Position numbers and translations under genes: made by a program | Shown here: positions 1-64,000 of the stretch, piece after piece | How positions within the stretch are numbered: position 1 is the stretch's first letter | Layout of the letters: each line of letters opens with the position of its first letter | Source of the DNA: a virus | Lineage: Duplodnaviria; Heunggongvirae; Uroviricota; Caudoviricetes | Reading direction: 5' to 3' (one strand) | Virus record (IMG/VR): IMGVR_UViG_3300017917_001353 | Coordinates: 38,545-102,544 of that record | Length of the DNA: 64,000 nt | Notes under the pieces: model-generated | Seen by the model: only the letters and a program-made list of their open reading frames with translations | Databases searched by the model: none | Told to the model about the DNA's origin: nothing

Positions 1-226
1 TGCTTAGAAAAGCGAACAGTGGTCTTCTTCTTTTGGAATTCCTTCAGCATCATAACGGCAGGAACTTTGGTTTCCCAACGTTGACTGTGGACAGTCCAAT
101 CGTCGTACCATTCCAGTACGACAGCCTTGTCTGTGACAAGGTAACGAATTGCTTCTTCCCACCCGATAGTGGAAAGTGGAAGCATACTTACTGGAGATGC
201 GTCAGCATTTAGTATTAAACAAGTCA
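1..226 (-). CDS. HNH endonuclease, N-terminal part (gene continues beyond window start)
   Basis: Translation of the minus strand from the ATG at 226 gives MTCLILNADASPVSMLPLSTIGWEEAIRYLVTDKAVVLEW.... This matches the conserved N-terminus of phage HNH endonucleases (LNASYEPL ... W..A). It runs off the window edge. Confidence 0.4.
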
Positions 227-288
227 TGATAATATTTATGGGGGTTGGTTTAACAACATTTCTATTATACTGGCTTTTTACCAATATG

Positions 289-570
289 TCAAGCAATGTT
301 TATATCTGAATCTGCGGAAATATTCCAAAATCTACGCCCTTCTACACCTACACTTTGGGCAAACTTTTTTTGGTCGCAACTATTGCAGACATGTTGATAG
401 CGGTTGCTTAATCGCTTCTTGTCCGTCTTACCTAGATCTCTTTGGAATGTTTGTTGGCATGCGTCACAGAGAAGGATAGCAACCGTCCTGTATCTGCAAT
501 AGGTATGTGACCTCCCATGTTTGCTCAAACGGTTGTATTCAGTTTTGATCTTTTGTATTTCTACAAACAC
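289..570 (-). CDS. Cys-rich zinc-ribbon protein
   Basis: 93 aa ORF with C-x9-C-x2-C ... C-x2-C spacing, adjacent to the HNH fragment. Confidence 0.3.
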   Translation of the reverse strand: MFVEIQKIKTEYNRLSKHGRSHTYCRYRTVAILLCDACQQTFQRDLGKTDKKRLSNRYQHVCNSCDQKKFAQSVGVEGRRFWNISADSDINIA

Positions 571-632
571 AGTGTATTTACATTCGGATTATAAAATGGT
601 GTGCTAAATATGGTAAATTACGGGAAAACAGC

Positions 633-1394
633 ATGACCATTTATTATGTCAACACCGGTTCTAGCCCAAACGCAGGTGATGGCGACAGTCTAAGAGTAGC
701 ATTTACTAAGATTAATAGTAACTTTGCAACATTAGAAAACTCGATTGCCAACATTAACACAGGTACAGGAACAAACTATGTATTACCTGTGGCTACAACC
801 TCAACCCTCGGTGGTATTAAAATTGACGGGCACACGTTATTGATTACAGACGGTGTTGCTCGTGTAGCCGCAGCAGCCAACTTCCATTTTTCTAACAATA
901 TTATTTTAAATGGCAACGGCGCAACTATATCTAACTCACAAGGTTTTGGAACATCAACCGCATTAATATCGATACCTGCATATAATAGTACGGCAACTAT
1001 TAGATTACAAAACCATAGCGGTACAGTTACTATTGACGTTAGGTCTTTAGACGGTATACATAGACATTGGGAATTTGATCAAACAGGTACATTGAATACT
1101 CCGGGCAGTATTGTACCTAAAACAGATTTAGAATACGATCTAGGTAGCCCAACTAATCAATGGCGCAGCCTATATGTAGGAACAAGTACAATTTACATAG
1201 GTGGTGTTCCCTTAAGAATTAATACTGCTAGTAATACCCTAGTTATTGGCGCAGACACTTCTGTAACAACAGCAGTTAATCTCGCTACAGAAACTTACGT
1301 ACAAGAATATGTAACACAAAGAACAGAAATAGATGGAGGTAACGCCTTCACAGTTTATATAGCCGAAATGATCATAGACGGAGGCGGAGCATAA
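633..1394 (+). CDS. putative tail fibre / virion structural protein
   Basis: Gly/Thr/Asn-rich 253 aa protein, immediately upstream of and translationally coupled to the large fibre gene. Confidence 0.4.
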   Translation: MTIYYVNTGSSPNAGDGDSLRVAFTKINSNFATLENSIANINTGTGTNYVLPVATTSTLGGIKIDGHTLLITDGVARVAAAANFHFSNNIILNGNGATISNSQGFGTSTALISIPAYNSTATIRLQNHSGTVTIDVRSLDGIHRHWEFDQTGTLNTPGSIVPKTDLEYDLGSPTNQWRSLYVGTSTIYIGGVPLRINTASNTLVIGADTSVTTAVNLATETYVQEYVTQRTEIDGGNAFTVYIAEMIIDGGGA

Positions 1395-1395
1395 A

Positions 1396-4300
1396 ATGGC
1401 ACAAATTAGATTAAGAAGAGATACATATCAAAATTGGTTCGACGCTAACCCGGTATTAGCCTACGGAGAGCCAGCATACGATGTTACCAATAATAAAATT
1501 AAAGTTGGTAACGGAATAGATAACTGGCAAGATCTGCCTTATCTAACCGATGTAGAGGCTAACGGGATAGCAGGTCCACAAGGAGATCCAGGTCCAGCAG
1601 GTCCACAAGGAGATCCAGGTCCTAAAGGAGACAAGGGAGACCCAGGCGATGTTGGCACACCCTCTATACCAAACACAATAAGAGGTTTCGTCAATCTCGT
1701 AGGCGCTCGTCCTAATAACAGCGACGAACTATGGTTTGAGTCAGTTGTAGTCCGCGGACAGCATGCCTATGTTCTAGGCGGTGATTATTTCACCGACAAT
1801 AACAACAACGAAGTCAAGGTCTACAAGTTTGATCTTGAAACAGGTGCTCAAATTTGGGTCAAACAGATTACAGCAGGCCGCGCCGCACAGTTCAACATCT
1901 CTGTAGGCGAAGGAATGATTGTTATAGATTCTATCGCTTTGGCAGGTGTTGATTATAAGGTAGGGGAAGAACTGGTGTTCTACGGGTGGCAGATCAATGG
2001 TAACGAACTACTTAACAAATTCTTTGTGGTAGTAGACAGCATAGACGAAACCGGTGGAATTCTTACAGCCAGCATCAAACCAGGATACAATGTTGATGGC
2101 TTGTCTGGAACATTTACTAACCTAACTGCTAATATCAACGGAGTGCCCGGAGACACAGTGGCCATTTCCTACGATGACTTTAATAACAAAGTCATTGTTG
2201 TACAAGAGTACAATCCAGAGATAGGCGACAATGTAGACTCATATTGGAACTGGAGCAATGTCTATATAATGGATCCAGGGACTGGTACGATCAATGAAAC
2301 TGTAACATTGACTGACGATGCGGATATCTATCCCAACAGCATCAGTACCTACGACAAAGAATTTGGTGTAGCCATCGTGGGACAAAAACTTGGTGAGTAC
2401 ACTGAGTTTGGAAACCTAACATTGTTAGCAGGTTACAACGGTTACTTTGACATTCTCAAATCTAATCTAGATCCAGAACACTATCCAGGTGCTGATCAGT
2501 ATAATCAATACTATGATTTCTGGATCACTGGTACAGGTATTACTTCGCAAGAAAATGTAGATGCTGTAAACCAATACAACTACATAACTGCCACTACTAG
2601 ACAGGGTTCGGGAGCAACATTCAGTGTAACAGTAGCCATACCTGGTGAAGTCTATGCGGCAGCGTCGCCATTTTCCTTTGGTACTAACTATCGTGTTGGT
2701 CACAAGATCAAACTATCGGGCGCAGACTTAGGTGGAACTACACCAGAAAACGATGTTATTATTACGGTAACCAGTGTAGACGGTGACGGCGGAATCACAG
2801 GTGTTAGTTTTGAAGGAACATCAAACGCCGGTGCTAGTCCTGGCGCAATCTACAATGGTATTTCAGGAACAAACTTCAATGTAGGTTCGGGCGTTGAGTT
2901 CGCTATCTATGTTGATCAAACAACTGGAGCATTTAGTTACGGTGGCTATTATACTGCTGGTTTAAACTATGTACCTGGCGATGTATTGACCATTCCGGGC
3001 ACAGCATTTGCCAACGGCGCATCCCCTGCCAATGATGCTACTATCGTAGTCAACACAGTAGATGGCTCCGGCGGCATCAGCAGCGTGGTCAACGGTGCTG
3101 TCACAGGCACAGCACCAACAGATGCCTTAAGAATCATAGTTAACGGGGTAGACTTCTCAGTTGAAGGTACCTGGGCTATGCGTCAGAATCTAGGTGGCGA
3201 GGCGTTCATCTGGACACCCACTTGGTCAAATGCTATTGGCGGGCCTAGCGGCGATAGATTCTACGATGTTTGCTGGAAGGCAGATGGTACAGCTCTATAT
3301 GCTGTGGGCAATGGTGTGTATGAAGTTCCATATACACAAGCATTGGTTGTCAAGTTTGACGCTACAACAGGTGCCGTGGTATGGAGCAAAGACATCAAGT
3401 TCGCAGAAGCCACAACAGAAAATAGAGAAGCCCGTGCTGTATGTCTAGTACCCGGTAGCACTGACATCATAGTAGCAGGTGCTTGGTATAACAATAACGG
3501 ATCTTTTAATGACGAGATTATCTTAACAAGAATTACAGACGCCGGAGTTGCTGTATGGCAAAAGACCTATCTTGTAAACAACAGTGGCAACAACATAGAT
3601 ATTAATTATGAAATATCCGTCAAACCAGTAGGCGACAATATTTTAGTGACTTTTGAACAAAGCACACCAATACACAGTCGTGGTTATGGATTTATCCTTG
3701 TTGACAGCACAGGCGCAGTAATTCGTCACAGGGTGTTGAGCGCAGACGGTAACTCAAACTACAACTACTACAATACTCCCACTGCCAACTTTGCGGATAT
3801 CTACACTGACGCAGCCGGGGATCACTTAGTTGTCGCCGGTTATACCTATGTGCCCACAGACAACTACTACAATGCTTTGTTGTTGAGAATGCCTGTAGAT
3901 GGACTAGCACCTATTGGAGTAAACCAACCATGGAGTATTGGTGAGCATATCTTAAATCGTTTTGATGTTGCCGTAACCGCAGTAACACCAGAATTTGATT
4001 CCTTTGTCCCAGAAGAACATGTTAACACTATCGTTAATGTCGTAGATGGCAGAAACTATAAGACCAGAGAACCAGATGGTCTACCACAGGTTTGGACACA
4101 TACTATCACTGACGATTCCGCAGGTTATTTAGAGTTTGGTGATGGTAGCAAGCAGAGTTTTGCCACAAACATCATTCCGCAGATTCCTGCTGCCAATGAT
4201 TACATTCTAACCACACAGGATTCGGGAAAGCACATATTCTTTGAACACGAAAGTGGTGTAGTTTATATTCCTCACAGAGATGTTAGATACTTCCCTGTAG

Positions 4301-4563
4301 GATTTACCTTTACTATAGTTAACACCACTGGCAGTGACTGTTACTTAAGAACACAGTCTAGTGAGTCTGAGCGTGCTAGACTAAAACTAGCAGGACGAAA
4401 CATTGACACTATTGATATAGGCATTCCGGATTCGGGTTCGGGATCAATGGTCACAGTGATGAAGATCAAGGACGGTTATGTTTCAACCGGTACTGGAGAG
4501 TCTGGTGATTATCCAGACATATGGATTGTCAGTGGTCCTGGCGATCTATACGACAATGATTAA
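1396..4563 (+). CDS. tail fibre protein with collagen-like repeat
   Basis: 1055 aa. The N-terminus MAQIRLRRDTYQNWFDANPVLAYGEPAYD...IKVGNGIDNWQDLPY resembles the conserved tail-fibre/hyaluronidase-type N-terminal domain. It is followed by GPQGDPGPAGPQGDPGPKGDKGDPGDVG (Gly-X-Y collagen triple-helix repeat) and a long beta-rich Gly/Thr/Asn-rich remainder. Confidence 0.6.
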   Translation: MAQIRLRRDTYQNWFDANPVLAYGEPAYDVTNNKIKVGNGIDNWQDLPYLTDVEANGIAGPQGDPGPAGPQGDPGPKGDKGDPGDVGTPSIPNTIRGFVNLVGARPNNSDELWFESVVVRGQHAYVLGGDYFTDNNNNEVKVYKFDLETGAQIWVKQITAGRAAQFNISVGEGMIVIDSIALAGVDYKVGEELVFYGWQINGNELLNKFFVVVDSIDETGGILTASIKPGYNVDGLSGTFTNLTANINGVPGDTVAISYDDFNNKVIVVQEYNPEIGDNVDSYWNWSNVYIMDPGTGTINETVTLTDDADIYPNSISTYDKEFGVAIVGQKLGEYTEFGNLTLLAGYNGYFDILKSNLDPEHYPGADQYNQYYDFWITGTGITSQENVDAVNQYNYITATTRQGSGATFSVTVAIPGEVYAAASPFSFGTNYRVGHKIKLSGADLGGTTPENDVIITVTSVDGDGGITGVSFEGTSNAGASPGAIYNGISGTNFNVGSGVEFAIYVDQTTGAFSYGGYYTAGLNYVPGDVLTIPGTAFANGASPANDATIVVNTVDGSGGISSVVNGAVTGTAPTDALRIIVNGVDFSVEGTWAMRQNLGGEAFIWTPTWSNAIGGPSGDRFYDVCWKADGTALYAVGNGVYEVPYTQALVVKFDATTGAVVWSKDIKFAEATTENREARAVCLVPGSTDIIVAGAWYNNNGSFNDEIILTRITDAGVAVWQKTYLVNNSGNNIDINYEISVKPVGDNILVTFEQSTPIHSRGYGFILVDSTGAVIRHRVLSADGNSNYNYYNTPTANFADIYTDAAGDHLVVAGYTYVPTDNYYNALLLRMPVDGLAPIGVNQPWSIGEHILNRFDVAVTAVTPEFDSFVPEEHVNTIVNVVDGRNYKTREPDGLPQVWTHTITDDSAGYLEFGDGSKQSFATNIIPQIPAANDYILTTQDSGKHIFFEHESGVVYIPHRDVRYFPVGFTFTIVNTTGSDCYLRTQSSESERARLKLAGRNIDTIDIGIPDSGSGSMVTVMKIKDGYVSTGTGESGDYPDIWIVSGPGDLYDND
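1570..1665 (+). repeat. collagen-like Gly-X-Y coding repeat (two near-identical 27 nt units)
   Basis: ggtccacaaggagatccaggtcc is repeated. Encodes GPQGDPGP twice. Confidence 0.7.
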
Positions 4564-4572
4564 GGAGCAGCC

Positions 4573-5859
4573 GTGAGCATAGTACAAGCAATCATTGGCA
4601 CTAACTTAACAATCTCCGGAGGCGCCGGCGGTGTTCCTTTTATTCAAGTGTATGGATGGTCAAATCCTATGAACGAGGGAGACACTAACACCGCCATCAT
4701 ACAATACGAAAACTATCCTCCTACTACACTCTATTGGCAGATAGTCAATGACACTACTAACGATAGTGATTGGAGTGGTAACATCGCTCCTTCTGGATTT
4801 ATTAATGTGGGAGGCACTGGACAGCAATCGTTTAGTTGGACCACTGCCGCAGACATGGCCACAGAAGGCGGCGAAGGTTATATACTAAGAGTGGGTACTG
4901 CCCCCGGTGCCGGCGATATACAGGAATCTTATCTAAACATCAGCGATACATCGGCAGAGCCTGTGGCTAACTTTACCATTGAATGGTGGCAGAAAGTTGA
5001 AAACAACAACACCAATGCTCGTCCATGGAGTATTGGCCTGTATCCAACACAGGTCATTGCCATTAGTTATGAAAGTATGTCGGCAGACTACTATTGGATC
5101 AACAACAGCATTGTTGGCAATGTTAGTCGCAATCACCTAACGGGTCAATGGGAGCATATGGCCTTTGTACGCAACAATGGTGTAGTCAAAGGTTATATCA
5201 ACGGCCAAGAATACTTCTCAAGTAACACCGGTAATATGTTGATCACAGATACCGTAACACCTTTGTATGTGGGCACAGGTGAAATAGCCGCTGGAACATT
5301 CTGTGGTTATCTCAAAGACCTACACATTATTAAAGGATATGCCAAATATACTGGAAACTTTACGCCTCCTTCGGTGCCTATCATACCTTATGCTGGATCC
5401 AAGTTACTGTTAAATGTTGCCAGCGATCTAAATAAGTTCACAGACAATATAGCCAGCAAGTCTAGCACTATGACCGGTACAGTAACCTACAGTACAGATA
5501 CTCCTTATACAGCATACGGTCCATATACACAGTTTACCAATCAATGGGGCACTGGCGGCAGCGGCAGTTTTGTATTAACATTTGCTGGTGGAACTTATAA
5601 CGCCGATCTTGCTAACGTTACACCGGGCTGGACTGTGTCGGTGGGCGGCAACCCTGTAGCCACAGTCAGCGGAACAACCGGAATCCTTTACGACGGCGGC
5701 AGCAACCCGTATATACAAATTTCTTTAAATGTTGATTTATCAGGATCTGTACCAGGAACATTTACGTTTACACAACCTGATTTAGGTGGTAGTCTATACT
5801 TTAACGGTACTAGTTACCTCAACTTTGGCGGATCTGCTGATTGGGCAATGGATTCATAA
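4573..5859 (+). CDS. tail fibre-associated protein with LamG/concanavalin-like jelly-roll domain
   Basis: 428 aa. Central region W.H.A.V...YINGQ...LYVGTG....F.GY.KDLHIIKGYA is a typical LamG lectin-like fold motif. Confidence 0.5.
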   Translation: MSIVQAIIGTNLTISGGAGGVPFIQVYGWSNPMNEGDTNTAIIQYENYPPTTLYWQIVNDTTNDSDWSGNIAPSGFINVGGTGQQSFSWTTAADMATEGGEGYILRVGTAPGAGDIQESYLNISDTSAEPVANFTIEWWQKVENNNTNARPWSIGLYPTQVIAISYESMSADYYWINNSIVGNVSRNHLTGQWEHMAFVRNNGVVKGYINGQEYFSSNTGNMLITDTVTPLYVGTGEIAAGTFCGYLKDLHIIKGYAKYTGNFTPPSVPIIPYAGSKLLLNVASDLNKFTDNIASKSSTMTGTVTYSTDTPYTAYGPYTQFTNQWGTGGSGSFVLTFAGGTYNADLANVTPGWTVSVGGNPVATVSGTTGILYDGGSNPYIQISLNVDLSGSVPGTFTFTQPDLGGSLYFNGTSYLNFGGSADWAMDS

Positions 5860-5866
5860 AAACCAC

Positions 5867-5895
5867 TTGACAACCCATAAAATTATCGCTATTAT
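5867..5895 (+). promoter_or_regulatory. sigma70-like promoter TTGACA-17-TATTAT
   Basis: TTGACA at 5867-5872, 17 nt spacer, TATTAT at 5890-5895. A 12-bp hairpin in the 5' UTR (5909-5944) follows. Confidence 0.45.
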
Positions 5896-5980
5896 TAAGA
5901 GTCTAGTTAGTAGTTTCACTTTTTTAACACTCAGTGAAACTACTGACTTAAATATTAGACTTTAAAACAAAGGAAATTTT

Positions 5981-6433
5981 ATGAAGAAAATTGCAATTGC
6001 ATCTCTAATCGCTCTAGCCGCTACCGCTGCTTCTGCTATGGAAGTTGGCGTTACTGCTACCCGTGATTACTCTGGCGCTGAAAACCGTAATGGTGGTGGC
6101 ATCACCCTAGGCCAGAAATTTGGTGCGGTTGGTGTTACTGCCGGTTTTGAGCGTACCACCAAAGGATCCAATGATCAAGATCGCTACAGCGTTGTCGCTG
6201 GCTACGATGTTGCTAAGTTGGGCCATGTTACTATTACTCCTAAAGTCGGTGTAGCATATCTTGACAACCAAACCGGTCAAGACGGCTATGCAATGACTGT
6301 CGGAGTTGGTGCTTCTATGCCCATTACTAAGACAGTTAGCGTAGGACTAGACGTTGCACGTCAGTACGGTCAAGATCGTGTCCAAGCGTTTGACGGTAAT
6401 CGTGTTACCGTTGGCGTAAAATACGCATTCTAA
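5981..6433 (+). CDS. outer-membrane beta-barrel protein (OmpX/Ail/Lom-like), secreted
   Basis: Signal peptide MKKIAIASLIALAATAASA. 150 aa with alternating amphipathic beta strands, Gly/Thr-rich. C-terminal ...VGVKYAF ends in Phe as in OM beta-barrels. Own promoter and terminator (moron-like). Confidence 0.55.
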   Translation: MKKIAIASLIALAATAASAMEVGVTATRDYSGAENRNGGGITLGQKFGAVGVTAGFERTTKGSNDQDRYSVVAGYDVAKLGHVTITPKVGVAYLDNQTGQDGYAMTVGVGASMPITKTVSVGLDVARQYGQDRVQAFDGNRVTVGVKYAF

Positions 6434-6456
6434 ACTATTTCCATAGTTTAACCCCT

Positions 6457-6480
6457 AAACCCGCTTCGGCGGGTTTTTTG
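6457..6480 (+). terminator. rho-independent terminator
   Basis: cccgcttcggcggg hairpin followed by TTTTTT. Confidence 0.65.
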
Positions 6481-6512
6481 TTGACTTTAGGTTTTCTCAT
6501 AAATACAACATT

Positions 6513-6818
6513 ATGAGAGCATCAGATATTATTCGCGGAGTACTTGATCTTATAGATCAAATTGACTGTGTACAACAGCAGCAACCACCTGCCGTACAAG
6601 AACTACCCGTTGCAGGAACGTTTAAAGACATATTTTCTAAGTTAGAAGGCAGTACAACATCTGTCTATGATAATAGCCCGGAAGTACACATTCAGGGCGT
6701 ATCCGCAGTAACTACTGATGCCGGACTTGGCGGAACAAACGGGCCTAAGAATCCTGCAGATATTAGGTCAGATAGTGTAAGTATGTTCCCGGCATACCAA
6801 GCAAAGAACAAGGATTAA
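6513..6818 (+). CDS. hypothetical protein
   Basis: 101 aa ORF in the plus-strand operon. No recognisable motif. Confidence 0.3.
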   Translation: MRASDIIRGVLDLIDQIDCVQQQQPPAVQELPVAGTFKDIFSKLEGSTTSVYDNSPEVHIQGVSAVTTDAGLGGTNGPKNPADIRSDSVSMFPAYQAKNKD

Positions 6819-6820
6819 AA

Positions 6821-7108
6821 ATGAGTCGATACCACACCCTATATACCAACGACGGTACACCAAAATTTACAACTTTATTAGTTGGCGGAACTAGTGTTAG
6901 CACACCTTTACAAGGCAGACGTTTAACTGTTACAACAGGCGGACAATCCCCGTTCCTAGCATTTGGAACTAGTACTGTAGTTGCAACAACATCTAGTTGT
7001 GTAATTCCTGCGAACGCTACTGTTGACTTTAACGTAACAGTTGGCACACATGTTGCTTTAATCAGCCCTGCAGGAGCAACCTATGTAACTATTATTGACG
7101 CAGACTAA
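6821..7108 (+). CDS. hypothetical Thr/Val-rich protein
   Basis: 95 aa ORF, translationally coupled to the next gene. Confidence 0.3.
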   Translation: MSRYHTLYTNDGTPKFTTLLVGGTSVSTPLQGRRLTVTTGGQSPFLAFGTSTVVATTSSCVIPANATVDFNVTVGTHVALISPAGATYVTIIDAD

Positions 7109-8415
7109 TGCCAGTAGATCGTTATCAAACGAAGACTAATTACCGTCATCCGCAGGATAGTAACCTGCTCGATGTACATCGCGCTATGGACTACAATAGT
7201 CTTGGCCAACCTGTATTAAGAACGACCTCGGGTGCAGCACCAACATCTAACGATGCATTTGGCAGACTGCGTGTAAGTAACCCTCTTACATTATTTGATA
7301 GTTTTCATCGATATAATGACAACGGCAAAACTAGCACTTATACCAGTGGTACTGCTAGTGCAACACAAAACCCTAATGCAGGACTAATCGAGTGTACAGT
7401 AGGAACAGCCACTGGCGACAAAGTATATCGAGAAAGCAATCGGGTGTTTGCATATCAGCCAGGAAAAAGTCTACAGATACTAACAACATTCTGCATGGCG
7501 GTAGGCAAAGAAAATCTGCGCCAGCGTATTGGATATTTTGACACAGACAATGGTGTGTTCTTGGAACAAGACGGCACACAATTAAGTTTTAAAATTCGTT
7601 CAAGTGTAACAGGCTCTATTGCCTATGAAATAGCAAATCAATCAGATTGGAACGTTGATCCTCTAGATGGTACTGGAATCTCCACAAAGGCAATTGACAT
7701 CACAAAAGCACAGATACTTTTCTTTGACATAGAATGGTTAGGTGTAGGCAGCGTTAGATGCGGATTTGTTATTGACGGGGAATTCGTTCTAGCACACATT
7801 TTTCATCATGCTAATTACACCACCGGAACTTACATGACAACGGCTTGTTTGCCTGTTAGATTAGAAGTAGAAAATACAGGCGCAACTGAAAGCTCGAGTA
7901 CTTACAAACAAATATGTACAACAGTTATTTCTGAGGGAGGTTATGCACTAACAGGTCGCCCGTTAAGTATCGGGCATACACTAAGCAGTCCATATGTGTT
8001 AACTAATCCAAATACAGTTTATCCTGTATTCAGCATGAGATTAAAGAGTAATCGGTTAGGCGGAATTGTTTTACCTAAAAATTATAGTGTAGGCTTAACC
8101 GGTAACAATAATTTTAGATTCATGATAGTTATAGGTGGAGCCACTTCAGGAGGGACTTGGGTCAGTGCGGGTACTGATAGTTCTGTTGAATACAACCTAA
8201 CAGGAACAAGTATTACAGGCGGCCGAATCGCAGAATGGAAGCAGATTATTGGTAGCAATCAGTTTGCCGGAGTAGCAGATGTTGCTGATCCTTTTGCATA
8301 TCAACTAGAAAGAAATACATTTACAGGAACACCAACAGAACTTACTGTTTGTCTAACTACCAATGGTAACAACGTAAACGTTTATGGAGCAGTAAATTGG
8401 GAAGAAATAACATGA
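7108..8415 (+). CDS. hypothetical (likely virion structural) protein
   Basis: 435 aa ORF in a structural-gene neighbourhood. No motif recognised. Confidence 0.35.
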   Translation: MPVDRYQTKTNYRHPQDSNLLDVHRAMDYNSLGQPVLRTTSGAAPTSNDAFGRLRVSNPLTLFDSFHRYNDNGKTSTYTSGTASATQNPNAGLIECTVGTATGDKVYRESNRVFAYQPGKSLQILTTFCMAVGKENLRQRIGYFDTDNGVFLEQDGTQLSFKIRSSVTGSIAYEIANQSDWNVDPLDGTGISTKAIDITKAQILFFDIEWLGVGSVRCGFVIDGEFVLAHIFHHANYTTGTYMTTACLPVRLEVENTGATESSSTYKQICTTVISEGGYALTGRPLSIGHTLSSPYVLTNPNTVYPVFSMRLKSNRLGGIVLPKNYSVGLTGNNNFRFMIVIGGATSGGTWVSAGTDSSVEYNLTGTSITGGRIAEWKQIIGSNQFAGVADVADPFAYQLERNTFTGTPTELTVCLTTNGNNVNVYGAVNWEEIT

Positions 8416-8846
8416 AAAAATTTTTAATCGCATTAGCAATGTTACCAGCATTAGCATTTGCACAAAAAACACCTCAGGGAGTAACCTATGACGCTAAGAT
8501 CGTTCGTGTAAACGACGGTGATACTGTAGTCATAGCGGCGCCTTTTCTACCAGCGCCACTTAAACCCGAATTGGCTGTACGAGTCTTTGGAGTTGATACG
8601 CCCGAAAAAGGATTTAGAGCACAGTGTCCTAGCGAAGATCAACGAGGTCAAGCCGCAACAGCCTTCACTAAAAATGCAGTTGCAACTACACAAAAACATC
8701 AAGTCATCCTTTATGGATGGGATAAGTTCGGTGGCCGTGTATTGGGAGACCTCATTCTAAACGGAGTTAGCCTACGTGCTGAATTGATTCGAAATGGATA
8801 TGCTCGTGAGTACTTCGGAGATGCAAAACAAAGTTGGTGCCAATAA
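8412..8846 (+). CDS. secreted staphylococcal-nuclease (SNase/thermonuclease)-like nuclease
   Basis: Signal peptide MKKFLIALAMLPALAFA from the second ATG. ...DGDTVVI... and VRVFGVDTPEKG match the SNase RL.G.DaPE catalytic motif. Confidence 0.6.
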   Translation: MKKFLIALAMLPALAFAQKTPQGVTYDAKIVRVNDGDTVVIAAPFLPAPLKPELAVRVFGVDTPEKGFRAQCPSEDQRGQAATAFTKNAVATTQKHQVILYGWDKFGGRVLGDLILNGVSLRAELIRNGYAREYFGDAKQSWCQ

Positions 8847-9150
8847 TGAACGAGTATCCGGTATATCCGCCGCAGGAGGGAGAGTGGGATCGCCCACTAA
8901 ATCCCTACAGTCCCGCGATTTACCGTGGTGGTTTGATCTGTATCACAGTTGTTGGGTAATCGTACCTGCAATAGTTTGGTATTTTTTTGGAGCATGGCCT
9001 GTATTACTAATCTTAGCGTTAGCAATAGCAGTATCCATGTGGTTCGGATAACACACCCTTAGGACCGTTAATCTTTACGGGTGTATAGGCGGCTGCTGCC
9101 TGTGTAACTTAACGCCATTCGTTACACAAAGTGAGCACTAAATACATATT

Positions 9151-9816
9151 ATGAGAGCAAAAGAGTTTACATCAGCAGGTGAAAGCAAGGACAGATTTGT
9201 GGAAATGTTCCAGAAATTCTTGCCTTTATGCATGGATGTTCTAAAATTAGAAAGCCTGCCTAAGATGGTATTCCAGATGCATATTAATGACGAGCAACAG
9301 CCTACATTCGGTCGTTATAATGACGAAGAAAAGACACTGCATGTTGCACTAGCCAATCGCCATCCTAACGATATATTGAGAACTATTGCTCACGAATTAC
9401 AGCATTACAAACAGGGCGAAGAACATAGACTAGGACCTGGCGCTGGTGATACAGGCAGTCCTATCGAGAATGAAGCACACGCAATGGCAGGTATTGTTAT
9501 GCGTAACTTTAACAAACGTTATCCGGAATACCTAATGGATCGTCCGATTATAGCAGAAGGCTCCGACAAAGAATACTGCGATGCTTGTGACAGAGTTATA
9601 ACTAAAAAGCCCCATGTATGCCCTGGAACAGAAGTTGACGAAAACTTTGCAGACGGCCGCAATCCGCAGGACAAAGGCGATAGTAAGCGTCACGGTGTGC
9701 CAACAAAGGCTAGTGTAAGTACACTACGAAAAGTAGCCAAACAAGGCGGACGTAAAGGGCAACTAGCCCACTGGATGGCTAATATGAAGGCTGGGAGAGC
9801 CAAGAAAAAGAAATGA
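9151..9816 (+). CDS. putative Zn-metallopeptidase-like protein
   Basis: 221 aa. HELQH (HExxH) motif in IAHELQHYKQGEEH. Basic C-terminus. Confidence 0.3.
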   Translation: MRAKEFTSAGESKDRFVEMFQKFLPLCMDVLKLESLPKMVFQMHINDEQQPTFGRYNDEEKTLHVALANRHPNDILRTIAHELQHYKQGEEHRLGPGAGDTGSPIENEAHAMAGIVMRNFNKRYPEYLMDRPIIAEGSDKEYCDACDRVITKKPHVCPGTEVDENFADGRNPQDKGDSKRHGVPTKASVSTLRKVAKQGGRKGQLAHWMANMKAGRAKKKK

Positions 9817-9931
9817 GTGTCAAGTGCCGATTTATCCTTTCGCCACATTGGCTGTGCCTAGCAAAAACTGGAAAAGTTCTAGACGCAGAATCCTCGGATG
9901 TCCAGTTGACCACTTGACCTAATATTTACCC

Positions 9932-10474
9932 ATGTATAATTTCATAAGACAAATTGCCGAAGGTAAAACTCCTAAAACATTAGAACGCATTAAGTTATCA
10001 TATGCGTTAGATGGGCTCGGACGAAGCCTTAGCAAACGTACTCTTAACTATCATTATGGTAAACTATACAAGGCCTATTGTGATAGATTCAATGAGGGCA
10101 AGGGCGATCTAGACTTCAACGAAGCGGGTGCATTTTTACATGCCAAGTACTTTAGTCAATTTACAAGTCCAAAAAGCAATAATGTACCCTCCGGTGCATG
10201 TCTAGACTTTATACAGCAACACTATAAAGATTTCAACGACTTTAAAGAAAAGTTTTCGAAAGTTGCAATGGGCATACAAGGTAGCGGATGGGCCTACCTC
10301 GCTAGAGACGGTAAGATTAAAACAATTACCAACCATCAAATCAAAAACGATATTGTGTTAATTATTGACTGGTGGGAACATGCCTGGGCACTTGACTACG
10401 AAAGCGATAAAGAAGCCTATCTAAATAACCAGTGGAAAATTATAGACTGGTCCATTATCGAACAGCGCATATAA
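9932..10474 (+). CDS. Fe/Mn superoxide dismutase-like protein
   Basis: N-terminal LSYALDGL...NYHYGKLYKAY resembles SOD LPYAYDALEP...EYHYGKHHQTY. C-terminal IDWWEHAWALDYESDKEAYLNNQWKIIDWSIIEQR matches the SOD D.WEHAYY...N.R..Y...W..VNW motif. The second-shell His-His pair is replaced by L-Y. Confidence 0.6.
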   Translation: MYNFIRQIAEGKTPKTLERIKLSYALDGLGRSLSKRTLNYHYGKLYKAYCDRFNEGKGDLDFNEAGAFLHAKYFSQFTSPKSNNVPSGACLDFIQQHYKDFNDFKEKFSKVAMGIQGSGWAYLARDGKIKTITNHQIKNDIVLIIDWWEHAWALDYESDKEAYLNNQWKIIDWSIIEQRI

Positions 10475-10478
10475 GAAA

Positions 10479-10505
10479 ACCCCGGAGTTACCCGGGGCTT
10501 CTTTC
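10479..10505. terminator. bidirectional hairpin terminator
   Basis: ccccggagttaccgggg hairpin with T-runs on both strands, between convergent genes. Confidence 0.5.
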
Positions 10506-10565
10506 TACTATAATATAATTTTAGGCTACGCCACTAACAATATAATTTATTATAATTTTCAATAT

Positions 10566-10835
10566 TTATTTCTTAGCGCCGGCATTGACAAAGGTATACA
10601 TCTTTTCTGCGGTTTCAAGAACTTTGTCTAGACCAGGAAATTGTGGCATAGCAACTGTAGTAACGATCTGACCAGTCTTTTCGTCACGCTGTGCGCTCAT
10701 TTCCCAACCTTGGAAAGCAACACGATATTCGCTTTCAACTAGATCCTTAGCCATTGCTAGGATGTCTGTACGGATTTCATAACCGTTTTTGTTAAATTTA
10801 ACTTCGGGCATTTTAGGTGTTTCAAAAGTTGACAT
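10566..10835 (-). CDS. hypothetical protein
   Basis: 89 aa ORF in the minus-strand cluster 10566-11493. Confidence 0.35.
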   Translation of the reverse strand: MSTFETPKMPEVKFNKNGYEIRTDILAMAKDLVESEYRVAFQGWEMSAQRDEKTGQIVTTVAMPQFPGLDKVLETAEKMYTFVNAGAKK

Positions 10836-10862
10836 ATTTTTCTCCTTATCTGTGTGTATGTC

Positions 10863-11135
10863 TTATTGAGCGTCAGCAGATGTTTCTGCTTTAGCGGCCT
10901 TAGCTCTGGCTGCTTTAGTTACTTCCACGGGCTGTGGAAATAAAACTTTACCAATGGAGTCGATGCTGTACTTAGAAAGATCAATTGCATTGTTAACTAG
11001 CATTTTTGCAAATGCTGTCTGTGCATTGATATAATCGTGTGCAGCCTTGTTTAGTGTAGGATCTTTGATGATCTGATTTGTGACAGTACGTTTTGTTTCT
11101 TGAAACGTATCTATGAAAAAGTTTGGTCCAAACAT
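10863..11135 (-). CDS. hypothetical protein
   Basis: 90 aa ORF on the minus strand. Confidence 0.35.
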   Translation of the reverse strand: MFGPNFFIDTFQETKRTVTNQIIKDPTLNKAAHDYINAQTAFAKMLVNNAIDLSKYSIDSIGKVLFPQPVEVTKAARAKAAKAETSADAQ

Positions 11136-11646
11136 TTTGTTTTCTCCTGTGTGTGTAATATTATATATCTAAAGTTTAAAAAAAGCAATAAAAATCTGAC
11201 TTATTCGTAGACTTTTTTTGCCTCTTCAACTCTGCCTTGACGTGCTAGTGCAGATGCTGCACGAGCCTGTGCCATAGAAATGAAAAAGTCACCTACTGCT
11301 TTGAAAAAGGTCTTCATAGGAATCTCCCATGTGATTTTAATTCGAACTCTTTTGTGAAGTGCTCGACATCAGCGGCGTTTTGTGGGTATCTGTTAGAAAT
11401 GTAGCGATCTAACTCGCTTTGATAATGTTGACGTGGAAACATCTCTGCTAGTCGCTCTAAGATGTTGAACATTGTTTCTGATATAGTTTTCATATTTTTC
11501 CTCTGTATGTGTGTAGATACTCATGGTTTCTACTGAGTATTTATACATTCTATGTGCGACCGCAGCAAAAGTCAACGTTTTGTTTTGCCAAAAAGTATGC
11601 TATATTTGTTTACTGTAACCACTAAATACATCAAAGGAAAAACATC

Positions 11647-11946
11647 TTGAAAAGATCAACTCGTAGTCTTTTAGAAGAACTAAACTCTATATCTATCAAG
11701 AAGAACAGTGAAGCCGTCATTGAAAGTCGTGCTGCACATGTTATTGATAGTGCCATTAATCTTCTAACCGTAATAAGAGAAAATTACGACCCAGAAGATG
11801 CATACGAGCTAGAGCGTAGACTAATCAACAGTATCAAGGGCGGAGATCCTAGTAAATTTGTTCGCAGTATCCGTAGACTGCGTGATAATAAAGAAACTGC
11901 TAAAAATCTCAAAATAATCAAGGGCGACCTAGATTCTGACGATTAA
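11647..11946 (+). CDS. hypothetical protein
   Basis: 99 aa ORF. Confidence 0.3.
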   Translation: MKRSTRSLLEELNSISIKKNSEAVIESRAAHVIDSAINLLTVIRENYDPEDAYELERRLINSIKGGDPSKFVRSIRRLRDNKETAKNLKIIKGDLDSDD

Positions 11947-12040
11947 TCGGCCATTTGAGCAATATTTTTCCAATTCTGATAAATATCTATACAAAAGCAC
12001 CTCTGAGCGAGGTGAGACATATAGATAAAGGAGAAATATT

Positions 12041-12436
12041 ATGTCAGCAGGAATTACTCGTGTTAATGGTACAGTTGCAGCACCAAGCCAGCGTCCAAGT
12101 ACCCTAAGTTTTTACAAAATCAGTTTCGCTGCTTCCGTAGCAGACCAAGTTGGTGTCGTTGACGGCGCTATCGATCAAGTTGTTCGCGCTTGCTCTTTAT
12201 TCGCAACCGTTGGTATGGTTGGTACAGTTCAGAACCTAGGTACTGGTGCTGGTCGTGACCTACTAGTTGCCCTAGAAGACACAGGCGTTGATGCTCTAAG
12301 CCCAAGCGGTTTAGGTATGGGTGCTCCAGCAAACGAAGCATCTACAGCGGCCGCTCTAGAAACTGCTATTCAAGCTCTAGGCACAGTTAACGGTAAGGCT
12401 CTAGGTAGCGCAACTGTTGCTGCTTGGACATTCTAA
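12041..12436 (+). CDS. hypothetical Ala/Gly-rich small protein (own strong RBS and terminator)
   Basis: RBS AAGGAG 7 nt upstream. 131 aa. Followed by a terminator. Confidence 0.4.
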   Translation: MSAGITRVNGTVAAPSQRPSTLSFYKISFAASVADQVGVVDGAIDQVVRACSLFATVGMVGTVQNLGTGAGRDLLVALEDTGVDALSPSGLGMGAPANEASTAAALETAIQALGTVNGKALGSATVAAWTF

Positions 12437-12462
12437 TCTTAAATTAGAAGTTAACTAGCACA

Positions 12463-12490
12463 GGGGAGTTTTTTAACTCCCCTTTTTCTT
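12463..12490 (+). terminator. rho-independent terminator
   Basis: ggggagtt/aactcccc hairpin plus TTTTT. Confidence 0.6.
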
Positions 12491-12947
12491 GGCCATAAAT
12501 ATATTATATAGGTATATTATGGAAGTTATTGAAATTCAAACCTTGATCGACATTACAAAGACCAAGGCCGTGCGGCCCAATCAAGGCAGTCAATTAGAAT
12601 ACGACCAGAATAGAAATTTCATGACGCTGTGTCAATGCATTGAGATTCGTAGTATTATGGAGTATGACTCTCCTCCCACTGTTGATAATATCGACGTTAA
12701 GGGATTAGGATTTGGCAGCGAGTATAAAGGCAAACATCGTGTTTGGACTTTTAGATTTAGACCCGACCGAGTAGGAGTCTATATCGATGAAGCAGGCAAT
12801 AAAGTTGGAAGTCTATTAGACGATCTTGATCAAGTGCCCGTAATAAAAAATTTAACCGAAACGGTAAATATAGACAGAGCAATGTTTAACTGCAAAGACG
12901 CCTCATCAAAGAATGTGGTAGTCCGTACAGTAGACGGCTCAATATAA
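12489..12947 (+). CDS. hypothetical protein
   Basis: 152 aa ORF. Confidence 0.3.
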   Translation: MAINILYRYIMEVIEIQTLIDITKTKAVRPNQGSQLEYDQNRNFMTLCQCIEIRSIMEYDSPPTVDNIDVKGLGFGSEYKGKHRVWTFRFRPDRVGVYIDEAGNKVGSLLDDLDQVPVIKNLTETVNIDRAMFNCKDASSKNVVVRTVDGSI

Positions 12948-12957
12948 GGAGATATAT

Positions 12958-13200
12958 TTGATGTCGTCTAATCTAGGACCAATTGACGTTGAAAAAGAAA
13001 ACTTAGCAGCACACGTTGATCTTTGTGCTCAAAGATACGCCCAACTAGACGAGCGTCTAACAAATATAGAAGGCAAGTTCTCTGAACTTCAGAAACTAAT
13101 TGAATCTAGCCAGAACAGCATGACTAGAATAATGATAGGAACCGCAGGGACTGTTATAACCGGTATTTTAGGTTTAGTAGTTGTTGTTTTACAAAAATGA
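12958..13200 (+). CDS. small coiled-coil protein with C-terminal transmembrane helix
   Basis: 80 aa. C-terminal IMIGTAGTVITGILGLVVVVL is hydrophobic. Confidence 0.35.
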   Translation: MMSSNLGPIDVEKENLAAHVDLCAQRYAQLDERLTNIEGKFSELQKLIESSQNSMTRIMIGTAGTVITGILGLVVVVLQK

Positions 13201-13517
13201 AAATATTTGAATTATTTGAACAGACTATAGCACCAACACCCCCCGGCCAGGCTCAAACACCGCCACCGGCTCAATCTCCAACAACTCCAGTAACTACTGC
13301 AACCGCAACTACACAGGCTGGCAAAACGCCAATAACTCCTCCTCAGCCAATGGGGCAAAGTCCTGAACAACAACAGCAGCAACAACAGATGCAGCAGTTA
13401 TCACAACAAACTAAGACTAACCTAACAGACTTAGATAAAATTGCCGCACAGATTGTAGGTCTGAAGCAGAAACAGCAACAGATGCAACAACAAATTCAAA
13501 AGACAGTAGGCGTATGA
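13197..13517 (+). CDS. Pro/Thr/Gln-rich low-complexity protein
   Basis: 106 aa with PT-rich and QQQQQQQ tracts. ATGA-overlap coupling. Confidence 0.35.
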   Translation: MKIFELFEQTIAPTPPGQAQTPPPAQSPTTPVTTATATTQAGKTPITPPQPMGQSPEQQQQQQQMQQLSQQTKTNLTDLDKIAAQIVGLKQKQQQMQQQIQKTVGV

Positions 13518-13723
13518 GAATACATCAACTAATTGGCGGCCCTTCCATCTCCCTCACAAACGAGGAAGATTCTTTTGTTAAGAAATATAACACAGAAGTA
13601 AAGATTACTAGTTTAGACGAACACGACCAGTGGTTAGCTCAGAATTTGGTACGCAAGGGTGTATATCAAATAGGTGAAGATAACAACACTTTGATTAGAA
13701 ATCTAAATGAGAAATCTACCTAA
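13514..13723 (+). CDS. hypothetical protein
   Basis: 69 aa coupled ORF. Confidence 0.3.
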   Translation: MRIHQLIGGPSISLTNEEDSFVKKYNTEVKITSLDEHDQWLAQNLVRKGVYQIGEDNNTLIRNLNEKST

Positions 13724-14171
13724 GAACCTATACTATAGAATACAGCAACTTTCCGAAGAGGTTCAAGAAGAACTGAAGAAGAAAGGCGTAGTCGCTCCTG
13801 TAAAGAACAGTGACGGTACAATATCTGTCGGCCGCTATACTATAATTAAAACTCTGCAGGGCTATGAAGTACTAGATGCTCGGGGCGATGTAGTAGTCGA
13901 CGGAATTAATTTACCGCAGACTGCTATACTTGTTGCTAATAATCTAGCACTGGGCAGATTTAAGGACAACAGCATCATTGACAACGATAGAAGATACGGT
14001 TATGCTTTATTTGAGGAAGAACTTCATAACAGAGCGGTGTCAAATAGCAAAAAACGCACCTTAGAATACTTTGATTTAATGTCAACTAAGGCTGCTATTG
14101 CTAAACACAAGAAGGAACAGTACAAGCGAGACCTTCTAAACAAATATGAAAAACTCATTCAACTCGTATAA
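13707..14171 (+). CDS. hypothetical protein
   Basis: 154 aa ORF. Confidence 0.3.
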   Translation: MRNLPKNLYYRIQQLSEEVQEELKKKGVVAPVKNSDGTISVGRYTIIKTLQGYEVLDARGDVVVDGINLPQTAILVANNLALGRFKDNSIIDNDRRYGYALFEEELHNRAVSNSKKRTLEYFDLMSTKAAIAKHKKEQYKRDLLNKYEKLIQLV

Positions 14172-14187
14172 ATAACAATAACCACTT

Positions 14188-15615
14188 TTGGAACTCGTTA
14201 TGAAAACAACAGATTTTAGACCACAGGTTTCTAGTTCTAAACTAAAAGAAAACTTTGCCAAGCAGTTTGGTAAGCACGTTAATTTAGAAAAATATAACCG
14301 TGAACAACTAGAGGATATGCGTAACAAACTTCGCACCCGTGTTTTTCAACACGAAGGATCTTCTAAGTTCAATGATCTATTACACAATGAGTCATACCAA
14401 CAAGACAAAGCAATGCTAGAATTGCTAAACACAAGGATTAAAGAAATGCTAGGCGAAGACATCAAAAAATTACGCGACAAAATGGTCGAACTAAGTGAAG
14501 GTAAAAAGGGCGTCAAGATCGCCAAGCACCCACATGGTAGCAAAAAGGCTACTAAAGATTACGACGGTGACGGCAAAGTAGAAACACCTAAAGACGAAGT
14601 CTGGGGTAGCCGCGCTAAGGCTGCTAAGAAAGCAGGAAAGCCATTTGAAGAAAGCGCAAAGCCAGATTTCTTAGACATGGACAAAGACGGCAATAAGAAA
14701 GAGCCGATGAAGAAAGCCGTTAAGGACAAGAAAGTCAAAGAAGGTTTCCCAACTGTTGCTGACGCCAAGGCTCGTGCAGAAAAGGAAAAGACCACAGGCA
14801 AGTTTGACAAGAAAGAAACTAGCACCGGAACACAGTACACACGTAAGTCTAGCACATTCAGCGATGGCGGTGATGATAAAGATGTAAAGGCAGCAAAGAA
14901 GAAAGCCAAGTCTACTTCTGAAGGTAAGGACGAAGGAAAGCCAGGTAAGAACTTTGCTAAGATTGCTAAGAAGGCCGGAGAGAAGTACGGTAGCAAAGAA
15001 GCAGGCGAGCGTGTAGCAGGAGCAGTTCGTAACAAAATGAAAAAAGCAGGAAAACTAGAAGAAGGCTTTAAACAGCATGTTCGTATCGTTAACGAAAGTC
15101 TAGCGTATCTACTAGCAGAAGATGAAGAAGGTAAGGCTAAGGCAATTACCGCTGCCGGTGATATGGTCAATGACTTTACAAGTTGGATGCAGCGTGTTGG
15201 TCAATACCAGACTAAGACAATGATTGAACTTGCTGACGCAATCAAGGCAGACTTTGGCGCACAAGAAGCAGAACAGTTCAAGCAGGCTGTTGCACCTGCA
15301 CTAAGCCAAACACTTGAAGTTCTAACACAACAGCGTGAAGCAATCAGTGCCGCAGTTGCAGTACTAGCAGGCGAAGCAACTCCTGAGATGCCAATGGGCG
15401 CTGAGCCAGGCGGCGAACTACCTCCTGAGCCAGGAATGGATGCAGCAGGTCCTGACATGATGAATCCTGAGCCAGCAGGCGATGAATTCGCAGCCAGCGA
15501 TGCAGCCGCAGGTGGTCCAGAAGCAGCAGGTCGTGCAATGCGCGAAAGCAAAGAACAGCGCCGCGCTCGTAAACTAGCAGAAGCACACAGCATCATTTCT
15601 AAACTAGCAAAGTAA
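14188..15615 (+). CDS. highly charged Lys/Glu/Ala-rich protein (possible scaffold or internal virion protein)
   Basis: 475 aa with KKAKS-type low complexity. Antisense ORFs inside it are composition artefacts. Confidence 0.35.
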   Translation: MELVMKTTDFRPQVSSSKLKENFAKQFGKHVNLEKYNREQLEDMRNKLRTRVFQHEGSSKFNDLLHNESYQQDKAMLELLNTRIKEMLGEDIKKLRDKMVELSEGKKGVKIAKHPHGSKKATKDYDGDGKVETPKDEVWGSRAKAAKKAGKPFEESAKPDFLDMDKDGNKKEPMKKAVKDKKVKEGFPTVADAKARAEKEKTTGKFDKKETSTGTQYTRKSSTFSDGGDDKDVKAAKKKAKSTSEGKDEGKPGKNFAKIAKKAGEKYGSKEAGERVAGAVRNKMKKAGKLEEGFKQHVRIVNESLAYLLAEDEEGKAKAITAAGDMVNDFTSWMQRVGQYQTKTMIELADAIKADFGAQEAEQFKQAVAPALSQTLEVLTQQREAISAAVAVLAGEATPEMPMGAEPGGELPPEPGMDAAGPDMMNPEPAGDEFAASDAAAGGPEAAGRAMRESKEQRRARKLAEAHSIISKLAK

Positions 15616-15974
15616 TGAGATTATTTGAAGTAGACCTTGGGTCTGCTAGAGATGTCCTAGCAGTCATGCAAGGCCTAGCAGACAAAGAAGGGCAGGAAAG
15701 TAAACTGCCCTTTCCCGTTGTGATGAATATTCTAAAACCTTTTGGTTTAGGAATTAGTACACCGGACGCTCTTATTGCTCTTAAGAATAGTGTAGATCCA
15801 AACGGCGATGTTATCAAAGATGTGGCCGATGACGGCACAGTTACACTGAATACCAAAGTTCAGGGCGCCGAAACTAGCCAAGATCAAATGCAACAACAAC
15901 CGGGCGGCGGTTCTGCTTCTAGCGTAGATCAAATGGCTTCTGCCAATTCTAAAAATCTTTCCCCTAAAATTTGA
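15615..15974 (+). CDS. hypothetical protein
   Basis: 119 aa coupled ORF. Confidence 0.3.
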   Translation: MRLFEVDLGSARDVLAVMQGLADKEGQESKLPFPVVMNILKPFGLGISTPDALIALKNSVDPNGDVIKDVADDGTVTLNTKVQGAETSQDQMQQQPGGGSASSVDQMASANSKNLSPKI

Positions 15975-16732
15975 CATTTAAGAATCAGGTAGTTATAATT
16001 AAGTTTATGACTATCTATTCCCCACCTCCGTTTATTGAACGGTTCCAATATAAAAACTGCGTACAGGTAAATGACCCTGTAACTAGAAAACGTGTTTACC
16101 AAACTCCGGACGGGGAAACACTACCTAGTGTAACTACAATCCTAAGTTCAACTAAGGACATGACTGCCTTAAACGAATGGAGGAAGAGGATTGGTGAAGA
16201 CAAGGCCAACCAAATTACACGAGAAGCGGCAGGCGTTGGTACAGCCATGCACAGCAATCTGGAAAGATTTATTGCAGGCCTGCAACGTCAGCCTGGCAAT
16301 AATCCAGTTCATGTACAGGCCAACAAAATGGCTGACATTATTATTGAAAATGGCCTAAAGGATGTTAACGAAGTATGGGCCATGGAACAGAGCTTATACT
16401 TTCCCGGGCTATATTCGGGTACAACTGACCTAGTAGGTGTTTACAAAGGCAATCCTAGTGTAATGGATTATAAGCAGACTAACAAACCTAAAAAAGAAGA
16501 ATGGATCGATGACTACAAAGTTCAATTGGTAGCATACATCATGGCACATAATGAAGTGTATGGAACAACAATCAATGAAGGCCATGTATTCATGTGTAGT
16601 AGAGATTTACAATATCAACAATTCGATCTTTGGCCGGACGAGTTCGAGCATTGGCAGAACAAATGGTTGGATAAGGTTCAAGAATATTACACCACAGGTA
16701 TGCAAGGTCTTAAGCAAATCCTAACACAATGA
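15971..16732 (+). CDS. PD-(D/E)XK-type nuclease (YqaJ/Cas4-like fold)
   Basis: TDLVGVYKGNPSVMDYKQT gives a D..(D/E).K catalytic arrangement. 253 aa. Confidence 0.4.
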   Translation: MTFKNQVVIIKFMTIYSPPPFIERFQYKNCVQVNDPVTRKRVYQTPDGETLPSVTTILSSTKDMTALNEWRKRIGEDKANQITREAAGVGTAMHSNLERFIAGLQRQPGNNPVHVQANKMADIIIENGLKDVNEVWAMEQSLYFPGLYSGTTDLVGVYKGNPSVMDYKQTNKPKKEEWIDDYKVQLVAYIMAHNEVYGTTINEGHVFMCSRDLQYQQFDLWPDEFEHWQNKWLDKVQEYYTTGMQGLKQILTQ

Positions 16733-17028
16733 TCGGTATAGATATTACTCGAATCTCTCGATTTGAATCTATGTCTTACAGGTTACCTAGATTGAGCGAG
16801 AGATTTGAGACCGTATTGAGTACGCCCTTAGAAGCCGCAAAATGGTGGGCCTGTCATGAGGCAGTGATAAAATGTCTTGGTAGTCCACCTGACTGGAAAA
16901 CTAGCAAAATCGTCTTCAAACAAGGCACTTCTCCGTCATTTATTGGCGAAAAACATATAGCATTGAGCCTAAGTCACGAAGGCGATCTTGTAGTAGCGGT
17001 AGCAGTGCTCAATCCTTACCAAATGTAG
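16729..17028 (+). CDS. acpS: holo-[acyl-carrier-protein] synthase (4'-phosphopantetheinyl transferase, AcpS type)
   Basis: MIGIDITRISRF..., ...ACHEAVIKCLG..., ...LSLSHEGDLVVAVAVL match the AcpS pattern GiDiv.i.R ... KEA..KalG ... lSlSH....a.A.v. Ends in TAG, which is rare in this window. Confidence 0.6.
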   Translation: MIGIDITRISRFESMSYRLPRLSERFETVLSTPLEAAKWWACHEAVIKCLGSPPDWKTSKIVFKQGTSPSFIGEKHIALSLSHEGDLVVAVAVLNPYQM

Positions 17029-17057
17029 CATAAATATCCCATAACAGGGATATTTTT

Positions 17058-18671
17058 ATGGCCGTCATTGAAATTGCTAAGATTCAGGTCCGAAGAGGAC
17101 AAGAAAACGTTACGGGCGTACCCCAACTAGATCCGGGTGAATTTGGATGGGCGCAGGACACACAGCATCTTTACATTGGTAAAAGAATAAGTGAAGGTGC
17201 AAATAGTGACGAAAATGCCAGAGTTCTAACCGATTTAGATCTACGCGATATCCTAGATATCATCGGCGGTGGCGGAAGCGGTGGTAGTACCTCCACCAAT
17301 ACTTATAGATATAGAGCCGATTTAGATTATACTTATTTTAGAAGTACAACAACCACAGTTGCTCGTAAATTAGATTCCCAGGTCAATCTTGCAGACTTCA
17401 GCCAAACTACACTTAGCGGCGATATAACGCAGGTACTAAAAAGGGCAATTACAGATATCTATGCTAATGATTACTACGGTACAGATACTATTAGAACTTT
17501 AAAACTTCCCGCAGGAGATTTCTTTGTATCCGGCGTAGTCGACCTTCCTCCATCAGTTACGCTAATAGGCGAGGGAATAGGTATAACAAGATTAATTTTA
17601 GATAGTTCTGGAACTAGTATGTTTAGAACTGTTGATAAACTAGGAGCACATTTTGAAGAAAGTATGCAGTTTGATGGCCGTGCTTCTAAGAATGTTGAAA
17701 TCTCAAACATGACCATTGCCTACAGCGGAGATTTTCCTAACGATTCTCCGTTGATTGCCCTAGATAATACAGAAAGACCTAAGATTAGAAACGTAGAATT
17801 TACTACTATCAATACGACTACCGGATATGTATCAACTGGTGTAGGTATCGAAGTTAGAGGTTCAATAGGCGATGACGAAAGTACAGTTATTTGTAAAGAT
17901 ATCGAAATTGTAGATTGCAGATTCAATGTGTTAAATGTTGCTATTAAAGAAACAGGATCAGTTTCTAAATCGATAATCGAAGGCAACAGTTTCTCTAATC
18001 TTAACAACGGTATCTATATATCTAGCCCCGGATACTTTGTACCTAATGATATTTTAGTTTCTAAGAATAAATTTAGTTTTGTATTCAACGAAGCAATCTA
18101 TACAACAACTGCTACTAATTCTTCTCGCGTAGTTAGTAACGAAAATCAATACTACTATGTAGGCAACAGATCTTCTACACCTGACCAAATCGGCTATGCG
18201 TCGAAGCCAGTGTTAACATTTAACTCTCCTGGCAATGTTTCTATTAATGACTATTTTAATAGAGCAGACGTCCCCTTTACAACGGACTTCTACTATAACC
18301 CGTTAGTAAATGCAAATGCAAAAGTAATTAATGATAAACCTCGCGAAACTATTATACCTGCAAGCGTCAACGATCAGCATGTTCTAAAGATTCCGCTAAC
18401 GGGCCAGGAACAGTTAGTTGTAGTTGAATATCTGTTAAGTAATAGTGATATGAGTAGAAAAGGAAAGTTAACTCTAAACATTGCAGCAGACGGATATGCT
18501 AGTGTCAGTGATTACTACAACTACTCTGAACTTACTACAGGCGAGTCAGCAAAAATTATTTTTTCAACAGACTATACTTCGGGAAGTTCTAAAAACTATG
18601 TTTGGTTAACTGCATCAAACTTTTCATCGTATCAAACTAATTTACAATATACTTTAGAAATTACGGTTTAA
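17058..18671 (+). CDS. right-handed beta-helix (pectin-lyase fold) protein, tailspike/depolymerase-like
   Basis: Repeated PbH1-like units (NMTIAYSG, IRNVEFTT, IEIVDCRFN, IIEGNSFSNLNNGIYISS). 537 aa. Confidence 0.45.
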   Translation: MAVIEIAKIQVRRGQENVTGVPQLDPGEFGWAQDTQHLYIGKRISEGANSDENARVLTDLDLRDILDIIGGGGSGGSTSTNTYRYRADLDYTYFRSTTTTVARKLDSQVNLADFSQTTLSGDITQVLKRAITDIYANDYYGTDTIRTLKLPAGDFFVSGVVDLPPSVTLIGEGIGITRLILDSSGTSMFRTVDKLGAHFEESMQFDGRASKNVEISNMTIAYSGDFPNDSPLIALDNTERPKIRNVEFTTINTTTGYVSTGVGIEVRGSIGDDESTVICKDIEIVDCRFNVLNVAIKETGSVSKSIIEGNSFSNLNNGIYISSPGYFVPNDILVSKNKFSFVFNEAIYTTTATNSSRVVSNENQYYYVGNRSSTPDQIGYASKPVLTFNSPGNVSINDYFNRADVPFTTDFYYNPLVNANAKVINDKPRETIIPASVNDQHVLKIPLTGQEQLVVVEYLLSNSDMSRKGKLTLNIAADGYASVSDYYNYSELTTGESAKIIFSTDYTSGSSKNYVWLTASNFSSYQTNLQYTLEITV

Positions 18672-19106
18672 ATGTTTCAGAAATCGGTAGACGATAGGCT
18701 GTCTGACTGGGCAGCATTTCGAAAATCTTTAAACACCAGTTTGACTCCCTTTGAGGATACATGTGAATACTGGAGCCATGCTCCCTACATTCCATTTAAT
18801 CACACAATCGATCCATTCAATCAGCGAAGTTGGCCCACACCGTGGGACATTATCGTAGCAAACAAGTACGATGATTTTACCAAGGCTTTGATGATTGCTT
18901 GGACAATAAAGTTAACAGATAAGTTCAAAAGTTCTAAAATTGAAATTAAAACTCTTGTTAATGATCAAAAGAGTTGCTATTATAACGTAGTGTATGTTGA
19001 TGATGAGACAGCATTAAACTACCATGATAATGGTCCGTTTCCGGTGTCTGAGATGCCGGGTTCGTTTTTCATTGAAAATATAATAGAACTAAAGAACACT
19101 TGGTAA
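18672..19106 (+). CDS. hypothetical protein
   Basis: 144 aa ORF. Confidence 0.3.
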   Translation: MFQKSVDDRLSDWAAFRKSLNTSLTPFEDTCEYWSHAPYIPFNHTIDPFNQRSWPTPWDIIVANKYDDFTKALMIAWTIKLTDKFKSSKIEIKTLVNDQKSCYYNVVYVDDETALNYHDNGPFPVSEMPGSFFIENIIELKNTW

Positions 19107-19143
19107 ATATCTGTCTCGGCATCTATAAGGTTACAAAATTAAT

Positions 19144-21489
19144 ATGATTACAGTTGTTAAACGCAACGGGGAGCGTGTTCCTCTTGATATTTCAAAGATT
19201 CAAAGACAGGTAGCACATGCTTGTCGAGGAGTGGACGGAGTGAGTCCGTCCATGGTTGAAATTAAAGCACAAATTGAATTACATGACGGGATTAGCACAC
19301 AGACAATTGATGAACTACTGCTCAAGGCAATGGTTAATCTAATTGACGAAACAGAAAATCCAGAAATCAACAATGTAAATTATCAATACGTTGCCGGTAG
19401 GCAGCGTGTCAGTATGTTACGTAAAGAAGTCTATGGAGAATATGAACCTCCTAAACTTTACGAAATCGTAAAAAAGAATGTCGAACTAGGTATGTACACT
19501 CGAGAACTACTCGAGTGGTACACTGAAGATGAATGGAATATCATTGACCTATTCATCGATCATAGCAAAGACGAACAATACACCTACGCCGCTATTGCAC
19601 AGTTATGCGAAAAGTATCTTGTACAAAATAGAGCCACTGGCAAAATTTTTGAAACTCCTCAGGTACGTTATGCGATTGCTGCTGCTACAGCCTTCCACGC
19701 CGAACCAAAGGAGCAAAGATTAAAGTATGTTAAAGAATATTACGAATGTGCAAGCGACGGTCATTTCACTCTTGCTACCCCTGTGTTGGCTGGCCTCGGC
19801 ACTACTACAAAGCAGTTTTCTTCTTGTGTGCTCATTTCTAGTGACGATACTTTGGATAGCATTTTCGCCGCAGGCGAAATGATGGCCAAGTATGCTAGCA
19901 AACGTGCTGGCATTGGTTTAGAAATTGGTCGCATCCGTCCATTAGGTGCTCCTATTCGTAACGGAGAAATCAAACATACAGGCATGATTCCATTTTTAAA
20001 GAAATGGTTTGCTGACCTACGCAGTTGCAGTCAAGGCGGCATTCGTAATGCTAGTTGCACAGTAACATTCCCTATTTGGCATTATCAATTTGAAGACCTT
20101 ATTGTTCTAAAGAATAACCAAGGTACGGAAGAAACTCGTGTACGTCAAATGGACTATAGTGTTGTAGTTAATGCCATGTTCTGGCGCCGTTACAAGCACG
20201 GAGAAGATATTACATTATTTGATCCGGCAGAAGTTCCTGATCTATACGAAGCATACTACAGAGACAGTAAAGAGTTCGAACGCCTATACTTAAAATATGA
20301 GCAAGATAAGTCAAAAAAGAAAAAAGTTATTTCCGCCGAAGAAGTCTTTAAGAACGGCATACTTAAAGAGCGTACGGATACTGGACGAATCTACCTTGTC
20401 AACATTGACAACGTCATCAACCAAGGCCCGTTCGATACAACTGTTGACCCGATATATCAATCAAATCTCTGCCAAGAAATTCTCTTGCCCACCAGACCTT
20501 TTCAACGCATTGAAGACCCGGAGGGGAGAATTGCTCTTTGCACTCTTGGATCAATCAACTGGGGAGCATTCCGCAATCCGCAAGAGATGAGAAAAGCCTG
20601 TCGTGTGCTAGTTCGTAGTCTAAGCAATCTATTGAACTATCAAGATTTCTTGAGCATACAAAGCAAGTTAGCAAACACAGACTTCGAGCCGCTAGGCGTT
20701 GGTATTACTAACTTGGCCTACTGGCACGCTCGCCGTAATTTCAAATACGGCCAGGATGAAAGTCTTGCAGAAGTTAAGCGTTGGATGGAACACCAGGCAT
20801 ATTACCTAACTGAGATGAGTGTCGAGCTTGCCCAAGAACGTGGGCCATGCGGACGTAGTCAGCACACTTACTATGGTAAAGGTGTATTCCCCTGGGAGCG
20901 CCGCAATGCAGGAGTTAACGAATTAACTGACTTCACTCCTAGTATGGACTGGGAACCATTACGTGAACGTATGAAGAAGTACGGTATTCGTAATGCTACT
21001 CTAATGGCTGTTGCTCCTGTAGAATCTAGCAGTGTTGTTCTTAACAGTACTAATGGTATTGAAATGCCAATGGAGTTAATTAGTGTTAAGGAAAGTAAGG
21101 CAGGAAGTTTTGTTCAGGTTGTCCCAGAGTACAAACGTCTAAAGAATCGTTATCAACTAATGTGGGATCAAACCGACTGTGTTGATTATCTAAAGACTGC
21201 CGCTGTTCTTGCAGCCTATATCGACCAAAGCCTAAGTACTAATACGTTCTATAATCCTGCTTTCTTTAAAGACGGCAAGGTACCTGGAACATTAGTTGCT
21301 AAGAATTTGATGTTGGCTTACAAGTGGGGCATCAAGACAATCTACTACAGCCTAATCAACAAGGTAGGAGCCAAGGTAAGTATCACTAATACCAATGTTG
21401 TTTCTAGTCCTAATACACATGCAATAAACGCAGCAGACAATGCGATTGTTTATGATGAGATCGAAGACTGCGAGGCCTGCAAGTTATGA
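19144..21489 (+). CDS. nrdA: ribonucleoside-diphosphate reductase alpha subunit (class Ia)
   Basis: N-terminal ATP-cone (VVKRNGERVPLDISKIQRQVAHAC). Conserved RNR large-subunit blocks throughout. 781 aa. Confidence 0.9.
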   Translation: MITVVKRNGERVPLDISKIQRQVAHACRGVDGVSPSMVEIKAQIELHDGISTQTIDELLLKAMVNLIDETENPEINNVNYQYVAGRQRVSMLRKEVYGEYEPPKLYEIVKKNVELGMYTRELLEWYTEDEWNIIDLFIDHSKDEQYTYAAIAQLCEKYLVQNRATGKIFETPQVRYAIAAATAFHAEPKEQRLKYVKEYYECASDGHFTLATPVLAGLGTTTKQFSSCVLISSDDTLDSIFAAGEMMAKYASKRAGIGLEIGRIRPLGAPIRNGEIKHTGMIPFLKKWFADLRSCSQGGIRNASCTVTFPIWHYQFEDLIVLKNNQGTEETRVRQMDYSVVVNAMFWRRYKHGEDITLFDPAEVPDLYEAYYRDSKEFERLYLKYEQDKSKKKKVISAEEVFKNGILKERTDTGRIYLVNIDNVINQGPFDTTVDPIYQSNLCQEILLPTRPFQRIEDPEGRIALCTLGSINWGAFRNPQEMRKACRVLVRSLSNLLNYQDFLSIQSKLANTDFEPLGVGITNLAYWHARRNFKYGQDESLAEVKRWMEHQAYYLTEMSVELAQERGPCGRSQHTYYGKGVFPWERRNAGVNELTDFTPSMDWEPLRERMKKYGIRNATLMAVAPVESSSVVLNSTNGIEMPMELISVKESKAGSFVQVVPEYKRLKNRYQLMWDQTDCVDYLKTAAVLAAYIDQSLSTNTFYNPAFFKDGKVPGTLVAKNLMLAYKWGIKTIYYSLINKVGAKVSITNTNVVSSPNTHAINAADNAIVYDEIEDCEACKL

Positions 21490-21677
21490 ACGACCCTGAG
21501 ATCCAGAGCAAAATACTAACGATAAAAGACAGTGTGGATTTAATCAATTCATTGATGGCAGAATTGCACGAAAAGAATGTAGAAATAAGAATCCAATATG
21601 TCGAAGCCTCTAAAGGCGTTGCTCCTGGTATTAGTTTGTGGCGTGCTGTTGAACATGTAGACTATCTTAAGGACTGA
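21486..21677 (+). CDS. hypothetical protein
   Basis: 63 aa coupled ORF. Confidence 0.3.
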   Translation: MNDPEIQSKILTIKDSVDLINSLMAELHEKNVEIRIQYVEASKGVAPGISLWRAVEHVDYLKD

Positions 21678-21679
21678 AC

Positions 21680-22378
21680 ATGTTCAGACGCAAAACCATC
21701 TGGCATAGAGATGAAATACCTATTGGTGATTATCTCATGACCTTTCAAGAAAATCTTAGGAAGGAATTTATGGATGGGTTTGAGTCACTTGAACAAGCGG
21801 CTATTGCATTAGGTCATACTACACTAGACAGGCCAGATCACAATGTTGGAAAAAATACTTACAACAATCTAGTTCAGGCTAAAACTGATAGATGGCGTCC
21901 TGACATCAATGGTTGGAAAAACGTTGCGTTCAAATATACATTAAAAGATGAGCGCAACAACATACTTCGTACAACAGAAGAAACTGATCCTATTGCAGTA
22001 AGATGCCCAACAGCGTTTAAACTGATGCAGGAATATGGCGACGATTGTCCTATCCTTAACTATAGCATTCTAGCACCTAGATCTGCTATACTTAGACATA
22101 CTGGTCCTGAGAACAGGTCGGGAAGATTTATTAGAATACACATACCCTTAATTGTCCCCGAGGGAGATGTATTTTTAGAAGTTGATGGGGAAGAAGTTAC
22201 ATGGAAAGATTTGTTTGGTTTTAATAATCAGTACGCTCATAGTGCATACAATTTGACTGATGAGTGGCGACTGATATTTTTAATCGACATAGACAGACAA
22301 AGAGCTGGACTACCTCCGGGGGAGCCTTATAACCCGAGGTATGTTCCAAAACCACACATGAGAAGAGTACTACAATGA
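21680..22378 (+). CDS. aspartyl/asparaginyl beta-hydroxylase (AspH/LpxO)-family 2OG-Fe(II) oxygenase-like protein
   Basis: HTGPENRSGRFIRIHIPLIVPEGDVFLEVDGEEVTWKDLFGFNNQYAHSAYNLTDEWRLIFLIDI matches the AspH-family H.GP.N.r.R.HL.L..P...c...V.ge...W.eG....FDD...H.a.N.sd..R..L..D. It lies between nrdA and nrdB. Confidence 0.5.
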   Translation: MFRRKTIWHRDEIPIGDYLMTFQENLRKEFMDGFESLEQAAIALGHTTLDRPDHNVGKNTYNNLVQAKTDRWRPDINGWKNVAFKYTLKDERNNILRTTEETDPIAVRCPTAFKLMQEYGDDCPILNYSILAPRSAILRHTGPENRSGRFIRIHIPLIVPEGDVFLEVDGEEVTWKDLFGFNNQYAHSAYNLTDEWRLIFLIDIDRQRAGLPPGEPYNPRYVPKPHMRRVLQ

Positions 22379-23475
22379 GCAAACTACAATACGATTTTAA
22401 AAAACAAACAAACTATCTAAAACGCAAAATGTTTTTAGATCCCGAAGGGCCTGTTACGGTTCAACGATTTGAAGAAGTTAAGTATCCTAAACTGCAAAAG
22501 TTTGAAGAACTAGCCCGCGGCTTTTTCTGGGTTCCAGAAGAAATTAGTCTAACCAAAGACAAGATTGACCATAAGGAAGCAAGCGATGCGGTTAAGCATA
22601 TTTTTACTAGCAATCTACTTCGCCAGACTGCTCTGGATTCCATTCAGGGCCGTGCGCCTTCGCAGGTTTTTGGACCGGTCTGTTCGATCCCGGAACTCGA
22701 AGCGTTAACTCTAACATGGGGATTCTTTGAAACAAGTATCCACAGCAAGAGTTACAGTCACATTATTAGGAACGTATATGGTGTACCTAAAGAAGAATTC
22801 AACAAAATTCACGACACGGCTGAAATTGCTGGCATGGCTGCTAATGTTGGTCGCCACTATGAGAATCTACATATTCTCAACTGCCGTAAAGAGTTGGGCG
22901 AAGAAATTCCAGTCATGGATCACAAGCGAGCCATATGGATGGCCTTACACGCATCTTATGCACTCGAAGCACTACGTTTCATGGTATCCTTTGCCACATC
23001 CTTGGCCATGGTAGAAAATAAGATCTACATCGGTAACGGTAACATTATCAGTCTAATCTTACAAGACGAAATTCTACACGCAGAATGGACTGCTTGGATT
23101 ATCAATAATGTTATTAAGGACGATCCTGACTTTGTCCAAATCGCAGAAGAAACTAAAGATGAAGTGTACGCCCTATATCTAGAAGTTATTAACGAAGAAA
23201 AGGCTTGGGCCGAATATCTGTTTAAGAAGGGTGTAGTTATTGGACTTAATGCACAAATTCTAAAAGACTTTGTCGACTACACTGCATTTGCTAAATTAAA
23301 AGAAATAGGTATCAAATATCTAGAAGAACATCCAAAGTCTAGCCCTATTCCTTGGTTTAACAAACATGTTAACATTAATAAAAAGCAAACCGCATTGCAA
23401 GAAAATGAAAGTACCAACTATGTTATTGGTGTTATGAGCGATGCCGTTACCTATGAAGAATTACCAGATCTATGA
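22375..23475 (+). CDS. nrdB: ribonucleoside-diphosphate reductase beta subunit
   Basis: 366 aa with diiron-tyrosyl radical protein blocks. Gene order matches nrdA-nrdB. Confidence 0.9.
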   Translation: MSKLQYDFKKQTNYLKRKMFLDPEGPVTVQRFEEVKYPKLQKFEELARGFFWVPEEISLTKDKIDHKEASDAVKHIFTSNLLRQTALDSIQGRAPSQVFGPVCSIPELEALTLTWGFFETSIHSKSYSHIIRNVYGVPKEEFNKIHDTAEIAGMAANVGRHYENLHILNCRKELGEEIPVMDHKRAIWMALHASYALEALRFMVSFATSLAMVENKIYIGNGNIISLILQDEILHAEWTAWIINNVIKDDPDFVQIAEETKDEVYALYLEVINEEKAWAEYLFKKGVVIGLNAQILKDFVDYTAFAKLKEIGIKYLEEHPKSSPIPWFNKHVNINKKQTALQENESTNYVIGVMSDAVTYEELPDL

Positions 23476-23484
23476 GAGAACAAA

Positions 23485-23667
23485 ATGGCAAAACTTATTG
23501 AACAATCAATTACAATTAACTTTAGCAAACTAGTCAGAAATGACAGTTTTGATCCTGAAGAAAAATTAGTCAACGAATCCCTGCTTCAAAGTATTGAAGA
23601 AACTCTACAAGGGTTAGTTAGTGAAGTTGTATTAGTAGAGGCAAGTATTGAAGGAGATAAAAAATAA
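23485..23667 (+). CDS. hypothetical protein
   Basis: 60 aa acidic ORF. Confidence 0.3.
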   Translation: MAKLIEQSITINFSKLVRNDSFDPEEKLVNESLLQSIEETLQGLVSEVVLVEASIEGDKK

Positions 23668-23891
23668 TGAACGCTGTTGTATGGAGTAAATATCACTGCC
23701 CCTATTGCGATCAAGCAAAGGCGCTGTTAACACAGAAGGGTATCCCATTCGAAGAAAAGAAAATCGGAGATGGTTATACCAAAGAAGAACTGCTTGAAGC
23801 AGTTCCTAATGCACGAACAGTTCCTCAAATTTTTCTTGACGGGCAATTAATTGGGGGCTTTACTGAACTCAAGGCTCACTTAAATGGATGA
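23667..23891 (+). CDS. nrdC: glutaredoxin (NrdC/NrdH-like)
   Basis: 74 aa. CPYC active site (VVWSKYHCPYCDQAK). Glutaredoxin fold motifs TVPQIF..G..IGG. Confidence 0.7.
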   Translation: MNAVVWSKYHCPYCDQAKALLTQKGIPFEEKKIGDGYTKEELLEAVPNARTVPQIFLDGQLIGGFTELKAHLNG

Positions 23892-24312
23892 TGACGATCT
23901 TAAAATAGATTTATCAGATCTAGATCTTGATCTCGATATCAATATGTCGACTCTTACAATTCCTAGTCCTGCGTACACCGGAAATGTTACTATCAGCGGG
24001 ACCAGCGGCTCTAACTATACCTATACAGTTGGGGCTACTGGTGCAAGTGGATATTTCTATAACACCCCTGGTATGAATGGATCTTCTTTTATATCGGCTA
24101 GCCCTTCTTCGGGACTAACAGTTAAAGGTGATGCAGAGTTTGAGGGTGATGTAAAAATACAAGGACATAGTATTTTACATGTTCTTAAAAAACTTGAAGA
24201 CAGACTTGCGATTTTACAAGAGCCAGATCCTGCCAAACTAGAAAAGTATGCTGCCCTAAAGAAAGCATACGATCATTATAAAACTCTAGAAAGACTGATC
24301 GGTGAAGACTGA
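23884..24312 (+). CDS. hypothetical (structural?) protein
   Basis: 142 aa. Confidence 0.3.
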   Translation: MDDDDLKIDLSDLDLDLDINMSTLTIPSPAYTGNVTISGTSGSNYTYTVGATGASGYFYNTPGMNGSSFISASPSSGLTVKGDAEFEGDVKIQGHSILHVLKKLEDRLAILQEPDPAKLEKYAALKKAYDHYKTLERLIGED

Positions 24313-24790
24313 TGATAACTCCGCAAAAGGCCGTAACAGTTATGATGTAGAAGTAGGCGGCATGGTGGTGCCATTCTTTAATAAGAATGTTACACCTTAT
24401 GCTACTGAGGCCGGCGGAGTTAAGTTTGATCTTGTTCCTGTTGAAAAACAAAAGGACATCATGCTCAATGTTGCGCGAATGCACGCTCAACAAGAATATG
24501 ATAGAATAATGGAACTAGTTGCAGTACTGCAAAAACAGGCAAATCAAATTAAGAGACGATTAGAAATTACAGATGCTGTTCATGCTGCAAAGTATGAGTT
24601 TCAAATTTATCATGGACAGATATATTGGTTAGTGTTTGATAATCGTAAAAATTTTACAAGACTAGTACATCATGGCCCCAACGAGTGGAGTACTGGTGCT
24701 CCTGAAGAATATGAATATATTTGTAGGGTAAAGTGGTTAGGTGACCACAGTTGGGTTGAAATAGATACAGAAGGAAATCATGTTAATTGA
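24302..24790 (+). CDS. hypothetical protein
   Basis: 162 aa. Confidence 0.3.
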   Translation: MKTDDNSAKGRNSYDVEVGGMVVPFFNKNVTPYATEAGGVKFDLVPVEKQKDIMLNVARMHAQQEYDRIMELVAVLQKQANQIKRRLEITDAVHAAKYEFQIYHGQIYWLVFDNRKNFTRLVHHGPNEWSTGAPEEYEYICRVKWLGDHSWVEIDTEGNHVN

Positions 24791-25067
24791 AAAACCAATC
24801 GCTAATGGCGATGTCGTAAGTTTAAAGTTAGTCAACGGTGATGAGATCATTGCTCGCTTTGAGGATGATACAGATTCTACGATCAAGATCACAAAGCCAT
24901 TGGCTATTACTGTTGGGCCACAAGGGCTAGGTATGATGCCTTGGATCTTCTTAGGTGAAAAAGACACTATCACTCTTAAAAAAGAACATGTGTTTGTTAT
25001 GATTCCTAGCAAAAAAGATGCTGCCAACCAGTATATGCAAGGAACCACAGGTATTGCCTTAGGTTAA
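24780..25067 (+). CDS. hypothetical protein
   Basis: 95 aa. Confidence 0.3.
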   Translation: MLIEKPIANGDVVSLKLVNGDEIIARFEDDTDSTIKITKPLAITVGPQGLGMMPWIFLGEKDTITLKKEHVFVMIPSKKDAANQYMQGTTGIALG

Positions 25068-25088
25068 ATAATCTAAAGGATTAAACAT

Positions 25089-25670
25089 ATGGCAGACTCG
25101 ATTAAGACTGAATCAACTGGAACTGGCGGTGGTGGCACAGTTGTAATTAATATACCGGACTACACGCCGCTTTTTAAACAATTGATACAGATAGCAGGTG
25201 ATGTAACAACTGCTACAATAGTCCCGTCTGCAACTTTTAGTACTACAGGTACTTTAGGTTTATTCACTGTTTCAAACACAGTAACTACAATAGGTTCTAT
25301 TTTAGTAGGCATGGTGTTAAACGGAACAGATGTCAAACCCGGCACCGTAGTGCTATCAAAGGCACCTAATGGTCCTACATGGTCTAGTTGGTATGTTAGT
25401 AAGCCACAGAATCTTATATCTACGACTACTACTGGTCTCACTCCGGTAGTATCTATGGCCGCAAATGCTAGTGAAGTTGCAAACAATGTTAGAATACTAA
25501 CTGAGAAAGGTATTACAGCCAATACTTTTAGTTGGACTGATATTGTTAAAACTTATTCTTGGTATATTCAGGACGACCACAAAATTACTCCCGAAAAGTT
25601 TGCCGAAGAATTTGAAAAATTTGTAATTGGTGCAACTTCAGTAACTAATAAACTTCCGAGGTTCTTGTAA
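25089..25670 (+). CDS. hypothetical structural protein
   Basis: 193 aa Thr/Gly-rich protein with RBS AAAGGA. Confidence 0.3.
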   Translation: MADSIKTESTGTGGGGTVVINIPDYTPLFKQLIQIAGDVTTATIVPSATFSTTGTLGLFTVSNTVTTIGSILVGMVLNGTDVKPGTVVLSKAPNGPTWSSWYVSKPQNLISTTTTGLTPVVSMAANASEVANNVRILTEKGITANTFSWTDIVKTYSWYIQDDHKITPEKFAEEFEKFVIGATSVTNKLPRFL

Positions 25671-26548
25671 TGCCCTACGTTCCAGCCGGTGTACCTCAAG
25701 AAAGATCTGGCGACCCCGGAGTCGTTGATGTTTACCGCAGTCCTAACGTCTTTGTTAATAATGTTCCTGTAGCATTATGGCTAGCAGCTCAACCCGGCGC
25801 AGCCGCTGGACTTCCTGAAATTAACAGAGTAAGTCTTACCTTAGTACAACAAGAAGAAATAGTTGCAACAGCATCGAAGGCAACGTCAGAAGCAGAAAAA
25901 GAAGTTGGACTAGCAGGCGTCGGTGAAGTACCACACGAGGGTCCACTTACTCTTACAACTTCTAATGCACAGGTTGCCGGCGGTACTGGAGAAGAACCAA
26001 CTACTTCTACATTTACGGTATCTACTTCGTCCGGTGGATTGTTTATTGAACTGGCTAGAACTATCGATGCATGTCTAGGAGAAGCAAGGCAGGGATTGTG
26101 GAAAGAAACTGGTAACAATCCTAAGATCAATAACTGCTATCGTGCAGTTGGATTTAATGTAACAGGAGACAGCACACCGTGGTGTGCAGCCTTTACGGGC
26201 AATATTTTAAAGGCAGTAGGATTACCTGCATTGAAAACGTTGAGTAGTCTTGCCTACTCTAAATACGGCAAACAGGTACCTTTAAATGATAAGTCGCTTT
26301 GGAGACTGAATGACATTGTAGTATTCAGTAGAGCAGGAGGCGGCCACGTTGGATTCTTTAGAGGCTATAATCCGTCAACTGGATCTGTATTGATCGCCGG
26401 CGGGAACCAGAGCGATAACCTAACAGAGGTTGGATTTAAGTCTAGTGGAATGCCAGTTGTTGCAGTTTGCCGTGGATGGGAAATTCCAAACGAGTACGAT
26501 CGACCAGTTACATATTCTGGTGGTGGTGGCAGCGTCAAAGTCGTTTGA
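25670..26548 (+). CDS. virion-associated peptidoglycan hydrolase (C-terminal TIGR02594/NlpC-P60-like domain)
   Basis: C-terminal ...NNCYRAVGFNVTGDSTPWCAAFTGNILKAVG...DIVVFSRAGGGHVGFFRGY... carries the WCAAF ... GD.VVF ... GHVGF signature of phage cell-wall hydrolases. The N-terminal half looks structural. Confidence 0.5.
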   Translation: MPYVPAGVPQERSGDPGVVDVYRSPNVFVNNVPVALWLAAQPGAAAGLPEINRVSLTLVQQEEIVATASKATSEAEKEVGLAGVGEVPHEGPLTLTTSNAQVAGGTGEEPTTSTFTVSTSSGGLFIELARTIDACLGEARQGLWKETGNNPKINNCYRAVGFNVTGDSTPWCAAFTGNILKAVGLPALKTLSSLAYSKYGKQVPLNDKSLWRLNDIVVFSRAGGGHVGFFRGYNPSTGSVLIAGGNQSDNLTEVGFKSSGMPVVAVCRGWEIPNEYDRPVTYSGGGGSVKVV

Positions 26549-26592
26549 CATATCCAAAAAAATCTGCTATACTATCAACAAGGAGATAGCAA

Positions 26593-26910
26593 ATGGCTAA
26601 TGATTTGGCAAAATACCTAAATTCTCGCCGTCGTTTTAAAGACGAAACTGCGGTTAAGCGGCAATCAAAAATTGCAAAGCAACATAACATTGGTGCTTAC
26701 CAAAGCAAAACAGACAAAGAGCCACATCGTTTGCATAAACGACATGCAATGGACTGTGGCAATCCCAAATGCTATCTTTGCGGCAACCCGAGAAAAACTC
26801 ACAAAGATAAGTTGACAGCCCAGGAAAAGCGTATTTTCCAGGATCTCGAAAAAACCACAGACCGACACAGTAATGGATTGAAAAATGTCGAAGAAGACAA
26901 TCTTTTATAA
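26593..26910 (+). CDS. basic Cys-containing small protein (possible nucleic-acid binding)
   Basis: 105 aa. CGNPKCYLCGNP cluster. Promoter-like TATACT and RBS AAGGAG upstream. Confidence 0.3.
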   Translation: MANDLAKYLNSRRRFKDETAVKRQSKIAKQHNIGAYQSKTDKEPHRLHKRHAMDCGNPKCYLCGNPRKTHKDKLTAQEKRIFQDLEKTTDRHSNGLKNVEEDNLL

Positions 26911-27376
26911 GAAAGAAGGCCGTAAATATGTACCTGTTTACGAATATGATCAAGAACTTTTGGACGGCTTTCCAAAAGGTAGCCACTTGGTTATGGTATA
27001 TCCCGGAGGCAGCAGTCGCAGGTATAATGTTGATCCTGACTATGCGTCTATGATTGCCGCAGGCCGTGTTGCAGAAGATGCAATTAGTCGTGTGATTATG
27101 CAGGCCACAGAAATTCGTCGCAACAGTCGCGGGGACAAGGGCGTACCGCTAACTCCTGGACAAAAGGCTGCATGGGATAAACTAGTTGAAGAATTTGGCG
27201 ACGATGCTAGGCAACTAGAATGGCCCAGCGTTAGAGAATGTGCAGAAGCGGGCGTAAAGGCTATGGAACAAGAAGCAGAAAAGTTGCTAGCCCATCCTTC
27301 GGTGAAAAAAGCCTGGGATCATTTTCACCTTGTTTGCAAACTTGTAAACGAAAACCCCGATTACGGCGTTAAATAA
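26885..27376 (+). CDS. hypothetical protein
   Basis: 163 aa. Confidence 0.3.
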   Translation: MSKKTIFYKKEGRKYVPVYEYDQELLDGFPKGSHLVMVYPGGSSRRYNVDPDYASMIAAGRVAEDAISRVIMQATEIRRNSRGDKGVPLTPGQKAAWDKLVEEFGDDARQLEWPSVRECAEAGVKAMEQEAEKLLAHPSVKKAWDHFHLVCKLVNENPDYGVK

Positions 27377-27473
27377 GTATGCTTTCGCAGGGGCGATCTT
27401 GCATAGCGAGGGGACACAAGGCTCGGCAGAGGCTCCACACGCCCTGGGAAGTCTGCCATTATTGGGGATAACC
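27377..27473 (+). promoter_or_regulatory. GC-rich structured 5' leader (candidate cis-regulatory RNA / riboswitch-like element)
   Basis: 57% GC island in a roughly 40% GC genome. Complementary segments CAGGGGCG (27385-92) with CGCCCTG (27442-48), and GGCAGA (27424-29) with TCTGCC (27452-57). Sits directly upstream of a His-rich secreted protein. Confidence 0.25.
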
Positions 27474-27791
27474 ATGAAAAAGTTTCTAGCAGTAGCAGTT
27501 TTAACGTTAGCCGCTGTACCGGCAATGGCACAACATTATCATCACGGCTACCGTATTCAGCACCACCATCACCACTATAGGGGTCCTAATTGGGGCCATG
27601 TAGTAGGGGGCGCAGTTTTAGGTGCTGTAATCTATGACATTTATAATCGCCCTGTTGTAGTGCAACAACCGCCGGTAATCATACAATCTCCTCCTGTTAT
27701 AAATCAATATCCTGTTCCTAGTTGCACTCCTTGGACAGAAACACAAAATCCTGACGGATCTATTACACGAACCCGTACCTGCAATCAGTAA
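27474..27791 (+). CDS. secreted histidine-rich (metal-binding) protein
   Basis: Start at the internal ATG gives signal peptide MKKFLAVAVLTLAAVPAMA, then QHYHHGYRIQHHHHHYRGPNWGH. Confidence 0.5.
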   Translation: MKKFLAVAVLTLAAVPAMAQHYHHGYRIQHHHHHYRGPNWGHVVGGAVLGAVIYDIYNRPVVVQQPPVIIQSPPVINQYPVPSCTPWTETQNPDGSITRTRTCNQ

Positions 27792-27852
27792 TTTTAAGGA
27801 CCCAGATTAGGCTGGTGCTAAATATGTTTAATAACATTTTGAGAGCACCAAT

Positions 27853-28431
27853 ATGCCAACACCATCTTCGGGTCCTATTTCTTTTGCTGATATAAGAACA
27901 GCGTTCGGAGCATCAAGTCCGCTGTCTTTTAATCAACTCTACCGCTCTGGTAGTCTTGTTCCTAACATTACACCTAATAATGATATCCCTACATCTGGGG
28001 AAATCAACATGCAGGAGATGTATAGTGCTTGGGCAAGCAAAGTTCTTTCTTTTACAATCACTGTAGGTTCTGTCCCAGTTTCTGGCAAAGGATATTACTA
28101 CGGTTTTGGTGCTACTAAAAAGGGCGGATCTTTTGGTAGCATTAGCACAAGAACATTTTTAACATTTTATGGTCCTATTTCTATTGACGGACTATATTTT
28201 AGCACCGGCACTAATGCTTGGCATCTACACCTAAGCGGCGCTTCAGCACCACAAAATACAGACCTTACATTTAGATCAGTTTCTATGTCAGGTTATTCTA
28301 TTAATGGCATTAGAAATAATGCTACATCGACTCAGCCGATTGGAACATCTAGACGCTGGAATTGGGTAGTTAAAAATAACTCACATCCTACATCTGGAAC
28401 AGTCGCCTGCACTCTAAGTTACTACGGTTAA
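27853..28431 (+). CDS. hypothetical structural protein
   Basis: 192 aa Ser/Gly/Thr-rich. Confidence 0.3.
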   Translation: MPTPSSGPISFADIRTAFGASSPLSFNQLYRSGSLVPNITPNNDIPTSGEINMQEMYSAWASKVLSFTITVGSVPVSGKGYYYGFGATKKGGSFGSISTRTFLTFYGPISIDGLYFSTGTNAWHLHLSGASAPQNTDLTFRSVSMSGYSINGIRNNATSTQPIGTSRRWNWVVKNNSHPTSGTVACTLSYYG

Positions 28432-28436
28432 GGAAA

Positions 28437-28979
28437 ATGACACCATTCAAGATGAAAATTTTAGGGTACAATGCAGGAGCATATTCTGTTGAATATATTC
28501 CCGAGAATCCCCTATGTAAACCTATCAAATTAAACATTCAGTTAGATGCAGATACCCTAACTGACAAAGAAGAAATTGTTGAGAGATTAAAAGCATCTTC
28601 TCCTCAAGATTACTGGTACAATCAAGTAATGGCAGGCGAACTAAATCAAATCAACGAAGTTGCATCGAGTCTAGTAAATACGACTCATGCTGTTAGTTCT
28701 GTTAACACAATGCCAGTTAACCCTGTGAACAGTTTTAGTTTTCATCCAAGACGTGCTCCTTTGCGAGGACCTGATATCGAAGCAGTTGCATTACCTGAGT
28801 CTACAGCAAGAGCAATGCAAGAACAACAGCAACCGGCACCTGTTCAAGTGCAGCACGGCAGAGCAGTTCGAGGCAGCAGTAGTCCAGAACAGGTAGCAAG
28901 TCCAGAAGAACAAAATATAATTAAGTTAAAGATTCTTATTCAACAAGTTATTCAAGAAATGGCGGAAGGAACAGTATGA
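28437..28979 (+). CDS. hypothetical protein
   Basis: 180 aa. Confidence 0.3.
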   Translation: MTPFKMKILGYNAGAYSVEYIPENPLCKPIKLNIQLDADTLTDKEEIVERLKASSPQDYWYNQVMAGELNQINEVASSLVNTTHAVSSVNTMPVNPVNSFSFHPRRAPLRGPDIEAVALPESTARAMQEQQQPAPVQVQHGRAVRGSSSPEQVASPEEQNIIKLKILIQQVIQEMAEGTV

Positions 28980-29479
28980 AATTTACACCACATGCGGCAT
29001 TCGGCAAGGTTGTTATTTTGGCTCAGACAAAGGCAGGAGACACTCGTGTGGTGCCCATCGGCGATAACGGCCTAGTTAAAACAGGATGGTATTATTATAC
29101 ACATGGTGTTGCAAAAGTACACGTATTAGAAACAGGCGAACAACTCGACGATAGAACTCCCGGGTGGCTGAACGCAGAACATGCAGGCGCAGGTGCAACA
29201 ACTAGTGGAAACCTGCAACTACATTTCCCAGTCCCCACCGAATGGTTATGTATTCCGCACCAGTATAACAAAGACGGATTGCCTACACTAGAAAGTGCAA
29301 TCTTCCCAGCAGGCGAAACAACTATTATTCCTAACAACAGCAACATCTTTTTAGTTAGGGGTAAGTTGAATGTGAAAGGCAAGGTATTCACTGGACCTTG
29401 CCAAGTTAGAATTCGTTCAGGCGATGCTGAAGCAACTCCTGAAGGACCAGAGACATGTTATGGAGTAAAATTTTTATGA
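28976..29479 (+). CDS. hypothetical protein
   Basis: 167 aa. Confidence 0.3.
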   Translation: MKFTPHAAFGKVVILAQTKAGDTRVVPIGDNGLVKTGWYYYTHGVAKVHVLETGEQLDDRTPGWLNAEHAGAGATTSGNLQLHFPVPTEWLCIPHQYNKDGLPTLESAIFPAGETTIIPNNSNIFLVRGKLNVKGKVFTGPCQVRIRSGDAEATPEGPETCYGVKFL

Positions 29480-30231
29480 AAACTAAAGTATGGCAAAGAT
29501 CCATTGGGGCGTGGATGTTTTTTCCTGTAGCGTACCTAGCATATACATCTGGTGCTAGTCTGCTATGGTTGGTCCCATCTTTCTTATTATATCTAACAAT
29601 CGCACTAACAGTTACAGTTGGCTATCATAGACTGTTTACGCATAATGCATTTGTCTGTTCTAGATTCTGGCATTGGTTCTTTGGACTAACAGGATCTATT
29701 ACATTAAATTCTGCTCCAGTACATTGGAGTAGCGTTCATATCAACCATCATAAGTATAGCGACACTGATAAAGATACTTACGATTCGAACTTCAATCACT
29801 TTTTACGTTTCAAAGAACGTGAAGGAGTTCAAGCAACTAAGAACGAACTTCGAATGATGCGCGATCCTATGCACAAAATGTTAGTAAACCACAGTTTCAG
29901 CATTAGTATGGCATTCGCTGCTCTAATGTTGTTCATCAGTTACGAAGCATTCTTGTTCCTATGGGCATTACCTACAACTACATATCTAGTAACTAGCGGT
30001 CTACATACAATCTTCGCTCACGGCGGCCGCCTAAAGCCAGATGACACTCGTAGATCTTCTGCAAGAAATCTTTGGTTATTAGAATACATTGTTCCTATGG
30101 GCGGAGAATGGCTACACAAGGAACATCATGACAAACCAGGCTTAATGAACTGGGCTACTCGTCCAGGATACTTTGACCTCGGAGCACATTTAATTAGATT
30201 GATTAGCCAGAATGCAAAACAGCCTGCCTGA
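29455..30231 (+). CDS. membrane fatty-acid desaturase (Delta9 acyl-lipid/acyl-CoA desaturase family)
   Basis: Three His boxes: HRLFTH (HxxxxH), HINHHKYSDTDKD (HxxHH), EWLHKEHHD (HxxHH). Hydrophobic N-terminal helices. Confidence 0.7.
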   Translation: MLWSKIFMKTKVWQRSIGAWMFFPVAYLAYTSGASLLWLVPSFLLYLTIALTVTVGYHRLFTHNAFVCSRFWHWFFGLTGSITLNSAPVHWSSVHINHHKYSDTDKDTYDSNFNHFLRFKEREGVQATKNELRMMRDPMHKMLVNHSFSISMAFAALMLFISYEAFLFLWALPTTTYLVTSGLHTIFAHGGRLKPDDTRRSSARNLWLLEYIVPMGGEWLHKEHHDKPGLMNWATRPGYFDLGAHLIRLISQNAKQPA

Positions 30232-30409
30232 TTTAGAAGCCGAAGACGTCCGATATAATCTGCATGTAGGTGCAGAACCTATATCGGACTATAACATCAC
30301 ATTGATTTGGCCAGAATGGAAACCACCGCCAGATCGATTCCCTCAAGTTCCATTACAACCTCCAGAAATTGTAAAATCTAATCTAGCGAAATTAGGGATA
30401 TTCTTCTAA
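30212..30409 (+). CDS. hypothetical small protein
   Basis: 65 aa coupled ORF. Confidence 0.25.
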   Translation: MQNSLPDLEAEDVRYNLHVGAEPISDYNITLIWPEWKPPPDRFPQVPLQPPEIVKSNLAKLGIFF

Positions 30410-31374
30410 TGAAAAAATTCCTTCACCATGCGGGCATGACGCCCATGATGACCACCCCTACTCATATGTATAATGTGTACGATAGAACACAGTCAATGCT
30501 CTATCAGCCACAGATACATTGTATATCTCCTATAGGCAAAGTAGTAGACAAACCTAAAACAATAGAAGAACTATGCTACGAAAGCGCACAGAGGATTATT
30601 TCTAAAGCAGAGTACAATTTTATTTTTGTAACATGGAGCGGAGGTATTGACTCTACTCTTGTGCTATCCGAGTTTTTGAAATATGCACCACATGATCAAA
30701 TCGTCGTAATGATGGACAAGCATAGTATTCAAGAATATCCTAGTTATTATGAGAAGTTTATTAAGAACAAACTAAGAACTACTCATATGGACTTCTATAC
30801 TGATCGTCCGCTAGAAAAAGCAATACAAACAGGCATTGTAGTTACAGGACACTTACTAGATCCAGTGTTCGGATCTAACAACTACTCTGCTATGTCTGAA
30901 CAAAAACTAAGAGAGCCAGTAGAAAGTTTCTTAAAACCGTTAAACGGTTATTCGAGAGAACTTTACCAAAAATTAATAAATGCTTGCCCTAGACCTTTAG
31001 AAAATGTTAAAGATTTATTCTGGTGGTTAGATTATACGTTAAACTATCAGAGCGAAGAACTAATGTGGCTACTAGAAGTCAAAGATATGATTCTGGGCAA
31101 AAACCTTTTTCACTTCGGCATGGGCCCCGATTGGAATAACTATGCTGTAACAACTCCAATTGAAGGCAAGTGGGAAGGATACGATTTTAGAAAATTTAAA
31201 CAGCCTTTGAAAGATCAAATTTATAAATTTACTAAAGATGATTTTTATACAAAGGAAAAAATTAAAATGCCGTCCTGGAGACATTATAGAACAGACGAGC
31301 AGCGATACAGTAAAAAAGCAATCTGGATCGATACAGAATGGAGAAGAGGATGGCAGTGGCAAAATCAAATTTAG
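30409..31374 (+). CDS. PP-loop ATP pyrophosphatase superfamily protein (AsnB-C/PAPS-reductase/QueC-like adenylating enzyme)
   Basis: FIFVTWSGGIDSTLVLSEF carries the SGGxDS PP-loop. 321 aa. Ends with TAG. Confidence 0.55.
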   Translation: MKKFLHHAGMTPMMTTPTHMYNVYDRTQSMLYQPQIHCISPIGKVVDKPKTIEELCYESAQRIISKAEYNFIFVTWSGGIDSTLVLSEFLKYAPHDQIVVMMDKHSIQEYPSYYEKFIKNKLRTTHMDFYTDRPLEKAIQTGIVVTGHLLDPVFGSNNYSAMSEQKLREPVESFLKPLNGYSRELYQKLINACPRPLENVKDLFWWLDYTLNYQSEELMWLLEVKDMILGKNLFHFGMGPDWNNYAVTTPIEGKWEGYDFRKFKQPLKDQIYKFTKDDFYTKEKIKMPSWRHYRTDEQRYSKKAIWIDTEWRRGWQWQNQI

Positions 31375-31811
31375 CAGTAGAAAAAGATAAGTTCGGAGTT
31401 GACGTAGAAATAAAATACTGCCAACTCTTAGGCGGTACTCCGAACATGACATTCTTTCTGTCTCAATTTTTAAAATTAATTCAGAATGGACATGCACATC
31501 CCCATATGGCAGGAAACAACAGGTCAAAGGCCGTGTATGCAACTATTGATAATAGAATAGTTGGTCAAATCACATTTGATATTTTAGATGATTATGCAAA
31601 AACAACGTGGATCGTCTTGAGCTCAGTAGATGAAGAATTTAGGGGCCGAGGCATTTACACAATGTTGCATAAACATTTAGAAACCCTAATGCTCGAGTTG
31701 GGGTCTAGAAAATTGGCAAGTCATGTACACATAGATAATACAGTACGTCAAGCCAGTGCTAGAAAAGTGGGCTTGAAGCCTGTTTATTACAGAATGGAAA
31801 AAGACTTATGA
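31338..31811 (+). CDS. GNAT-family N-acyl/acetyltransferase
   Basis: [15 protein letters not shown] matches GNAT motif A (R/Q-x-x-G-x-G/A). 157 aa. Overlaps the previous gene by 37 nt. Confidence 0.55.
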
Positions 31812-32047
31812 GTGAACAAACTTTAGAACAACAGATTATTAAAATTGTCGCAGAACAACTGGGAATTCCGGAAGAGTCTGTGAAATTAGATTCGGCCTTC
31901 GTAGCCGACCTTGGTGCAGATTCGTTAGACACAGTAGAATTAGTAATGAGCTTAGAAGATCATTTCAATATTGAAATCCCTGACGAAGAAGCAGAAAAAA
32001 TTACAACTCCAAGGAAAGCAATTGAGTATATTGAACAGTTGAAATAA
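31808..32047 (+). CDS. acpP: acyl carrier protein
   Basis: [34 protein letters not shown] is near-identical to the AcpP core, with Ser in DSL as the phosphopantetheine site. Confidence 0.85.
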
Positions 32048-32060
32048 CAAAGGAGTAGAA

Positions 32061-32519
32061 ATGGCGTTAAAATTTCAATGTGAACCGGTCCTAAAAGTTA
32101 AGCCCGAAATGGAACCTATGTTAGAAGACCATTATCAGGAATTAACTTTACACAAAGACAAAATTAAACTTGCACCCGATTGGGAACTTTATGACAAAAT
32201 GGAGAAGGCAGGAACTTTCTATCTTCTCACAGCACGTGACTCTGACACTGAAGAATTGTTAGGTTATAGTGCATGGTTCGTAAAGCCGCATATTCATTAT
32301 AAAGAAACCATTGTTGCAGCCAACGATGTTCTTTTCTTAAGAAAAGACCAGCGAACCGGCATGACGGGCATCAAATTAATTAAATATTCAGAGCAAGAGA
32401 TGAAAAAGTATGCCCATAAAATCACATGGCACGTAAAAGGCGAGCCCGATTTTAGACCAATTCTTCACAGACTGGGCTACGCAGATGAAGACGTTATTGT
32501 AGGAAAAATGTTAGTATGA
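32061..32519 (+). CDS. GNAT-fold acyltransferase-like protein
   Basis: ...ANDVLFLRKDQRTGMTGIKLI... resembles the GNAT acyl-CoA/ACP binding strand-turn. 152 aa. Confidence 0.35.
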   Translation: MALKFQCEPVLKVKPEMEPMLEDHYQELTLHKDKIKLAPDWELYDKMEKAGTFYLLTARDSDTEELLGYSAWFVKPHIHYKETIVAANDVLFLRKDQRTGMTGIKLIKYSEQEMKKYAHKITWHVKGEPDFRPILHRLGYADEDVIVGKMLV

Positions 32520-33172
32520 CGACTAGACCAAGTTACGAGTTTTATAGCAAATTGCATTTTAGGCCCGAGCAACTAGAAGCAATTAAAACGCTATACAAAA
32601 AATACTTCGAACAATTTCTTCCGGAAAAGTACGACGGTACAGCAACTTCTGTACTATGGTACAGAGGTGCTAAGTGGGTCGCGGGCGAAGGCCACGATAA
32701 AAATCACAAAGTAAAAGGCGGGGTTGTTGAAGAAGGTAACGACGATCCATTGTGGAAAGAACACTTTGGGGATCTTCTCCCCTACATGGAACCGGCTGCG
32801 GTTATTACACAGTTACCGCCAGGCGAAACTATGCATCCTCACGTTGACAGATCATGGCGTCCTAAGGCAATTTACTTTCCTATTTCAGGCTGTTCTGATT
32901 TGTGTGTATCTGAATACTACGATCTACCTATTAATCAGGGTGATAAGAATAGACAGAGTCAAACTCAGTTTCCTCCTCCCATTTTTTCGTATGCAATCAA
33001 TACACATGCATATCTAACCAATACTCACGAATGGCACGGTGTAAGAAATTTAAGCGATCAAACACGCACTGCATTTGGTTGGAATTTTAGACAAGGGCTT
33101 AACCTTTCTATGGCTCAGTGCAGAGACATTTTGTTAAAGTTAGGTTACATCAGAGAAGACGACGAAAGATAA
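32516..33172 (+). CDS. cupin-type 2OG-Fe(II) oxygenase-like hydroxylase (paralog family A)
   Basis: HPHVD (HxD) ... HEWHGV (distal His). DPLWKEHFG..LLPYM...YFPI.GC...SEYYDLP is shared with the next gene. Confidence 0.45.
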   Translation: MTTRPSYEFYSKLHFRPEQLEAIKTLYKKYFEQFLPEKYDGTATSVLWYRGAKWVAGEGHDKNHKVKGGVVEEGNDDPLWKEHFGDLLPYMEPAAVITQLPPGETMHPHVDRSWRPKAIYFPISGCSDLCVSEYYDLPINQGDKNRQSQTQFPPPIFSYAINTHAYLTNTHEWHGVRNLSDQTRTAFGWNFRQGLNLSMAQCRDILLKLGYIREDDER

Positions 33173-33817
33173 TTGAGTATGAAAGAAGCCAGGGATCTTT
33201 TTACAAAGTGTTCCTTTACTGAGGCACAGCTCGATGCCATGAGAGAACTATATAGAAAATGGTTCGCTCCCCGGGTCCCTGAACTTTATAACGGAACAGC
33301 AACAGTTGCTATCTGGTATCCAAATGGTAAGTGGGAACAAACCAAGGGCAAAGATGTAAATCATTCCAATTACGGATTTGTTGACCCTGAAATAGGGAAA
33401 GACCCCCTTTGGAAAGAGCACTTCGGGCCCCTTCTACCCTATATGGCAAAAGATGCTGTTATCACTAAATTACCTCCTAATTCTGTAATGCATCCACACA
33501 TTGATAGGTCTTGGAGAGGGCAGGCAATTTACTTTCCTATTGAAGGGTGTACAACTGAATGTTATTCCGAATATTACGATCTACCTAAAGCAGACTCTCC
33601 GAACAGACAGAGTCAGGTAGAGTTTCCGCCAGCAATTTATCAATATGCCATTCATGACAATGCTTATCTAACAAATGTTCACGAGTGGCACGGTGTAAGA
33701 AATACCGCAAACGTTACAAGGATAGCATTTGGTTGGAATTTTAATCCAATAGCAAGGTGGCCCTACGTAAGATGTAGGGATAAGATGATAGAATTAGGAT
33801 ATATTAATGAGCAATAA
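33173..33817 (+). CDS. cupin-type 2OG-Fe(II) oxygenase-like hydroxylase (paralog family A, tandem duplicate)
   Basis: About 55% identical to 32516..33172 (HPHID ... HEWHGVRN). Confidence 0.45.
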   Translation: MSMKEARDLFTKCSFTEAQLDAMRELYRKWFAPRVPELYNGTATVAIWYPNGKWEQTKGKDVNHSNYGFVDPEIGKDPLWKEHFGPLLPYMAKDAVITKLPPNSVMHPHIDRSWRGQAIYFPIEGCTTECYSEYYDLPKADSPNRQSQVEFPPAIYQYAIHDNAYLTNVHEWHGVRNTANVTRIAFGWNFNPIARWPYVRCRDKMIELGYINEQ

Positions 33818-34400
33818 TTTTTGTTATTACCGTTTAAAAATTAAATTAGACAACTTCCTAAATCCAAAATGGAAGTTACCCAAACCCACTGGCCTTTATG
33901 GGATATGGAATCCAATGGCCGAAGAAGTTTTCAGTGGTGCTTGGCTTGAATACATGAAGTCTATAGATATTCCTATCTATAACGCAATGGTTTTTTATAG
34001 AGGCCCCGGAGCAAGTACGAAAGAAGTGCATGTTGACATCAGCAAGACAGATCCTTTAGAATTAACTAATTACGGATTCAATTGGTGTATCGGCGGTACT
34101 GAAAGCAGTATGGTCTGGTATGAGATCCCCGGAGACGGAACGGTCAAAGAGGAAGATGTAATTTGGACTGCTGCTAAAACTCCTTATGTTGCTTGGAAGT
34201 ACGAAGAAGTTAAAGAAATTGAAAGAGCGAATATTGGGCGAGAGATGACACTGGTTAAAACTGATCTCCCACATTCTATACAAATGGGCAAAGAGCCTAG
34301 ATGGTGTATCAGTGCAAGAAGTTCTTCCCTTAACAACCTTAAATGGGACGAAATTCTCGATCATCTTCGTGCAAAAGATTTACTGGTAGAAAGAACATGA
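33807..34400 (+). CDS. cupin-type oxygenase-like protein (paralog family B)
   Basis: NPKWKLPKPTG, VFYRGPGASTKEVHVDIS (HxD), PHSIQMGKEPRWCISARS, LLVER. Confidence 0.4.
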   Translation: MSNNFCYYRLKIKLDNFLNPKWKLPKPTGLYGIWNPMAEEVFSGAWLEYMKSIDIPIYNAMVFYRGPGASTKEVHVDISKTDPLELTNYGFNWCIGGTESSMVWYEIPGDGTVKEEDVIWTAAKTPYVAWKYEEVKEIERANIGREMTLVKTDLPHSIQMGKEPRWCISARSSSLNNLKWDEILDHLRAKDLLVERT

Positions 34401-34984
34401 CCATAGAAAAATGCTGGTATGAATTAAACATACCTTGCGAAAATGCGTTGAACCCTAACTGGAAGTTTCCTGATGTTGAAGGGAAAGACTTTGGTGTTTG
34501 GGATTATAAAGCGCATCAGATTTTTAATCCTAGGTGGGTCTATGATGTTGCACAAAAGGGCCTGCTAATCGCCGAGGCATTAGTATTCTACAGAGGTCCT
34601 AATCATAATACTGATAATGCACACTTAGATATACACAGAAGTCATCCTGTTAAAATTTCCACCTTTGGTTTAAATTTAATCATAGGCGGCCAAGACGCAC
34701 ATATGACCTGGTATAAAACTCCTAGAATTACTAGAAAACCCACACCCGGTGGCGCCGGAACTGTATATTATAATTGGCCTGTTAGTTCTCTAACAGAAAT
34801 TGATAGACATATTCTTGCAGAAAATAAAGTAACAATGGTGCGTGTAGGAATCCCACATACAATTATTATGGGAGATCAACCTCGCTGGTGTATTTCTGCT
34901 AGATGTGCAACTGTAGAAAATATGTACTGGCCGCAGATTACTGAATGGATGAGAAAACGAGATTTATTAGTTGAAAGAGATTAA
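34397..34984 (+). CDS. cupin-type oxygenase-like protein (paralog family B, tandem duplicate)
   Basis: NPNWKFPDVEG, VFYRGPNHNTDNAHLDIH, PHTIIMGDQPRWCISAR, LLVER. Start at the ATGA overlap. Confidence 0.4.
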   Translation: MTIEKCWYELNIPCENALNPNWKFPDVEGKDFGVWDYKAHQIFNPRWVYDVAQKGLLIAEALVFYRGPNHNTDNAHLDIHRSHPVKISTFGLNLIIGGQDAHMTWYKTPRITRKPTPGGAGTVYYNWPVSSLTEIDRHILAENKVTMVRVGIPHTIIMGDQPRWCISARCATVENMYWPQITEWMRKRDLLVERD

Positions 34985-34986
34985 CA

Positions 34987-35547
34987 ATGTTTGAAAAGAT
35001 TAATTTTAAGTTAAAGGATGATATTGATTTTGAAAGACTTAAAGGTTCAATCGTAACCTCTTATGGTAGAGAACCTAGGCCTAGACTAACTTATTATAGA
35101 TTAGGCGATCCTGAATATTTTAGATCTCTTTTACCTGACGAATTGCCCTGGGGAAATATCCCTCCTTTACAAGTACAAGTTGCTGAAATTGTAGATAGTG
35201 TCGGCGGACATTTATTACCTCATATCGATCATAATATTAGTGCCTGTGCAAATTATTATGTAACTACGGGTAATTCTAAAACGCACTTTTATAACCTCAA
35301 AGAAGGCGGTGGAGGATTTGTATATCCTGGACGACAGTCTGCTAACATCTTTACATTAGATCAGGTTGATAAGGTAACAGATTTTACAGCCGCAGACGGT
35401 GATATGTTTCTATTAGACGTGTCATCAATACACAGTGTCGAAACTCCCCAACCAGGAATCAGACGATTCATCACGTGGCAATGGGTAGGTGTTCCATTTG
35501 AAGAAGTGAGAAAATCTTTAAAGCAGAACCAAACTTCTACAGTTTAA
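34987..35547 (+). CDS. AspH-like/cupin 2OG-Fe(II) oxygenase-like protein
   Basis: GGHLLPHIDHN (HxD) ... DGDMFLLDVSSIHSVETP...RRFITWQW. Confidence 0.4.
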   Translation: MFEKINFKLKDDIDFERLKGSIVTSYGREPRPRLTYYRLGDPEYFRSLLPDELPWGNIPPLQVQVAEIVDSVGGHLLPHIDHNISACANYYVTTGNSKTHFYNLKEGGGGFVYPGRQSANIFTLDQVDKVTDFTAADGDMFLLDVSSIHSVETPQPGIRRFITWQWVGVPFEEVRKSLKQNQTSTV

Positions 35548-35550
35548 AAT

Positions 35551-36867
35551 ATGCCTTCTACATACTGTAAAACCGTGTGGAACGGTCTTCACATTCAGCC
35601 TGATGGTTACATCAGGCTTTGTTCTCTCGGAGCCAACTCTGTGCCCGAACTCGATATGCAACGTGCTAGAGATAGAGATGGAAATCTCATGAACATTGCA
35701 ACACACGAAGTTAAGGATATGATTAACAGCGATAAGCATCGGGAAGTTCGTAGGCTAAATGTAGAAAAGCCCGGCGAGTGGAGCCCGCACTGTGTTTGCT
35801 GTGAAAATAGAGAAAAAATTGTTCGAAGAAATGATGACATCGATACCAGCAGAAGACAAGCATTGATGTTCCATGTTAGATCTCCAGGTCTGAATGAGTT
35901 CACGCTAAAAGATAACATGGAGAAAGATGGTTCCGTAAACTGGGGGCCCAGTAGTCTAGATATTCGTTTCGGTAATCTCTGCAATCAAAAATGTATTATG
36001 TGTGGTCCGCACTTTAGTAACCTATGGTACGAAGAATGGGCCGACTTTTATAAAACAGACAAGATAGGATTCATCAATGAAAAAATTCAGATTGTTCGAG
36101 ATCCTGTAAAGAACAAGTTTATAGATCCGGAAGAATTTAAGTGGCACGAAAGTCCGCAATGGTGGGCAAAGTTTGAAGAAATGTGTCCTACTCTTTCTCA
36201 TATCTATATTACAGGCGGCGAACCTATGGTAACTCCGTCTCACGATGTAATGTTAGATAAGTTGATTGCTAACGGTTATGCTAAAAAGATTACATTAGAA
36301 TACGATACAAATCTTAGCGCCATTAACAACAAGATATTAGAACGTTGGCCTAACTTCAAGAAAGTAATTGTACGTGCAAGTATGGACGGCACTGGAGATC
36401 AGTACGAGTTAATTAGATTTGGCGGCAACTGGAACAAGTTTGTCGAGAATGTTAAGCGTCTCAAGGCAGCGACCGCAGAATTTCCGCACATTAAATTTGA
36501 AAGTGTTTCTTCTTGTGTACAGTTATCAACACTCTACGAAATTGAAAAGTCTGAAAAATTCTGTGAAGAAATGGATGTTCCTTTTCATATAAGATTCTTA
36601 GAAGGCCCTGTATTCTTTTCTCTAAATCATATTCCACGAAAATATAAGTTAGAACTAATAGAATACTATAAAACATTATCTGGAACAAAGCCTCCGTTGA
36701 TTATAAAATATCTAGAAAATAACTTAGACTATCCTATTAGAGAAGATTCGATGCAGCGGTGCATAGAGTTCATGGACTTCCTAGATACTACTCGTAATAC
36801 AAATTGGAAAAAAGTTCTTCCAGAGATGTATGCTCTATTAAAGAGAATGGTTGACAACCCAAAGTAA
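35551..36867 (+). CDS. radical SAM enzyme with N-terminal Cys-rich extension
   Basis: FGNLCNQKCIMCG (Cx3Cx2C) and YITGGEPMV (GGE SAM motif). Extra N-terminal cysteines (C..C, CVCC). Confidence 0.65.
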   Translation: MPSTYCKTVWNGLHIQPDGYIRLCSLGANSVPELDMQRARDRDGNLMNIATHEVKDMINSDKHREVRRLNVEKPGEWSPHCVCCENREKIVRRNDDIDTSRRQALMFHVRSPGLNEFTLKDNMEKDGSVNWGPSSLDIRFGNLCNQKCIMCGPHFSNLWYEEWADFYKTDKIGFINEKIQIVRDPVKNKFIDPEEFKWHESPQWWAKFEEMCPTLSHIYITGGEPMVTPSHDVMLDKLIANGYAKKITLEYDTNLSAINNKILERWPNFKKVIVRASMDGTGDQYELIRFGGNWNKFVENVKRLKAATAEFPHIKFESVSSCVQLSTLYEIEKSEKFCEEMDVPFHIRFLEGPVFFSLNHIPRKYKLELIEYYKTLSGTKPPLIIKYLENNLDYPIREDSMQRCIEFMDFLDTTRNTNWKKVLPEMYALLKRMVDNPK

Positions 36868-36885
36868 ATCAAGTACACTTAGTAC

Positions 36886-37479
36886 ATGATAAATTATCAA
36901 GACTTCCTTAGTTGGGTAGATGTGGCAAAATTTGCCACAGCCTGTAACAACATCAGCAATGCACCTGGTACTCAAATTCTAAATGAGCACAGTAACCGTA
37001 TGCTCAAAGAAAAGTTTATCTTAGGAGCATTGGCAATCTGCAACCACAAGAAAAATATCACTTGGGTTGATACGATTGACTACGATTTAATTTTTACAGC
37101 GTGGAATGATGCTACTGTGGAAGTTAAGACTGGCGACGGTCCTATGTTTACCGAAAAGAAGGGCGACCTTAAAGAGCATGTGAGTGTTAAACTAAAAAAC
37201 ATTTACGAAAGTAAGGCTAACACACGCACTACATTGGACAAAACATTTGATCATTTGATGATTATCCAAAATAGCGGAACATTTGCTATCGGATTCGTTC
37301 CGTTTGATGTCGTGAGTCAGCATCTGGTGCAGTTAACTGATGGATGGAAAGCCAAGATTCCTGCCGATAAAGTTACTATTGTATATCAGCAGGATATGCG
37401 ACAACTACCTGTAGACTGGACTGTCGATTTGAACCCTAGAAATTGGGTACTTGACAAACTTACTGAAGCAGGGCTATAA
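36886..37479 (+). CDS. hypothetical protein
   Basis: 197 aa. Confidence 0.3.
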   Translation: MINYQDFLSWVDVAKFATACNNISNAPGTQILNEHSNRMLKEKFILGALAICNHKKNITWVDTIDYDLIFTAWNDATVEVKTGDGPMFTEKKGDLKEHVSVKLKNIYESKANTRTTLDKTFDHLMIIQNSGTFAIGFVPFDVVSQHLVQLTDGWKAKIPADKVTIVYQQDMRQLPVDWTVDLNPRNWVLDKLTEAGL

Positions 37480-37503
37480 TAAATATAGCAAAGGAATAAT
37501 ATT

Positions 37504-37572
37504 ATGGCATATCGAGCAAAACCAAGAAGCGTTAAAGCCGCAGTTCGTAGAGTACTACGTAGAAATAAGTAA
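37504..37572 (+). CDS. very small basic peptide (22 aa)
   Basis: RBS AAAGGA. Encodes MAYRAKPRSVKAAVRRVLRRNK. Confidence 0.2.
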   Translation: MAYRAKPRSVKAAVRRVLRRNK

Positions 37573-37627
37573 TGGACGACGATCTTAAAAGATTCGGAGT
37601 TGGATTTGTTACTGTTGTAATAATCAT

Positions 37628-37969
37628 GCTACTAGTCTTGTAAGTTATTGCTGTAAGAAGCAAAGAGAAAAGTGTTCTGGACGCGGGTTCGACTCCCGCC
37701 ATCTCCACCGAAGCACATTGCGGCACTAGGAGCGCATTTAAACTTAACCTAGTGTGGCTACTTAGGCAGTGTGTTTCGTTGGGGATGTACTGGTTTCGAC
37801 AGGGCAAAGAGTAACAGAGTGGACAGCACGGTAGGCGATGACCGTAAATCAAGCAAAACAAAATAGACGCAAACGACAACGTTTACGCATTAGCAGCCTA
37901 AACACTGCTTAGGGTAACTATACCTCGTAACAGAAAATAGTAATAGGCTCTTCGGAGCCTATTTTTTTG
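37628..37969 (+). ncRNA. ssrA: tmRNA (ssrA), circularly permuted two-piece type
   Basis: Acceptor-piece 3' end GGACGCGGGTTCGACTCCCGCCATCTCCACC (T-arm plus acceptor strand plus CC, 37679-37709) lies upstream of the coding-piece 5' end GGGGATGTACTGGTTTCGACAGG (37781). The GGGGATG/CATCTCC acceptor helix has the G3:U wobble (Ala identity). Tag ORF GCA AAC GAC AAC GTT TAC GCA TTA GCA GCC TAA (37869-37901) encodes ANDNVYALAA. Terminator hairpin aggctcttcggagcct+T7 at 37945-37969. No T-arm follows the tag, so it is not a one-piece gene. The 5' boundary of the acceptor piece is approximate. Confidence 0.6.
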
Positions 37970-38017
37970 ATAAATAGTTAAACAAACGGTATCTGTTTTT
38001 ACAATAAGGAGAAAGCA

Positions 38018-38317
38018 ATGTTTGTCTATAACTCTGTTCAAGAAAAAACTTCAAATTCCACTCCCTGGTTTAAGGACGTTAATCCTGCCGCTTACGAATC
38101 TATTTTAGAAACAGTACGTAATGCACCTGGCTTTGTTAGCGGTAATTGGGAAGTTGACCCATCTAACCCTAACAGGTTCTTAATCACACACTCGTGGAAC
38201 GACAAGGCATCTTGGAAAAATATGTCAAATTCTTTAAAGTCTTTATCTGCAATGCAGATGGGCGAGCTTTATAGAAAGAACAACGAAATCACCACTACAG
38301 TAAATCTAAGTGAGTAA
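38018..38317 (+). CDS. hypothetical small protein
   Basis: 99 aa. RBS AAGGAG. Confidence 0.3.
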   Translation: MFVYNSVQEKTSNSTPWFKDVNPAAYESILETVRNAPGFVSGNWEVDPSNPNRFLITHSWNDKASWKNMSNSLKSLSAMQMGELYRKNNEITTTVNLSE

Positions 38318-38327
38318 ATACTGAATT

Positions 38328-38876
38328 ATGAAATTCAGTATCCCTATTAGTATTCCCGGCTGGGAAAATATCGCAGAAAAATATTCATCTTGGGTCAAGT
38401 TTGGAGAAGAAGGAATGCACTCCAAACTTGTTCCTACAGAAGATTGGGAATTTATACTTTCAATTGTAAACCCGGCCATAAAGAAAATTTCTAGGGTAGA
38501 TCACAAAATCAACGGCTGCATAAACTTCTTCGTCCCTCCAGGAAAAACTAGGGGAATACACGTTGATTGGAGTAGCCCTGATTGGCCCACTAAAGGCAAT
38601 TGGGCGCTGAACATTCCTATTGCAAATTACGAAAACAGTGCAATGGAATGGTATGCAGGAGAATACACTCGAGAAATGTATCATCGCCCTGGGGGATATA
38701 TTTCAGATAAACTGACTTGGAAAACTAAACCAGTTCTTATCGAATCCTGCGTCATCAATCAGCCAACTTTAGTATATGTAGATATACCTCACGATGTTAG
38801 AAACAACGGCAATTCAACAAGAGTACTGATGAGCCTGCGTTTAAGTCCTAATATCCTAACATACATTCCTAAATAA
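38328..38876 (+). CDS. cupin/AspH-like oxygenase-like protein
   Basis: TRGIHVDWSSPDW (HxD) ... VDIPHDVRNNGNSTRVLMSLRL. Confidence 0.4.
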   Translation: MKFSIPISIPGWENIAEKYSSWVKFGEEGMHSKLVPTEDWEFILSIVNPAIKKISRVDHKINGCINFFVPPGKTRGIHVDWSSPDWPTKGNWALNIPIANYENSAMEWYAGEYTREMYHRPGGYISDKLTWKTKPVLIESCVINQPTLVYVDIPHDVRNNGNSTRVLMSLRLSPNILTYIPK

Positions 38877-38966
38877 TTTCTCCAAAACTGTAAACTAATT
38901 TCTTAGTTCGTGCGTTATATATGTACGTAGATAAAGTTTTCTACGCTAACCAAAAAGGAACTTAAA

Positions 38967-39161
38967 ATGAAATTAGTTGCAACCTTGATCGCCGGCTTAT
39001 TTGCCGTTACCGCTTTCGCCGCAGAACCTGCTAAGAAAGAAGCCCCTAAGGCCGAAGCCAAGCCCGCCGCAGCCGCTCCTGCACCCGCAGCCAGCGCACC
39101 TGCTGCTAAGCCTGCTGAAAAGAAAGCAGAGCCTGCCAAAAGCGAACCTGCTAAGAAGTAA
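38967..39161 (+). CDS. secreted Ala/Pro/Lys-rich low-complexity protein
   Basis: Signal peptide MKLVATLIAGLFAVTAFA, then AEPAKKEAPKAEAKPAAAAPAPAA... repeats. Confidence 0.4.
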   Translation: MKLVATLIAGLFAVTAFAAEPAKKEAPKAEAKPAAAAPAPAASAPAAKPAEKKAEPAKSEPAKK

Positions 39162-39402
39162 ACCGACTAGAATTGTCGTTCTTGAGCTCGAAGACAGCGA
39201 ACTCGAGATAGAATTAGAAGATTCTGTTCATAGAGGATATAGCCGCCCTAGAGTTCAAGACGACAATGAAGACGATCCAGATTATGTACCAGAACACATA
39301 CGCTGGAAGTTATTCTTAGCAAGGCAACTTGCATTATTAAAATACCGTGAAGTACACGGACAGAAAAGGGCCTAATAGCCCTTTTCTTGTATAAGTACTA
39401 TT

Positions 39403-40104
39403 ATGTTCGAATTAATTTATACGCTAATAGCGACACACATCACTATAATATGTGTTACAGTTTTTCTACACAGAGGACAGGCACACAAAGGAATTATATT
39501 CCACCCACTACTAAGCCACTTTATGAGATTTTGGCTTTGGCTTACAACAGGAATGGTTACTAAACAATGGGTAGCCATACATCGCAAACATCATAGATTC
39601 AGCGACGAACCCGGAGATCCGCATAGTCCGCATGTATTTGGATTTTGGAAAGTTTTATTCAAGGGTGCTGTACTTTACCACCAGGCTAGTAAAGACAAAG
39701 AGATGATAAATGCCTACGGAGTAGGAACCCCCGACGATTGGATAGAGAAACATATCTATACTCCTCACTCTAGATTAGGCATAGGCCTGTTACTACTTAT
39801 TAATATTCTATTATTCGGAGGATGGGGAGTATTGATATGGGGTATACAAATGATATGGATCCCGTTCTGGGCCGCAGGCGTTATTAACGGAGTAGGACAC
39901 TGGACCGGATATCGAAACGGCGAAACAAAGGATCACAGCCGTAATATAAGTCCTTGGGGGATCGTTATCGGCGGCGAAGAATTACATAACAATCATCACC
40001 TAGATCCTGCAAACCCCCGCCTTAGTAAACGATGGTTCGAATTTGATATAGGTTGGGCCTATATCAACGTTTTTAAATTTTTAAAATTAGCAAGTTTAAA
40101 ATAA
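39403..40104 (+). CDS. Delta9 fatty-acid desaturase (stearoyl-CoA/acyl-lipid desaturase family)
   Basis: HRGQAH (box 1), HRKHHRFSDEPGDPHSP (box 2), ELHNNHHLDP (box 3, like GWHNNHH). TM helices. Confidence 0.7.
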   Translation: MFELIYTLIATHITIICVTVFLHRGQAHKGIIFHPLLSHFMRFWLWLTTGMVTKQWVAIHRKHHRFSDEPGDPHSPHVFGFWKVLFKGAVLYHQASKDKEMINAYGVGTPDDWIEKHIYTPHSRLGIGLLLLINILLFGGWGVLIWGIQMIWIPFWAAGVINGVGHWTGYRNGETKDHSRNISPWGIVIGGEELHNNHHLDPANPRLSKRWFEFDIGWAYINVFKFLKLASLK

Positions 40105-40105
40105 C

Positions 40106-40819
40106 ATGAGTCATATTATTCGATTTAACCGTAATAATTTTCTCGACTATCTTACTGACAACTGGAAACCCATTAGTGACGAATTTTCTTCTTGGTTCCT
40201 TGAGCATGAAAAAACTCACGGTCCTAAGATCAAGGCTAATGTAGCAACTGCCCAGACACAGAGTTTACCGTTGTATACGGGAATGTTTAAATCAGTCGTT
40301 ATAAAAATTGAAGATACATTATTGCTAGAATCTGAAGCACGATCCCTCCACTGGGAAAATTTTGGAAAGACTGGAGCCGTTAAGACTCTGTATAGAGAAC
40401 AATGGTTAGAGCAGATGCCAACTCTACATCAGTGGGTAGTACAACATTATGATATAATAGGATCTGTACAATTTAATACATCAATGCCCGGAAGCCTGCT
40501 GCGCCATCATTTCGGAAACGATCCAAAGTACCTTAGACTGCATCTAACGTTAAAAGAAGCGCCCGGCTGTATGTTTAATATCGAAAACGAAATCTATGAA
40601 TGGAAGGACGGCGACCTTATAGGATTTGACGATGCAATAGTTTATCATGGTACTAAACACACGGGTACTGAAGAAAGAGTAATCCTTGTAATAGATGTAC
40701 TAAAATCTGCTGTTAAAGAACATGCAGTAGATTGGTCGATACGGGAAGGGCTAACTAAAAGAGACAGGTCTCCTGTAGCAATATATAATTGGTATCCGCA
40801 GAAACAAAGACTAACATGA
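40106..40819 (+). CDS. aspartyl/asparaginyl beta-hydroxylase (AspH/LpxO/OlsC)-family 2OG-Fe(II) oxygenase
   Basis: PGSLLRHHFGNDPKYLRLHLTLKEAPGCMFNIENEIYEWKDGDLIGFDDAIVYHGTKHTGTEERVILVIDV matches the Asp_Arg_Hydrox signature. Confidence 0.55.
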   Translation: MSHIIRFNRNNFLDYLTDNWKPISDEFSSWFLEHEKTHGPKIKANVATAQTQSLPLYTGMFKSVVIKIEDTLLLESEARSLHWENFGKTGAVKTLYREQWLEQMPTLHQWVVQHYDIIGSVQFNTSMPGSLLRHHFGNDPKYLRLHLTLKEAPGCMFNIENEIYEWKDGDLIGFDDAIVYHGTKHTGTEERVILVIDVLKSAVKEHAVDWSIREGLTKRDRSPVAIYNWYPQKQRLT

Positions 40820-41532
40820 AGAAAGAAAGCCAATATATCTATTTTAATCGAGGTAATCCTACGTTAGATTACCTAACTAATAACTGGGAAAAAATTAGAG
40901 ATGAATTTTTAGCGTGGTATCCTAATCATATGGGTCCCGGAGGTCTACAAGACCCCGAAGGCATAGGTAAAAAAGCAAACCATTACACGATAAATCAACC
41001 TGGAGCAAATTTAGTATATCACGGAAATTTTAAGTGTATGCCCACGTTCATTCGAGATACTGTACTTGACCCGCAAGAAGCAGATGATCTCTTTTGGCCT
41101 GACTTTCAAAAAGGCGGCCCTACGTATATACTCAGGAGAGAACGAATCAAACAGATGCCCGTGATGGGACAATGGATTATGGAGCATATAGATATTTTGG
41201 GATCAGTACAGTACAACATCAGTATGCCCGGAAGCCAATTAAATCATCATTGGGGATTAGACTACAACTATCTCAGACTACATTTAGTACTAGATTCTGC
41301 TCGGGGATGTTTATTTGATATTGAGGGCGAAAAGCACGAATGGGTTAACGGAGAACTTTTCGGGTTTGATGATAGTATGGTTTTGCATGGTACTAAACAC
41401 ACCGGAACTAAACCTAGATCGATAGTTTTGATCGATATCCTAAAAACTGCTGTTCGTCCGTATGCTAAATCATGGCCAATTAAACCTTGGGTAGATCGTA
41501 AGGATAGACCAAAAATCGAAGTCAAATGGTAA
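40789..41532 (+). CDS. AspH/LpxO/OlsC-family hydroxylase (tandem paralog)
   Basis: PGSQLNHHWGLDYNYLRLHLVLDSARGCLFDIEGEKHEWVNGELFGFDDSMVLHGTKHTGTKPRSIVLIDI. Confidence 0.55.
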   Translation: MVSAETKTNMKKESQYIYFNRGNPTLDYLTNNWEKIRDEFLAWYPNHMGPGGLQDPEGIGKKANHYTINQPGANLVYHGNFKCMPTFIRDTVLDPQEADDLFWPDFQKGGPTYILRRERIKQMPVMGQWIMEHIDILGSVQYNISMPGSQLNHHWGLDYNYLRLHLVLDSARGCLFDIEGEKHEWVNGELFGFDDSMVLHGTKHTGTKPRSIVLIDILKTAVRPYAKSWPIKPWVDRKDRPKIEVKW

Positions 41533-41585
41533 TTTGGTTAAAATAGTTCTTGCTCTTGATTTAGTTTTACCATATAATAGTTACA

Positions 41586-41921
41586 TTGACACGCCGAAAG
41601 GAGAATTTCATGTCTGTCGATAAAACTATTGAATCCATTAAAGAATTTTGCACCAAAAACTCCGGTGATGCGCTAGGCCAAACCTGGCACGGTAATAAGG
41701 CAACTTATCACTGGAATTCTGGAAAACTTGCGGCCGACGGTACACTTAACGGTGTAGTACGAAAGTTAGCAGGCATTGATGCTAGCGGTGCTCAAATTTG
41801 GGTTGTTGCAGGATCTTTCAAAATTAGCCCTAGCGGACAAATTTTGCGATTCACTGGGCTTCCGAAGAAACTTCAAACCCAAGCATTTACTTCTACCGTA
41901 TCCACTACTGTAACTGCCTAA
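41586..41921 (+). CDS. hypothetical protein
   Basis: 111 aa. RBS AAAGGAG. Confidence 0.3.
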   Translation: MTRRKENFMSVDKTIESIKEFCTKNSGDALGQTWHGNKATYHWNSGKLAADGTLNGVVRKLAGIDASGAQIWVVAGSFKISPSGQILRFTGLPKKLQTQAFTSTVSTTVTA

Positions 41922-42013
41922 TGCGCTGGTTAGCGGTATTAGTTTTACTTTGGTACGGCCACTTGCTCTGGGCCCTATTCTTTGCTATAATGTTTATTAT
42001 AACGGAGTAATCT

Positions 42014-42409
42014 ATGACTATGCATCTTGCACATCCTGCCCTAAGTCTTGGCGGCAAGAAAAAAGGTAAACAAAAGTTCCGCAATGCCGAAGAGGCTCGC
42101 AAAAGTCGCGAGCTCGATGCTTCCTGGAAAGAACTCCAAAAGAAGTGGGGTGTTGAACAAGAAGAACGCAAACGCAAACGCGGTCTGTCGGCCCAGCCTC
42201 TTATTACCCAATCCTCAGTATATCGTCGTGACACGGGTCCTCGAATCCCTAGTCTCAACGGCGGTCTCGATATGACTCCTGCGGTGCTAAAACCGGCACC
42301 AGTTTACACAGGCACCAAGATCAAAGGTATTGGTACTATGCACAAATCAAACGCTGTGCCAATCTTCAGCGATGAAGAGGCACAAGATATTGCAAGGATG
42401 CGTCGATGA
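42014..42409 (+). CDS. hypothetical basic protein
   Basis: 131 aa. Confidence 0.3.
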   Translation: MTMHLAHPALSLGGKKKGKQKFRNAEEARKSRELDASWKELQKKWGVEQEERKRKRGLSAQPLITQSSVYRRDTGPRIPSLNGGLDMTPAVLKPAPVYTGTKIKGIGTMHKSNAVPIFSDEEAQDIARMRR

Positions 42410-42900
42410 AAATTCAATCTATTTTTGAAACAAAAGTTTATCAAGAATTTAAAAAAAATCGAGGTGAAAATAGAACACAGTTGATGCGCCGTAATCCTAC
42501 AAAAAAAGAAATTCAAGAGTGGGAATGGCGTCAAGAAGAACTCGAAGACATTAAAAATATTTTAAAATTTCTCGGAGATAACCTTCGCCGTGCGGCGAAT
42601 AGAGGTTCTCTTTCTCAAAAAATCGAAGTCGATCTAGATTATGTGTATAATGTAGGTGCTAGTCAGGATTTTTTTTGCGCCCTTACAGGAGAAGAACTAG
42701 AATTTACTAGAGGCGGCCAGATTTGGTTAGGCAAGTGGTGTAACCCTTATAGTTGTACTATTGATCGAATTGATAGCACTAAAGGGTATGTTGAAGGCAA
42801 TATTCAATTAATTACCTGGAAGGCCAACTGCCTTAAACAGCATCTAGACAACGAGGAATTTATTGATTTTTGTATAGATGTTGCTCGTTGGAACAAATAA
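42406..42900 (+). CDS. HNH homing endonuclease
   Basis: CALTGEELEF...CTIDRIDSTKGYVEGNIQLITWKANCLKQ gives an H-N-(N/H) motif with flanking Cys. Confidence 0.5.
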   Translation: MKIQSIFETKVYQEFKKNRGENRTQLMRRNPTKKEIQEWEWRQEELEDIKNILKFLGDNLRRAANRGSLSQKIEVDLDYVYNVGASQDFFCALTGEELEFTRGGQIWLGKWCNPYSCTIDRIDSTKGYVEGNIQLITWKANCLKQHLDNEEFIDFCIDVARWNK

Positions 42901-42909
42901 ATAATTCTT

Positions 42910-44283
42910 ATGCCAGTAACATTTAACGAAAAATTTTTAGCCTATCTTGCACTTATTAGCGGTCTAGTTATATCTGTTGTAGCAGAATACTACAGCATTT
43001 TAGGACTAACCGCTATTTTTGCCGCCGCGACTATTCCTGTTATCATAATGGGTATCGCTCTAGGCGTTGGCAAGATTACAGCCACCTTATGGCTTAAACA
43101 AAACTGGAACATTGCTCATTGGAGTATTAGGGCATACCTAGTTACTGCTATTGCAGTACTCATGCTAATCACCAGCATGGGTATTTTTGGTTTCTTAAGC
43201 AAAGCACACAGTGAGCAAAGTTTAGTTTCCGGCGATGCTCAAAGCAAGATTGCAGTCTATGATGAAAAGATTAAAACATCAAAAGAGAACATTGAAACTA
43301 ACCGCAAGGCTCTTAAACAAATGGACGAGGCTGTTGATCAAGTCATGGGCCGATCAACAGATGAAAAAGGTGCTGACAAAGCGGTTGCGTTACGCAGAGC
43401 ACAGCAAAAAGAACGATCACGCCTCTTATCTGAAATCGAAGCCGAACAGAAAAAAATTGCTAGCCTTAGTGAAGAACGGGCACCAATAGCCGCAGAAGTT
43501 CGTAAAATTGAGGCAGAGGTTGGACCAATCAAGTATATTGCACAGTTTGTCTACGGAGAGACAGAACAGTCTATTCTGGAAAAGGCTGTTACGTGGGTAA
43601 TTATTATTCTGATTGTAGTTTTCGATCCTCTGGCTTTGATCTTGTTGTTGGCAAGTCAAATCAGTTTCCAAAATTTCAGAGAACGAGAGCGCTGGGACTT
43701 TGAACGTAATCTAGAAGAAGCCGCAGATGCCTTTAATGATGTATTTGCTGACGAACTGGCAAACACTGACAAAACTCCAGACGAGTTAATGGGTGTGAAA
43801 CCCGATGCTTGGGTCGCAGACGTAGGCGAGAAGCCTACTGCCGAGGAGCTCAAAGACGATCTGTTTCCTACCTACGAAGAGATTACGGAGGGTGACAGCC
43901 CAGAGAAGGAATCTGATGTAGTCAGCACAGCCACTGTCACAACATCTACAGTTACGCAAACTGTAGTAGAGGCTGAAATGCCTGTAGTACCTCCTGCAAA
44001 GGAACCTGTTCGAACAGTTATTACAGGTAACAGGCCTACACAGGTAACCAAGGTCTTTAGATCACCAAAGGCGCTGACTACAATTACAGAAGAAATTGTG
44101 CAAGAGGCATTGGAAGAAAAAATTGAACCTACAGTTATCCTTGATAAAGATACCAACTATGTAATTATAGATGGTCAACGCTATCACAGAAATAGTGTGC
44201 CCGCTGTTCTTAGGACTTATGTCCAAAATGAAGAACAAAAAGAAAGTGGTATTTGGAGCAGGGTAAAGAAGGATGAAGAGTAA
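42910..44283 (+). CDS. membrane protein with N-terminal TM helices and coiled coil
   Basis: 457 aa. About 4 predicted TM segments, a charged coiled-coil middle, and a Thr/Val-rich C-terminus. Confidence 0.35.
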   Translation: MPVTFNEKFLAYLALISGLVISVVAEYYSILGLTAIFAAATIPVIIMGIALGVGKITATLWLKQNWNIAHWSIRAYLVTAIAVLMLITSMGIFGFLSKAHSEQSLVSGDAQSKIAVYDEKIKTSKENIETNRKALKQMDEAVDQVMGRSTDEKGADKAVALRRAQQKERSRLLSEIEAEQKKIASLSEERAPIAAEVRKIEAEVGPIKYIAQFVYGETEQSILEKAVTWVIIILIVVFDPLALILLLASQISFQNFRERERWDFERNLEEAADAFNDVFADELANTDKTPDELMGVKPDAWVADVGEKPTAEELKDDLFPTYEEITEGDSPEKESDVVSTATVTTSTVTQTVVEAEMPVVPPAKEPVRTVITGNRPTQVTKVFRSPKALTTITEEIVQEALEEKIEPTVILDKDTNYVIIDGQRYHRNSVPAVLRTYVQNEEQKESGIWSRVKKDEE

Positions 44284-44677
44284 AATAACTCTTATAACAC
44301 CGCCGGATATCTTTGAAAACGCAAACCCTAGCATCTTGTTCTGTCATCTTAGTGATGAAGAGCAAGATGCCGTAAGTAAGTGGTTATCAAAGGCCGATAT
44401 TTCAAACAACATCAATCTCTATGTATATACTGGCGAACCAGCACCGGTTTGGTTTTTGTATGCACTCAACCGATGCGAGTATAAGTATATTAACATTAAC
44501 AGTGTAAACTTACTCACACAGGCTCTTAGTGGTTATGTTCTTAGTAGAAATAATGTTTACTACAGAACAGACGATACAAACTTAGCCGCAATATACAGTC
44601 ATATAAATTCTAATCGAGTAAACACTGTTGAAGAGTTTTTAGAGAGTATTTTAGGTGCCAAAACAAGTGAATCATAA
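44273..44677 (+). CDS. hypothetical protein (upstream partner of clpX)
   Basis: 134 aa. Overlaps the clpX start. Confidence 0.3.
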   Translation: MKSKITLITPPDIFENANPSILFCHLSDEEQDAVSKWLSKADISNNINLYVYTGEPAPVWFLYALNRCEYKYININSVNLLTQALSGYVLSRNNVYYRTDDTNLAAIYSHINSNRVNTVEEFLESILGAKTSES

Positions 44678-45884
44678 TTGCGATTTTTGCGGCAAAAGCA
44701 AAGAAGACGTAGAAAAACTAATAGTCGGCGAACATGCCGCAATTTGTAATGATTGTATAGATTTATGTGTTAGCATTTTAGATGACGAGAAAGTAAAAAA
44801 TTTACCCTCTGATAAAAAGACACTGAATCCTAGTCTAATCAAAGACTACCTTGACGAGTATATTACAGGCCAGGAAGATGCAAAGATAAGCCTTAGTGTT
44901 GCAGTTAGCCAGCACTTTAAGCGTATCAACAATCCCCACAAAGATATTAGTCTAGAAAAGACCAACGTACTATTGTTAGGTCCTACTGGCTGCGGCAAAA
45001 CTGCTCTGGCTAGAAAAATTGCAGAGTATCTAGATCTGCCGTTTGCTATCTGCGATGCTACTAGCATCACTGAAGCAGGCTATGTCGGCGACGATGTTGA
45101 AAGCATTCTGCTACGATTAATTAATGAAGCAGATGGGGACATGGAAAAGGCCAGCCGGGGCATTGTCTACATCGACGAAATTGACAAGATTGCCCGCAAA
45201 GGCGAAAACGTCAGTTTAACTAGAGATGTCAGTGGCGAAGGTGTTCAACAGGCCTTACTCAAAATGGTAGAAGGTAGCATTATGCGTGTTCCATATACCG
45301 GAAAAAGAAAGCACCCCGGATCGGACATGCAGGAAATCGACACCAGCAAGATTCTATTCATTTGCGGTGGTGCGTTTGTAGGACTAGACAAGATTGTACA
45401 GCGTCGAGTAGAAAACAGAGGAATCGGCTTCAATTCTAAACTACCTGATCCTACAAAGAACTCTGAATTTTATCAACAGGTAACACCTAAAGATATCATT
45501 CAGTTTGGATTTATTCCAGAGTTCATTGGACGATTTGGTATTATTACCAGTGTCGAAGAACTTACAGAAGAACAACTAGTAAAGATCCTAGTTGAAAACA
45601 AAAACAGTCTAGTTAGGCAATACAAGTATATGTTTGAACTAGACGGCATTGATCTACATTTTGAAGATAGTGCGTTAAGAGAAGTTGCCCGCAGAGCAAA
45701 AGAATTGAAAACAAATGCTCGTGGTTTAAAAAATATTCTCGAAAAGACACTGCTACCTTATCAATTTGATGCAGTTAATTTATTAGAGCGCGGTTTAACG
45801 AAAATTATTATAAGTAAAGATACCGTAGCCGGAAATCCGGCTGTATTGATATTTGATAAAAAAGTAAAAAATGAGCAAAAATAA
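44655..45884 (+). CDS. clpX: ATP-dependent Clp protease ATP-binding subunit ClpX
   Basis: N-terminal C4 zinc domain (CDFCGK...ICNDCIDLC), Walker A GPTGCGKT, GYVG pore loop, IGF ClpP-docking loop (NRGIGFNS), and sensor/arginine motifs. 409 aa. Confidence 0.9.
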   Translation: MPKQVNHNCDFCGKSKEDVEKLIVGEHAAICNDCIDLCVSILDDEKVKNLPSDKKTLNPSLIKDYLDEYITGQEDAKISLSVAVSQHFKRINNPHKDISLEKTNVLLLGPTGCGKTALARKIAEYLDLPFAICDATSITEAGYVGDDVESILLRLINEADGDMEKASRGIVYIDEIDKIARKGENVSLTRDVSGEGVQQALLKMVEGSIMRVPYTGKRKHPGSDMQEIDTSKILFICGGAFVGLDKIVQRRVENRGIGFNSKLPDPTKNSEFYQQVTPKDIIQFGFIPEFIGRFGIITSVEELTEEQLVKILVENKNSLVRQYKYMFELDGIDLHFEDSALREVARRAKELKTNARGLKNILEKTLLPYQFDAVNLLERGLTKIIISKDTVAGNPAVLIFDKKVKNEQK

Positions 45885-46110
45885 AGAAAGGGGTAGGGGC
45901 ATTAAAGTTATCGTCGGCGAGAATATGCCAATTAACGTAGCCCTGCGTAAGTTCAAACAAAAAGTTGACGATTCGGGCAAACTTGAAGATGTCAAAAAAC
46001 GTATGTTCTACGAAAAGCCAACAACTGAGCGTAAGAGAAAAAAGGGTGCGGCCCGTGCTCGTTGGCTAAAACGAGTAGAAGAACAACAACTACCTAAAAA
46101 ACTATTTTAA
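45871..46110 (+). CDS. rpsU: 30S ribosomal protein bS21
   Basis: IKVIVGENMPINVALRKFKQKV...KKRMFYEKPTTERKRKKGAARARWLKR matches bS21. Confidence 0.8.
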   Translation: MSKNKERGRGIKVIVGENMPINVALRKFKQKVDDSGKLEDVKKRMFYEKPTTERKRKKGAARARWLKRVEEQQLPKKLF

Positions 46111-46718
46111 TTCACACCTTGGGATTTTAAAAATCCCACCAGCATATACCTAGGTTCAAGAGCCCACGGAGTTACAGGAGTAACAAAGTGGGGTACCTGA
46201 CCATCTCGGTGATTCATTATCACTAATTGGTTAAATTGTGGTATAGTAGGGTCGACTTTTCCATCTTCCCCGATACTCATTAAAATGCCGCCCCAATCCC
46301 ATTTCCAGTTTCGTGTAAGATACCATATAAATCCCACATCTGAAATGTATGCATCTCGGTGTACTCTAAAATGGCCACCTTCTATCATTTTATAACAGCG
46401 TAGATCAGCATCAGCAACTTGTTTACCAGTTGTTTCTTCTACTAGAGGTTTGATATACGAGTAATAGCACTCTCTAATAACTGCGTTGCTTTCTAGATAG
46501 TTAGATCTGTGAAATTCCGAACGATAGACTTCATCCTGGTCTGGAACAAAGGGAATATCGTCGGTAAATTCTCTACCGTAGTATCCTCTGCGTTCTTGGG
46601 TAATACGATCATAGTCTGCATTTTTAAATTCATTTCGGGCAGACATTGCTATGTCTACCGGAACTGCATCTTGAATGACTCTTAATGGTTGGAGCATTGT
46701 GATCCTTTTATCTACCAA
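46107..46718 (-). CDS. 2OG-Fe(II) oxygenase (PhyH/prolyl-hydroxylase-like)
   Basis: MIEGGHFRVHRDAY (HxD) ... QVPHFVTPV (distal His). 203 aa. Confidence 0.45.
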   Translation of the reverse strand: MVDKRITMLQPLRVIQDAVPVDIAMSARNEFKNADYDRITQERRGYYGREFTDDIPFVPDQDEVYRSEFHRSNYLESNAVIRECYYSYIKPLVEETTGKQVADADLRCYKMIEGGHFRVHRDAYISDVGFIWYLTRNWKWDWGGILMSIGEDGKVDPTIPQFNQLVIMNHRDGQVPHFVTPVTPWALEPRYMLVGFLKSQGVN

Positions 46719-46780
46719 TATATTTATTGCGGTTGACTTTACTCAAAAACTAAAGTACAATAACATACGAAAGGCATATT

Positions 46781-47311
46781 ATGGCAAAACATTTGATGAT
46801 TGATATGGAGACTATGGCAGTCTCTCCCAGGGCAGTAGTTCTAAGTCTTGGCGCAGTACATTTTAATCCCTGGGGCAACGGTTACGGAGAAAAACTATAT
46901 TTCCGGATTAACCTCGATGACCAAGATGCTCTGGGACGCGAAATTGATCCTAATACGATCGACTGGTGGAGCAAGCAAGATCCTGTGATTATGGAAGAAG
47001 CCTTCAGTCCGGACAATCGTATTAGCCTTGTAGATGCTATGGACCAATTCCATAAGTTTGCCTGGGGTTGTGATGCATTTTGGAGTCACGGTGCTACATT
47101 TGACTTGATGATTATTCAAGATATCTACAGTCAACTAGGTAAGCCCTTGCCCTGGAACTATTGGCAACTGCGTGATACTCGTACACTGTTTGACCTAGGT
47201 TATGATCCGGACATGCCACAGGGTAGCAAACATGATGCTCTGCAGGATGCTATCCGACAGGCCGTGGGTGTACAGAACATCTATACAAAATTAAAGATTA
47301 GACCAAAATGA
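46781..47311 (+). CDS. DEDDh 3'-5' exonuclease (DnaQ-like)
   Basis: IDMETMA (exo I D.E), and C-terminal GSKHDALQDAIRQ (exo III H....D). Promoter TTGACT-17-TACAAT upstream. Confidence 0.5.
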   Translation: MAKHLMIDMETMAVSPRAVVLSLGAVHFNPWGNGYGEKLYFRINLDDQDALGREIDPNTIDWWSKQDPVIMEEAFSPDNRISLVDAMDQFHKFAWGCDAFWSHGATFDLMIIQDIYSQLGKPLPWNYWQLRDTRTLFDLGYDPDMPQGSKHDALQDAIRQAVGVQNIYTKLKIRPK

Positions 47312-47589
47312 TTTCGTTCCACTTTACTCTACGTAATCCCTGGTCAAACACATTTAAGAACTTGTGGTGTAGGGCCTACAAAACTCCATTCGATAATAAG
47401 TTTATCGAACTGGAAATTTATAAGGACTTCACACTGGTATCCTTTATGTTCAATTGGAGTATTCGTCAGAGTCATGCCGGACTAGACTTAGAACTAGGAC
47501 TACTAGGTTACTGTATTCATTTTAATTTTTATGACAGTCGTCATTGGAGTTATGAATTTGATCGGTATTTTAATAAGGGTGAAGAATAA
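47308..47589 (+). CDS. hypothetical protein
   Basis: 93 aa. Confidence 0.3.
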   Translation: MISFHFTLRNPWSNTFKNLWCRAYKTPFDNKFIELEIYKDFTLVSFMFNWSIRQSHAGLDLELGLLGYCIHFNFYDSRHWSYEFDRYFNKGEE

Positions 47590-47813
47590 TGACTAGATAT
47601 TACTGTGTTAGAACTGACGAAGAAGGATATGGTTCTGAACCTTGTGATATTCTACTCGATCATGGACTCAAGAACCCGGATTTTAGGACCTATGTTCTCC
47701 GAAAAGAAAACTGGTCAGGGCGTTCCATTTGTCAAGTGTTAAACGATGCATATGAGGCAGGACGAGCAGAAGCCATGCGGGATCTTCGACGGTTTATCGG
47801 AGCAGAAAAATAA
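47589..47813 (+). CDS. hypothetical protein
   Basis: 74 aa. Confidence 0.3.
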   Translation: MTRYYCVRTDEEGYGSEPCDILLDHGLKNPDFRTYVLRKENWSGRSICQVLNDAYEAGRAEAMRDLRRFIGAEK

Positions 47814-48058
47814 TGCCTAACTACGCAGAATACTTTGAGAAGCACAGACCAAAGCCGGTATGGCATATAGGAGACCGTGTATCTGGCAAGTGGAACAAGA
47901 TTCCATTCATTGGTAGTGTAGGCAATGATAATATGGTCAACGAAACGGAAGGCCCTCGAGTAAGCGTACATCTCGACCTACCTATCAAATATAAAGACAA
48001 AGTCTATACCGTGGTCTTTGTCAAACAGAAAGACATTAAACGGTTAGTTGATTATTGA
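47813..48058 (+). CDS. hypothetical protein
   Basis: 81 aa. Confidence 0.3.
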   Translation: MPNYAEYFEKHRPKPVWHIGDRVSGKWNKIPFIGSVGNDNMVNETEGPRVSVHLDLPIKYKDKVYTVVFVKQKDIKRLVDY

Positions 48059-48196
48059 ATTAAACAATAATCCTCATAGGAATAATTATTGTAAAAACCT
48101 ATTAAAACGCTTGGTCCATAGCGTAAATATATGTACAATAACTATATGCAGAAATAGTTCTGCAGAAAATTTTCATTTTAACACACAGGAGAAATT

Positions 48197-48730
48197 ATGA
48201 AAACAGTTGGTGATAAGTTAGAAGCGTTTGCAGTAGTTGGTGTAAACCCAGGTAGTGATCAATTCTTTGACATTACAGAAAAGAGTTTCGAAGGCAAGTG
48301 GAAGGTAATCGTTTACTATCCAAAGGACTTCACATTCGTTTGTCCTACAGAAATTGTAGCCTACGACAAACTAGCAGGCGACTTCAAAGATCGCGATGCA
48401 GTGTTGTTAACTGGTAGCACAGACAATGAGTTCTGCAAACTTGCATGGCAGAAAGCACATCCTGATCTTGCTAAAATCACGCACGTTCAGTTCGCAGATA
48501 CACAGCGTGGTGAACTAAGCCTGATCAATCAACTAGGCGTGTTCTATGCTCCAGCAGGTGCCGCACTTCGCGCAACTTTCATTGTTGACCCTAACAACGA
48601 AATTCAGCACGTTACAGTCAACAACTTGAACGTTGGTCGTAGCCCAGAGGAAACACTTCGTGTTCTTGACGCTCTACAGACTGGCGAACTATGTGCATGT
48701 AACCGTGCAGTCGGTGGCGAGACTCTGTAA
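48197..48730 (+). CDS. peroxiredoxin (AhpC/TSA family)
   Basis: FTFVCPTEI peroxidatic Cys motif. 177 aa. RBS AGGAG. Confidence 0.8.
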   Translation: MKTVGDKLEAFAVVGVNPGSDQFFDITEKSFEGKWKVIVYYPKDFTFVCPTEIVAYDKLAGDFKDRDAVLLTGSTDNEFCKLAWQKAHPDLAKITHVQFADTQRGELSLINQLGVFYAPAGAALRATFIVDPNNEIQHVTVNNLNVGRSPEETLRVLDALQTGELCACNRAVGGETL

Positions 48731-49065
48731 TGAGATATCACGCACACATCTACTGGCAGAATGAAGACCAGAGGCGTGAAGCATTGAGCCTACGAGAGCC
48801 CCTTCGAGAGATGGGCTCTAAAGTAGGTTCAATACATGAAGACGCAATAGGTCCTCATCCTCATGCTATGTATCAAGTCAACTACAATAGCACTATTGCT
48901 AGAGAAGTTGAGGACTTGTTATACAAGGCAAAATTGCATATCTTGTTGCATGAGGACACCGGAGATGATGTGCGAGATCATACCAAGGGTGCTCGTTGGA
49001 TTGGTAGACCATTAGACTTAAACATCAAATGGCTTGAAGAATACGCAAGGAAGAAACATGCTTGA
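48730..49065 (+). CDS. small DOPA-dioxygenase-like (PF08883-like) protein
   Basis: YHAHIYW ... GPHP ... LHEDTGDDVRDH...ARWIG. Recalled family resemblance only. Confidence 0.3.
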   Translation: MRYHAHIYWQNEDQRREALSLREPLREMGSKVGSIHEDAIGPHPHAMYQVNYNSTIAREVEDLLYKAKLHILLHEDTGDDVRDHTKGARWIGRPLDLNIKWLEEYARKKHA

Positions 49066-49456
49066 TTGCCTTATTCTCGGCGACAGTATTGCAGTAGGCA
49101 CACATCAGCAAAGACCCGAATGCGTGGCTTATGCAAAAGGTGGTTGGAATACTTGGCAATGGAACCGAGATTATCTTAAAAATGATCTAACTGCTAAAAC
49201 AGTCATTATCAGTCTCGGTAGCAACGATCATCCTGGCGTTAGAACTAAGGCAGAGTTACAGCGTATAAGAGAAAAGGTAGGAACTGGTTCAAGAGTGTTC
49301 TGGATTCTACCTGCAATTAAACCTGATATTCAGGAGATTGTAAAACAAATGGCTAAAGACTACGGGGATACCGTTCTTCCAATTACAAAATTGCAAAAGG
49401 ACGGCGTCCATCCTAGTTGGGCCGGGTATAAAATATTAGCGGAGGGTACGAAATGA
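49058..49456 (+). CDS. SGNH/GDSL hydrolase
   Basis: LILGDSIAVG (GDS(I) block I) near the N-terminus. ...DGVHPS... C-terminal catalytic His block. Confidence 0.45.
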   Translation: MLDCLILGDSIAVGTHQQRPECVAYAKGGWNTWQWNRDYLKNDLTAKTVIISLGSNDHPGVRTKAELQRIREKVGTGSRVFWILPAIKPDIQEIVKQMAKDYGDTVLPITKLQKDGVHPSWAGYKILAEGTK

Positions 49457-49526
49457 ACTTTAGAGAACAGTTTGACTATTTAAAGAAGTGGCACTGCCCT
49501 TCTTGCAACACACACAAGGAAACAAA

Positions 49527-50069
49527 ATGACACAATGGGTAGATTTGGTTAAAGAGGCATTACCTGAATATGCCAAGGATACAAAGTTGAATCTAGATGC
49601 AGTGATCAAGCGTTCGACATTAGATCCGGTAGAAGCAGAAGCCTGCGCCTTGGCTGCTCTTGTAGCAACAGGCAATGGTAAGTTGCTTGCATGGGTCTTA
49701 GCAAACACAGACTTAAACATTAAGACAGACACAGTAGATAACATCAAGGAACGAGATGCTGCCATGACTGCCGCAAGCATTATGGCACAGAACAATGTAT
49801 GGTATCCGTTCGTTGAAATGGCAGAGGACGAACAACTCAAAGGTCTTCCTGCACAACTACGCATGAATGCTATCGCCAGCCACGGCGGAACAACTAAGGC
49901 TCGTTTCGAAGCCTATAGTTTGGCTGCTAGTATTGTTGGCAAGTGCCATTTCTGTGTAAAAGCACACTATGACACACTAAAGAAAGAAGGCTACACCGTA
50001 GAACAACTTCGTGATATCGGTCGTATTGCCGCAGTTATGAACAGTTTGGCTAAGGTTCTAAACAGTTAA
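49527..50069 (+). CDS. AhpD-like alkylhydroperoxidase (carboxymuconolactone decarboxylase family)
   Basis: GKCHFCVKAH gives the CxxCxxxH AhpD core motif. Same operon as the peroxiredoxin. Confidence 0.5.
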   Translation: MTQWVDLVKEALPEYAKDTKLNLDAVIKRSTLDPVEAEACALAALVATGNGKLLAWVLANTDLNIKTDTVDNIKERDAAMTAASIMAQNNVWYPFVEMAEDEQLKGLPAQLRMNAIASHGGTTKARFEAYSLAASIVGKCHFCVKAHYDTLKKEGYTVEQLRDIGRIAAVMNSLAKVLNS

Positions 50070-50631
50070 TAACTTCATCCCAGGACCAAGTATCTTTAAT
50101 GGTCCAACTGACGCTAGTCCTATTCTTGTTGTTATCCTTATTATTCACTCTATGTGGAGTCTGGGTATTGACAAGGATAGGACAGTCTTTTAATACATAC
50201 TGATCAACTAACTTTATAGGCGCACCAGGAACTACTCCTGTAATATTTGCGTCTCTTAAAAATACCAGATGCTTGGGATCTACTTCAAAAAACTCTGTCG
50301 GGCACAATTCGTCACAGCCGCTAATTGGGATGTTAATGCTCAATAGTCTCTTACCATTAATTCTTTCTCGTTCCGGCGGGCCGTTATCTAAATGAATCGG
50401 CGTCGATATCCCCGGTGGCATATCAAATACGAATATGTGCTTTGACAGGAACGGATACTTTGCCTGTAGTCGAACCATGAAGTCAAACTTCTCAGAGTCA
50501 TCAGTTTGAAGGACAGAAGAAATGAATAACTTCAATCTGATCGGCAATATTTTTTCCCAAAAAATTTCTTGTATGTCGTTGGCTAATTCAAATGCCTTAG
50601 CACTGGTTAAATGCTGATATCGTTTGTCCAT
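50050..50631 (-). CDS. cupin-type oxygenase-like protein (distant paralog of family A)
   Basis: PIHLDNGPPE...LSINIPISGCDELCPTEFFEV parallels HPHVDRSW...IYFPISGC..SEYYDLP. Confidence 0.4.
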   Translation of the reverse strand: MDKRYQHLTSAKAFELANDIQEIFWEKILPIRLKLFISSVLQTDDSEKFDFMVRLQAKYPFLSKHIFVFDMPPGISTPIHLDNGPPERERINGKRLLSINIPISGCDELCPTEFFEVDPKHLVFLRDANITGVVPGAPIKLVDQYVLKDCPILVNTQTPHRVNNKDNNKNRTSVSWTIKDTWSWDEVINCLEP

Positions 50632-50686
50632 AAAAATATTTATAGACCATTGACGTCACTTAAAATTTTCTATACAATAATTTCAT

Positions 50687-50759
50687 GCGCTAGTCCGCGT
50701 GGAGCGGCAGGAGCCTCTAAAACTCCCAACTGTGGGTTCGATTCCCATCTAGCGCACCA
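50687..50759 (+). tRNA. tRNA with anticodon CUA (amber-suppressor type), non-canonical D-arm
   Basis: Acceptor gcgctag/ctagcgc (7 bp), discriminator A, encoded CCA. T-arm gtggg-TTCGATT-cccat. Anticodon stem ggagc/actcc with a C.A closing pair and loop C-U-CUA-A-A. Only 1 nt between the acceptor and D stems. D-stem ccgc/gcgg with a 5-nt D-loop. 73 nt total. Confidence 0.6.
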
Positions 50760-50768
50760 AGGATTAAT

Positions 50769-50990
50769 ATGCCAAAGAAAAAACAAGCAAAAAAGTTTAA
50801 CTATGCAGTGGGCTTTTATTGGCCCGACGGTGAAGGTTCCGTAGGCTGTTATGCCTACGGCAGTGAAACATTCTTTGGCACAATGGAAGATGCTCGTAAC
50901 TTTCGCACTTACTGTCAAAATCAATCAGACAACAAGGGCAAAGATCGCCGAGAGTACAAAATTTTTCAACTGGTAGAGATTCCGGAATGA
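50769..50990 (+). CDS. hypothetical protein
   Basis: 73 aa ORF just downstream of the tRNA. Confidence 0.3.
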   Translation: MPKKKQAKKFNYAVGFYWPDGEGSVGCYAYGSETFFGTMEDARNFRTYCQNQSDNKGKDRREYKIFQLVEIPE

Positions 50991-51402
50991 TCCCTTATAC
51001 TGATCATGAATGTCGCCTTAAGTTAGATGAACTCTACGAAGGGCATAGTGTTGTTCTTCCTAAGAATATGGAACATGCTCGTTTCATGCTTCGTGTGGCA
51101 CAAATGTATATTGACCAACATCATAACGATCTTATTGATCTAATCAAAAATTCGGACAAAAAATGACTTTAGAAGAAGCAGTTAAGATTAGAGAAAGTTT
51201 AGAAGAACTAATCGCCGATCCAGAAATTGATTTTGGTCCTGCATATGAACATGTAAAACTTCGACAAGCAGAAGCACTACGCATAATCAAAAAAGAAATT
51301 AAGCGTCTAAAAGCAGAATAAATAGAATTGCGGGGATGGTCCCCGCAACCAACCGTCTTTAATTAACATGGCTTTAGACGGTAGCCAGTAAAAGGAAAGA
51401 AA

Positions 51403-52302
51403 ATGATGTATAATCAGAAATTGGTCGCCTCCATCAAAACAAAAGGCAAAATTCTCCGCGAATTTAAAGACACAGTCTATATTCCATTTGGCAGCGAATA
51501 TAGCATTCTACTAAAAAACCTCAATACAGTTCGAGCCGTTGTGAATGTTTTCATCGACGGTGAGAATGCCGTTCCCGGCGGACTAGTCATAGACCCAGGT
51601 CGGAGTGTCGACCTTGAGCGTTGGATTAAGAACGGCAACCTCACAGAAGGCAATCGTTTCAAGTTTATTGAACGCACTGCTAAAATTGAAGAAGGCCCTC
51701 GCGGCATCAAAGAAGAAGATGGATTGATCCGTGTAGAGTATCAGTTTGAACTTCCACGTCCTGTAATCAATATTAACCAAATTATTGGTAACAGTTTTCC
51801 GCAATATCCATCCGGTGTTCGTTCTAGCGAGTACCGGGGCATTGTTGACAAGTATAGCACCACAGGAGGTAACAGTTGGATCCAGGCCAGTGGTGCAACC
51901 TTCAGCCAAGTAAATGTTAACGGTGCTCTACGTGGTGTAGATTACAGTGCAAATGGTGCCGCAATGCAGGCTTCGGCCGCGGCTGCTATTGATAAAGTAG
52001 TACCACAATCTGCCGAATTGCATGATGGCATGGCTACAATGGACTGGTGTCAAAATGAAACAGGCATTACTGTTCCGGGTAGCAAGAGCACACAAAGTTT
52101 TCAGACTACTACGGTAGGTGCATTAGATCCTACAGTTCATAACATTGTGCTACGCATTGTAGGCGACCTTGGACATAACAAGCCTGTAGACAAGCCTGTT
52201 ACAGTTAAACATAAGCCTAAATGTGTAACCTGTGGCAAACAAAACAAAGCCCACGCCAAGTTCTGTACTGAGTGCGGCACGGCATTGGAAATATTTGCCT
52301 AA
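51403..52302 (+). CDS. hypothetical protein with C-terminal zinc ribbon
   Basis: 299 aa. C-terminal CVTCGK...CTECG (2x CxxC). RBS AAAGGAAAG. Confidence 0.35.
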   Translation: MMYNQKLVASIKTKGKILREFKDTVYIPFGSEYSILLKNLNTVRAVVNVFIDGENAVPGGLVIDPGRSVDLERWIKNGNLTEGNRFKFIERTAKIEEGPRGIKEEDGLIRVEYQFELPRPVININQIIGNSFPQYPSGVRSSEYRGIVDKYSTTGGNSWIQASGATFSQVNVNGALRGVDYSANGAAMQASAAAAIDKVVPQSAELHDGMATMDWCQNETGITVPGSKSTQSFQTTTVGALDPTVHNIVLRIVGDLGHNKPVDKPVTVKHKPKCVTCGKQNKAHAKFCTECGTALEIFA

Positions 52303-52304
52303 AA

Positions 52305-52323
52305 GTGTAATCATTTTGTAATC
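52305..52323 (+). promoter_or_regulatory. candidate Pho box (PhoB site) upstream of pstS
   Basis: gTGTAATCatttTGTAATC: two 7-bp direct repeats with 11-bp periodicity resembling the proteobacterial CTGTCAT-N4-CTGTCAT. TAAATA -10-like about 10 nt downstream. Confidence 0.35.
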
Positions 52324-52383
52324 TCTGCGTAGTTAAATAATTGTGTGCAGATGCACATTCACTTAACACACAAGGAGATTACA

Positions 52384-53367
52384 GTGAAAAAACTATTCGT
52401 GACACTACTGGCGGCAATAGCCGTTACAGCACAAGCACAAACCATTACCGGAGCGGGAGCAACATTCCCGGCTCCGGTTTATAGTAAGTGGGCCTCTGAT
52501 TATAACAAAGAAACAAAAGTACAAATTAATTATGGAAGTCTAGGATCTTCCGGCGGCATTAAACAGATGGAAGGCAAGACTGTAAACTTTGCCGCCACTG
52601 ACGATCCAATGAGCCAAGAGGACCTAACCAAGCGTGGATGGCATCAATTTCCTGCTGTCATCGGTGGAGTTGTTCTAGCAGTAAATTTTAAAAATTTTCA
52701 ACCAGGTGAAATTGTACTAGACGGCAAAACTGTAGCAGATATATTTGAAGGCAAGATTACAAACTGGAATGATCCTGCCATTAAGAAACTAAATCCTAAA
52801 CTTACATTTCCTGACCTAACAATTACTGCTATTGTTCGCAGTGACGGATCAGGTACTACCGCAGTCTTTACTAACTATCTAAGCCAAGTTAGTGAAAGTT
52901 TTAAAAAGAATGTAGGCGAAGGTAAAGCCATTGCTTGGAAGAATAAAAATGCTGCCGCCGGTAAAGGCAATGCAGGTGTTGCTGCCAATGTACAAAATAT
53001 TGCAGGTAGTATAGGCTACGTTGAATATGCGTTTGCCAAGCAAGGTAAGATGACCCATGTTGCCATGTTGAATAAAGGTAAGGTTGTGCAACCAGACGAT
53101 TCGACATTTAAACAGGCCGCCGATAGTGCCAATTGGTCTGTGCCCGGCATGGCTGTAAACTTAAACAATAGAGACGGATGGCCGATTACTGCCGCTACCT
53201 TTGTATTAGTTTACAAAGAAGGGCACGATAAGACAAAAGATGTGTTGAAATTCTTTGACTGGGCATTTACTAAAGGAGATCAGGCCGCATTAGATCTCGA
53301 TTATGTACCTTTACCGGATAAAGTAAAGGTACAGGTTAGGGCCGACTGGGCTAAGAATGTAAAATAA
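52384..53367 (+). CDS. pstS: phosphate ABC transporter periplasmic phosphate-binding protein PstS
   Basis: GTG start after RBS AAGGAG. Signal peptide MKKLFVTLLAAIAVTAQA. TGAGATFP...Y.KW, SDGSGTT and other PstS blocks. Confidence 0.85.
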   Translation: MKKLFVTLLAAIAVTAQAQTITGAGATFPAPVYSKWASDYNKETKVQINYGSLGSSGGIKQMEGKTVNFAATDDPMSQEDLTKRGWHQFPAVIGGVVLAVNFKNFQPGEIVLDGKTVADIFEGKITNWNDPAIKKLNPKLTFPDLTITAIVRSDGSGTTAVFTNYLSQVSESFKKNVGEGKAIAWKNKNAAAGKGNAGVAANVQNIAGSIGYVEYAFAKQGKMTHVAMLNKGKVVQPDDSTFKQAADSANWSVPGMAVNLNNRDGWPITAATFVLVYKEGHDKTKDVLKFFDWAFTKGDQAALDLDYVPLPDKVKVQVRADWAKNVK

Positions 53368-53371
53368 AAAT

Positions 53372-53397
53372 AAAGGGCTTTACTAGCCCTTTATTCT
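53372..53397. terminator. hairpin terminator
   Basis: aagggctttactagccctt hairpin between convergent genes. Confidence 0.5.
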
Positions 53398-53565
53398 TTA
53401 CCCCAATTAACTTTCAACCATAGTCGTTCATGTATGTAATGCACAATAGTCATCCATACATTAATTAAAATTGCTCCGCTTAGTCCTGTGAAATATGCAG
53501 TAACTAAAGTTGCTGTGATTCTCCAACTTGCGGCTCTTACTAATGTTCTCTTGTGTGTTTCCATA
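53395..53565 (-). CDS. small membrane protein
   Basis: 57 aa METHKRTLVRAASWRITATLVTAYFTGLSGAILINVWMTIVHYIHERLWLKVNWGKE. Not in the supplied track because it is under 60 aa. Confidence 0.3.
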
Positions 53566-53579
53566 TTTTACTCCAAAAT

Positions 53580-53610
53580 AAAAGCCCCTTTCGGGGCTTT
53601 GTTAATTTTT
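53580..53610. terminator. bidirectional hairpin terminator
   Basis: aaagcccctttcggggcttt followed by T-rich sequence. Confidence 0.55.
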
Positions 53611-54273
53611 CTTTCTAATTTCTGTTCGGTAATACTGTTTAGCAGTAAGAAGAACAGCACCTATTAATGGCAATACATTTTCTATAAAATCGTGTAATGG
53701 ATCAATGTGATTGTCAATGAATGGTTCGTGTACTATCATCTTTCCTGCTACTAGATATAGAACAAATGCACCTAAGTAAATTGTTCTGGGATATTTATCA
53801 AGTATGCGAGAAACTAGTGTGCTACCGAATAAGATGATTGGTACACTAACTAGAAGTCCAATAATGATTAGAATCCAGTTACCGTTTGCGGCACCAGCAA
53901 TAGCCAATGCATTATCAAGGCCCATAACTGCATCTGCCATTACGATTGTGCCCATTGCGCCCCAGAACGTTGTAGCAGCCTTAACATCATGTTCTTTATT
54001 GCCCTGTGTTAGTTTCCAAGCAATATAGATCAATGCAAGTCCGCCTACTAGACGCAGTCCGGGAATCATTAGCAGATAAGTTAGTGCAGCCACACAGGCA
54101 AACCGTACACCTACAGCACCGAAGGTACCCCAGAGTATAGCACGTCGACGCAGATGATCCGGTAGTTGTTTACTGGCCATAGCAATAACCAGTGCGTTTT
54201 CTCCACCTAGCACAACATCAATTAAGATAATGGCCAGCAGAGCCCATAAGAATTGTAAGGATAAAATTTCCAT
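53602..54273 (-). CDS. terC: TerC/Alx-family integral membrane protein
   Basis: Start moved to the internal Met (MEILSLQFLWALLAIILIDVVLGGENALVIAMA) typical of the TerC family. The track ORF extension to 54336 is riboswitch leader. Multiple TM helices with paired DN motifs. Confidence 0.7.
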   Translation of the reverse strand: MEILSLQFLWALLAIILIDVVLGGENALVIAMASKQLPDHLRRRAILWGTFGAVGVRFACVAALTYLLMIPGLRLVGGLALIYIAWKLTQGNKEHDVKAATTFWGAMGTIVMADAVMGLDNALAIAGAANGNWILIIIGLLVSVPIILFGSTLVSRILDKYPRTIYLGAFVLYLVAGKMIVHEPFIDNHIDPLHDFIENVLPLIGAVLLTAKQYYRTEIRKKN

Positions 54274-54417
54274 AATACTTCCGTTTACTTTATGGTCTTG
54301 TCCAGAACCCGTTTCCCGCACTGACCGGGTTTTCACCGTATTGACGATCAGTGTGCCTAGTGTTGCACTAGGGGACTACTCCCCACTGTGATATTTAGTC
54401 TCTTGACAATTTACCAT
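54274..54417 (-). promoter_or_regulatory. yybP-ykoY (manganese) riboswitch-like leader of terC
   Basis: Minus-strand leader contains ...CACAGUGGGGAGUAGUCCCC... (hallmark GGGGAGUAG), a CUAGUG/CACUAG hairpin, and GUCAAUACGGUGAAAACCCGGUCAGUGCGGG. It precedes a TerC gene, the classic yybP-ykoY context. A -10 TATAAT at 54424-29 on the minus strand. Confidence 0.5.
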
Positions 54418-54431
54418 TTTGGTATTATACT
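54403..54431 (+). promoter_or_regulatory. sigma70-like promoter TTGACA-17-TATACT (divergent from terC)
   Basis: TTGACA 54403-08, TATACT 54426-31. RBS AAAGGAG before the 54462 ATG. Confidence 0.5.
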
Positions 54432-54461
54432 GTAAGTACAGTAAATAGAAAGGAGCCCAAA

Positions 54462-54674
54462 ATGCCCAGAATTGAAAGACCCAATGTAGTTGCTTTCAAA
54501 GTTGTTCTAACTGAATATGAACGTGGCTGGGGCCAAAAGCACTGGGATACTTGGTACTTCGATAACGAAGAAGAAGCCCGGCAAGCCGCTATTGCCTACA
54601 ACAGAGAGCACAACAACAAAGATTATGTACCCGATTGGTATGTACGTGCTGATTATGTAGGTTCGGTAAGATAA
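54462..54674 (+). CDS. hypothetical protein
   Basis: 70 aa with promoter, RBS and terminator (acacaccc-ttcg-gggtgtgt at 54682-54701). Confidence 0.4.
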   Translation: MPRIERPNVVAFKVVLTEYERGWGQKHWDTWYFDNEEEARQAAIAYNREHNNKDYVPDWYVRADYVGSVR

Positions 54675-54762
54675 CCACTTTACACACCCTTCGGGGTGTG
54701 TTATACTAAATACATAGACAGCGATAGACGCTGTTCTAGACAAATATACAAAGGAGTTTTGT

Positions 54763-54966
54763 ATGTCAAAAGAAATTCGATCAGTTGAACAAATTGTTCA
54801 ATCTCTAATAAATCTACGCAATGAAATGGTTGCTTGCGGACGATCCGAAATAGCATTTAAAATCAACAGTTGCCTATTCAGCGAATATCCACATGCGCCT
54901 CATTCGGCAGCATGGCGCGAAAAATATGCCGCAGAAAATTGGATCAAAGGAGCGCAAAATGCCTAA
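54763..54966 (+). CDS. hypothetical protein
   Basis: 67 aa. RBS AAAGGAG. Confidence 0.3.
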   Translation: MSKEIRSVEQIVQSLINLRNEMVACGRSEIAFKINSCLFSEYPHAPHSAAWREKYAAENWIKGAQNA

Positions 54967-55978
54967 GCCTTATGGAACACTGGTCCTCGTCGGACGCTTT
55001 CAACCTCTGCACAATGCACACCTCGAGATCATCAAGCGATGCACTGCACTCACCGATCAATTGGTAATCATTGTAGGCAGTGCTAACCAACCTCGTACCT
55101 ACAAGAATCCATTTACGTTCGAAGAGCGCAAGAAGATGATCCTTGATGCTAGTCGCAACCTCAATCTGCGTGTCTATGTCGAACCTAACATTGACACCAT
55201 CTACAACGATCAAGCATGGGCAGTCCGTGTACAGGGGATTCACAGCAAGTATCGAATCCTCGGAACTAAGGACGGTATTATTGGGCACAAGAAAGACGAA
55301 TCTAGTTTCTACCTCGACATGTTCCCTCAATGGGAGTTTGTTGATGTAGAAGAAATTGAGCCCCTTGGTGCTACAGATATTCGAGAACTCTACTTCAAAC
55401 GTGATGCGAACATGCGCTTCATCCAGGGAGTTGTTCCTGAAACTGCATTTAACTTCTTAGAAGAATTTAAAAAGACTGACGCCTACGAGCAGGTTATTCG
55501 TGAGCGCGAGTTTATTGAGGCCTACAAAAAGCAATACGCAAGTCTGCCTTATCCGCCGATTTTCGTTACTGCTGACGCTGTAGTAATTCAAAGCGGCCAT
55601 GTGCTCATGATCAAGCGCCGCAGTGAGCCAGGAAAAGGTCTTTGGGCACTGCCCGGAGGTTTCGTTAACGCCAACACAGATAAGAGTGTAGAAGATGCCG
55701 CAATTAGAGAACTTAGAGAAGAAACAGGAATTAAAGTCCCTGCTCCTGTACTGCGTGGTAGTATTGTTCGCAGTAGGGTGTTTGATGCTGTTAACAGGAG
55801 TGCTAGGGGGCGTACCATTACCCACGCCTACTATATACAACTGCCCGACGGTGATCTGCCTAAAGTAAAAGGACAGGACGATGCCGAGAAGGCTCGCTGG
55901 GTTCCTATCGCCGAAGTTCGTAGTGAAGATTGTTTCGAAGATCACTACGAGATCATTCAACATTTCTTAGGAGCATAA
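54959..55978 (+). CDS. nadM: bifunctional NMN adenylyltransferase / Nudix hydrolase (NadM-Nudix)
   Basis: GTLVLVGRFQPLHNAH (NMNAT (H/T)xGH-type motif). C-terminal Nudix box GGFVNANTDKSVEDAAIRELREETGI. Confidence 0.8.
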   Translation: MPKPYGTLVLVGRFQPLHNAHLEIIKRCTALTDQLVIIVGSANQPRTYKNPFTFEERKKMILDASRNLNLRVYVEPNIDTIYNDQAWAVRVQGIHSKYRILGTKDGIIGHKKDESSFYLDMFPQWEFVDVEEIEPLGATDIRELYFKRDANMRFIQGVVPETAFNFLEEFKKTDAYEQVIREREFIEAYKKQYASLPYPPIFVTADAVVIQSGHVLMIKRRSEPGKGLWALPGGFVNANTDKSVEDAAIRELREETGIKVPAPVLRGSIVRSRVFDAVNRSARGRTITHAYYIQLPDGDLPKVKGQDDAEKARWVPIAEVRSEDCFEDHYEIIQHFLGA

Positions 55979-55979
55979 A

Positions 55980-56255
55980 ATGACTCATTATACAAACACA
56001 AATAATCCTATCGACTTTCCAAAAATGGAATATATTTGGGAAGCCGAACTAGATGGCAAATATCATTGTTCAGTGGTACGTATTAACAAGCGTGGAGGAA
56101 ATCTGCGTCTAGTTGATACTACTACTGGTCGTGAACTGCTTAATCAAGATGTGGGCCTGCTCTACGGAGCACAGTTTGGTCCGGACGTAGAAGACGTTGC
56201 CAAATGGCAAAGTATCTGCGCCGCTGTTGTAGACAGGGACCAAAAAAATGCTTAA
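55980..56255 (+). CDS. hypothetical protein
   Basis: 91 aa. Confidence 0.3.
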   Translation: MTHYTNTNNPIDFPKMEYIWEAELDGKYHCSVVRINKRGGNLRLVDTTTGRELLNQDVGLLYGAQFGPDVEDVAKWQSICAAVVDRDQKNA

Positions 56256-56733
56256 ACATACAAAAGGCGATCTGTTGAAAATGGCTGAACAAGGCCAGTT
56301 CAATATTATCATGCACGGTTGCAACTGCCATAACACAATGGGCAGTGGTATTGCTCGGCAGATTCGTGAGCAGTATCCTCAGGCCTATGAAGCAGACAGT
56401 CTTACCAAGCCTGGCGACAAAACTAAGCTCGGTACAATTACTGTATCTTTGGCTAACAATCAAGTCGGTGGAAAATTTGTAATTGTTAATGCTTATACAC
56501 AGTACGATTTTAATCGAGGCGGTGTTACAAATGATGTATTCGAATACGATGCATTCCAAAACATCCTGAACGGTTTTGCTAGAGATGCAGGACCTAGTAT
56601 GCAAATTGGTCTTCCATATATTGGTATGGGCCTTGCAGGCGGCGACAAAGAAAGAATTTTGGCAATGATTGAAGACTTTGCCAATAAGGTTTCGGCAAAA
56701 GGTGGCAGTGTCACTTTAGTCGAATTTGGTTGA
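56248..56733 (+). CDS. macro-domain (ADP-ribose binding/processing) protein
   Basis: FNIIMHGCNCHNTMGSGIARQIREQYP resembles the macro-domain N(A)AN...GGGV..AI motif. 161 aa. Confidence 0.5.
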   Translation: MLKHTKGDLLKMAEQGQFNIIMHGCNCHNTMGSGIARQIREQYPQAYEADSLTKPGDKTKLGTITVSLANNQVGGKFVIVNAYTQYDFNRGGVTNDVFEYDAFQNILNGFARDAGPSMQIGLPYIGMGLAGGDKERILAMIEDFANKVSAKGGSVTLVEFG

Positions 56734-56812
56734 CATCTAGATGGGCTAGGTGTTATACTATAAACAAGTCCTAGAGATAGACTCCGGGCATAACAAGTAA
56801 AGGAAATTTACT

Positions 56813-58207
56813 ATGAAACTCGCAAAAAACATTCTATTGAACACTGACTCGTACAAAGTGAGTATGTTCAAACAATATCCTGCAGGAACTACAGGTGTAT
56901 ATTCGTATATCGAAAGTCGGGGTGGACGCTACGATAGAACTGTATTCTTCGGACTACAGGCTTTTATCAAAGAATACCTATGCGTACCTATCACGCAGTC
57001 GGACATTGACATTGCTGATGAGATCCTTACCGCACACGGTGAGCCTTTCAACCGAGCAGGATGGCAGTACATTCTTGATAAGCACAATGGATACCTCCCT
57101 GTGGTTATCCGAGCAGTTCCAGAAGGCACCGTGGTTCCTGTCAAAAATGTCCTTGCCACAATCGAAAACACTGATCCAGAATGCTTCTGGCTAACCACTT
57201 GGCTAGAAACTGCTCTGCTTCGTGCTATTTGGTATCCTACTACTGTAGCAACTCAAAGTTGGACTATCCGCCAACTGATCCTAGACTATTTGGAGAAAAC
57301 TGGTGATCCAACTCTTATTGATTTTAAACTTCACGACTTTGGTGCTCGTGGTGTTAGCAGTCTTGAATCTGCTAGTATCGGCGGCGCGGCGCACTTGGTT
57401 AACTTTATGGGCACTGATACTATCTCTGGTATTCTGTTTGCCCGTGAGTATTACGGCGCTGGTGTTGCTGGTTTCTCAATCCCTGCCGCAGAACACAGCA
57501 CCATCACAAGTTGGGGACGAGATAGAGAAGTTGATGCATACCGCAATATGCTCACCAATTTCGCTAAGCCAGGAAGCATTGTGGCTATTGTGTCAGATTC
57601 CTATGACATCTACAACGCCGCCGGAAGACTCTGGGGAGAAGAACTTAGGCAACAGGTTATTGACTCGGGCGCCACTGTTGTAATTCGTCCCGACAGTGGT
57701 GATCCTGTAGAAGTTAACCGCAACCTAATCCAACTGCTGGACAGCAAGTTTGGGAGTACTGTAAATGCCAAAGGCTTCAAAGTCCTCAACAACGTCCGCC
57801 TCATCCAAGGCGACGGAGTCAACGAACTTACTATCCGTTCTATTCTTGGTGCTTTTATGGCCCTTGGCTACAGTGCCGATAATATCGCTTTTGGTATGGG
57901 CGGCGCCCTGCTACAGCAAGTGGATCGCGACACTCAAAAGTTTGCTATGAAGTGTTCGTCTGCACAGGTCAACGGTGAATGGATTGATGTGCAAAAAGAT
58001 CCTGCTACTGACCCTGGCAAAAAGAGTAAGGCAGGTCGTGTTGTTCTTTGGGAATCCGGCGGCGAATATCGTTCGGGTGTTGAACAACCAAAAGGGTGGA
58101 CTGACCGTGGCACGATGTGGAACGAAGTTCTCGAAACTGTTTATTGTGACGGAGAACTCCTTAACGAAATCACATTCGAGCAAGTTCGGGCTAACGCAAA
58201 GGCCTAA
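56813..58207 (+). CDS. nadV: nicotinamide phosphoribosyltransferase (Nampt/NadV)
   Basis: 464 aa. LLNTDSYKVSMFKQYP N-terminus and conserved Nampt blocks (FGARGVSS, GTDT, DSYD). Confidence 0.85.
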   Translation: MKLAKNILLNTDSYKVSMFKQYPAGTTGVYSYIESRGGRYDRTVFFGLQAFIKEYLCVPITQSDIDIADEILTAHGEPFNRAGWQYILDKHNGYLPVVIRAVPEGTVVPVKNVLATIENTDPECFWLTTWLETALLRAIWYPTTVATQSWTIRQLILDYLEKTGDPTLIDFKLHDFGARGVSSLESASIGGAAHLVNFMGTDTISGILFAREYYGAGVAGFSIPAAEHSTITSWGRDREVDAYRNMLTNFAKPGSIVAIVSDSYDIYNAAGRLWGEELRQQVIDSGATVVIRPDSGDPVEVNRNLIQLLDSKFGSTVNAKGFKVLNNVRLIQGDGVNELTIRSILGAFMALGYSADNIAFGMGGALLQQVDRDTQKFAMKCSSAQVNGEWIDVQKDPATDPGKKSKAGRVVLWESGGEYRSGVEQPKGWTDRGTMWNEVLETVYCDGELLNEITFEQVRANAKA

Positions 58208-58214
58208 AAACTAA

Positions 58215-58252
58215 CAAGGGGTCTAGACAACCCCTTGTTTTTATTGTATAAT
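58215..58252 (+). terminator. terminator hairpin carrying a -35 hexamer in its loop, fused to a -10 (TAGACA-17-TATAAT)
   Basis: aagggg-tctagac-aacccctt hairpin plus TTTTT. TAGACA 58224-29, 17 nt, TATAAT 58247-52. Confidence 0.5.
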
Positions 58253-58283
58253 TTTATATATCAACAACACACTGAAGAAACAA

Positions 58284-59381
58284 ATGAGTTACTTTCTTAA
58301 ATCTGGCGCAACTTTCAAGGTAGCAACTAAGGAGAGCATGGATCTCCATGAAGCTCTGCCTGCCGGTAACTATACCGTCAAATTTGACAAGATGGGTGGT
58401 TACTTCTATCTCGAATCCATTGACGGGTTTGAGATCAAAGGTAAGGTCTACGGTGATACTCGCAAGCAGGCACAGCGTATTCTTAATACCTTTGACGACC
58501 GTACAACTTCGACTGGTATTATGCTCACTGGCGAAAAGGGTTCGGGTAAGACTCTGCTGGCTAAGATGCTGAGTATTGAAGCGGCTAAACAAGGTGTTCC
58601 TACTATCGTTATCAATGCACCTTGGTGCGGCGACGAGTTCAATGCATTCCTGCAGATGATCGAGCAGCCTACTGTCATTCTCTTTGACGAGTTTGAAAAG
58701 GTCTATGATCGTGAAGATCAGGAAAAGATGCTGACTCTGCTGGACGGTGTTTACCCTAGCAAGAAACTGTTCATCCTGACCTGTAACGACAAGTGGCGTG
58801 TAAACGAACACATGCGTAACCGTCCTGGTCGTATCTACTACATGATGGATTACAAGGGCCTGGAGCACGACTTCATTGTAGAATACTGCATGGATAATCT
58901 GGATGCTACTGAGCACATTCCTACTATCTGCCGTATTGCTACTCTGTTCGATCAGTTTAACTTTGACATGCTCAAAGCAATGGTTGAAGAAATGAACCGC
59001 TACGATGAGACACCTCAACAGGTTATGAAGATGCTGAATGCTCGTCCTGAGTTCAGTGGAGAAACTCGTTACAAGGTTGACCTGCAGATCAAAGGAATCG
59101 ACATTCCTGAAAAGGATGCAGATACTGAATGGGTTGGCAACCCGCTTACTCAACAGGTCAGTATTGACTACAAGGTTTGGGACACTGAGCCTCCACTAGA
59201 CAGTGATGGCCCCGAGGCTGTAGTCAGTCGTGACTTTGATTGGGAGTGTGCCCGTTTCGTTGGACAAGACCTTAAACAGGTCGACGCCCAAAACGGTAAG
59301 TTCGTGTTCATGAACGAAAGTGGAGATCGTTGCGTACTGCAAAAGGTGCGTGAACGCAGTTACCACTGGGATGCGTTCTAA
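58284..59381 (+). CDS. AAA+ ATPase (MoxR/CobS-like)
   Basis: Walker A GEKGSGKT, Walker B ILFDEFEK, sensor LTCND, Arg motif RPGRIY. 365 aa. Confidence 0.55.
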   Translation: MSYFLKSGATFKVATKESMDLHEALPAGNYTVKFDKMGGYFYLESIDGFEIKGKVYGDTRKQAQRILNTFDDRTTSTGIMLTGEKGSGKTLLAKMLSIEAAKQGVPTIVINAPWCGDEFNAFLQMIEQPTVILFDEFEKVYDREDQEKMLTLLDGVYPSKKLFILTCNDKWRVNEHMRNRPGRIYYMMDYKGLEHDFIVEYCMDNLDATEHIPTICRIATLFDQFNFDMLKAMVEEMNRYDETPQQVMKMLNARPEFSGETRYKVDLQIKGIDIPEKDADTEWVGNPLTQQVSIDYKVWDTEPPLDSDGPEAVVSRDFDWECARFVGQDLKQVDAQNGKFVFMNESGDRCVLQKVRERSYHWDAF

Positions 59382-59403
59382 TCCAAATTTTGGATTAACC
59401 GAA

Positions 59404-59440
59404 ACCGGCTCTTGACAGGGCCGGTTTTTTCTTGTATAAT
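59404..59440 (+). terminator. terminator hairpin carrying TTGACA in its loop, fused to TATAAT (TTGACA-17-TATAAT)
   Basis: aaccggct-cttgaca-gggccggtt plus TTTTTT. TTGACA 59412-17, TATAAT 59435-40. Preceded by palindrome aatccaaattttggatt. Confidence 0.5.
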
Positions 59441-59478
59441 ATATACATACAGACAAACACACTACTGAAAGGTACCAA

Positions 59479-61662
59479 ATGATTCTTAACAATGCTCCTG
59501 CTAACGAAGCCATTGTTTCCAATGTTGGCGAAATCGGCGAATTCCGTATTCGCAACAGTGCCAAAGCGTTTAACATTTTGTCCAGCGGTCTGTACGCTAA
59601 CAAGATCCGCGCAATTATTCGCGAACTGAGTTGCAATGCTGTGGATAGCCACACTGCCGCAGGTCGTGTTGATACTCCGTTTGATGTTCACCTGCCCAAT
59701 ACACTGGAGCCGCATTTCAGCATTCGCGACTATGGTACTGGCTTGAGTCACGCACAGGTTACCAACATCTATACTACTTACTTCGAATCTACCAAAACGG
59801 ACTCTAATTCGTTCATTGGTGCGCTCGGACTGGGCAGTAAGAGTCCGTTCAGTTATACCGACAACTTCACCGTAACCGCTATCCAAAACGGTCGCAAAGG
59901 TATCTACACTGCTTTCATTAACGAGCACGGTGTGCCTAGCATCGCGCTGATGATGGAAGAAGCCACTGACGAGCCTGCAGGTGTTGAAGTTAAATTCGGT
60001 GTTAACGACCGCTATGACTTCAACAAGTTCCGCGAAGAAGCTCGTAATGTCTATAAGCACTTTACTCTGAAGCCGGTGGTTTCTGGCAACAGTGACTTTA
60101 CTTTTGAATTAGTAGACTACGAAAGCAAGGACATCATTCCCGGTGTTCATGCGCTCAAGAGCGGTAGCCACCGTAGCGTGGCTGTTATGGGTAATATTGC
60201 TTACCCAATCGAACTGCCTGCCGGTAGCGACATCGGCGGCCTGAACAACCTGCTGACCTGCGGTCTAGAACTGCACTTTGATATTGGCGAATTGGATTTC
60301 CAGGCTAGCCGTGAAGGTCTGAGCTACATCCCTAGCACGGTCGAAGCCATTAAGCGTAAGTTGGAAGCACTGAACTCTGCATTGTCAGTGGTTATTGCTC
60401 GCGAAGCAAACGCCATCGGCAACCTGTGGGATCGTGCTGTGTTTCTTGCCAAGAAGAAAGAAGTCCGCCTGTGGACCACTGCTGTAGCAGAATATGCTAA
60501 GACTGCTAACCTGCCTACTTACGATGCTACCCACAAATACGGCCCTCGCTGTACTACGTTCAGTCTTAAAGTTGAAGACCTTGCCAAGAACTGGAACATT
60601 CAAATTAAACTGTTGGAACAGAGTCGTGGTAGTAAGAGTATCAAGAACGGTAAGAGTTCTACTGAGTATGCCGATGATCATGCTAAGGACGCCAACGGAC
60701 ATTACATTACTTGGCAGGCATGGAACATCACTGTAGATGCAGACAGCCATTTTATTGTCAACGATACTAAGATCGGTGGCGCAGGTCGTGTTGGCTATCA
60801 CTACCGTGAGGTTGGCTGTACTGCCTACCACCGTAAACTGTGGATTCTGGAAAAGGCCGACAAGTCCAAGGATATGGATCTCAAGGCATTCTTTACTGCC
60901 CTGCACTTTCCTCCTTCGGATCGTTGTTTTGTTGTCAGCGACCTGAAGCAGAAGACTCGCGAAAGTGTTGCTAAGAACGTGACTATTATGAAGTTAGAGC
61001 GCCGCGGCGGCAGTGGATATCGCCGTAGTGACGATGACATGGTGTGGCGTGATGCTGGCGATACTAGCACCTTCGATGCTACTCAGACCTACTACTATGT
61101 TCCGTTGAGTGGCTTCTTTATGGAGAGCAAGAAAGGCTATGGGTCTGGCAAAGAACTCTACGAAGATGTTAAGAGCCTGCCTGGTCTGTTCAATGGTGAG
61201 ATCTATGGTGTCCGTAAAAAGGATATCGAGGATATCAAACTGCGTAAGAATTGGGTAAACTTTGAAGACCATATTACTGCTGTGCTGAATGCCAAAGACA
61301 CTAGCAAGCTCTTGATGGGCATTGTTAAGAGTCGGTTGGACAATGCAGATATTCTGAATATCGAAAGTCATGCTCTGCTGGAACTTATTGAGAACGCTAA
61401 CAGCCCTTACAAGAAGTTGGTAGAAGTTTTCCGTAAGGTCGAAAAGCCTAGCCATAACACTTATCGAGTTGAAAATCTGTTCCGCAAGTTTGCCCCTAAC
61501 GCAAATTTGGATCCGTCTACTTTGGTTACTAAGTATCAAAACGAACTGCGTAGTGTTAACAACCGTTACCCGCTACTGACTCGTTTGAACAGTTATCGTG
61601 TTAACGCACATGATGTGGCCGAGTACATCAACTTGATCGATGCTAAGAAAGGCGTAGAATGA
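59479..61662 (+). CDS. rIIA: rIIA-like protein with N-terminal GHKL (Hsp90/MutL-type Bergerat) ATPase domain
   Basis: LYANKIRAIIRELSCNAVDS (N-box, as in Hsp90 YSNKEIFLRELISNASDA), IRDYGTGLS (G1), IGALGLGSKSPFSY (G2). 727 aa, the size of T4 rIIA (725 aa). Confidence 0.5.
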   Translation: MILNNAPANEAIVSNVGEIGEFRIRNSAKAFNILSSGLYANKIRAIIRELSCNAVDSHTAAGRVDTPFDVHLPNTLEPHFSIRDYGTGLSHAQVTNIYTTYFESTKTDSNSFIGALGLGSKSPFSYTDNFTVTAIQNGRKGIYTAFINEHGVPSIALMMEEATDEPAGVEVKFGVNDRYDFNKFREEARNVYKHFTLKPVVSGNSDFTFELVDYESKDIIPGVHALKSGSHRSVAVMGNIAYPIELPAGSDIGGLNNLLTCGLELHFDIGELDFQASREGLSYIPSTVEAIKRKLEALNSALSVVIAREANAIGNLWDRAVFLAKKKEVRLWTTAVAEYAKTANLPTYDATHKYGPRCTTFSLKVEDLAKNWNIQIKLLEQSRGSKSIKNGKSSTEYADDHAKDANGHYITWQAWNITVDADSHFIVNDTKIGGAGRVGYHYREVGCTAYHRKLWILEKADKSKDMDLKAFFTALHFPPSDRCFVVSDLKQKTRESVAKNVTIMKLERRGGSGYRRSDDDMVWRDAGDTSTFDATQTYYYVPLSGFFMESKKGYGSGKELYEDVKSLPGLFNGEIYGVRKKDIEDIKLRKNWVNFEDHITAVLNAKDTSKLLMGIVKSRLDNADILNIESHALLELIENANSPYKKLVEVFRKVEKPSHNTYRVENLFRKFAPNANLDPSTLVTKYQNELRSVNNRYPLLTRLNSYRVNAHDVAEYINLIDAKKGVE

Positions 61663-62093
61663 GAGAGTATATTAACATTGTAGAAGGCAAAGGAATCACC
61701 GACGAATGGTTCAAGACTGGCGGATTTCAAGCGTTCAAGGTTCCTGCCAAAGAACGCTATGAAATCGCCGGAGTGCCTGGCACCATCGAAACGCTGGAGG
61801 GCCCAGTCAAGTATCCTGCGGGCTACTACATTATGACCGGACCAAAAGGTGAACAGTATCCAATTAGTCCAGAAAAGTTCAAAGAACTCAAAGACGATTT
61901 GGGTAACGGTGTATGCACACCAAAGAAGATTATCAAACTGGCTAAGGTTGCAGATCACTCCGGAACGGTTGACACATCCTGGGGAGAGAAGTTAAACTAT
62001 AATCCTGAAGTCGATGTTATTGTTCGTCACGGTCCAAACGACTATGGCGTAGTCAAGAAAGAAATTTTTCAACAAACTTACGAAAGAATTTAA
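61659..62093 (+). CDS. hypothetical protein
   Basis: 144 aa coupled ORF. Confidence 0.3.
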   Translation: MREYINIVEGKGITDEWFKTGGFQAFKVPAKERYEIAGVPGTIETLEGPVKYPAGYYIMTGPKGEQYPISPEKFKELKDDLGNGVCTPKKIIKLAKVADHSGTVDTSWGEKLNYNPEVDVIVRHGPNDYGVVKKEIFQQTYERI

Positions 62094-62094
62094 A

Positions 62095-63060
62095 ATGAGT
62101 TATCCGTTTATTGTTCAAGGCACCAACGTAACTGTGGTTATCGATGGCAAGCCGCATACCGTTGCTAAAGCCCACCCTACTTACCAAAAGGTAGTCGATG
62201 CCATTAAGGCAGGCGAGTGGGACAAGGTTAAGCAGATCATTGACCCTGTTAAGGTTGTTCTCAACTATGGCAAGGGTAATGTGTCTATCCAAGGCGACAA
62301 ACTGTTTTGGAAAGGCGAGCCCTTTGCAGGCGTACTGGCTACTCGAATGATCGCAATGCTGGAAGATGGATTTAGCATTGAGCCCATGGTTAATTTCATG
62401 GAAAACTTGATGACTAACCCTAGTAAGCGAGCAGTCACTGAGCTCTATGGCTTCTTGGAAAAGAACAACCTGCCGCTGACTCCAGACGGTCACTTCCTGG
62501 CTTACAAGAAAGTGCGTCGTGACTTCAAGGATATCCATTCGGGCACTATGGACAATAGTCCGGGTACCATTGTAGAAATGGAACGTAACCAAGTTGACGA
62601 CAACAAGGACGTTACCTGCTCCACTGGCCTGCACTTTTGTGGTCTGAGCTACCTGCCTCACTTTGGCGGCAGTGATAGCCGAATTGTTATCGTCAAGATC
62701 AACCCCCGAGATGTTGTTAGCATTCCAAGTGACTACAACGGTGCAAAGGGTCGTGCTTGCCGATACGAAGTTATTGGTGAAATGGGCGTTAGTGCAGAAG
62801 ATGCTTTTGACAAGCCTGTTCAAACCAATGCTAATGGTACCACTACAGTGTCGGCCGCAAAGCCCGCAGTTGATCCTCGTGTCGCAGGGCTTCCGCAGGA
62901 ATACGACAAGAACGGTAATCCTCTGAGCATGACTTGGGATGCTGTTCGTAAGCGTCGGGCTCGTAAGGCCGCTCTGGCTAATTTGGAAAAGCGTACCCAA
63001 ACACCGTCGGCTCCTACTGGTAGTGCAGGTGCTTGGCCCTTTCCGACAGGTAACCGATGA
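62095..63060 (+). CDS. possible rIIB-like protein
   Basis: 321 aa (T4 rIIB is 312 aa), positioned directly after the rIIA-like gene. No motif-level support. Confidence 0.25.
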   Translation: MSYPFIVQGTNVTVVIDGKPHTVAKAHPTYQKVVDAIKAGEWDKVKQIIDPVKVVLNYGKGNVSIQGDKLFWKGEPFAGVLATRMIAMLEDGFSIEPMVNFMENLMTNPSKRAVTELYGFLEKNNLPLTPDGHFLAYKKVRRDFKDIHSGTMDNSPGTIVEMERNQVDDNKDVTCSTGLHFCGLSYLPHFGGSDSRIVIVKINPRDVVSIPSDYNGAKGRACRYEVIGEMGVSAEDAFDKPVQTNANGTTTVSAAKPAVDPRVAGLPQEYDKNGNPLSMTWDAVRKRRARKAALANLEKRTQTPSAPTGSAGAWPFPTGNR

Positions 63061-63233
63061 TTAGAGTTGTATTCTTATTCGCCCTGCTGACCGCCCTGAT
63101 TTGGGGCGGTATTCTAGGAGTTCAAAAACTCACAGGAAAACAGGCATTGGACTTGACTAAAGGTTTTGTCTATGCTATAATTAGTTCATCAGTTGCAGTT
63201 GCACTGATGTTTATCTTGGTAGAACTTTTTTAA
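63057..63233 (+). CDS. small two-TM membrane protein
   Basis: 58 aa MIRVVFLFALLTALIWGGILG...VAVALMFILVELF. Confidence 0.3.
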   Translation: MIRVVFLFALLTALIWGGILGVQKLTGKQALDLTKGFVYAIISSSVAVALMFILVELF

Positions 63234-63245
63234 AGGAAATTTGAA

Positions 63246-64000
63246 ATGACGAAGCGTTTTGGTTTTATGGCTGCTGTTCTAGGTATGGCTGTTCTTGCAA
63301 CTGGTTGCACCCGTATTGAAACTGGCGAGGTTGGTGTCCGTGTTGGTTTTGACAAGCAGGTCAAACCGGGCGAACTGCTTCCTGGCTCTTTTAACCAGGT
63401 GCTAATCGGTGACGTTCTTACCTTCCCCGTCAAGGACGTTAATGTAGTTCTGGACAATATGACTCCTGTGGCCAAAGATAACTCAACTATGGCTGATTTG
63501 GATGCTGTGGTTGTTTACAACATCAATCAAAGTCAGGTTGCCGAACTCTACAGTTCCAAGAACAAGAGTTTCCACGCTGAACATAAGGGCGATGTTTACC
63601 TGATGTATAATTATGTCGTACAGAACGCACGTAACGCTATTTACAAGGCCGCACGTAAGTACGAAGCACTGGATATGGCAGACAACCGTACCGAGATGGA
63701 AGCATTCATCAAGGACGAGATTGTGAAGAACCTTGCTGAAGAAAAACTGGACGGCAGTATCAGCATCACGCAAGTTATGATTCGTAATGTTGTGCCTGCG
63801 GCTAGTGTAGTGGCTAGTGCTAATGATCTGGTTCGTGCTAAGAACGAACTCAAGCAGAAGGAAGTCGAAGTGAAGACTGCCGAAGCAGAATCGCGTCGTA
63901 TGGCTGCTCTGGCTAACAACAGTGCAAGTTCTATTGCATTTATGAACGCTCAGGCCGCACTTAACATCAGTGAAGGTATTAAGAACGGCAAGGTCCAGAC
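63246..64000 (+). CDS. SPFH (band-7/HflKC/prohibitin) domain lipoprotein, partial (runs off window)
   Basis: Lipobox LATGC after MTKRFGFMAAVLGMAV. GEVGVRVGFDKQ start of the SPFH domain. Coiled-coil tail. Confidence 0.5.
   Translation, partial: MTKRFGFMAAVLGMAVLATGCTRIETGEVGVRVGFDKQVKPGELLPGSFNQVLIGDVLTFPVKDVNVVLDNMTPVAKDNSTMADLDAVVVYNINQSQVAELYSSKNKSFHAEHKGDVYLMYNYVVQNARNAIYKAARKYEALDMADNRTEMEAFIKDEIVKNLAEEKLDGSISITQVMIRNVVPAASVVASANDLVRAKNELKQKEVEVKTAEAESRRMAALANNSASSIAFMNAQAALNISEGIKNGKVQ

Follow-up and report, generated by a model that had tools for sequence, protein, structure and literature searches.

In an uncultivated T4-like phage from freshwater, a myovirus whose host is probably a betaproteobacterium, an accessory block is a composite rather than a single unit, made up of a conserved core and lineage-specific insertions, i.e., an acyl carrier protein (ACP), a GNAT (GNAT1), a radical SAM enzyme, a second desaturase (des2) and a two-piece tmRNA. 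The block encodes membrane desaturases, a host-derived ACP and many iron/2-oxoglutarate (2OG) oxygenases, all intact, and related genes lie elsewhere in the window (the whole stretch of 64,000 nucleotides analysed; Table 1). Its link to lipids is limited to the desaturases and the ACP, and we regard a single lipid pathway formed by the whole block as improbable. We tentatively favor an explanation in which two functional layers share a location without making up one pathway.

All open reading frames of a preliminary description of this DNA were recovered at the coordinates given, apart from alternative starts a few codons away (the gene caller begins des1 at 29476), and the desaturases, ACP, GNATs, PP-loop enzyme, radical SAM enzyme and oxygenase-like genes that it listed are all present and intact. 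Purifying selection was strong on every gene shared with a relative of ~87% nucleotide identity (dN/dS 0.006–0.12), so no shared gene looks pseudogenised.

Table 1 Coordinates of the accessory block and of related genes in the window.
Feature	Positions	Strand	Description
AcpS-like	16729–17028	+	Short (99 aa) phosphopantetheinyl transferase-like protein
Third AspH-family oxygenase	21680–22378	+	PF05118, 61.3 bits; outside the block
g167	28976–29479	+	167-aa protein, constant upstream partner of des1
des1	29455–30231	+	Divergent membrane Delta9-type fatty-acid desaturase-like protein, core
sm	30212–30409	+	Conserved 55–69-aa acidic protein directly upstream of PPL
PPL	30409–31374	+	Stand-alone PP-loop ATP-pyrophosphatase, asparagine-synthetase-like synthetase fold
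GNAT1	31338–31811	+	Classical GNAT N-acetyltransferase, accessory insertion
ACP	31808–32047	+	AcpP-type acyl carrier protein, host-derived, lineage-specific
GNAT2	32061–32519	+	Divergent GNAT, best-conserved core gene
c1	32516–33172	+	Orphan 2OG/Fe(II) oxygenase family, tandem paralogue of c2
c2	33173–33817	+	Tandem paralogue of c1
c3	33807–34400	+	Second orphan oxygenase family, tandem paralogue of c4
c4	34397–34984	+	Tandem paralogue of c3; reading frame open from 34343
c5	34987–35547	+	2OG/Fe(II) oxygenase-like, related to c1/c2
Radical SAM enzyme	35551–36867	+	N-terminal twitch/SPASM-like cluster domain, accessory
197-aa protein	36886–37479	+	98% identical in L167, dN/dS 0.006; no family match
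tmRNA unit	37451–37965	+	Sigma-70 promoter 37451–37480; two-piece betaproteobacterial-type tmRNA 37598–37965; terminator 37942–37963
ABM-domain small protein	38018–38317	+	Antibiotic-biosynthesis-monooxygenase-like; PF03992, 27.9 bits
c6	38328–38876	+	2OG/Fe(II) oxygenase-like, related to c3/c4
Ala/Pro/Lys-rich 64-aa protein	38967–39161	+	N-terminal signal-like hydrophobic segment (residues 1–19); 97% identical in L167
des2	39403–40104	+	DesA-family Delta9 acyl-lipid desaturase, host-like, C-terminally shortened, accessory
asph1	40106–40819	+	Soluble Asp/Asn-beta-hydroxylase-family oxygenase, tandem with asph2
asph2	40789–41532	+	Soluble Asp/Asn-beta-hydroxylase-family oxygenase, tandem with asph1
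P4H-type 2OG-Fe(II) oxygenase	46107–46718	-	PF13661, 34 bits; PF13640, 33.7 bits; outside the block

The core order (g167, des1, sm, PPL, GNAT2) is kept in ~25 uncultivated T4-like contigs, and in these relatives a variable run of soluble 2OG/Fe(II) oxygenases lies downstream of GNAT2. The synteny check suggested in the preliminary description thus returned a conserved unit, which begins one gene upstream of the earlier boundary, at 28976, with a gene (g167) that had been left out. Identities of the core proteins fall to 40–50% among the contigs, and the order from g167 to GNAT2 persists while both flanks change. The desaturase des1 is directly 3' of g167 in 26 of 26 IMG/VR loci and always adjoins the soluble module in the relatives compared. 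The g167 family (101 representatives at 50% clustering; dN/dS of the gene itself 0.013) showed weak Cupin_3/Cupin_2 matches in 5 of 68 members, no PDB match and no hhalign link to other families. The small protein sm retains an N-terminal LPxLxxED and a C-terminal KxGI motif in 12 distinct sequences (dN/dS ~0.08) and is missing wherever the PPL gene is missing, the two behaving as a unit. Shared order in T4-like phages may partly reflect common ancestry rather than function.

The persistence of this core bears on the idea that the region is a hyperplastic one in which independent auxiliary genes each act alone and their order reflects common descent, an explanation we consider unlikely. The invariant g167–des1 pair, an order that outlasts both flanks, the joint behavior of sm and PPL, the PPL–cupin pairing that recurs in unrelated bacteria and phages, and the close packing of the block genes, with overlapping stops and starts, all argue against it, whereas the composite structure, the many insertions and the fast turnover of paralogues among close relatives speak for it. 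Independence would also be consistent with the unrelated tmRNA unit in the middle of the block, the additional oxygenases scattered in the window and the presence of GNAT2 by itself in ~26 other viral contigs, and it has a precedent in cyanomyoviruses, where several 2OG-Fe(II) oxygenases occur in 14 of 16 genomes and the ACP, ACPS and Asn hydroxylases of P-HM1 and P-HM2 have no known connection with one another (PMC3037559). The earlier statement that these are not isolated AMGs stands for the core, whose order is kept in divergent contigs despite differing flanks, but not as a claim for a single pathway. Likewise, the novelty claimed for the composition applies to the core, of which no description was found in the literature searched, but not to the parts, since Delta9 desaturases, ACP with ACPS and Asn hydroxylases, and multiple 2OG oxygenases are individually known in cyanophages.

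ACP, a recent gain in one sub-lineage, scored 114.9 bits against the AcpP equivalog model NF002149 (cut-off 106), carries the DSL serine motif, and is 65–73% identical to the betaproteobacterial AcpP of Burkholderiaceae, Rhodocyclaceae and Sulfuricella; its dN/dS against the phage relative of ~87% nucleotide identity is 0.01. Its relatives at 70–99% identity are unannotated metagenome proteins, and the two that were looked up (75% and 99%) sit in close phage relatives; it occurs only in the closest relatives, two sub-lineages (75% and 99% identity) keeping it at one site that lies between PPL and GNAT2. The radical SAM gene, which some but not all relatives have after c5, encodes a CNQKCIMC motif at residue 144 and matched the N-terminal-twitch family NF033640 (278 bits, cut-off 170) as well as PF04055 and PF13186. 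The tmRNA, missed in the preliminary description, matched the Rfam models beta_tmRNA (150.9 bits) and tmRNA_permuted (144.5 bits) and was called by ARAGORN as permuted with the tag ANDNVYALAA. With a promoter fitting 12 of 12 sigma-70 positions and a terminator consisting of a stem and then a T-run, it is an independent transcription unit that splits the region into two transcription blocks.

The preliminary description had read the block as one integrated O2-dependent pathway that builds or remodels acylated envelope molecules, with GNAT N-acyltransferases drawing on acyl-ACP, des1 and des2 desaturating their product or lipid A, and LpxO/OlsC-like and other oxygenases hydroxylating it. We regard this as quite improbable, although its conserved core, desaturases and ACP are real. 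Both desaturases exceed the gathering score of PF00487 (29.7), with 41.2 bits for des1 and 47.4 bits for des2, and, as had been claimed, retain all histidine boxes (HRLFTH, HINHH and HKEHH in des1; HRGQAH, HRKHH and HNNHH in des2), each with three hydrophobic segments. Nine His are ≥90% conserved in the des1 family (20 members; dN/dS of des1 itself 0.012), and des2 reached 394.5 bits against the DesA-family model NF049918 (cut-off 400), covering model positions 11–239 of 385. A third desaturase in the close relative L167 speaks for the integrated pathway, as do the inseparability of des1 from the module and the position of ACP, kept in two sub-lineages between PPL and GNAT2, where loading of ACP by PPL or use of acyl-ACP by a GNAT would place it. 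The pathway could also draw on the AcpS-like gene, which exists in the window and shows GIDI and SHEGD motifs in translation, with relatives of 43–54% identity in 8 other viral contigs; the earlier name acpS is too firm for a protein this short, whose scores lie under the family cut-offs (21.6 bits against 25 for PF01648; 43.7 against 107 for NF000832), and which might prime the phage ACP.

The GNATs and their arrangement argue the other way. GNAT1 matched Acetyltransf_1 (PF00583; 43.1 bits), with weak RimI and AAC(6') matches, and is of the acetyl-CoA N-acetyltransferase type; GNAT2 (47–93% identity among relatives) matched the acetyltransferase phrog_1249 and, weakly, PDB GNATs, and its relatives outside the clade sit in podophage structural modules. 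A Pfam scan returned neither an OlsB/N-acyl-amino-acid-synthase nor a LuxI family for either GNAT, which does not support the proposed role in lipid or N-acyl-amino-acid acylation. The ACP is canonical and conserved in the closest relatives, but its bracketing by two GNATs is not a conserved unit because all four arrangements occur, i.e., PPL–GNAT2, PPL–GNAT1–GNAT2, PPL–ACP–GNAT2 and PPL–GNAT1–ACP–GNAT2. Five loci on four distinct contigs have GNAT1 but no ACP, and the two genes are separable, lineage-specific insertions missing from most core-bearing relatives.

The oxygenases had been described as eight AspH/LpxO/OlsC-like paralogs. All are oxygenase-like and the three tandem pairs are real (identities of 54% for c1/c2, 37% for c3/c4 and 47% for asph1/asph2), but only the last pair belongs to a Pfam family of that kind, the other six forming separate orphan families. 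These six "cupins", silent in Pfam, are truly 2OG/Fe(II) oxygenase-like and all soluble, with H-x-D…H…R ≥90% conserved in every family. The c1 model (pLDDT 96) shows a double-stranded beta-helix fold. Across 20 sequences, the c3/c4 family conserves H75, D77, H156 and R165; c5 (H79, D81, H149 and R159 conserved) had a weak 2OG-FeII_Oxy_3 match and an hhalign probability of 93–95% to the c1 family; and c6, with H, D, H and R conserved, was linked to c3 by BLASTP (E 1.4e-4) and to the c3/c4 family by hhalign (97.7% probability). All six matched generic small-molecule, protein and nucleic-acid hydroxylases only, and their resemblance to amino-acid, nucleoside, protein and RNA hydroxylases is at the superfamily level only; c1 matched no lipid hydroxylase.

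AspH-family enzymes include lipid hydroxylases, and the Pfam family contains LpxO and OlsC. asph1 and asph2 matched this family (PF05118; 65.2 and 60.3 bits), and the weak matches to both lipid enzymes would suit the integrated pathway; however, the scores against the LpxO/OlsC models were 20–37 bits with cut-offs of 450–500, no hydrophobic or membrane segment was found in either sequence, and the best PDB match was human AspH, which does not support a lipid-hydroxylase role. Oxygenase copy number differs even from the relative of ~87% nucleotide identity, asph1 and c6 are missing from L167, and at least two further 2OG-type genes lie in the window beyond the block, including the third AspH gene, which sits between two ribonucleotide reductase subunit genes at the same place in L167, L016 and L029. 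Such unstable, scattered copies are a better fit to a toolbox than to a fixed multistep pathway.

The PPL enzyme likewise points away from lipids. Its SGGIDST PP-loop, correctly recognized earlier, is invariant in 36 relatives, and the best Foldseek matches of its AF2 model (pLDDT 93.6) over ~290 columns were AsnB, carbapenam synthetase, beta-lactam synthetase and TsnB9, while no Pfam family was matched. Relatives occur in 529 IMG/VR stretches. Of 79 bacterial loci with a homologue, 36 have a Cupin_2 protein next to it, as do many phage loci; carboxylate-binding TctC or DctP proteins recur beside them, and no lipid genes were present in the bacterial contexts, which does not suit the lipid role first assigned to it.

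These features raise the alternative of a peptide- or protein-modifying system with unrelated desaturase neighbors, in which sm or a host or virion protein would be the substrate. The AsnB-like enzyme would amidate or cyclise a side-chain carboxylate, like lasso-peptide cyclases, AspH-type and other 2OG oxygenases would hydroxylate residues, GNAT2 would acetylate an amine, and the radical SAM enzyme, whose SPASM/twitch domain is typical of peptide maturases, would add a further modification. The PPL fold, the gain and loss of the coding gene sm together with PPL, and one bacterial locus in which YcaO and nitroreductase genes lie close to three PPL paralogues are consistent with such a system, but PPL is missing the N-terminal domain that lasso cyclases have, sm has no Cys-, Ser- or Thr-rich core, and no sign was found of a leader/core architecture, a recognition element or a protease. 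The closest match of the AspH pair among solved structures is a protein hydroxylase, and c1 is as similar to ribosomal-protein, EF-Tu and proline hydroxylases as to anything else; both lend this alternative weight, with fold similarities that are all at the superfamily level. GNAT2 relatives in virion modules and the GP38-like tail-fibre genes that precede the core in several relatives would suit a virion substrate, yet g167–des1–GNAT2 is kept without sm–PPL in four loci from two contigs and the des1 linkage is left unexplained, and we think a peptide system improbable.

We return to the two-layer explanation, in which the substrates, a coupling of the layers, if any, and what g167 and sm do are all inferred. 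In the lipid layer, des1 and des2 would, judging by family membership, be membrane di-iron, O2-dependent Delta9-type desaturases. By analogy with the experimentally proven cyanophage Delta9 desaturases (vFADs; PMC5776448), they may act during infection on phospholipids that the host has already made, introducing cis double bonds into the acyl chains, and the AcpP copy of host origin may sustain acyl-carrier capacity, perhaps after priming by the AcpS-like protein of the phage. The constant adjacency of des1 to the soluble module could mean a real coupling to lipid chemistry, which would favor the preliminary description. The second layer, suggested by fold and context, would be a soluble tailoring module in which PPL activates a carboxylate by adenylation and joins it to a nucleophile, GNAT2 adds an acyl or acetyl group to an amine nitrogen, and a changeable set of 2OG/Fe(II) oxygenases (c1–c6 and the AspH type) hydroxylates the same class of soluble substrate, for which amino acids, di- or tricarboxylate-like metabolites, and side chains of peptides or proteins are the candidates.

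The genomic contexts of homologues of c1 (a 2OG/Fe(II) oxygenase-like protein), PPL (an AsnB-like PP-loop enzyme), g167 (a 167-aa protein) and GNAT2 were fetched from public assemblies and IMG/VR and scored with all block proteins. Synteny was counted at tblastn E ≤1e-4 and ≥50% coverage with a crude ORF caller, and IMG/VR was scanned with exact peptide patterns, which miss divergent relatives. The order g167-des1-(sm-PPL)-GNAT2, in which des1 is the first of two desaturases and sm a 55–69-aa protein, was detected in ~25 distinct T4-like contigs (the most similar IMG/VR contig being L029), and des1 directly followed g167 in 26 of 26 loci. The conserved unit starts at 28976, upstream of the start given in the preliminary description. 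Its flanks vary: some loci have the genes f13-f11 upstream and others GP38-like tail-fibre genes, and the downstream side is variable too. The 3' side of the core itself carries a changing mix of c1-, c3-, c5-, c6- and AspH-type genes. The PPL/GNAT2 junction is an insertion site: it is empty in most relatives, is occupied by GNAT1 in five loci from four distinct contigs, and in others contains an APS-kinase-like protein or TctC together with a 388-aa protein. The radical SAM gene, c6, des2 (the second desaturase) and the AspH pair (asph1 and asph2, tandem Asp/Asn-beta-hydroxylase-family proteins) were present in some relatives only. Given an order kept across ~25 contigs, the core is co-conserved; this does not extend to ACP, GNAT1, the radical SAM gene or des2. 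That the block genes are independent auxiliary genes sharing no more than a location seems unlikely to us.

Every ORF listed in the preliminary description was found in the window, and the three tandem oxygenase pairs are real. Pfam and NCBIfam searches supported both desaturases, GNAT1, ACP, the radical SAM enzyme and the AspH pair, as well as an ABM-domain protein; a tmRNA unit, a third AspH-like gene and a P4H-type oxygenase had been overlooked, as had the start at 28976. For each gene common to the window and its close relative L167 (~87% nucleotide identity), including the 65-aa ORF and ACP, dN/dS was 0.006–0.12, and pseudogenisation was rejected. L167 lacks c1, c6 and asph1 and has an extra desaturase, indicating very fast turnover of paralogues.

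The tmRNA unit lies in the middle of the block, is partly conserved in L167, and has a perfect TTGACA-18-TATAAT sigma-70 promoter (12/12) and its own terminator (a stem, then a T-run). With this internal promoter and terminator the block comprises at least two transcription units, and a single operon is ruled out. The T4 late promoter TATAAATA had no copy in the block and was no more frequent in the window than expected by chance, and no glutamine riboswitch was found in an Rfam scan.

Positions of RNA and protein features in the window, within and outside the block
Feature	Position	Strand	Remarks
Tail-fibre-like proteins	1396-5859		1055-aa protein with Mtd_N domain, collagen-like repeat and beta-propeller-like region, then a Laminin_G_3 protein
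Third AspH-family oxygenase	21680-22378		between nrdA and nrdB, outside the block
tmRNA unit	37451-37965		
Two-piece (permuted) tmRNA	37598-37965		betaproteobacterial type; Rfam RF01850; tag peptide ANDNVYALAA
ClpX-like ATPase	44655-45884		
P4H-type 2OG-Fe(II) oxygenase	46107-46718	minus	outside the block
Rv2179c-like 3'-5' exoribonuclease	46781-47311		adjoins the P4H-type oxygenase
Redox/stress-type run	48197-50069 and 53602-54336		AhpC/TSA peroxiredoxin, DOPA-4,5-dioxygenase-family protein, short GDSL hydrolase, CMD (AhpD-like)
tRNA, anticodon CUA	50687-50759		ARAGORN label tRNA-Pyl; Rfam tRNA model 34.3 bits
PstS-like phosphate-binding protein	52345-53367		
NMNAT-Nudix protein and NAMPT	54893-58207		NAD salvage

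The FA_desaturase model (PF00487; gathering threshold 29.7) scored des1 at 41.2 bits and des2 at 47.4 bits. In such enzymes three His boxes (HxxxxH, HxxHH, HxxHH) ligate the di-iron centre; des1 has HRLFTH, HINHH and HKEHH, des2 has HRGQAH, HRKHH and HNNHH, and each has three hydrophobic segments. Nine His are ≥90% conserved across 20 sequences. By family criteria both are membrane fatty-acid desaturases of the Delta9 type, with Delta9 activity predicted. On the DesA equivalog model NF049918, des2 reached 394.5 bits, below the cut-off of 400, across model positions 11–239 of 385 (des1, 27.1 bits); it comes close to being an equivalog of proteobacterial DesA and lacks the C-terminal third of the model. 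A third FA_desaturase protein (253 aa, 48.3 bits) is encoded at 15038–15799 of L167 (ENA ERZ4209337 NODE_827), between a 197-aa gene and the tmRNA.

Delta9 lipid desaturases of cyanophages (vFAD) are experimentally established (Roitman et al. 2017, PMC5776448). Like these, des1 and des2 are membrane desaturases that have three His boxes and are encoded among the auxiliary genes of T4-like aquatic phages, with a proposed role in tuning the unsaturation of host membranes. They differ from vFAD in having no tblastn-detectable similarity to any isolate phage record, in the DesA type (proteobacterial) of des2 rather than DesC, in the constant association of des1 with g167 and a soluble module, and in that their activity is a prediction.

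Judged by sequence, the ACP is a canonical AcpP, scoring 114.9 bits on the AcpP equivalog NF002149 (cut-off 106) and 107 on TIGR00517 (70), with the DSL motif of the phosphopantetheine-attachment serine at residues 38–40. It is 65–73% identical to AcpP of Burkholderiaceae, Rhodocyclaceae and Sulfuricella, and its presence is limited to the closest relatives of the window: L165 and L166 have PPL-ACP-GNAT2 without GNAT1 (ACP 75% identical to that of the window), and L167–L169 have the same PPL-GNAT1-ACP-GNAT2 arrangement as the window (99% identical). The 99-aa AcpS-like protein fell below the cut-offs of both PF01648 (21.6 vs 25) and NF000832 (43.7 vs 107), with AcpS motifs visible at its N- and C-terminus. 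The IMG/VR contig lists of the AcpS-like protein and ACP did not overlap, which is uninformative on co-occurrence as only flanks were fetched and the scans used exact peptides.

The six proteins c1–c6 are Pfam-silent, and H-x-D...H...R is kept at ≥90% within each family; with the facial triad and the distal Arg, and the double-stranded beta-helix of the c1 model, they belong to the 2OG/Fe(II)-dependent oxygenase superfamily. Comparison by hhalign joined c1/c2 with c5 (93–95%) and c3/c4 with c6 (98%), the link between these two groups varying with the alignment, and found no sequence link between AspH and the c1–c6 families. The c1 oxygenases form 65 metagenomic clusters; c1 itself matched amino-acid, nucleoside, protein and RNA hydroxylases equally, and a profile-versus-PDB search for it returned nothing. 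At least ten such oxygenases are encoded in the window, two of them outside the block, and the AspH-family gene lying between those for the large and small subunits of ribonucleotide reductase has the same position in L167, L016 and L029.

The AspH pair scored 65.2 and 60.3 bits on PF05118 (gathering 22.6) and aligns with the catalytic region of human AspH, its best solved relative, both His included (H140 and H186 are conserved). The pair had earlier been tied to the lipid-A hydroxylase LpxO and the ornithine-lipid hydroxylase OlsC, but a lipid role is disfavoured by scores of 36.9 and 31.7 bits on the LpxO model (cut-off 500) and 31.7 and 20.0 bits on that of OlsC (cut-off 450), and by the proteins being soluble, with no hydrophobic segment. 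Among the acyltransferases, GNAT1 returned only Acetyltransf_1, 7 and 10 in Pfam (E ≤0.01), and its matches to RimI and AAC(6') were weak; for GNAT2 the same scan returned nothing and profile-versus-PDB searches gave generic GNAT matches only. Neither GNAT matched OlsB/N-acyl-amino-acid synthase (PF13444) or LuxI (PF00765) in the Pfam scan, so membership of these families is not supported at the sequence level.

These results bear on the view of the preliminary description that the block encodes one O2-dependent lipid/acyl pathway modifying the envelope. The invariant linkage of des1 to the core and the position of ACP speak for it, but the AspH pair has human AspH as its best solved relative, c1 is as near to protein and RNA hydroxylases as to any other, and GNAT1 is of the Acetyltransf_1 type, and we regard a single lipid pathway as improbable. 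The OlsB/OlsC/OlsE/LpxO pathways of ornithine lipids and lipid A comprise a GNAT-like N-acyltransferase that uses acyl-ACP, an AspH-family hydroxylase and a membrane di-iron enzyme, and these enzyme classes are formally similar to those of the block. The differences are that the AspH proteins are soluble and fall >400 bits short on the OlsC and LpxO models, and that there is neither a GNAT match of the OlsB type nor an OlsA-like O-acyltransferase.

GNAT2 is the best-conserved core gene (47–93% identity); it also occurs alone in ~26 other viral contigs, and in annotated podophages directly follows a head-closure or 'stabilization' protein. The g167 family has ~100 representatives (single-sequence search of a 1.84-billion-protein library) and no assignable fold, with nothing returned from profile-versus-PDB searches. 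A kinship of g167 with the Cupin_2 proteins associated with PPL was rejected (hhalign <2% with 68- and 58-sequence alignments; weak cupin matches in 5 of 68). The radical SAM enzyme scored 278.4 bits on NF033640 (N-terminal twitch; cut-off 170) and has the CX3CX2C motif as CNQKCIMC at residue 144; an IMG/VR scan with this protein alone gave no pattern match.

PPL matched no Pfam family, and its PP-loop SGGIDST is invariant among 36 relatives. The model of the 321-aa protein (pLDDT 93.6), which lacks an N-terminal glutaminase-like domain, had AsnB, carbapenam synthetase CarA, beta-lactam synthetase and TsnB9 as best Foldseek matches (E ~1e-4, ~290 columns, TM 0.37–0.43), LarE and GMP synthase matching the nucleotide-binding core only. 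On this modelled fold, PPL is a PP-loop ATP pyrophosphatase of the asparagine-synthetase-like branch. In the biosynthesis of small molecules, AsnB-like synthetases act with 2OG oxygenases in the pairs beta-lactam synthetase/clavaminate synthase and CarA/CarC. PPL resembles these systems in fold and in the location of its gene beside 2OG/Fe(II) oxygenases and a GNAT; it differs in that the remaining genes of those pathways are missing, and the predicted similarity is one of fold and gene logic only.

Relatives of PPL occur in 529 IMG/VR stretches, and in a scan of one genome per species (185,579 bacterial and archaeal species) the family was present in 125 of 176 matching stretches. In 36 of 79 bacterial loci (L208–L286) its neighbour is a Cupin_2 protein that has a metal-binding motif, in small conserved cassettes of Bacteroidota, Alphaproteobacteria, CPR bacteria and others. 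Distant phage homologues (L030–L089, IMG/VR) repeatedly have this cupin and TctC/DctP carboxylate-binding proteins beside them, often among tail-fibre-like genes, and no lipid genes were found in the bacterial and distant-phage contexts fetched. Other phages have a 556–576-aa form of PPL among tail-fibre-like and glycine-rich genes. The bacterial locus L008 (ENA ERZ28653421 scaffold_3944) has three PPL paralogues, two of them preceded by a ~220–260-aa helical protein, adjoins YcaO, nitroreductase, CapK_C and TctC genes, and may be a peptide or natural-product cluster.

Four loci on two contigs keep g167-des1-GNAT2 but lack sm-PPL; sm and PPL thus come and go as a unit. The block could encode a system that modifies peptides or proteins, sm being its substrate, a reading that we hold to be unlikely. 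Although sm is a conserved small ORF tied to PPL, a search for the marks of a RiPP cluster (precursor peptide with leader and core, plus a recognition element or protease) gave neither a recognisable core nor an RRE or protease. It is likewise doubtful, and more so, that the core (g167, des1, sm, PPL, GNAT2 and the oxygenases, with ACP in some lineages) is an undescribed phage biosynthetic or modification pathway altering the host envelope or the virion. Its product could be sm as a ribosomal peptide that undergoes amidation or cyclisation, hydroxylation and acetylation, or else a hydroxylated amino-lipid that depends on ACP and is synthesised with des1 at the membrane.

The window encodes rIIA (38–43% identical to that of T4-like phages), class I ribonucleotide reductase, ClpX, a PstS-like phosphate-binding protein, NAMPT, an NMNAT-Nudix protein and tail-fibre-like proteins, which identify it as part of a T4-like myovirus. 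The block shares no DNA with isolate phages beyond a 39-bp chance match, and tblastn of c1, PPL, des1 and des2 against 50,697 phage records gave no match or one weak MnmA-region match; no cultured relative is available. The exact window sequence is present in metagenome assemblies, i.e., a Logan SRR5831666 contig and a 102.5-kb contig (JGI/Logan sources). The betaproteobacterial-type two-piece tmRNA, together with an ACP close to betaproteobacterial AcpP, points to a betaproteobacterial host. The OM43 myophage Melnitz also has a two-piece tmRNA, reported as alphaproteobacterial-like (Buchholz et al. 2022, PMC9004378); both are permuted tmRNAs of aquatic myophages and differ in type.

A minus-strand gene for a TerC membrane protein accompanies the redox/stress-type auxiliary gene run, and the relative L002 has a similar AhpC-GDSL-CMD run. 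The CUA-anticodon tRNA may be a phage-carried amber suppressor. The two proteins at the start of the window look like receptor-binding tail fibres, and collagen-like repeats are conceivable substrates of prolyl or lysyl hydroxylases.

The cyanomyoviruses P-HM1 and P-HM2 encode ACP, ACPS, two asparaginyl beta-hydroxylases and TauD, and most cyanomyoviruses have multiple 2OG-Fe(II) oxygenases (Sullivan et al. 2010, PMC3037559). They and the present phage share an ACP with a synthase, AspH-family proteins and multiple 2OG oxygenases in a T4-like genome, and in neither do these have an assigned function. In P-HM2 the genes are not clustered, the ACP (164 aa) lying near the baseplate gene gp5 and the AspH-like 'TlmH' ~130 kb away; in the present phage they form one block with a conserved core including the AsnB-like enzyme and GNAT2. 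Each part of the block has phage precedent, and we class the block with the auxiliary-gene or hyperplastic regions known from T4-like phages. The literature searched, of incomplete coverage, contained no account of the conserved core, the PPL family or the c1 family, which is absence of evidence only.

We tentatively favor two functional layers at one location, a lipid layer and a soluble tailoring module, with substrates that are inferred. In the first, the desaturases would tune the unsaturation of the host membrane, with a borrowed AcpP assisting them in one sub-lineage. The second would act on a carboxylate-bearing small molecule or on a peptide or protein side chain through AsnB-like adenylation and amide formation, N-acylation by GNAT2, and hydroxylation by the fast-evolving oxygenase set.

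In aquatic T4-like phages, auxiliary genes are usually interpreted singly; here, a fixed core of five genes and a changeable train of oxygenases are found in ~25 uncultivated freshwater phages. Two families of the core block have no Pfam domain and no comparably similar relative in an isolated phage, and confident models now suggest a fold for each, an AsnB-like adenylating enzyme for PPL and a 2OG/Fe(II) oxygenase for c1. The partner logic, of PPL with a cupin or oxygenase and with sm, has become testable. If the core is indeed a pathway, phage metabolism would extend from single enzymes borrowed from hosts to tailoring chemistry of its own that depends on O2, Fe and 2OG; otherwise, the block remains a clear example of desaturases and a host-derived ACP in a phage that is not a cyanophage.

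Follow-up and report, generated by a model that had tools for sequence, protein, structure and literature searches.

The window, a 64-kb stretch of phage DNA analysed here as a whole, very probably carries a working ssrA gene of the phage's own, circularly permuted and with the architecture of the beta-proteobacterial type. The 3′ tRNA half (the acceptor piece) is encoded upstream of the 5′ tRNA half and the tag (the coding piece), and the gene order runs from a sigma-70 promoter through two mini-ORFs, the acceptor piece, a 71-nt intervening hairpin and the coding piece to a terminator. An earlier reading, made from the sequence alone, had proposed a phage-borne circularly permuted two-piece tmRNA with the tag ANDNVYALAA, and had suggested running ARAGORN and the Rfam models on the locus. 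ARAGORN calls a permuted tmRNA (tmRNA*) with this tag at 37618-37992. The best match within the Rfam clan is RF01850 (beta_tmRNA), which aligns over the full model (1-331) with 150.9 bits (E = 2e-46), and RF04321 (tmRNA_permuted) also matches over its full length (144.5 bits, E = 2e-28). Both scores are far above the curated gathering scores (84 and 47, respectively), and the match of the locus is well beyond chance. The three detectors thus agree with the proposal. Our reading of the gene as functional rests on these full-length matches together with intact identity elements, covariation, and the promoter and terminator. It also rests on the lack of any integrase found, the confirmed phage junctions, the relatives in isolated T4-like phages and in 112 viral contigs, and the genuine phage ClpX.

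The features of the locus, and one gene outside it, are as follows.

37451..37480, + strand: sigma-70-type promoter, TTGACA-18 nt-TATAAT, 12/12 consensus matches
37504..37643, + strand: leader with two overlapping putative mini-ORFs, from ORF reading
37504-37572, + strand: leader ORF1, MAYRAKPRSVKAAVRRVLRRNK, with a Shine-Dalgarno-like AAGGA upstream
37572-37643, + strand: leader ORF2, MDDDLKRFGVGFVTVVIIMLLVL
37649..37709, + strand: acceptor piece, from Rfam, alignment and covariation
37649-54, + strand: P2-outer, 5′ strand
37673-79, + strand: P2a, 5′ strand
37683-99, + strand: T-arm, 5 bp, loop UUCGACU
37700-06, + strand: acceptor stem, 3′ strand, pairing with 37781-87
37707 and 37708-09, + strand: discriminator A, then CC
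37710..37780, + strand: intervening segment, 71 nt, from folding and covariation
37781..37968 (end approximate), + strand: coding piece, from ARAGORN, Rfam, alignment and covariation
37781-87, + strand: acceptor stem, 5′ strand, GGGGATG (G3 = 37783)
37788-99, + strand: D-loop analogue, GGUUUCGAC
37800-06, + strand: P2a, 3′ strand
37823-28, + strand: P2-outer, 3′ strand
37829-54, + strand: PK1 (proposed)
37869-37901, + strand: tag ORF, GCA AAC GAC AAC GTT TAC GCA TTA GCA GCC TAA, giving (A)ANDNVYALAA
37892-37909, + strand: stop-codon hairpin (helix 5), with the stop codon in its loop
37912-41, + strand: PK2, small
37942-37963, T run to 37968, + strand: terminator, 9-bp GC-containing stem and T run, starting 40 nt past the stop codon
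44655..45884, + strand: phage ClpX, outside the RNA gene, Pfam zf-C4_ClpX and AAA_2

The identity elements of the tRNA-Ala-like domain are intact. The domain comprises a 7-bp acceptor stem with G3:U70, a GTTCRA-type T-loop and a discriminator A; the T-arm, 3′ acceptor strand and ACC together read GGACGCGGGTTCGACTCCCGCCATCTCCACC, ending at 37709. The sequence-only reading had placed the 3′ end here and the 5′ end at 37781, 71 nt away, with the two ends joined by a 7-bp stem carrying the G3:U alanine identity pair, and the sequence is as it described. The window gene lacks the last A of CCA, a G coming after ACC; 84 of 97 relatives specify the full CCA, and only 6 have ACC followed by G. A single copy of the 31-nt 3′ end is present in the window, where shuffles give an expectation of 0.

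The intervening segment is predicted to prolong the acceptor stem as a long hairpin. Folding pairs 37710-21 with 37766-77 and places an apical hairpin within the segment (37724-30 with 37748-54). Every relative, folded singly, gives the same fold from an unrelated sequence: it is the shape, not the sequence, that is kept. The segment is presumed to be excised. A 66-nt hairpin from this region (window 37711-37776) also recurs outside any tmRNA at 97-98.5% identity, with copies in the contigs L121 (4550-4615), L126 (1263-1328), L119, L122, L123 and L125. In metagenome contigs, it immediately precedes tRNA-Cys in an array of phage tRNA genes, where other flanks lengthen its stem, and it is common to permuted tmRNAs with differing coding pieces and tags. 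The 66-nt hairpin thus has the behaviour of a mobile spacer or of a hairpin used in processing.

The coding piece specifies a tag of familiar type. We confirm the resume codon GCA at 37869 and the tag frame that had been read from it, which closes with a hydrophobic ALAA-type end and the stop codon TAA. The tag equals the E. coli tag ANDENYALAA at 8 of 10 positions. Directly before the resume codon the window has UAGAC, the corresponding motif in E. coli tmRNA being UAGUC. The LAA end of the tag is the part recognised by ClpX, and the N, D and Y positions are used by SspB in E. coli; the window tag retains both. A hairpin enclosing the resume codon (37868-87) was considered but not adopted, its inner pairs being only 43% paired and its outer pairs confounded by coding constraints. 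In the central part of P2, seven positions of the window are non-canonical relative to the RF01850 model, and a purine-rich internal loop is found there.

The consensus promoter lies some distance from the gene. Transcription of the tmRNA precursor likely begins there, and no comparable promoter was found nearer to the tmRNA than 37451-80. With the nearest promoter approximately 165 nt upstream, the window RNA would need a 5′ cut, or would retain its leader. In at least 21 relatives, the acceptor piece is immediately preceded by a near-consensus promoter that ends about 9 nt ahead of it, while another group resembles the window in having a promoter 137-170 nt upstream and small unrelated ORFs in the leader. 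Unrelated small ORFs between promoter and acceptor piece are seen in L005, L011, L029, L047, L070, L072 and L102, and that of L102 resembles a PqqA precursor peptide (MAWTTPSAQDMRFGFEITMYIANR). At the other end of the gene, a terminator had been placed 43 nt after the stop codon, leaving no room for a downstream T-arm. The terminator does follow directly after the coding piece and the room is absent; only the distance differs, trivially, at a measured 40 nt.

The structure is supported by covariation among viral relatives. A pattern scan of IMG/VR for the beta-like permuted architecture yielded 112 viral contigs, many of 140-177 kb, and ARAGORN called all extracted relatives permuted, with tags that are mostly ANDxx[F/Y]ALAA. 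The window was aligned with 86 distinct relatives (87 distinct sequences) on a structure specified by the analyst; the search pattern fixed many core bases, and varying positions were free. Across these 87 sequences covariation scored 0.295, a value that none of 500 shuffles reached (shuffle score 0.137), and slid controls scored 0.06-0.09. The sequence-only reading had called for a search for helices between the two pieces. Two were found, both with compensatory changes: P2 outer, with 95% of cells paired and 5 of 6 pairs compensatory, and P2a, with 99% of cells paired and 6 of 7 pairs compensatory. The acceptor stem and T-arm were paired in 100% of cells, with compensatory changes at free positions, and the intervening helix in 88.6%, with all 10 tested pairs compensatory. 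The first stem of PK2 was 97% paired, and PK1, helix 5 and the second stem of PK2 had partial support at most, in regions where the alignment is poor. A local hairpin (37648-51 with 37660-63) in place of the long-range P2 outer was rejected, as 261 of 500 shuffles reached its value.

ARAGORN also made spurious one-piece tmRNA calls with non-canonical tags at several related loci (L001 1252-1569, L051 6937-7272, L110 1392-1908 and L128 424-764). These calls take their T-arm from the permuted gene, run across genuine tRNA genes, and are a trap for annotators.

The window derives from a distant T4-like phage of approximately 41% G+C, with rIIA, NrdA, NrdB and tail fibres. It carries many auxiliary genes of aquatic type, namely those for PstS, NAMPT, a NadM-Nudix protein, fatty-acid desaturases, a peroxiredoxin, Asp/Asn hydroxylases and a radical-SAM/SPASM protein. 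No close or near-identical relative of the phage was found among 50,697 phage records (INPHARED). Just upstream of the tmRNA, a cluster at 31338-36867 encodes an acetyltransferase, an acyl-carrier-like PP-binding protein, a 2OG-Fe(II) oxygenase-like ORF and a radical-SAM/SPASM enzyme, together with tandem paralogous ORFs (32516-33172 and 33173-33817) of about 75% nucleotide identity; this is possibly a cassette for modifying peptides or metabolites. Two other ORFs of the window have homologues that flank the tmRNA elsewhere: a PD-(D/E)XK-like ORF (15971-16732) in 58 related viral loci (flanks of L002-L113), and a basic, uncharacterised 131-aa ORF (42014-42409) in 23 loci. In the window they lie 21 kb and 4 kb from the tmRNA, respectively. 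In L035, an ORF ending just upstream of the tmRNA looks by eye like the PD-(D/E)XK-like C-terminus, L035 being unconfirmed among the 58.

The gene can be fitted to the known working of two-piece tmRNAs. Work on Caulobacter by Keiler, Shapiro and Williams in 2000 is said to be the basis of what is known of them. In this gene form, a precursor is cut by tRNA-processing enzymes into two base-paired RNAs (PMC11915505). In the window, transcription would most likely start from 37451-80, run through a leader of about 165 nt with the two mini-ORFs, and end at 37942-68. Folding and covariation show a precursor structure in which 37700-06 pairs with 37781-87 and the intervening 71 nt form a hairpin extension. 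Host RNase P would cut 5′ of G37781, host 3′-processing enzymes would trim to ACC, and the CCA-adding enzyme would add the missing A; an endonuclease would probably cut near the conserved AU at 37647-48 and so detach the leader from the acceptor piece. An acceptor piece of approximately 62 nt and a coding piece of approximately 188 nt would then be held together by the acceptor stem and the two P2 helices, whose pairing the covariation shows.

By established tmRNA biology, host AlaRS would charge this RNA via G3:U70, and host SmpB and EF-Tu would bring it to ribosomes stalled on broken mRNAs. Translation would resume at GCA 37869 and append (A)ANDNVYALAA, and the LAA C-terminus would direct the product to ClpXP, possibly with phage ClpX acting on host ClpP. 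The gain for a T4-like phage would be that ribosomes are kept available during the cutting of host and phage mRNAs.

The same phage encodes ClpX, as the sequence-only reading had stated. The gene lies approximately 7 kb downstream of the tmRNA, and its product matches E. coli ClpX 8e91 with E = 9e-125. It retains the zinc finger and the pore-1 GYVG, RKH (KRKHP) and IGF (RGIGF) motifs, that is, those for substrate binding and for ClpP docking (the IGF loop docks on ClpP). Judged by its domains and motifs, this is a genuine ClpX, and it is possibly the downstream partner of the tag. We found none of the 56 IMG/VR contigs that carry a ClpX 68-81% identical to that of the window among the 112 tmRNA contigs, most of these being fragments; the ClpX-tmRNA pairing is not a conserved module. 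A weak tblastn test of the 64-kb window with approximate query sequences (for SmpB and ClpP those of E. coli) gave nothing below E = 0.1 for SmpB, ClpP, SspB or a lambda-type integrase.

The window also encodes a tRNA with the anticodon CUA, an amber suppressor, at 50687-50759 (+ strand), which ARAGORN labels ‘Pyl’. It scores 34.3 bits with the Rfam tRNA model, has an encoded CCA, and is preceded by a promoter-like TTGACG...TATACA. TAG is the stop codon in 2 of 77 long window ORFs (TAA in 48, TGA in 27). Suppressor-driven readthrough could increase the need for trans-translation. No suppressor tRNA was found beside the tmRNA in the related loci.

Other origins of the locus are far less probable than a functional gene. 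The upstream fragment might be suspected to be a temperate element's attP-type copy of the 3′ end of a host ssrA, or the locus to be an assembly chimera of bacterial and phage DNA, because public contigs break within the conserved tRNA-like core, between 37656 and 37780. Yet both junctions between tmRNA and phage genes are confirmed by independent public assemblies from three samples at 96.8-100% identity. L035, a 169-kb viral contig, has near-identical counterparts of the acceptor piece, the intervening segment and the beginning of the coding piece, all contiguous, which argues against a chimeric join. The sequence-only reading had named an adjacent integrase and att-type repeats as the marks of an attP copy: no integrase was found in approximately 40 ORFs scanned against Pfam, and no att-type repeat of the tmRNA 3′ end anywhere in the 64-kb window. 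The gene is moreover complete, with complementary inter-piece helices, and we regard an attP copy or chimera as extremely improbable. Very unlikely, too, is a passenger or decaying copy, gained by horizontal transfer and no longer used. The incomplete CCA, the unpaired part of P2 and the location in a hyperplastic region rich in auxiliary genes would suit such a copy, but all essential elements are intact, and a consensus promoter and a terminator are present. Furthermore, compensatory changes extend across more than 80 viral sequences, and close variants persist in several samples.

It is also unlikely, if less remotely so, that the RNA is functional with a main role other than plain ribosome rescue. 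A phage tmRNA with its own tag and its own ClpX might redirect or speed degradation, for amino-acid recycling or host takeover; alternatively, it might compete with host tmRNA for SmpB. The bona fide ClpX 7 kb downstream points in this direction. So do the recycling idea raised for the phage Melnitz (Buchholz et al., PMC9004378) and the tmRNA of phage DS6A, which has the tRNA-like domain only, a form shown to inhibit host tmRNA (PMC4131195). Against this, the tag is of the ordinary ANDxxYALAA type with nothing special about it, and ClpX and tmRNA never share an IMG/VR contig. Such a role would in any case be compatible with the reading of the locus as a functional permuted ssrA gene, the two not being mutually exclusive.

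The form of the gene follows phage lineages, not hosts. The sequence-only reading had taken the permuted form as a hint of the host lineage. This does not hold, as the beta-type permuted gene is also found in Stenotrophomonas and Xanthomonas phages, whose gamma-proteobacterial hosts have a one-piece tmRNA, and Melnitz carries an alpha-type gene although it infects OM43. The style of the tag (10 residues, ANDxxYALAA) is at most a loose pointer to a host among the beta- or gamma-proteobacteria.

The P2 variant of the window is common among viral sequences and near-absent from cellular genomes. It occurs in 42 of the 114 tmRNA sequences examined (viral loci, the contig L114 and the window itself), and has one match among 185,579 bacterial and archaeal species (one genome each), on the 12.5-kb contig L114 with its phage-like genes. 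This distribution suggests a phage-maintained sublineage. We therefore raise, tentatively and with more doubt than confidence, the idea that the window gene belongs to a beta-like permuted lineage kept by phages and not recently copied from hosts. Module swapping is consistent with this idea, since L035 has the acceptor piece and hairpin in common with the window but another coding piece, and the hairpin is also found in phage tRNA arrays. So is the company of a phage ClpX and an amber-suppressor tRNA; tmRNA, ClpX and suppressor could form a phage-controlled set for translation quality control. In detail, L035 (1808-2142) is 91.8% identical to window 37644-37824 from the acceptor piece across the intervening segment and as far as nucleotide 44 of the coding piece, and diverges beyond that point, with the tag ANDEKFRIAA; the gene is a mosaic.

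In its extreme form, the phage-lineage reading would make phages the vehicles, even the birthplace, of tmRNA gene permutation. In L114, a one-piece gene and a permuted coding piece share one 3′ half. L114 (1803-2456) is DITF01000195.1, binned in the MAG UBP17 UBA6191, and is phage-like, with a homing endonuclease and a virion protein. Its one-piece tmRNA is full-length (RF00023, 136.8 bits, tag ADEDYALAA); the T-arm/acceptor half is followed by an intervening hairpin and then by another coding piece, this one of permuted type (RF04321, 108.4 bits, tag ANDDTYLLAANA). The two 5′ parts are dissimilar, which makes recombination at the conserved T-arm likelier than recent tandem duplication. Of the two, the first 5′ part is the better fit to the strand that precedes the T-arm (6 bp vs 4 bp). 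In a search for other tandems of one-piece and permuted genes, the viral loci gave only non-canonical, probably false ARAGORN calls.

This analysis contributes a clean case of a two-piece tmRNA in a phage, dissected in full, and shows the beta-like form to be widespread in large uncultivated phages, to judge by the 112 IMG/VR contigs and the 140-177 kb that many of them span. Isolated Xanthomonas phages are also carriers, with the gene unannotated or mis-annotated as protein. Annotation pipelines overlook permuted phage tmRNAs, assemblers break contigs at them, and phage hosts should not be inferred from the form of the tmRNA gene. More broadly, one may ask what lytic phages gain from investing in ribosome rescue and in tagging for degradation, and the pairing with ClpX bears on that question here.

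Phage two-piece tmRNAs are not new, and the window gene is a further case of an already known kind. A permuted tmRNA had been held to be unusual in a lytic T4-like genome, a view contradicted by the 112 contigs found here and by the published count of Buchholz et al. (2022), who count 133 unique phage tmRNAs, of which 53 are two-piece, 50 of the 53 being from marine or aquatic phages (PMC9004378). Table S1 of that study gives the Stenotrophomonas phages Mendera and Moby as ‘Permuted’, and the authors describe a two-piece tmRNA in the T4-like OM43 phage Melnitz (PMC9004378). In some records of isolated T4-like phages the tmRNA is annotated as such.

Among T4-like or large lytic phages, the gene order of the window recurs in the Stenotrophomonas myophages (Menderavirus: Mendera, Moby, Marzo, IME-SM1, YB07 and others). 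The acceptor piece of the Stenotrophomonas and Xanthomonas phage copies is 81% identical to that of the window, and these phages have no nucleotide similarity to the window beyond the tRNA-like core. Their tags are longer than that of the window (VAANDDSYTVRIAA and similar). Most of these phages match beta_tmRNA, where Marzo and JGB6 score 94.6 and 94.7 bits, below the 150.9 bits of the window, whereas Rb1 and BUDD match tmRNA_permuted only (103.4 and 77.5 bits). The gene of Marzo, unlike that of the window, sits within a tRNA cluster beside nrdA. The Xanthomonas phages BUDD (L127), Rb1 (L128) and JGB6 (L129) have permuted tmRNAs that match RF04321 with 77-114 bits; in their GenBank records the tmRNA is unannotated or overlaid with ‘hypothetical protein’ CDSs.

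Melnitz, the pelagimyophages and the cyanomyophages have a two-piece tmRNA too (PMC9004378). Melnitz resembles the window phage in being lytic, T4-like and aquatic, in having no integrase, and in its complete permuted ssrA, which lies behind an early promoter (PMC9004378); the questions of function that it poses are also the same. However, the Melnitz gene is reported to group with alphaproteobacterial tmRNAs, whereas the window gene fits best as a beta type, and the 3′ domain in Melnitz includes a predicted glutamine riboswitch (PMC9004378). No riboswitch scored above the Rfam threshold in the window.

The two-piece tmRNA of betaproteobacteria (RF01850) shares its architecture and conserved core with the window gene, as well as the terminator hairpin at the end and an ANDxxFALAA-like tag. 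The two-piece tmRNA of this bacterial lineage was reportedly the subject of work by Sharkady and Williams in 2004. Relative to the bacterial form, the window gene is phage-borne, has a purine-rich internal loop in place of the central P2 pairs of the model, and has a distal promoter with leader ORFs. The mycobacteriophages of the Bxz1 group and Bacillus phage G likewise carry ssrA in large lytic genomes, but as a one-piece gene in the standard order (PMC4131195).

Follow-up and report, generated by a model that had tools for sequence, protein, structure and literature searches.

A phage that encodes ClpX raises the question of which ClpP, if any, this ClpX works with. The window, that is, the whole 64 kb stretch of tailed-phage DNA analysed here, carries clpX in a block of closely packed genes, together with a tmRNA gene upstream and a tRNA gene with a CUA anticodon downstream. 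The sequence-only reading had joined these genes into one strategy, in which tagged proteins would be fed by the phage ClpX to the ClpP of the host. From the analysis of the window, of related viral contigs and of known systems, we consider it about an even bet (roughly 0.5) that the genes form an accessory cassette whose ClpX works on a ClpP encoded outside the cassette, most likely the host's, together with tmRNA tags and bS21.

The clpX cassette in clade A phages

The cassette contains the following genes:

42910–44283, + strand: p457, the first cassette gene, a membrane protein by hydropathy
44273–44677, + strand: ORF134, a conserved 134-aa protein
44655–45884, + strand: clpX, 409 aa, identified by Pfam, NCBIfam and PDB matches and by motifs (alternative start GTG at 44667 from the metagenome gene caller, giving 405 aa)
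45871–46110, + strand: rpsU-like bS21 gene, 79 aa (PF01165, TIGR00030)
46781–47311, + strand: Rv2179c-like 3'-5' exoribonuclease (PF16473, 4.2e-37; PHROG exonuclease, 2.2e-48)

The order p457, ORF134, ClpX, S21 and exoribonuclease recurs in a group of over 60 viral contigs, the longest of 374 kb, here called clade A, and the synteny of the cassette extends across about 50–60 independent contigs. A near-identity DNA search among deposited phages gave no match, and searches with ORF134 and a 253-aa protein of the window led only to 3 kb contigs of run SRR5831666. Because related contigs reach 374 kb, the genome from which the 64 kb of the window derive is far larger than the window and probably exceeds 300 kb. 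Relatives of clade A include the T4-like pelagimyophages and jumbo phages of the XacN1 type, and the cassette looks like an accessory "translation and protein-turnover" set of this clade of large aquatic tailed phages. A p457 homologue lies immediately upstream in 50–54 clade A relatives, and an exoribonuclease homologue lies downstream of S21 in 48–51 of them. In the p457 protein, several hydrophobic segments near the N-terminus are followed by a charged middle part that resembles a coiled coil and by one further hydrophobic segment; its sole Pfam match is a weak one to DUF4407, and distant homologues occur in pelagimyophage Mosig and in XacN1-type jumbo phages. Other chaperones, Hsp20 and Cpn10, are encoded near ClpX in relatives. 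The T4-type late promoter TATAAATA showed no enrichment, and none was found near the cassette.

Judged by its sequence, the window ClpX is a genuine, full-length ClpX. The whole protein scored 529.2 bits against the NCBIfam equivalog NF003745 (cut-off 359) and 494.8 bits against TIGR00382 (cut-off 370.75), and Pfam recognised zf-C4_ClpX (PF06689, 8.6e-14, residues 8–43), AAA_2 (3.9e-30) and ClpB_D2-small (9.7e-6). The top PDB matches were ClpX without exception (E 8.9e-125), and the identity to E. coli ClpX was 48% (residues 15–420). The four zinc cysteines, GPTGCGKT, GYVG, DEID, RKH and GIGF can be read directly in the protein, which also has the pore-2 loop, the arginine finger and sensor II. 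In clade A, the CxxC...CxxC of the zinc-binding N-domain is kept, and so are Walker A and B, the arginine finger, sensor II, the pore-1 GYVG, pore-2 and RKH. Among 65 distinct clade A ClpX sequences, GYVG is present in all, RKH in 59 and the ClpP-docking tripeptide [I/V]GF in all, with variable residues in the flanking parts of the loop. Since the tripeptide is kept throughout, clade A ClpX has probably retained docking to some ClpP. The earlier claim of a complete ClpX with an IGF loop is thus borne out by equivalog scores above the cut-offs, by the full set of motifs and by the constancy of the tripeptide in clade A. A terminator-like hairpin at 45825–45844 falls within the coding sequence at the 3' end of clpX; its T run is weak, and it was not treated as functional.

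The bS21 product matched PF01165 with 2.6e-16 and 59.5 bits (cut-off 27) and TIGR00030 with 57.6 bits (cut-off 28.95). Its ATG sits 14 nt inside the end of clpX, and S21 follows ClpX in 47–50 clade A relatives. The results agree with the earlier description of a bS21 gene translationally coupled after clpX: the two genes overlap by 14 nt, and the pairing is kept in about 50 relatives.

ORF134 shares 11 nt with p457 and 11–23 nt with clpX, and had been put forward as a candidate ClpX adaptor. CpdR, a single-domain receiver that primes Caulobacter ClpX, offers a possible precedent for a dedicated adaptor or regulator of this kind, and both the overlap with clpX and the conservation of ORF134 in 54 of the 56 clade A loci would fit such a role. 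ORF134-like genes (25–31% identity), however, lie between p457 and S21 in many loci without ClpX, and in a sister lineage ClpX comes straight after p457 without ORF134. The protein had no match in Pfam, NCBIfam or PHROG and no sequence similarity to SspB or ClpS. A confident predicted model has a flavodoxin-like alpha/beta fold resembling nucleoside 2-deoxyribosyltransferases, with 4mcj, a putative nucleoside deoxyribosyltransferase, as the best match; receiver domains match it only at the generic-fold level. Among the known ClpX adaptors, neither SspB and ClpS nor RssB and CpdR thus resemble ORF134 in sequence or specifically in fold. The invariant residues are D12, E15, E55, K71, H110, N112 and several Tyr and Trp. 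ORF134 is probably not specific to ClpX, and homologues without ClpX, ClpX without ORF134 and the deoxyribosyltransferase-like fold together speak against the proposed adaptor, which we consider very improbable.

The tmRNA and the CUA tRNA

The RNA genes of the window and their signals are as follows:

37451–37480, + strand: predicted sigma-70-type promoter upstream of the tmRNA (TTGACA, 18 nt, TATAAT)
about 37598–37970, + strand: permuted (two-piece) tmRNA gene, found by ARAGORN and Rfam
37942–37963: terminator hairpin of the tmRNA, with a T run after it
50687–50759, + strand: tRNA with anticodon CUA, of the amber suppressor type, with an encoded CCA end

ARAGORN placed the tmRNA at 37618–37992 and flagged it as permuted, and Rfam placed it at 37598–37965, with full-length matches to beta_tmRNA (RF01850, 150.9 bits, gathering score 84) and tmRNA_permuted (RF04321, 144.5 bits, gathering score 47). 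The acceptor piece lies upstream and ends in ...CAUCUCC-ACC near 37709; an intervening segment of about 70 nt follows, and the coding piece begins with GGGGAUG at about 37781. As read from the sequence, GGGGAUG pairs with CAUCUCC in the acceptor stem, giving G3:U70, and the T loop is GGGUUCGACUCCC. The tag frame (37869–37901, GCA...GCC UAA) encodes ANDNVYALAA and then a stop. The LAA-COOH end of ssrA-type tags is the degron recognised by ClpX. The predicted promoter matches the hexamers at 12 of 12 positions and is the sole perfect site within 37000–48000. The sequence-only reading had recognised a tmRNA with an ssrA-type tag at this place, and we found both; the permuted, two-piece type, the promoter and the terminator are additions to that reading.

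In 15 of 46 clade A loci, ClpX has a tmRNA on the same strand 3.5–9.9 kb upstream of it, and the clade A tags end mostly in [LMVI]AA. The tmRNA also adjoins a cassette without ClpX (L351). Since the tmRNA lies less than 10 kb from ClpX in only a third of the clade A loci and L351 has it without ClpX, the two are not obligatorily linked. A tblastn search with E. coli SmpB detected no SmpB in the window or the clade A loci; like other phage tmRNAs, this one would need the SmpB of the host. Both the kind of tag and the top-scoring Rfam model give a hint of a beta- or gammaproteobacterial host; phage tmRNAs have been reported not to track the host (PMC9004378). The CUA tRNA, which had been counted in the same set, is present as described, but its membership did not hold up: of 56 relatives, only one (L045) has such a tRNA within 10 kb. 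On comparative grounds, the CUA tRNA and ORF134 appear to be neighbours and not demonstrable parts of a ClpX/tmRNA pathway.

The partner of ClpX

In the 64 kb window, tblastn with E. coli ClpP gave a best E-value of 0.62, a phage ClpP query gave nothing, and Pfam scans of the genes neighbouring the cassette detected no protease, which confirms for the window the earlier statement that ClpP is lacking there. Hsp20, ClpS, SspB and SmpB were not found in the window either. Around clade A ClpX, no ClpP was detected from -10 to +19 kb, a 322 kb contig included, and in a 374 kb relative the genes from ClpX to the homologue of the window's 727-aa gene were all listed with Pfam and contained no CLP_protease. 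We also compared the names of about 85 contigs with clade A ClpX and about 200 contigs with ClpP, contigs longer than 200 kb included, and found none in common among the matches listed, which is weak evidence against a clade A ClpP. Among the matches listed, the ClpX, ClpP and ClpS contig lists likewise had no overlap.

The sister lineage (clade B, for example L300, L207 and L142) belongs to the same supergroup and carries a p457-like gene, ClpX, and S21 and/or Hsp20-ClpS. Like the window, it has homologues of the 727-aa and 321-aa genes further downstream; unlike the window, its ClpX is 46–54% identical and ORF134 is absent. ClpP lies 4–5 kb downstream of ClpX in 37 of the 80 ClpP loci listed, whereas the window and clade A have no ClpP at the corresponding place. 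In the sister lineage, a gene called p513 directly precedes ClpP, and in clade A loci with a p513 gene nothing ClpP-like follows it. The sister-lineage ClpP is bona fide (63–67% identical to E. coli ClpP), and the supergroup thus appears readily to encode its own ClpP.

Several candidate links between clade A and ClpP were rejected. L142, which looked like a close relative with ClpP (85% segment), has the sister-lineage order Hsp20, ClpS, ClpP and 727-aa gene. A 26,990 bp contig that seemed common to the protein clusters of ORF134 and ClpP turned out, on inspection, to be another contig, one from the sister lineage, and no other contig was shared by these clusters among the matches listed. In L196, L199 and L214, ClpP stands beside a 74–77% homologue of a window gene; the gene in common encodes a fatty-acid desaturase, and the contigs are otherwise not collinear with the window, so these loci are no evidence for a clade A ClpP.

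According to the reading that we prefer, a hexamer of the phage ClpX would dock on a ClpP encoded outside the cassette, most likely that of the host; a phage ClpP encoded at another place in the genome is less likely. The hexamer would degrade proteins with ssrA-type C-termini, and probably further substrates by way of its zinc-binding N-domain. The two-piece tmRNA would be transcribed from its own host-type promoter and depend on SmpB, alanyl-tRNA synthetase and EF-Tu of the host; ribosomes that have stalled on broken messages would be freed by it, with (A)ANDNVYALAA, ending in LAA-COOH, added to the unfinished proteins. The bS21 protein, whose translation would be coupled to that of ClpX, would become part of the host's 30S subunits like the HTVC008M protein. 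It has already been proposed that a lone phage Clp component may work with a host partner (PMC7824862). A narrower version, which we put forward tentatively, is that clade A lost or never had ClpP, that the docking loop is under selection, and that a hybrid phage-host protease forms on host ClpP. If so, the two-piece tmRNA would supply the tags, bS21 would be co-translated with ClpX, and the ClpP-bearing sister lineage would be the natural comparison for the evolution of hijacking.

The main competing explanation, which seems somewhat unlikely, is an ordinary phage ClpXP whose own ClpP is encoded outside the 64 kb window, with no host protease commandeered. ClpP lies within the same module in the sister lineage, relatives carry ClpP, often on contigs of 260–370 kb and in the same samples as the clade A contigs, and in cultured jumbo phages, for instance Atu_ph07, the genes for ClpX and a ClpP subunit lie far apart in the genome (PMC6102473). 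The conserved IGF loop would suit any ClpP partner. This explanation has to contend with the empty ClpP position in the window and several clade A contigs, with the lack of a shared name between about 85 ClpX and about 200 ClpP contigs among the matches listed, and with the ORF134 and ClpP clusters, which share no contig among the matches listed apart from the one rejected coincidence. Alternatively, ClpX could act without any ClpP as a chaperone that remodels other proteins, helping to assemble virions, take replication complexes apart or translocate unfolded proteins, for instance, roles that have been suggested for jumbo-phage ClpX and ClpA. E. coli ClpX is active without ClpP and remodels the Mu transpososome in this way. 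Translocase or assembly roles were proposed by Iyer et al. (PMC7824862), and the Hsp20 and Cpn10 chaperones encoded nearby in relatives would suit such work. The docking tripeptide, however, is constant in all 65 sequences and its flanking residues vary, which would be hard to explain if docking were dispensable, and we regard a purely ClpP-independent ClpX as improbable.

If the orphan ClpX does use host ClpP, the virus would redirect a bacterial protease by supplying the substrate-selecting motor only, next to a tmRNA of its own that encodes the degradation tag to go with it. Should this be an ordinary ClpXP acquisition, the locus would still present a widespread and strongly conserved ClpX-bS21 pair in large aquatic phages, and the varied combinations of ClpP, ClpS and Hsp20 in related lineages are natural variants with which to probe phage proteostasis genes.

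Comparison with known systems

Full-length ClpX with a zinc finger is also encoded by cultured jumbo phages: Atu_ph07 (gp2), Sinorhizobium phages Phosso and AP-J-162, Bacillus phage G (gp258) and Lak phages. Their identity to the window ClpX is 45–54%, and none is close (all below 60%). These genomes are very large and carry translation genes such as S21, IF-3 and tRNAs, and AP-J-162 additionally has a tmRNA (PMC11242549, PMC6102473). Unlike the window, Agrobacterium phage Atu_ph07 also encodes ClpA, ClpB, ClpS and a ClpP subunit, and its clpX adjoins topoisomerase genes and is not fused to rpsU. Compared with E. coli ClpXP, the window ClpX has the same architecture and recognition loops, and the tag (A)ANDNVYALAA has two substitutions relative to AANDENYALAA, with the final ALAA unchanged; in contrast to the E. 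coli system, the window has a two-piece tmRNA, lacks ClpP, SmpB and SspB, and has no clpP-clpX operon.

[quoted passage not shown] Chen et al. (2022) found that Hsp20, an exonuclease and two families of Clp proteases are among the commonest genes within ten genes of phage bS21 (PMC9723584), a neighbourhood that matches the window and its relatives. In their clades, bS21 lies on the reverse strand in the structural gene block, whereas in the window it overlaps clpX in an accessory-gene region. Permuted tmRNAs of T4-like aquatic phages are known from Methylophilales phage Melnitz and Pelagibacter phage Mosig (PMC9004378), and in Mosig a homologue of p457 is encoded at a distance of 3 kb from the tmRNA. 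Unlike the window's source, these phages have genomes of about 141 kb without ClpX, and their tmRNA is reported with a glutamine riboswitch (PMC9004378), whereas none was detected in the window at Rfam gathering scores. The best Rfam model of the window tmRNA is the betaproteobacterial two-piece family, and its tag is of the 10-residue ANDxxYALAA type. Phage ClpX, bS21, two-piece tmRNA and bS21-Clp-Hsp20 neighbourhoods have each been published before. Since every part is already known from phages, the locus adds a further, well-documented case to them and does not represent a new type of system.

The ClpX-bS21 pair and the cassette around it

ORF calls on the window agreed with the coordinates that a sequence-only reading had given for the stretch with ORF134 (a 134-aa protein), ClpX and bS21 (S21):

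44273-44677, + strand: ORF134, overlapping the 409-aa ORF
44655-45884, + strand: clpX, 409 aa, overlapping the 79-aa ORF; Pfam, NCBIfam and solved-structure matches
45871-46110, + strand: bS21, 79 aa; Pfam, PHROGs and NCBIfam matches

The 409-aa protein had been read as a complete ClpX, and its domains, equivalog scores and motifs all agreed. Through Pfam scans, we found the ClpX zinc finger, AAA_2 and the C-terminal small domain, and two NCBIfam ClpX equivalog models scored 529 and 495 bits (cut-offs 359 and 371). The top solved-structure matches were ClpX throughout, with E. coli ClpX (48% identity) aligned at residues 15-415. The four zinc cysteines, Walker A and B, GYVG, the pore-2 loop, RKH, GIGF, the arginine finger and sensor II were all present. 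A metagenome gene caller placed the clpX start at GTG 44667; ORF134 overlaps the gene with either start. The 79-aa product that follows was identified as bS21 by all three databases. On the minus strand, the stop codon of a 2OG-Fe(II) oxygenase gene (46107-46718) overlaps the opposite-strand S21 stop, and a few related loci (L009, L054, L057 and L385) carry the oxygenase in the same position. L385 also has a GroES-like Cpn10 gene (15360-15656), 3.5 kb downstream of S21.

The cassette is genuine and occurs widely. In IMG/VR we found at least 56 loci with a ClpX 68-81% identical to that of the window, and a broader scan raised this by about 30 loci with at least 66% identity; the loci defined by these identities, on contigs of up to 355 kb, are called clade A, and a clade A genome of about 374 kb was recovered in two independent assemblies. 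Gene order and strand were kept for the membrane protein p457 (50-54 loci), ORF134 (54-58), S21 (47-50) and the Rv2179c-like exoribonuclease (48-51). No ClpX more than 54% identical to the window's was found among deposited phages, and the nearest cultured homologues of p457 were in pelagimyophage Mosig and XacN1-type jumbo phages. A third lineage (L330, L334, L338, L341, L345, L347, L350, L352, L353, L382 and other loci) has p457, an ORF134-like gene, S21, an exonuclease, Hsp20 and ClpS and lacks ClpX entirely, so ClpX seems to be an optional addition to an older p457-S21 module. Between a conserved gene (42014-42409) and p457 lies an endonuclease VII/HNH-like gene (42406-42900, PHROG matches), which looks like a mobile homing-endonuclease insertion because no more than 2-4 of about 60 relatives have a homologue. 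In the relative of about 374 kb, a RuBisCO large-subunit-like gene (PF00016; L058 5470-6708, minus strand) lies 4 kb upstream of the cassette.

ORF134 is a genuine conserved protein, with at least 249 homologues and 26 invariant columns; searches of Pfam, PHROGs and NCBIfam matched it to no family. AlphaFold2 predicts with confidence (pLDDT 89.6) a flavodoxin-like alpha/beta domain. The protein had been proposed as a candidate ClpX adaptor, and formally it might be a receiver-like adaptor similar to CpdR. The gene distribution did not support an adaptor role, since each gene occurs without the other: at many loci p457, an ORF134-like gene (25-31% identity) and S21 stand together without an intervening ClpX, and in the sister lineage, clade B, ClpX directly follows p457 and ORF134 is absent. 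ORF134 and ClpX are thus not co-inherited.

The tmRNA, the CUA tRNA and other genes of the window

Using ARAGORN and Rfam, we recovered the tmRNA already recognized from the sequence (about 37598-37970, tag ANDNVYALAA). ARAGORN flagged it as a permuted two-piece type, which had been overlooked, and both Rfam matches were full length (RF01850, 150.9 bits; RF04321, 144.5 bits). Direct reading of the sequence shows pairing between CAUCUCC-ACC on the acceptor strand (about 37700-37709) and GGGGAUG (about 37781). This gives G3:U70, the alanine identity pair, and a spacer of about 70 nt separates the two pieces. The alanine is carried by the tmRNA itself, so the appended tag is AANDNVYALAA, which shares ALAA with the E. 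coli tag AANDENYALAA and departs from it at two residues. The elements of this locus and the other features are:

37451-37480: perfect promoter TTGACA-18-TATAAT, upstream of the tmRNA
37869-37901: tmRNA tag frame
37942-37970: hairpin and T run, 3' end of the tmRNA
50687-50759: tRNA, anticodon CUA, amber-suppressor type, encoded CCA end (ARAGORN, Rfam)
54893-55978: NMNAT-NUDIX fusion (NAD+ salvage set)
56248-56733: Macro-domain protein (NAD+ salvage set)
56813-58207: NAMPT (NAD+ salvage set)

The perfect promoter and the hairpin with its T run suggest that the tmRNA is transcribed on its own by host RNA polymerase. Of the 46 clade A loci whose flank was long enough, 15 had a same-strand permuted tmRNA 3.5-9.9 kb upstream of ClpX, and nearly all tags ended in [L/M/V/I]AA. 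The linkage to ClpX is loose and probably ancestral to the wider phage group, since a tmRNA was also seen without ClpX at one locus (L351) and in Mosig, which has no ClpX at all and carries a two-piece tmRNA 3 kb from its p457 homologue.

The CUA tRNA had been counted in the ClpX set; its presence was confirmed and its membership was not, as a single relative (L045, 14529-14603) has it near ClpX. Just 6 of the window's 104 candidate ORFs have TAG as stop codon, several of these 6 being doubtful, so a suppressor tRNA would be tolerated, and nothing ties it to ClpX. A further translation gene of this phage encodes a bacterial-type IF-1 (72 aa, PF01176). It belongs to the same genome and lies just outside the window: locus L141 matches window 1-1844 with 100% identity over its positions 1117-2960, and the IF-1 gene occupies L141 326-544, 572-790 nt before the window begins. 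An HNH endonuclease gene follows it, reaching into window 1-227 on the minus strand.

The NAD+ salvage set resembles the NadV/NatV-type pathway, a reported phage means of rebuilding NAD+ against NAD-depleting defences. Two adjoining genes belong to the Asp/Arg beta-hydroxylase family (40106-40819 and 40789-41532). A 1055-aa protein (1396-4563) combines an N-terminal Mtd_N (major tropism determinant) domain with collagen-like repeats and a region resembling a beta-propeller, and a Laminin_G_3 protein comes after it; both are likely tail fibre or receptor-binding proteins.

ClpP and the docking loop

The window had been said to lack ClpP, and our searches agreed: E. coli ClpP gave a best tblastn E-value of 0.62. 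Queries of the window with relatives' phage ClpP, ClpS and Hsp20 and with E. coli SmpB and ClpS gave no match, and SspB was likewise not found there. Pfam scans of the genes at 36.9-63 kb detected no Clp protease; all the genes recognized were auxiliary metabolic ones (desaturase, two Asp/Arg hydroxylases, AhpC, CMD, PstS-like, TerC, NMNAT-NUDIX, Macro, NAMPT and AAA ATPase). Scanning IMG/VR with ClpP alignments, we found a large phage ClpP family with mutual identities of 72-90% and 63-67% identity to E. coli ClpP. Among the phage ClpPs listed, many share samples with clade A contigs and some lie on contigs of 260-370 kb; 37 of the 80 ClpP loci listed have a ClpX 4-5 kb upstream, 46-54% identical to the window's. 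The typical sister-lineage order (L300) is p492 (the p457 homologue), ClpX, Hsp20, ClpS, two small genes, p513 and ClpP, and at other loci (L207, L208, L142) homologues of three window genes, of 727, 144 and 321 aa, come after ClpP. In the window, ClpX-S21 lies at 44.6-46.1 kb and these three genes at 59.5-63.1 kb; the interval holding ClpP in the sister lineage is therefore fully inside the window, and no ClpP was found in it. Neither was a Clp protease found among all genes from ClpX to the 727-aa homologue in the 374 kb relative, nor a ClpP out to +19 kb at clade A loci including a 322 kb contig (view re-centred on ClpS), nor anything ClpP-like after p513 at two clade A loci that have this gene. 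Clade A thus lacks ClpP in this module.

The docking tripeptide of 65 distinct clade A ClpX sequences was IGF (34) or VGF (31) and no other, the residues around it vary freely (RSVGFHA, RGIGFNS, KGVGFGS), and GYVG was kept in 65/65 and RKH in 59/65. Such constancy amid varying flanks is what one would expect if ClpX still had to touch a ClpP ring, which argues against a purely ClpP-independent role of ClpX. It would fit a ClpP of any origin, including one encoded elsewhere in a clade A genome of more than 300 kb, a source that we consider less likely than the host. In the most likely mechanism, phage ClpX would cap a ClpP encoded outside the cassette, most probably that of the host, and the two would degrade ssrA-type and other substrates; host ribosomes would be the target of the phage's tmRNA and bS21. 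The observation behind the original proposal of such a set thus stands, and its interpretation stands in part; all functional steps we infer from gene content, motifs and conservation.

Relation to known systems

Phage bS21 is well documented, and the genes often found near it in published genomes include Hsp20, two Clp protease families and an exonuclease (PMC9723584). Aquatic phages with two-piece tmRNAs have been described (PMC9004378). Jumbo phages carry patchy combinations of ClpX, ClpA, ClpP and ClpS, and the idea of a lone component working with a host partner has been published for ClpS (PMC7824862, PMC6102473, PMC11242549). Our analysis extends this by showing how widespread and how tight the overlapping ClpX-bS21 pair is, by the negative result on ORF134 as an adaptor, by the split of lineages according to presence or absence of ClpP in the module, and by the finding that the lineage lacking ClpP there has kept the docking loop.
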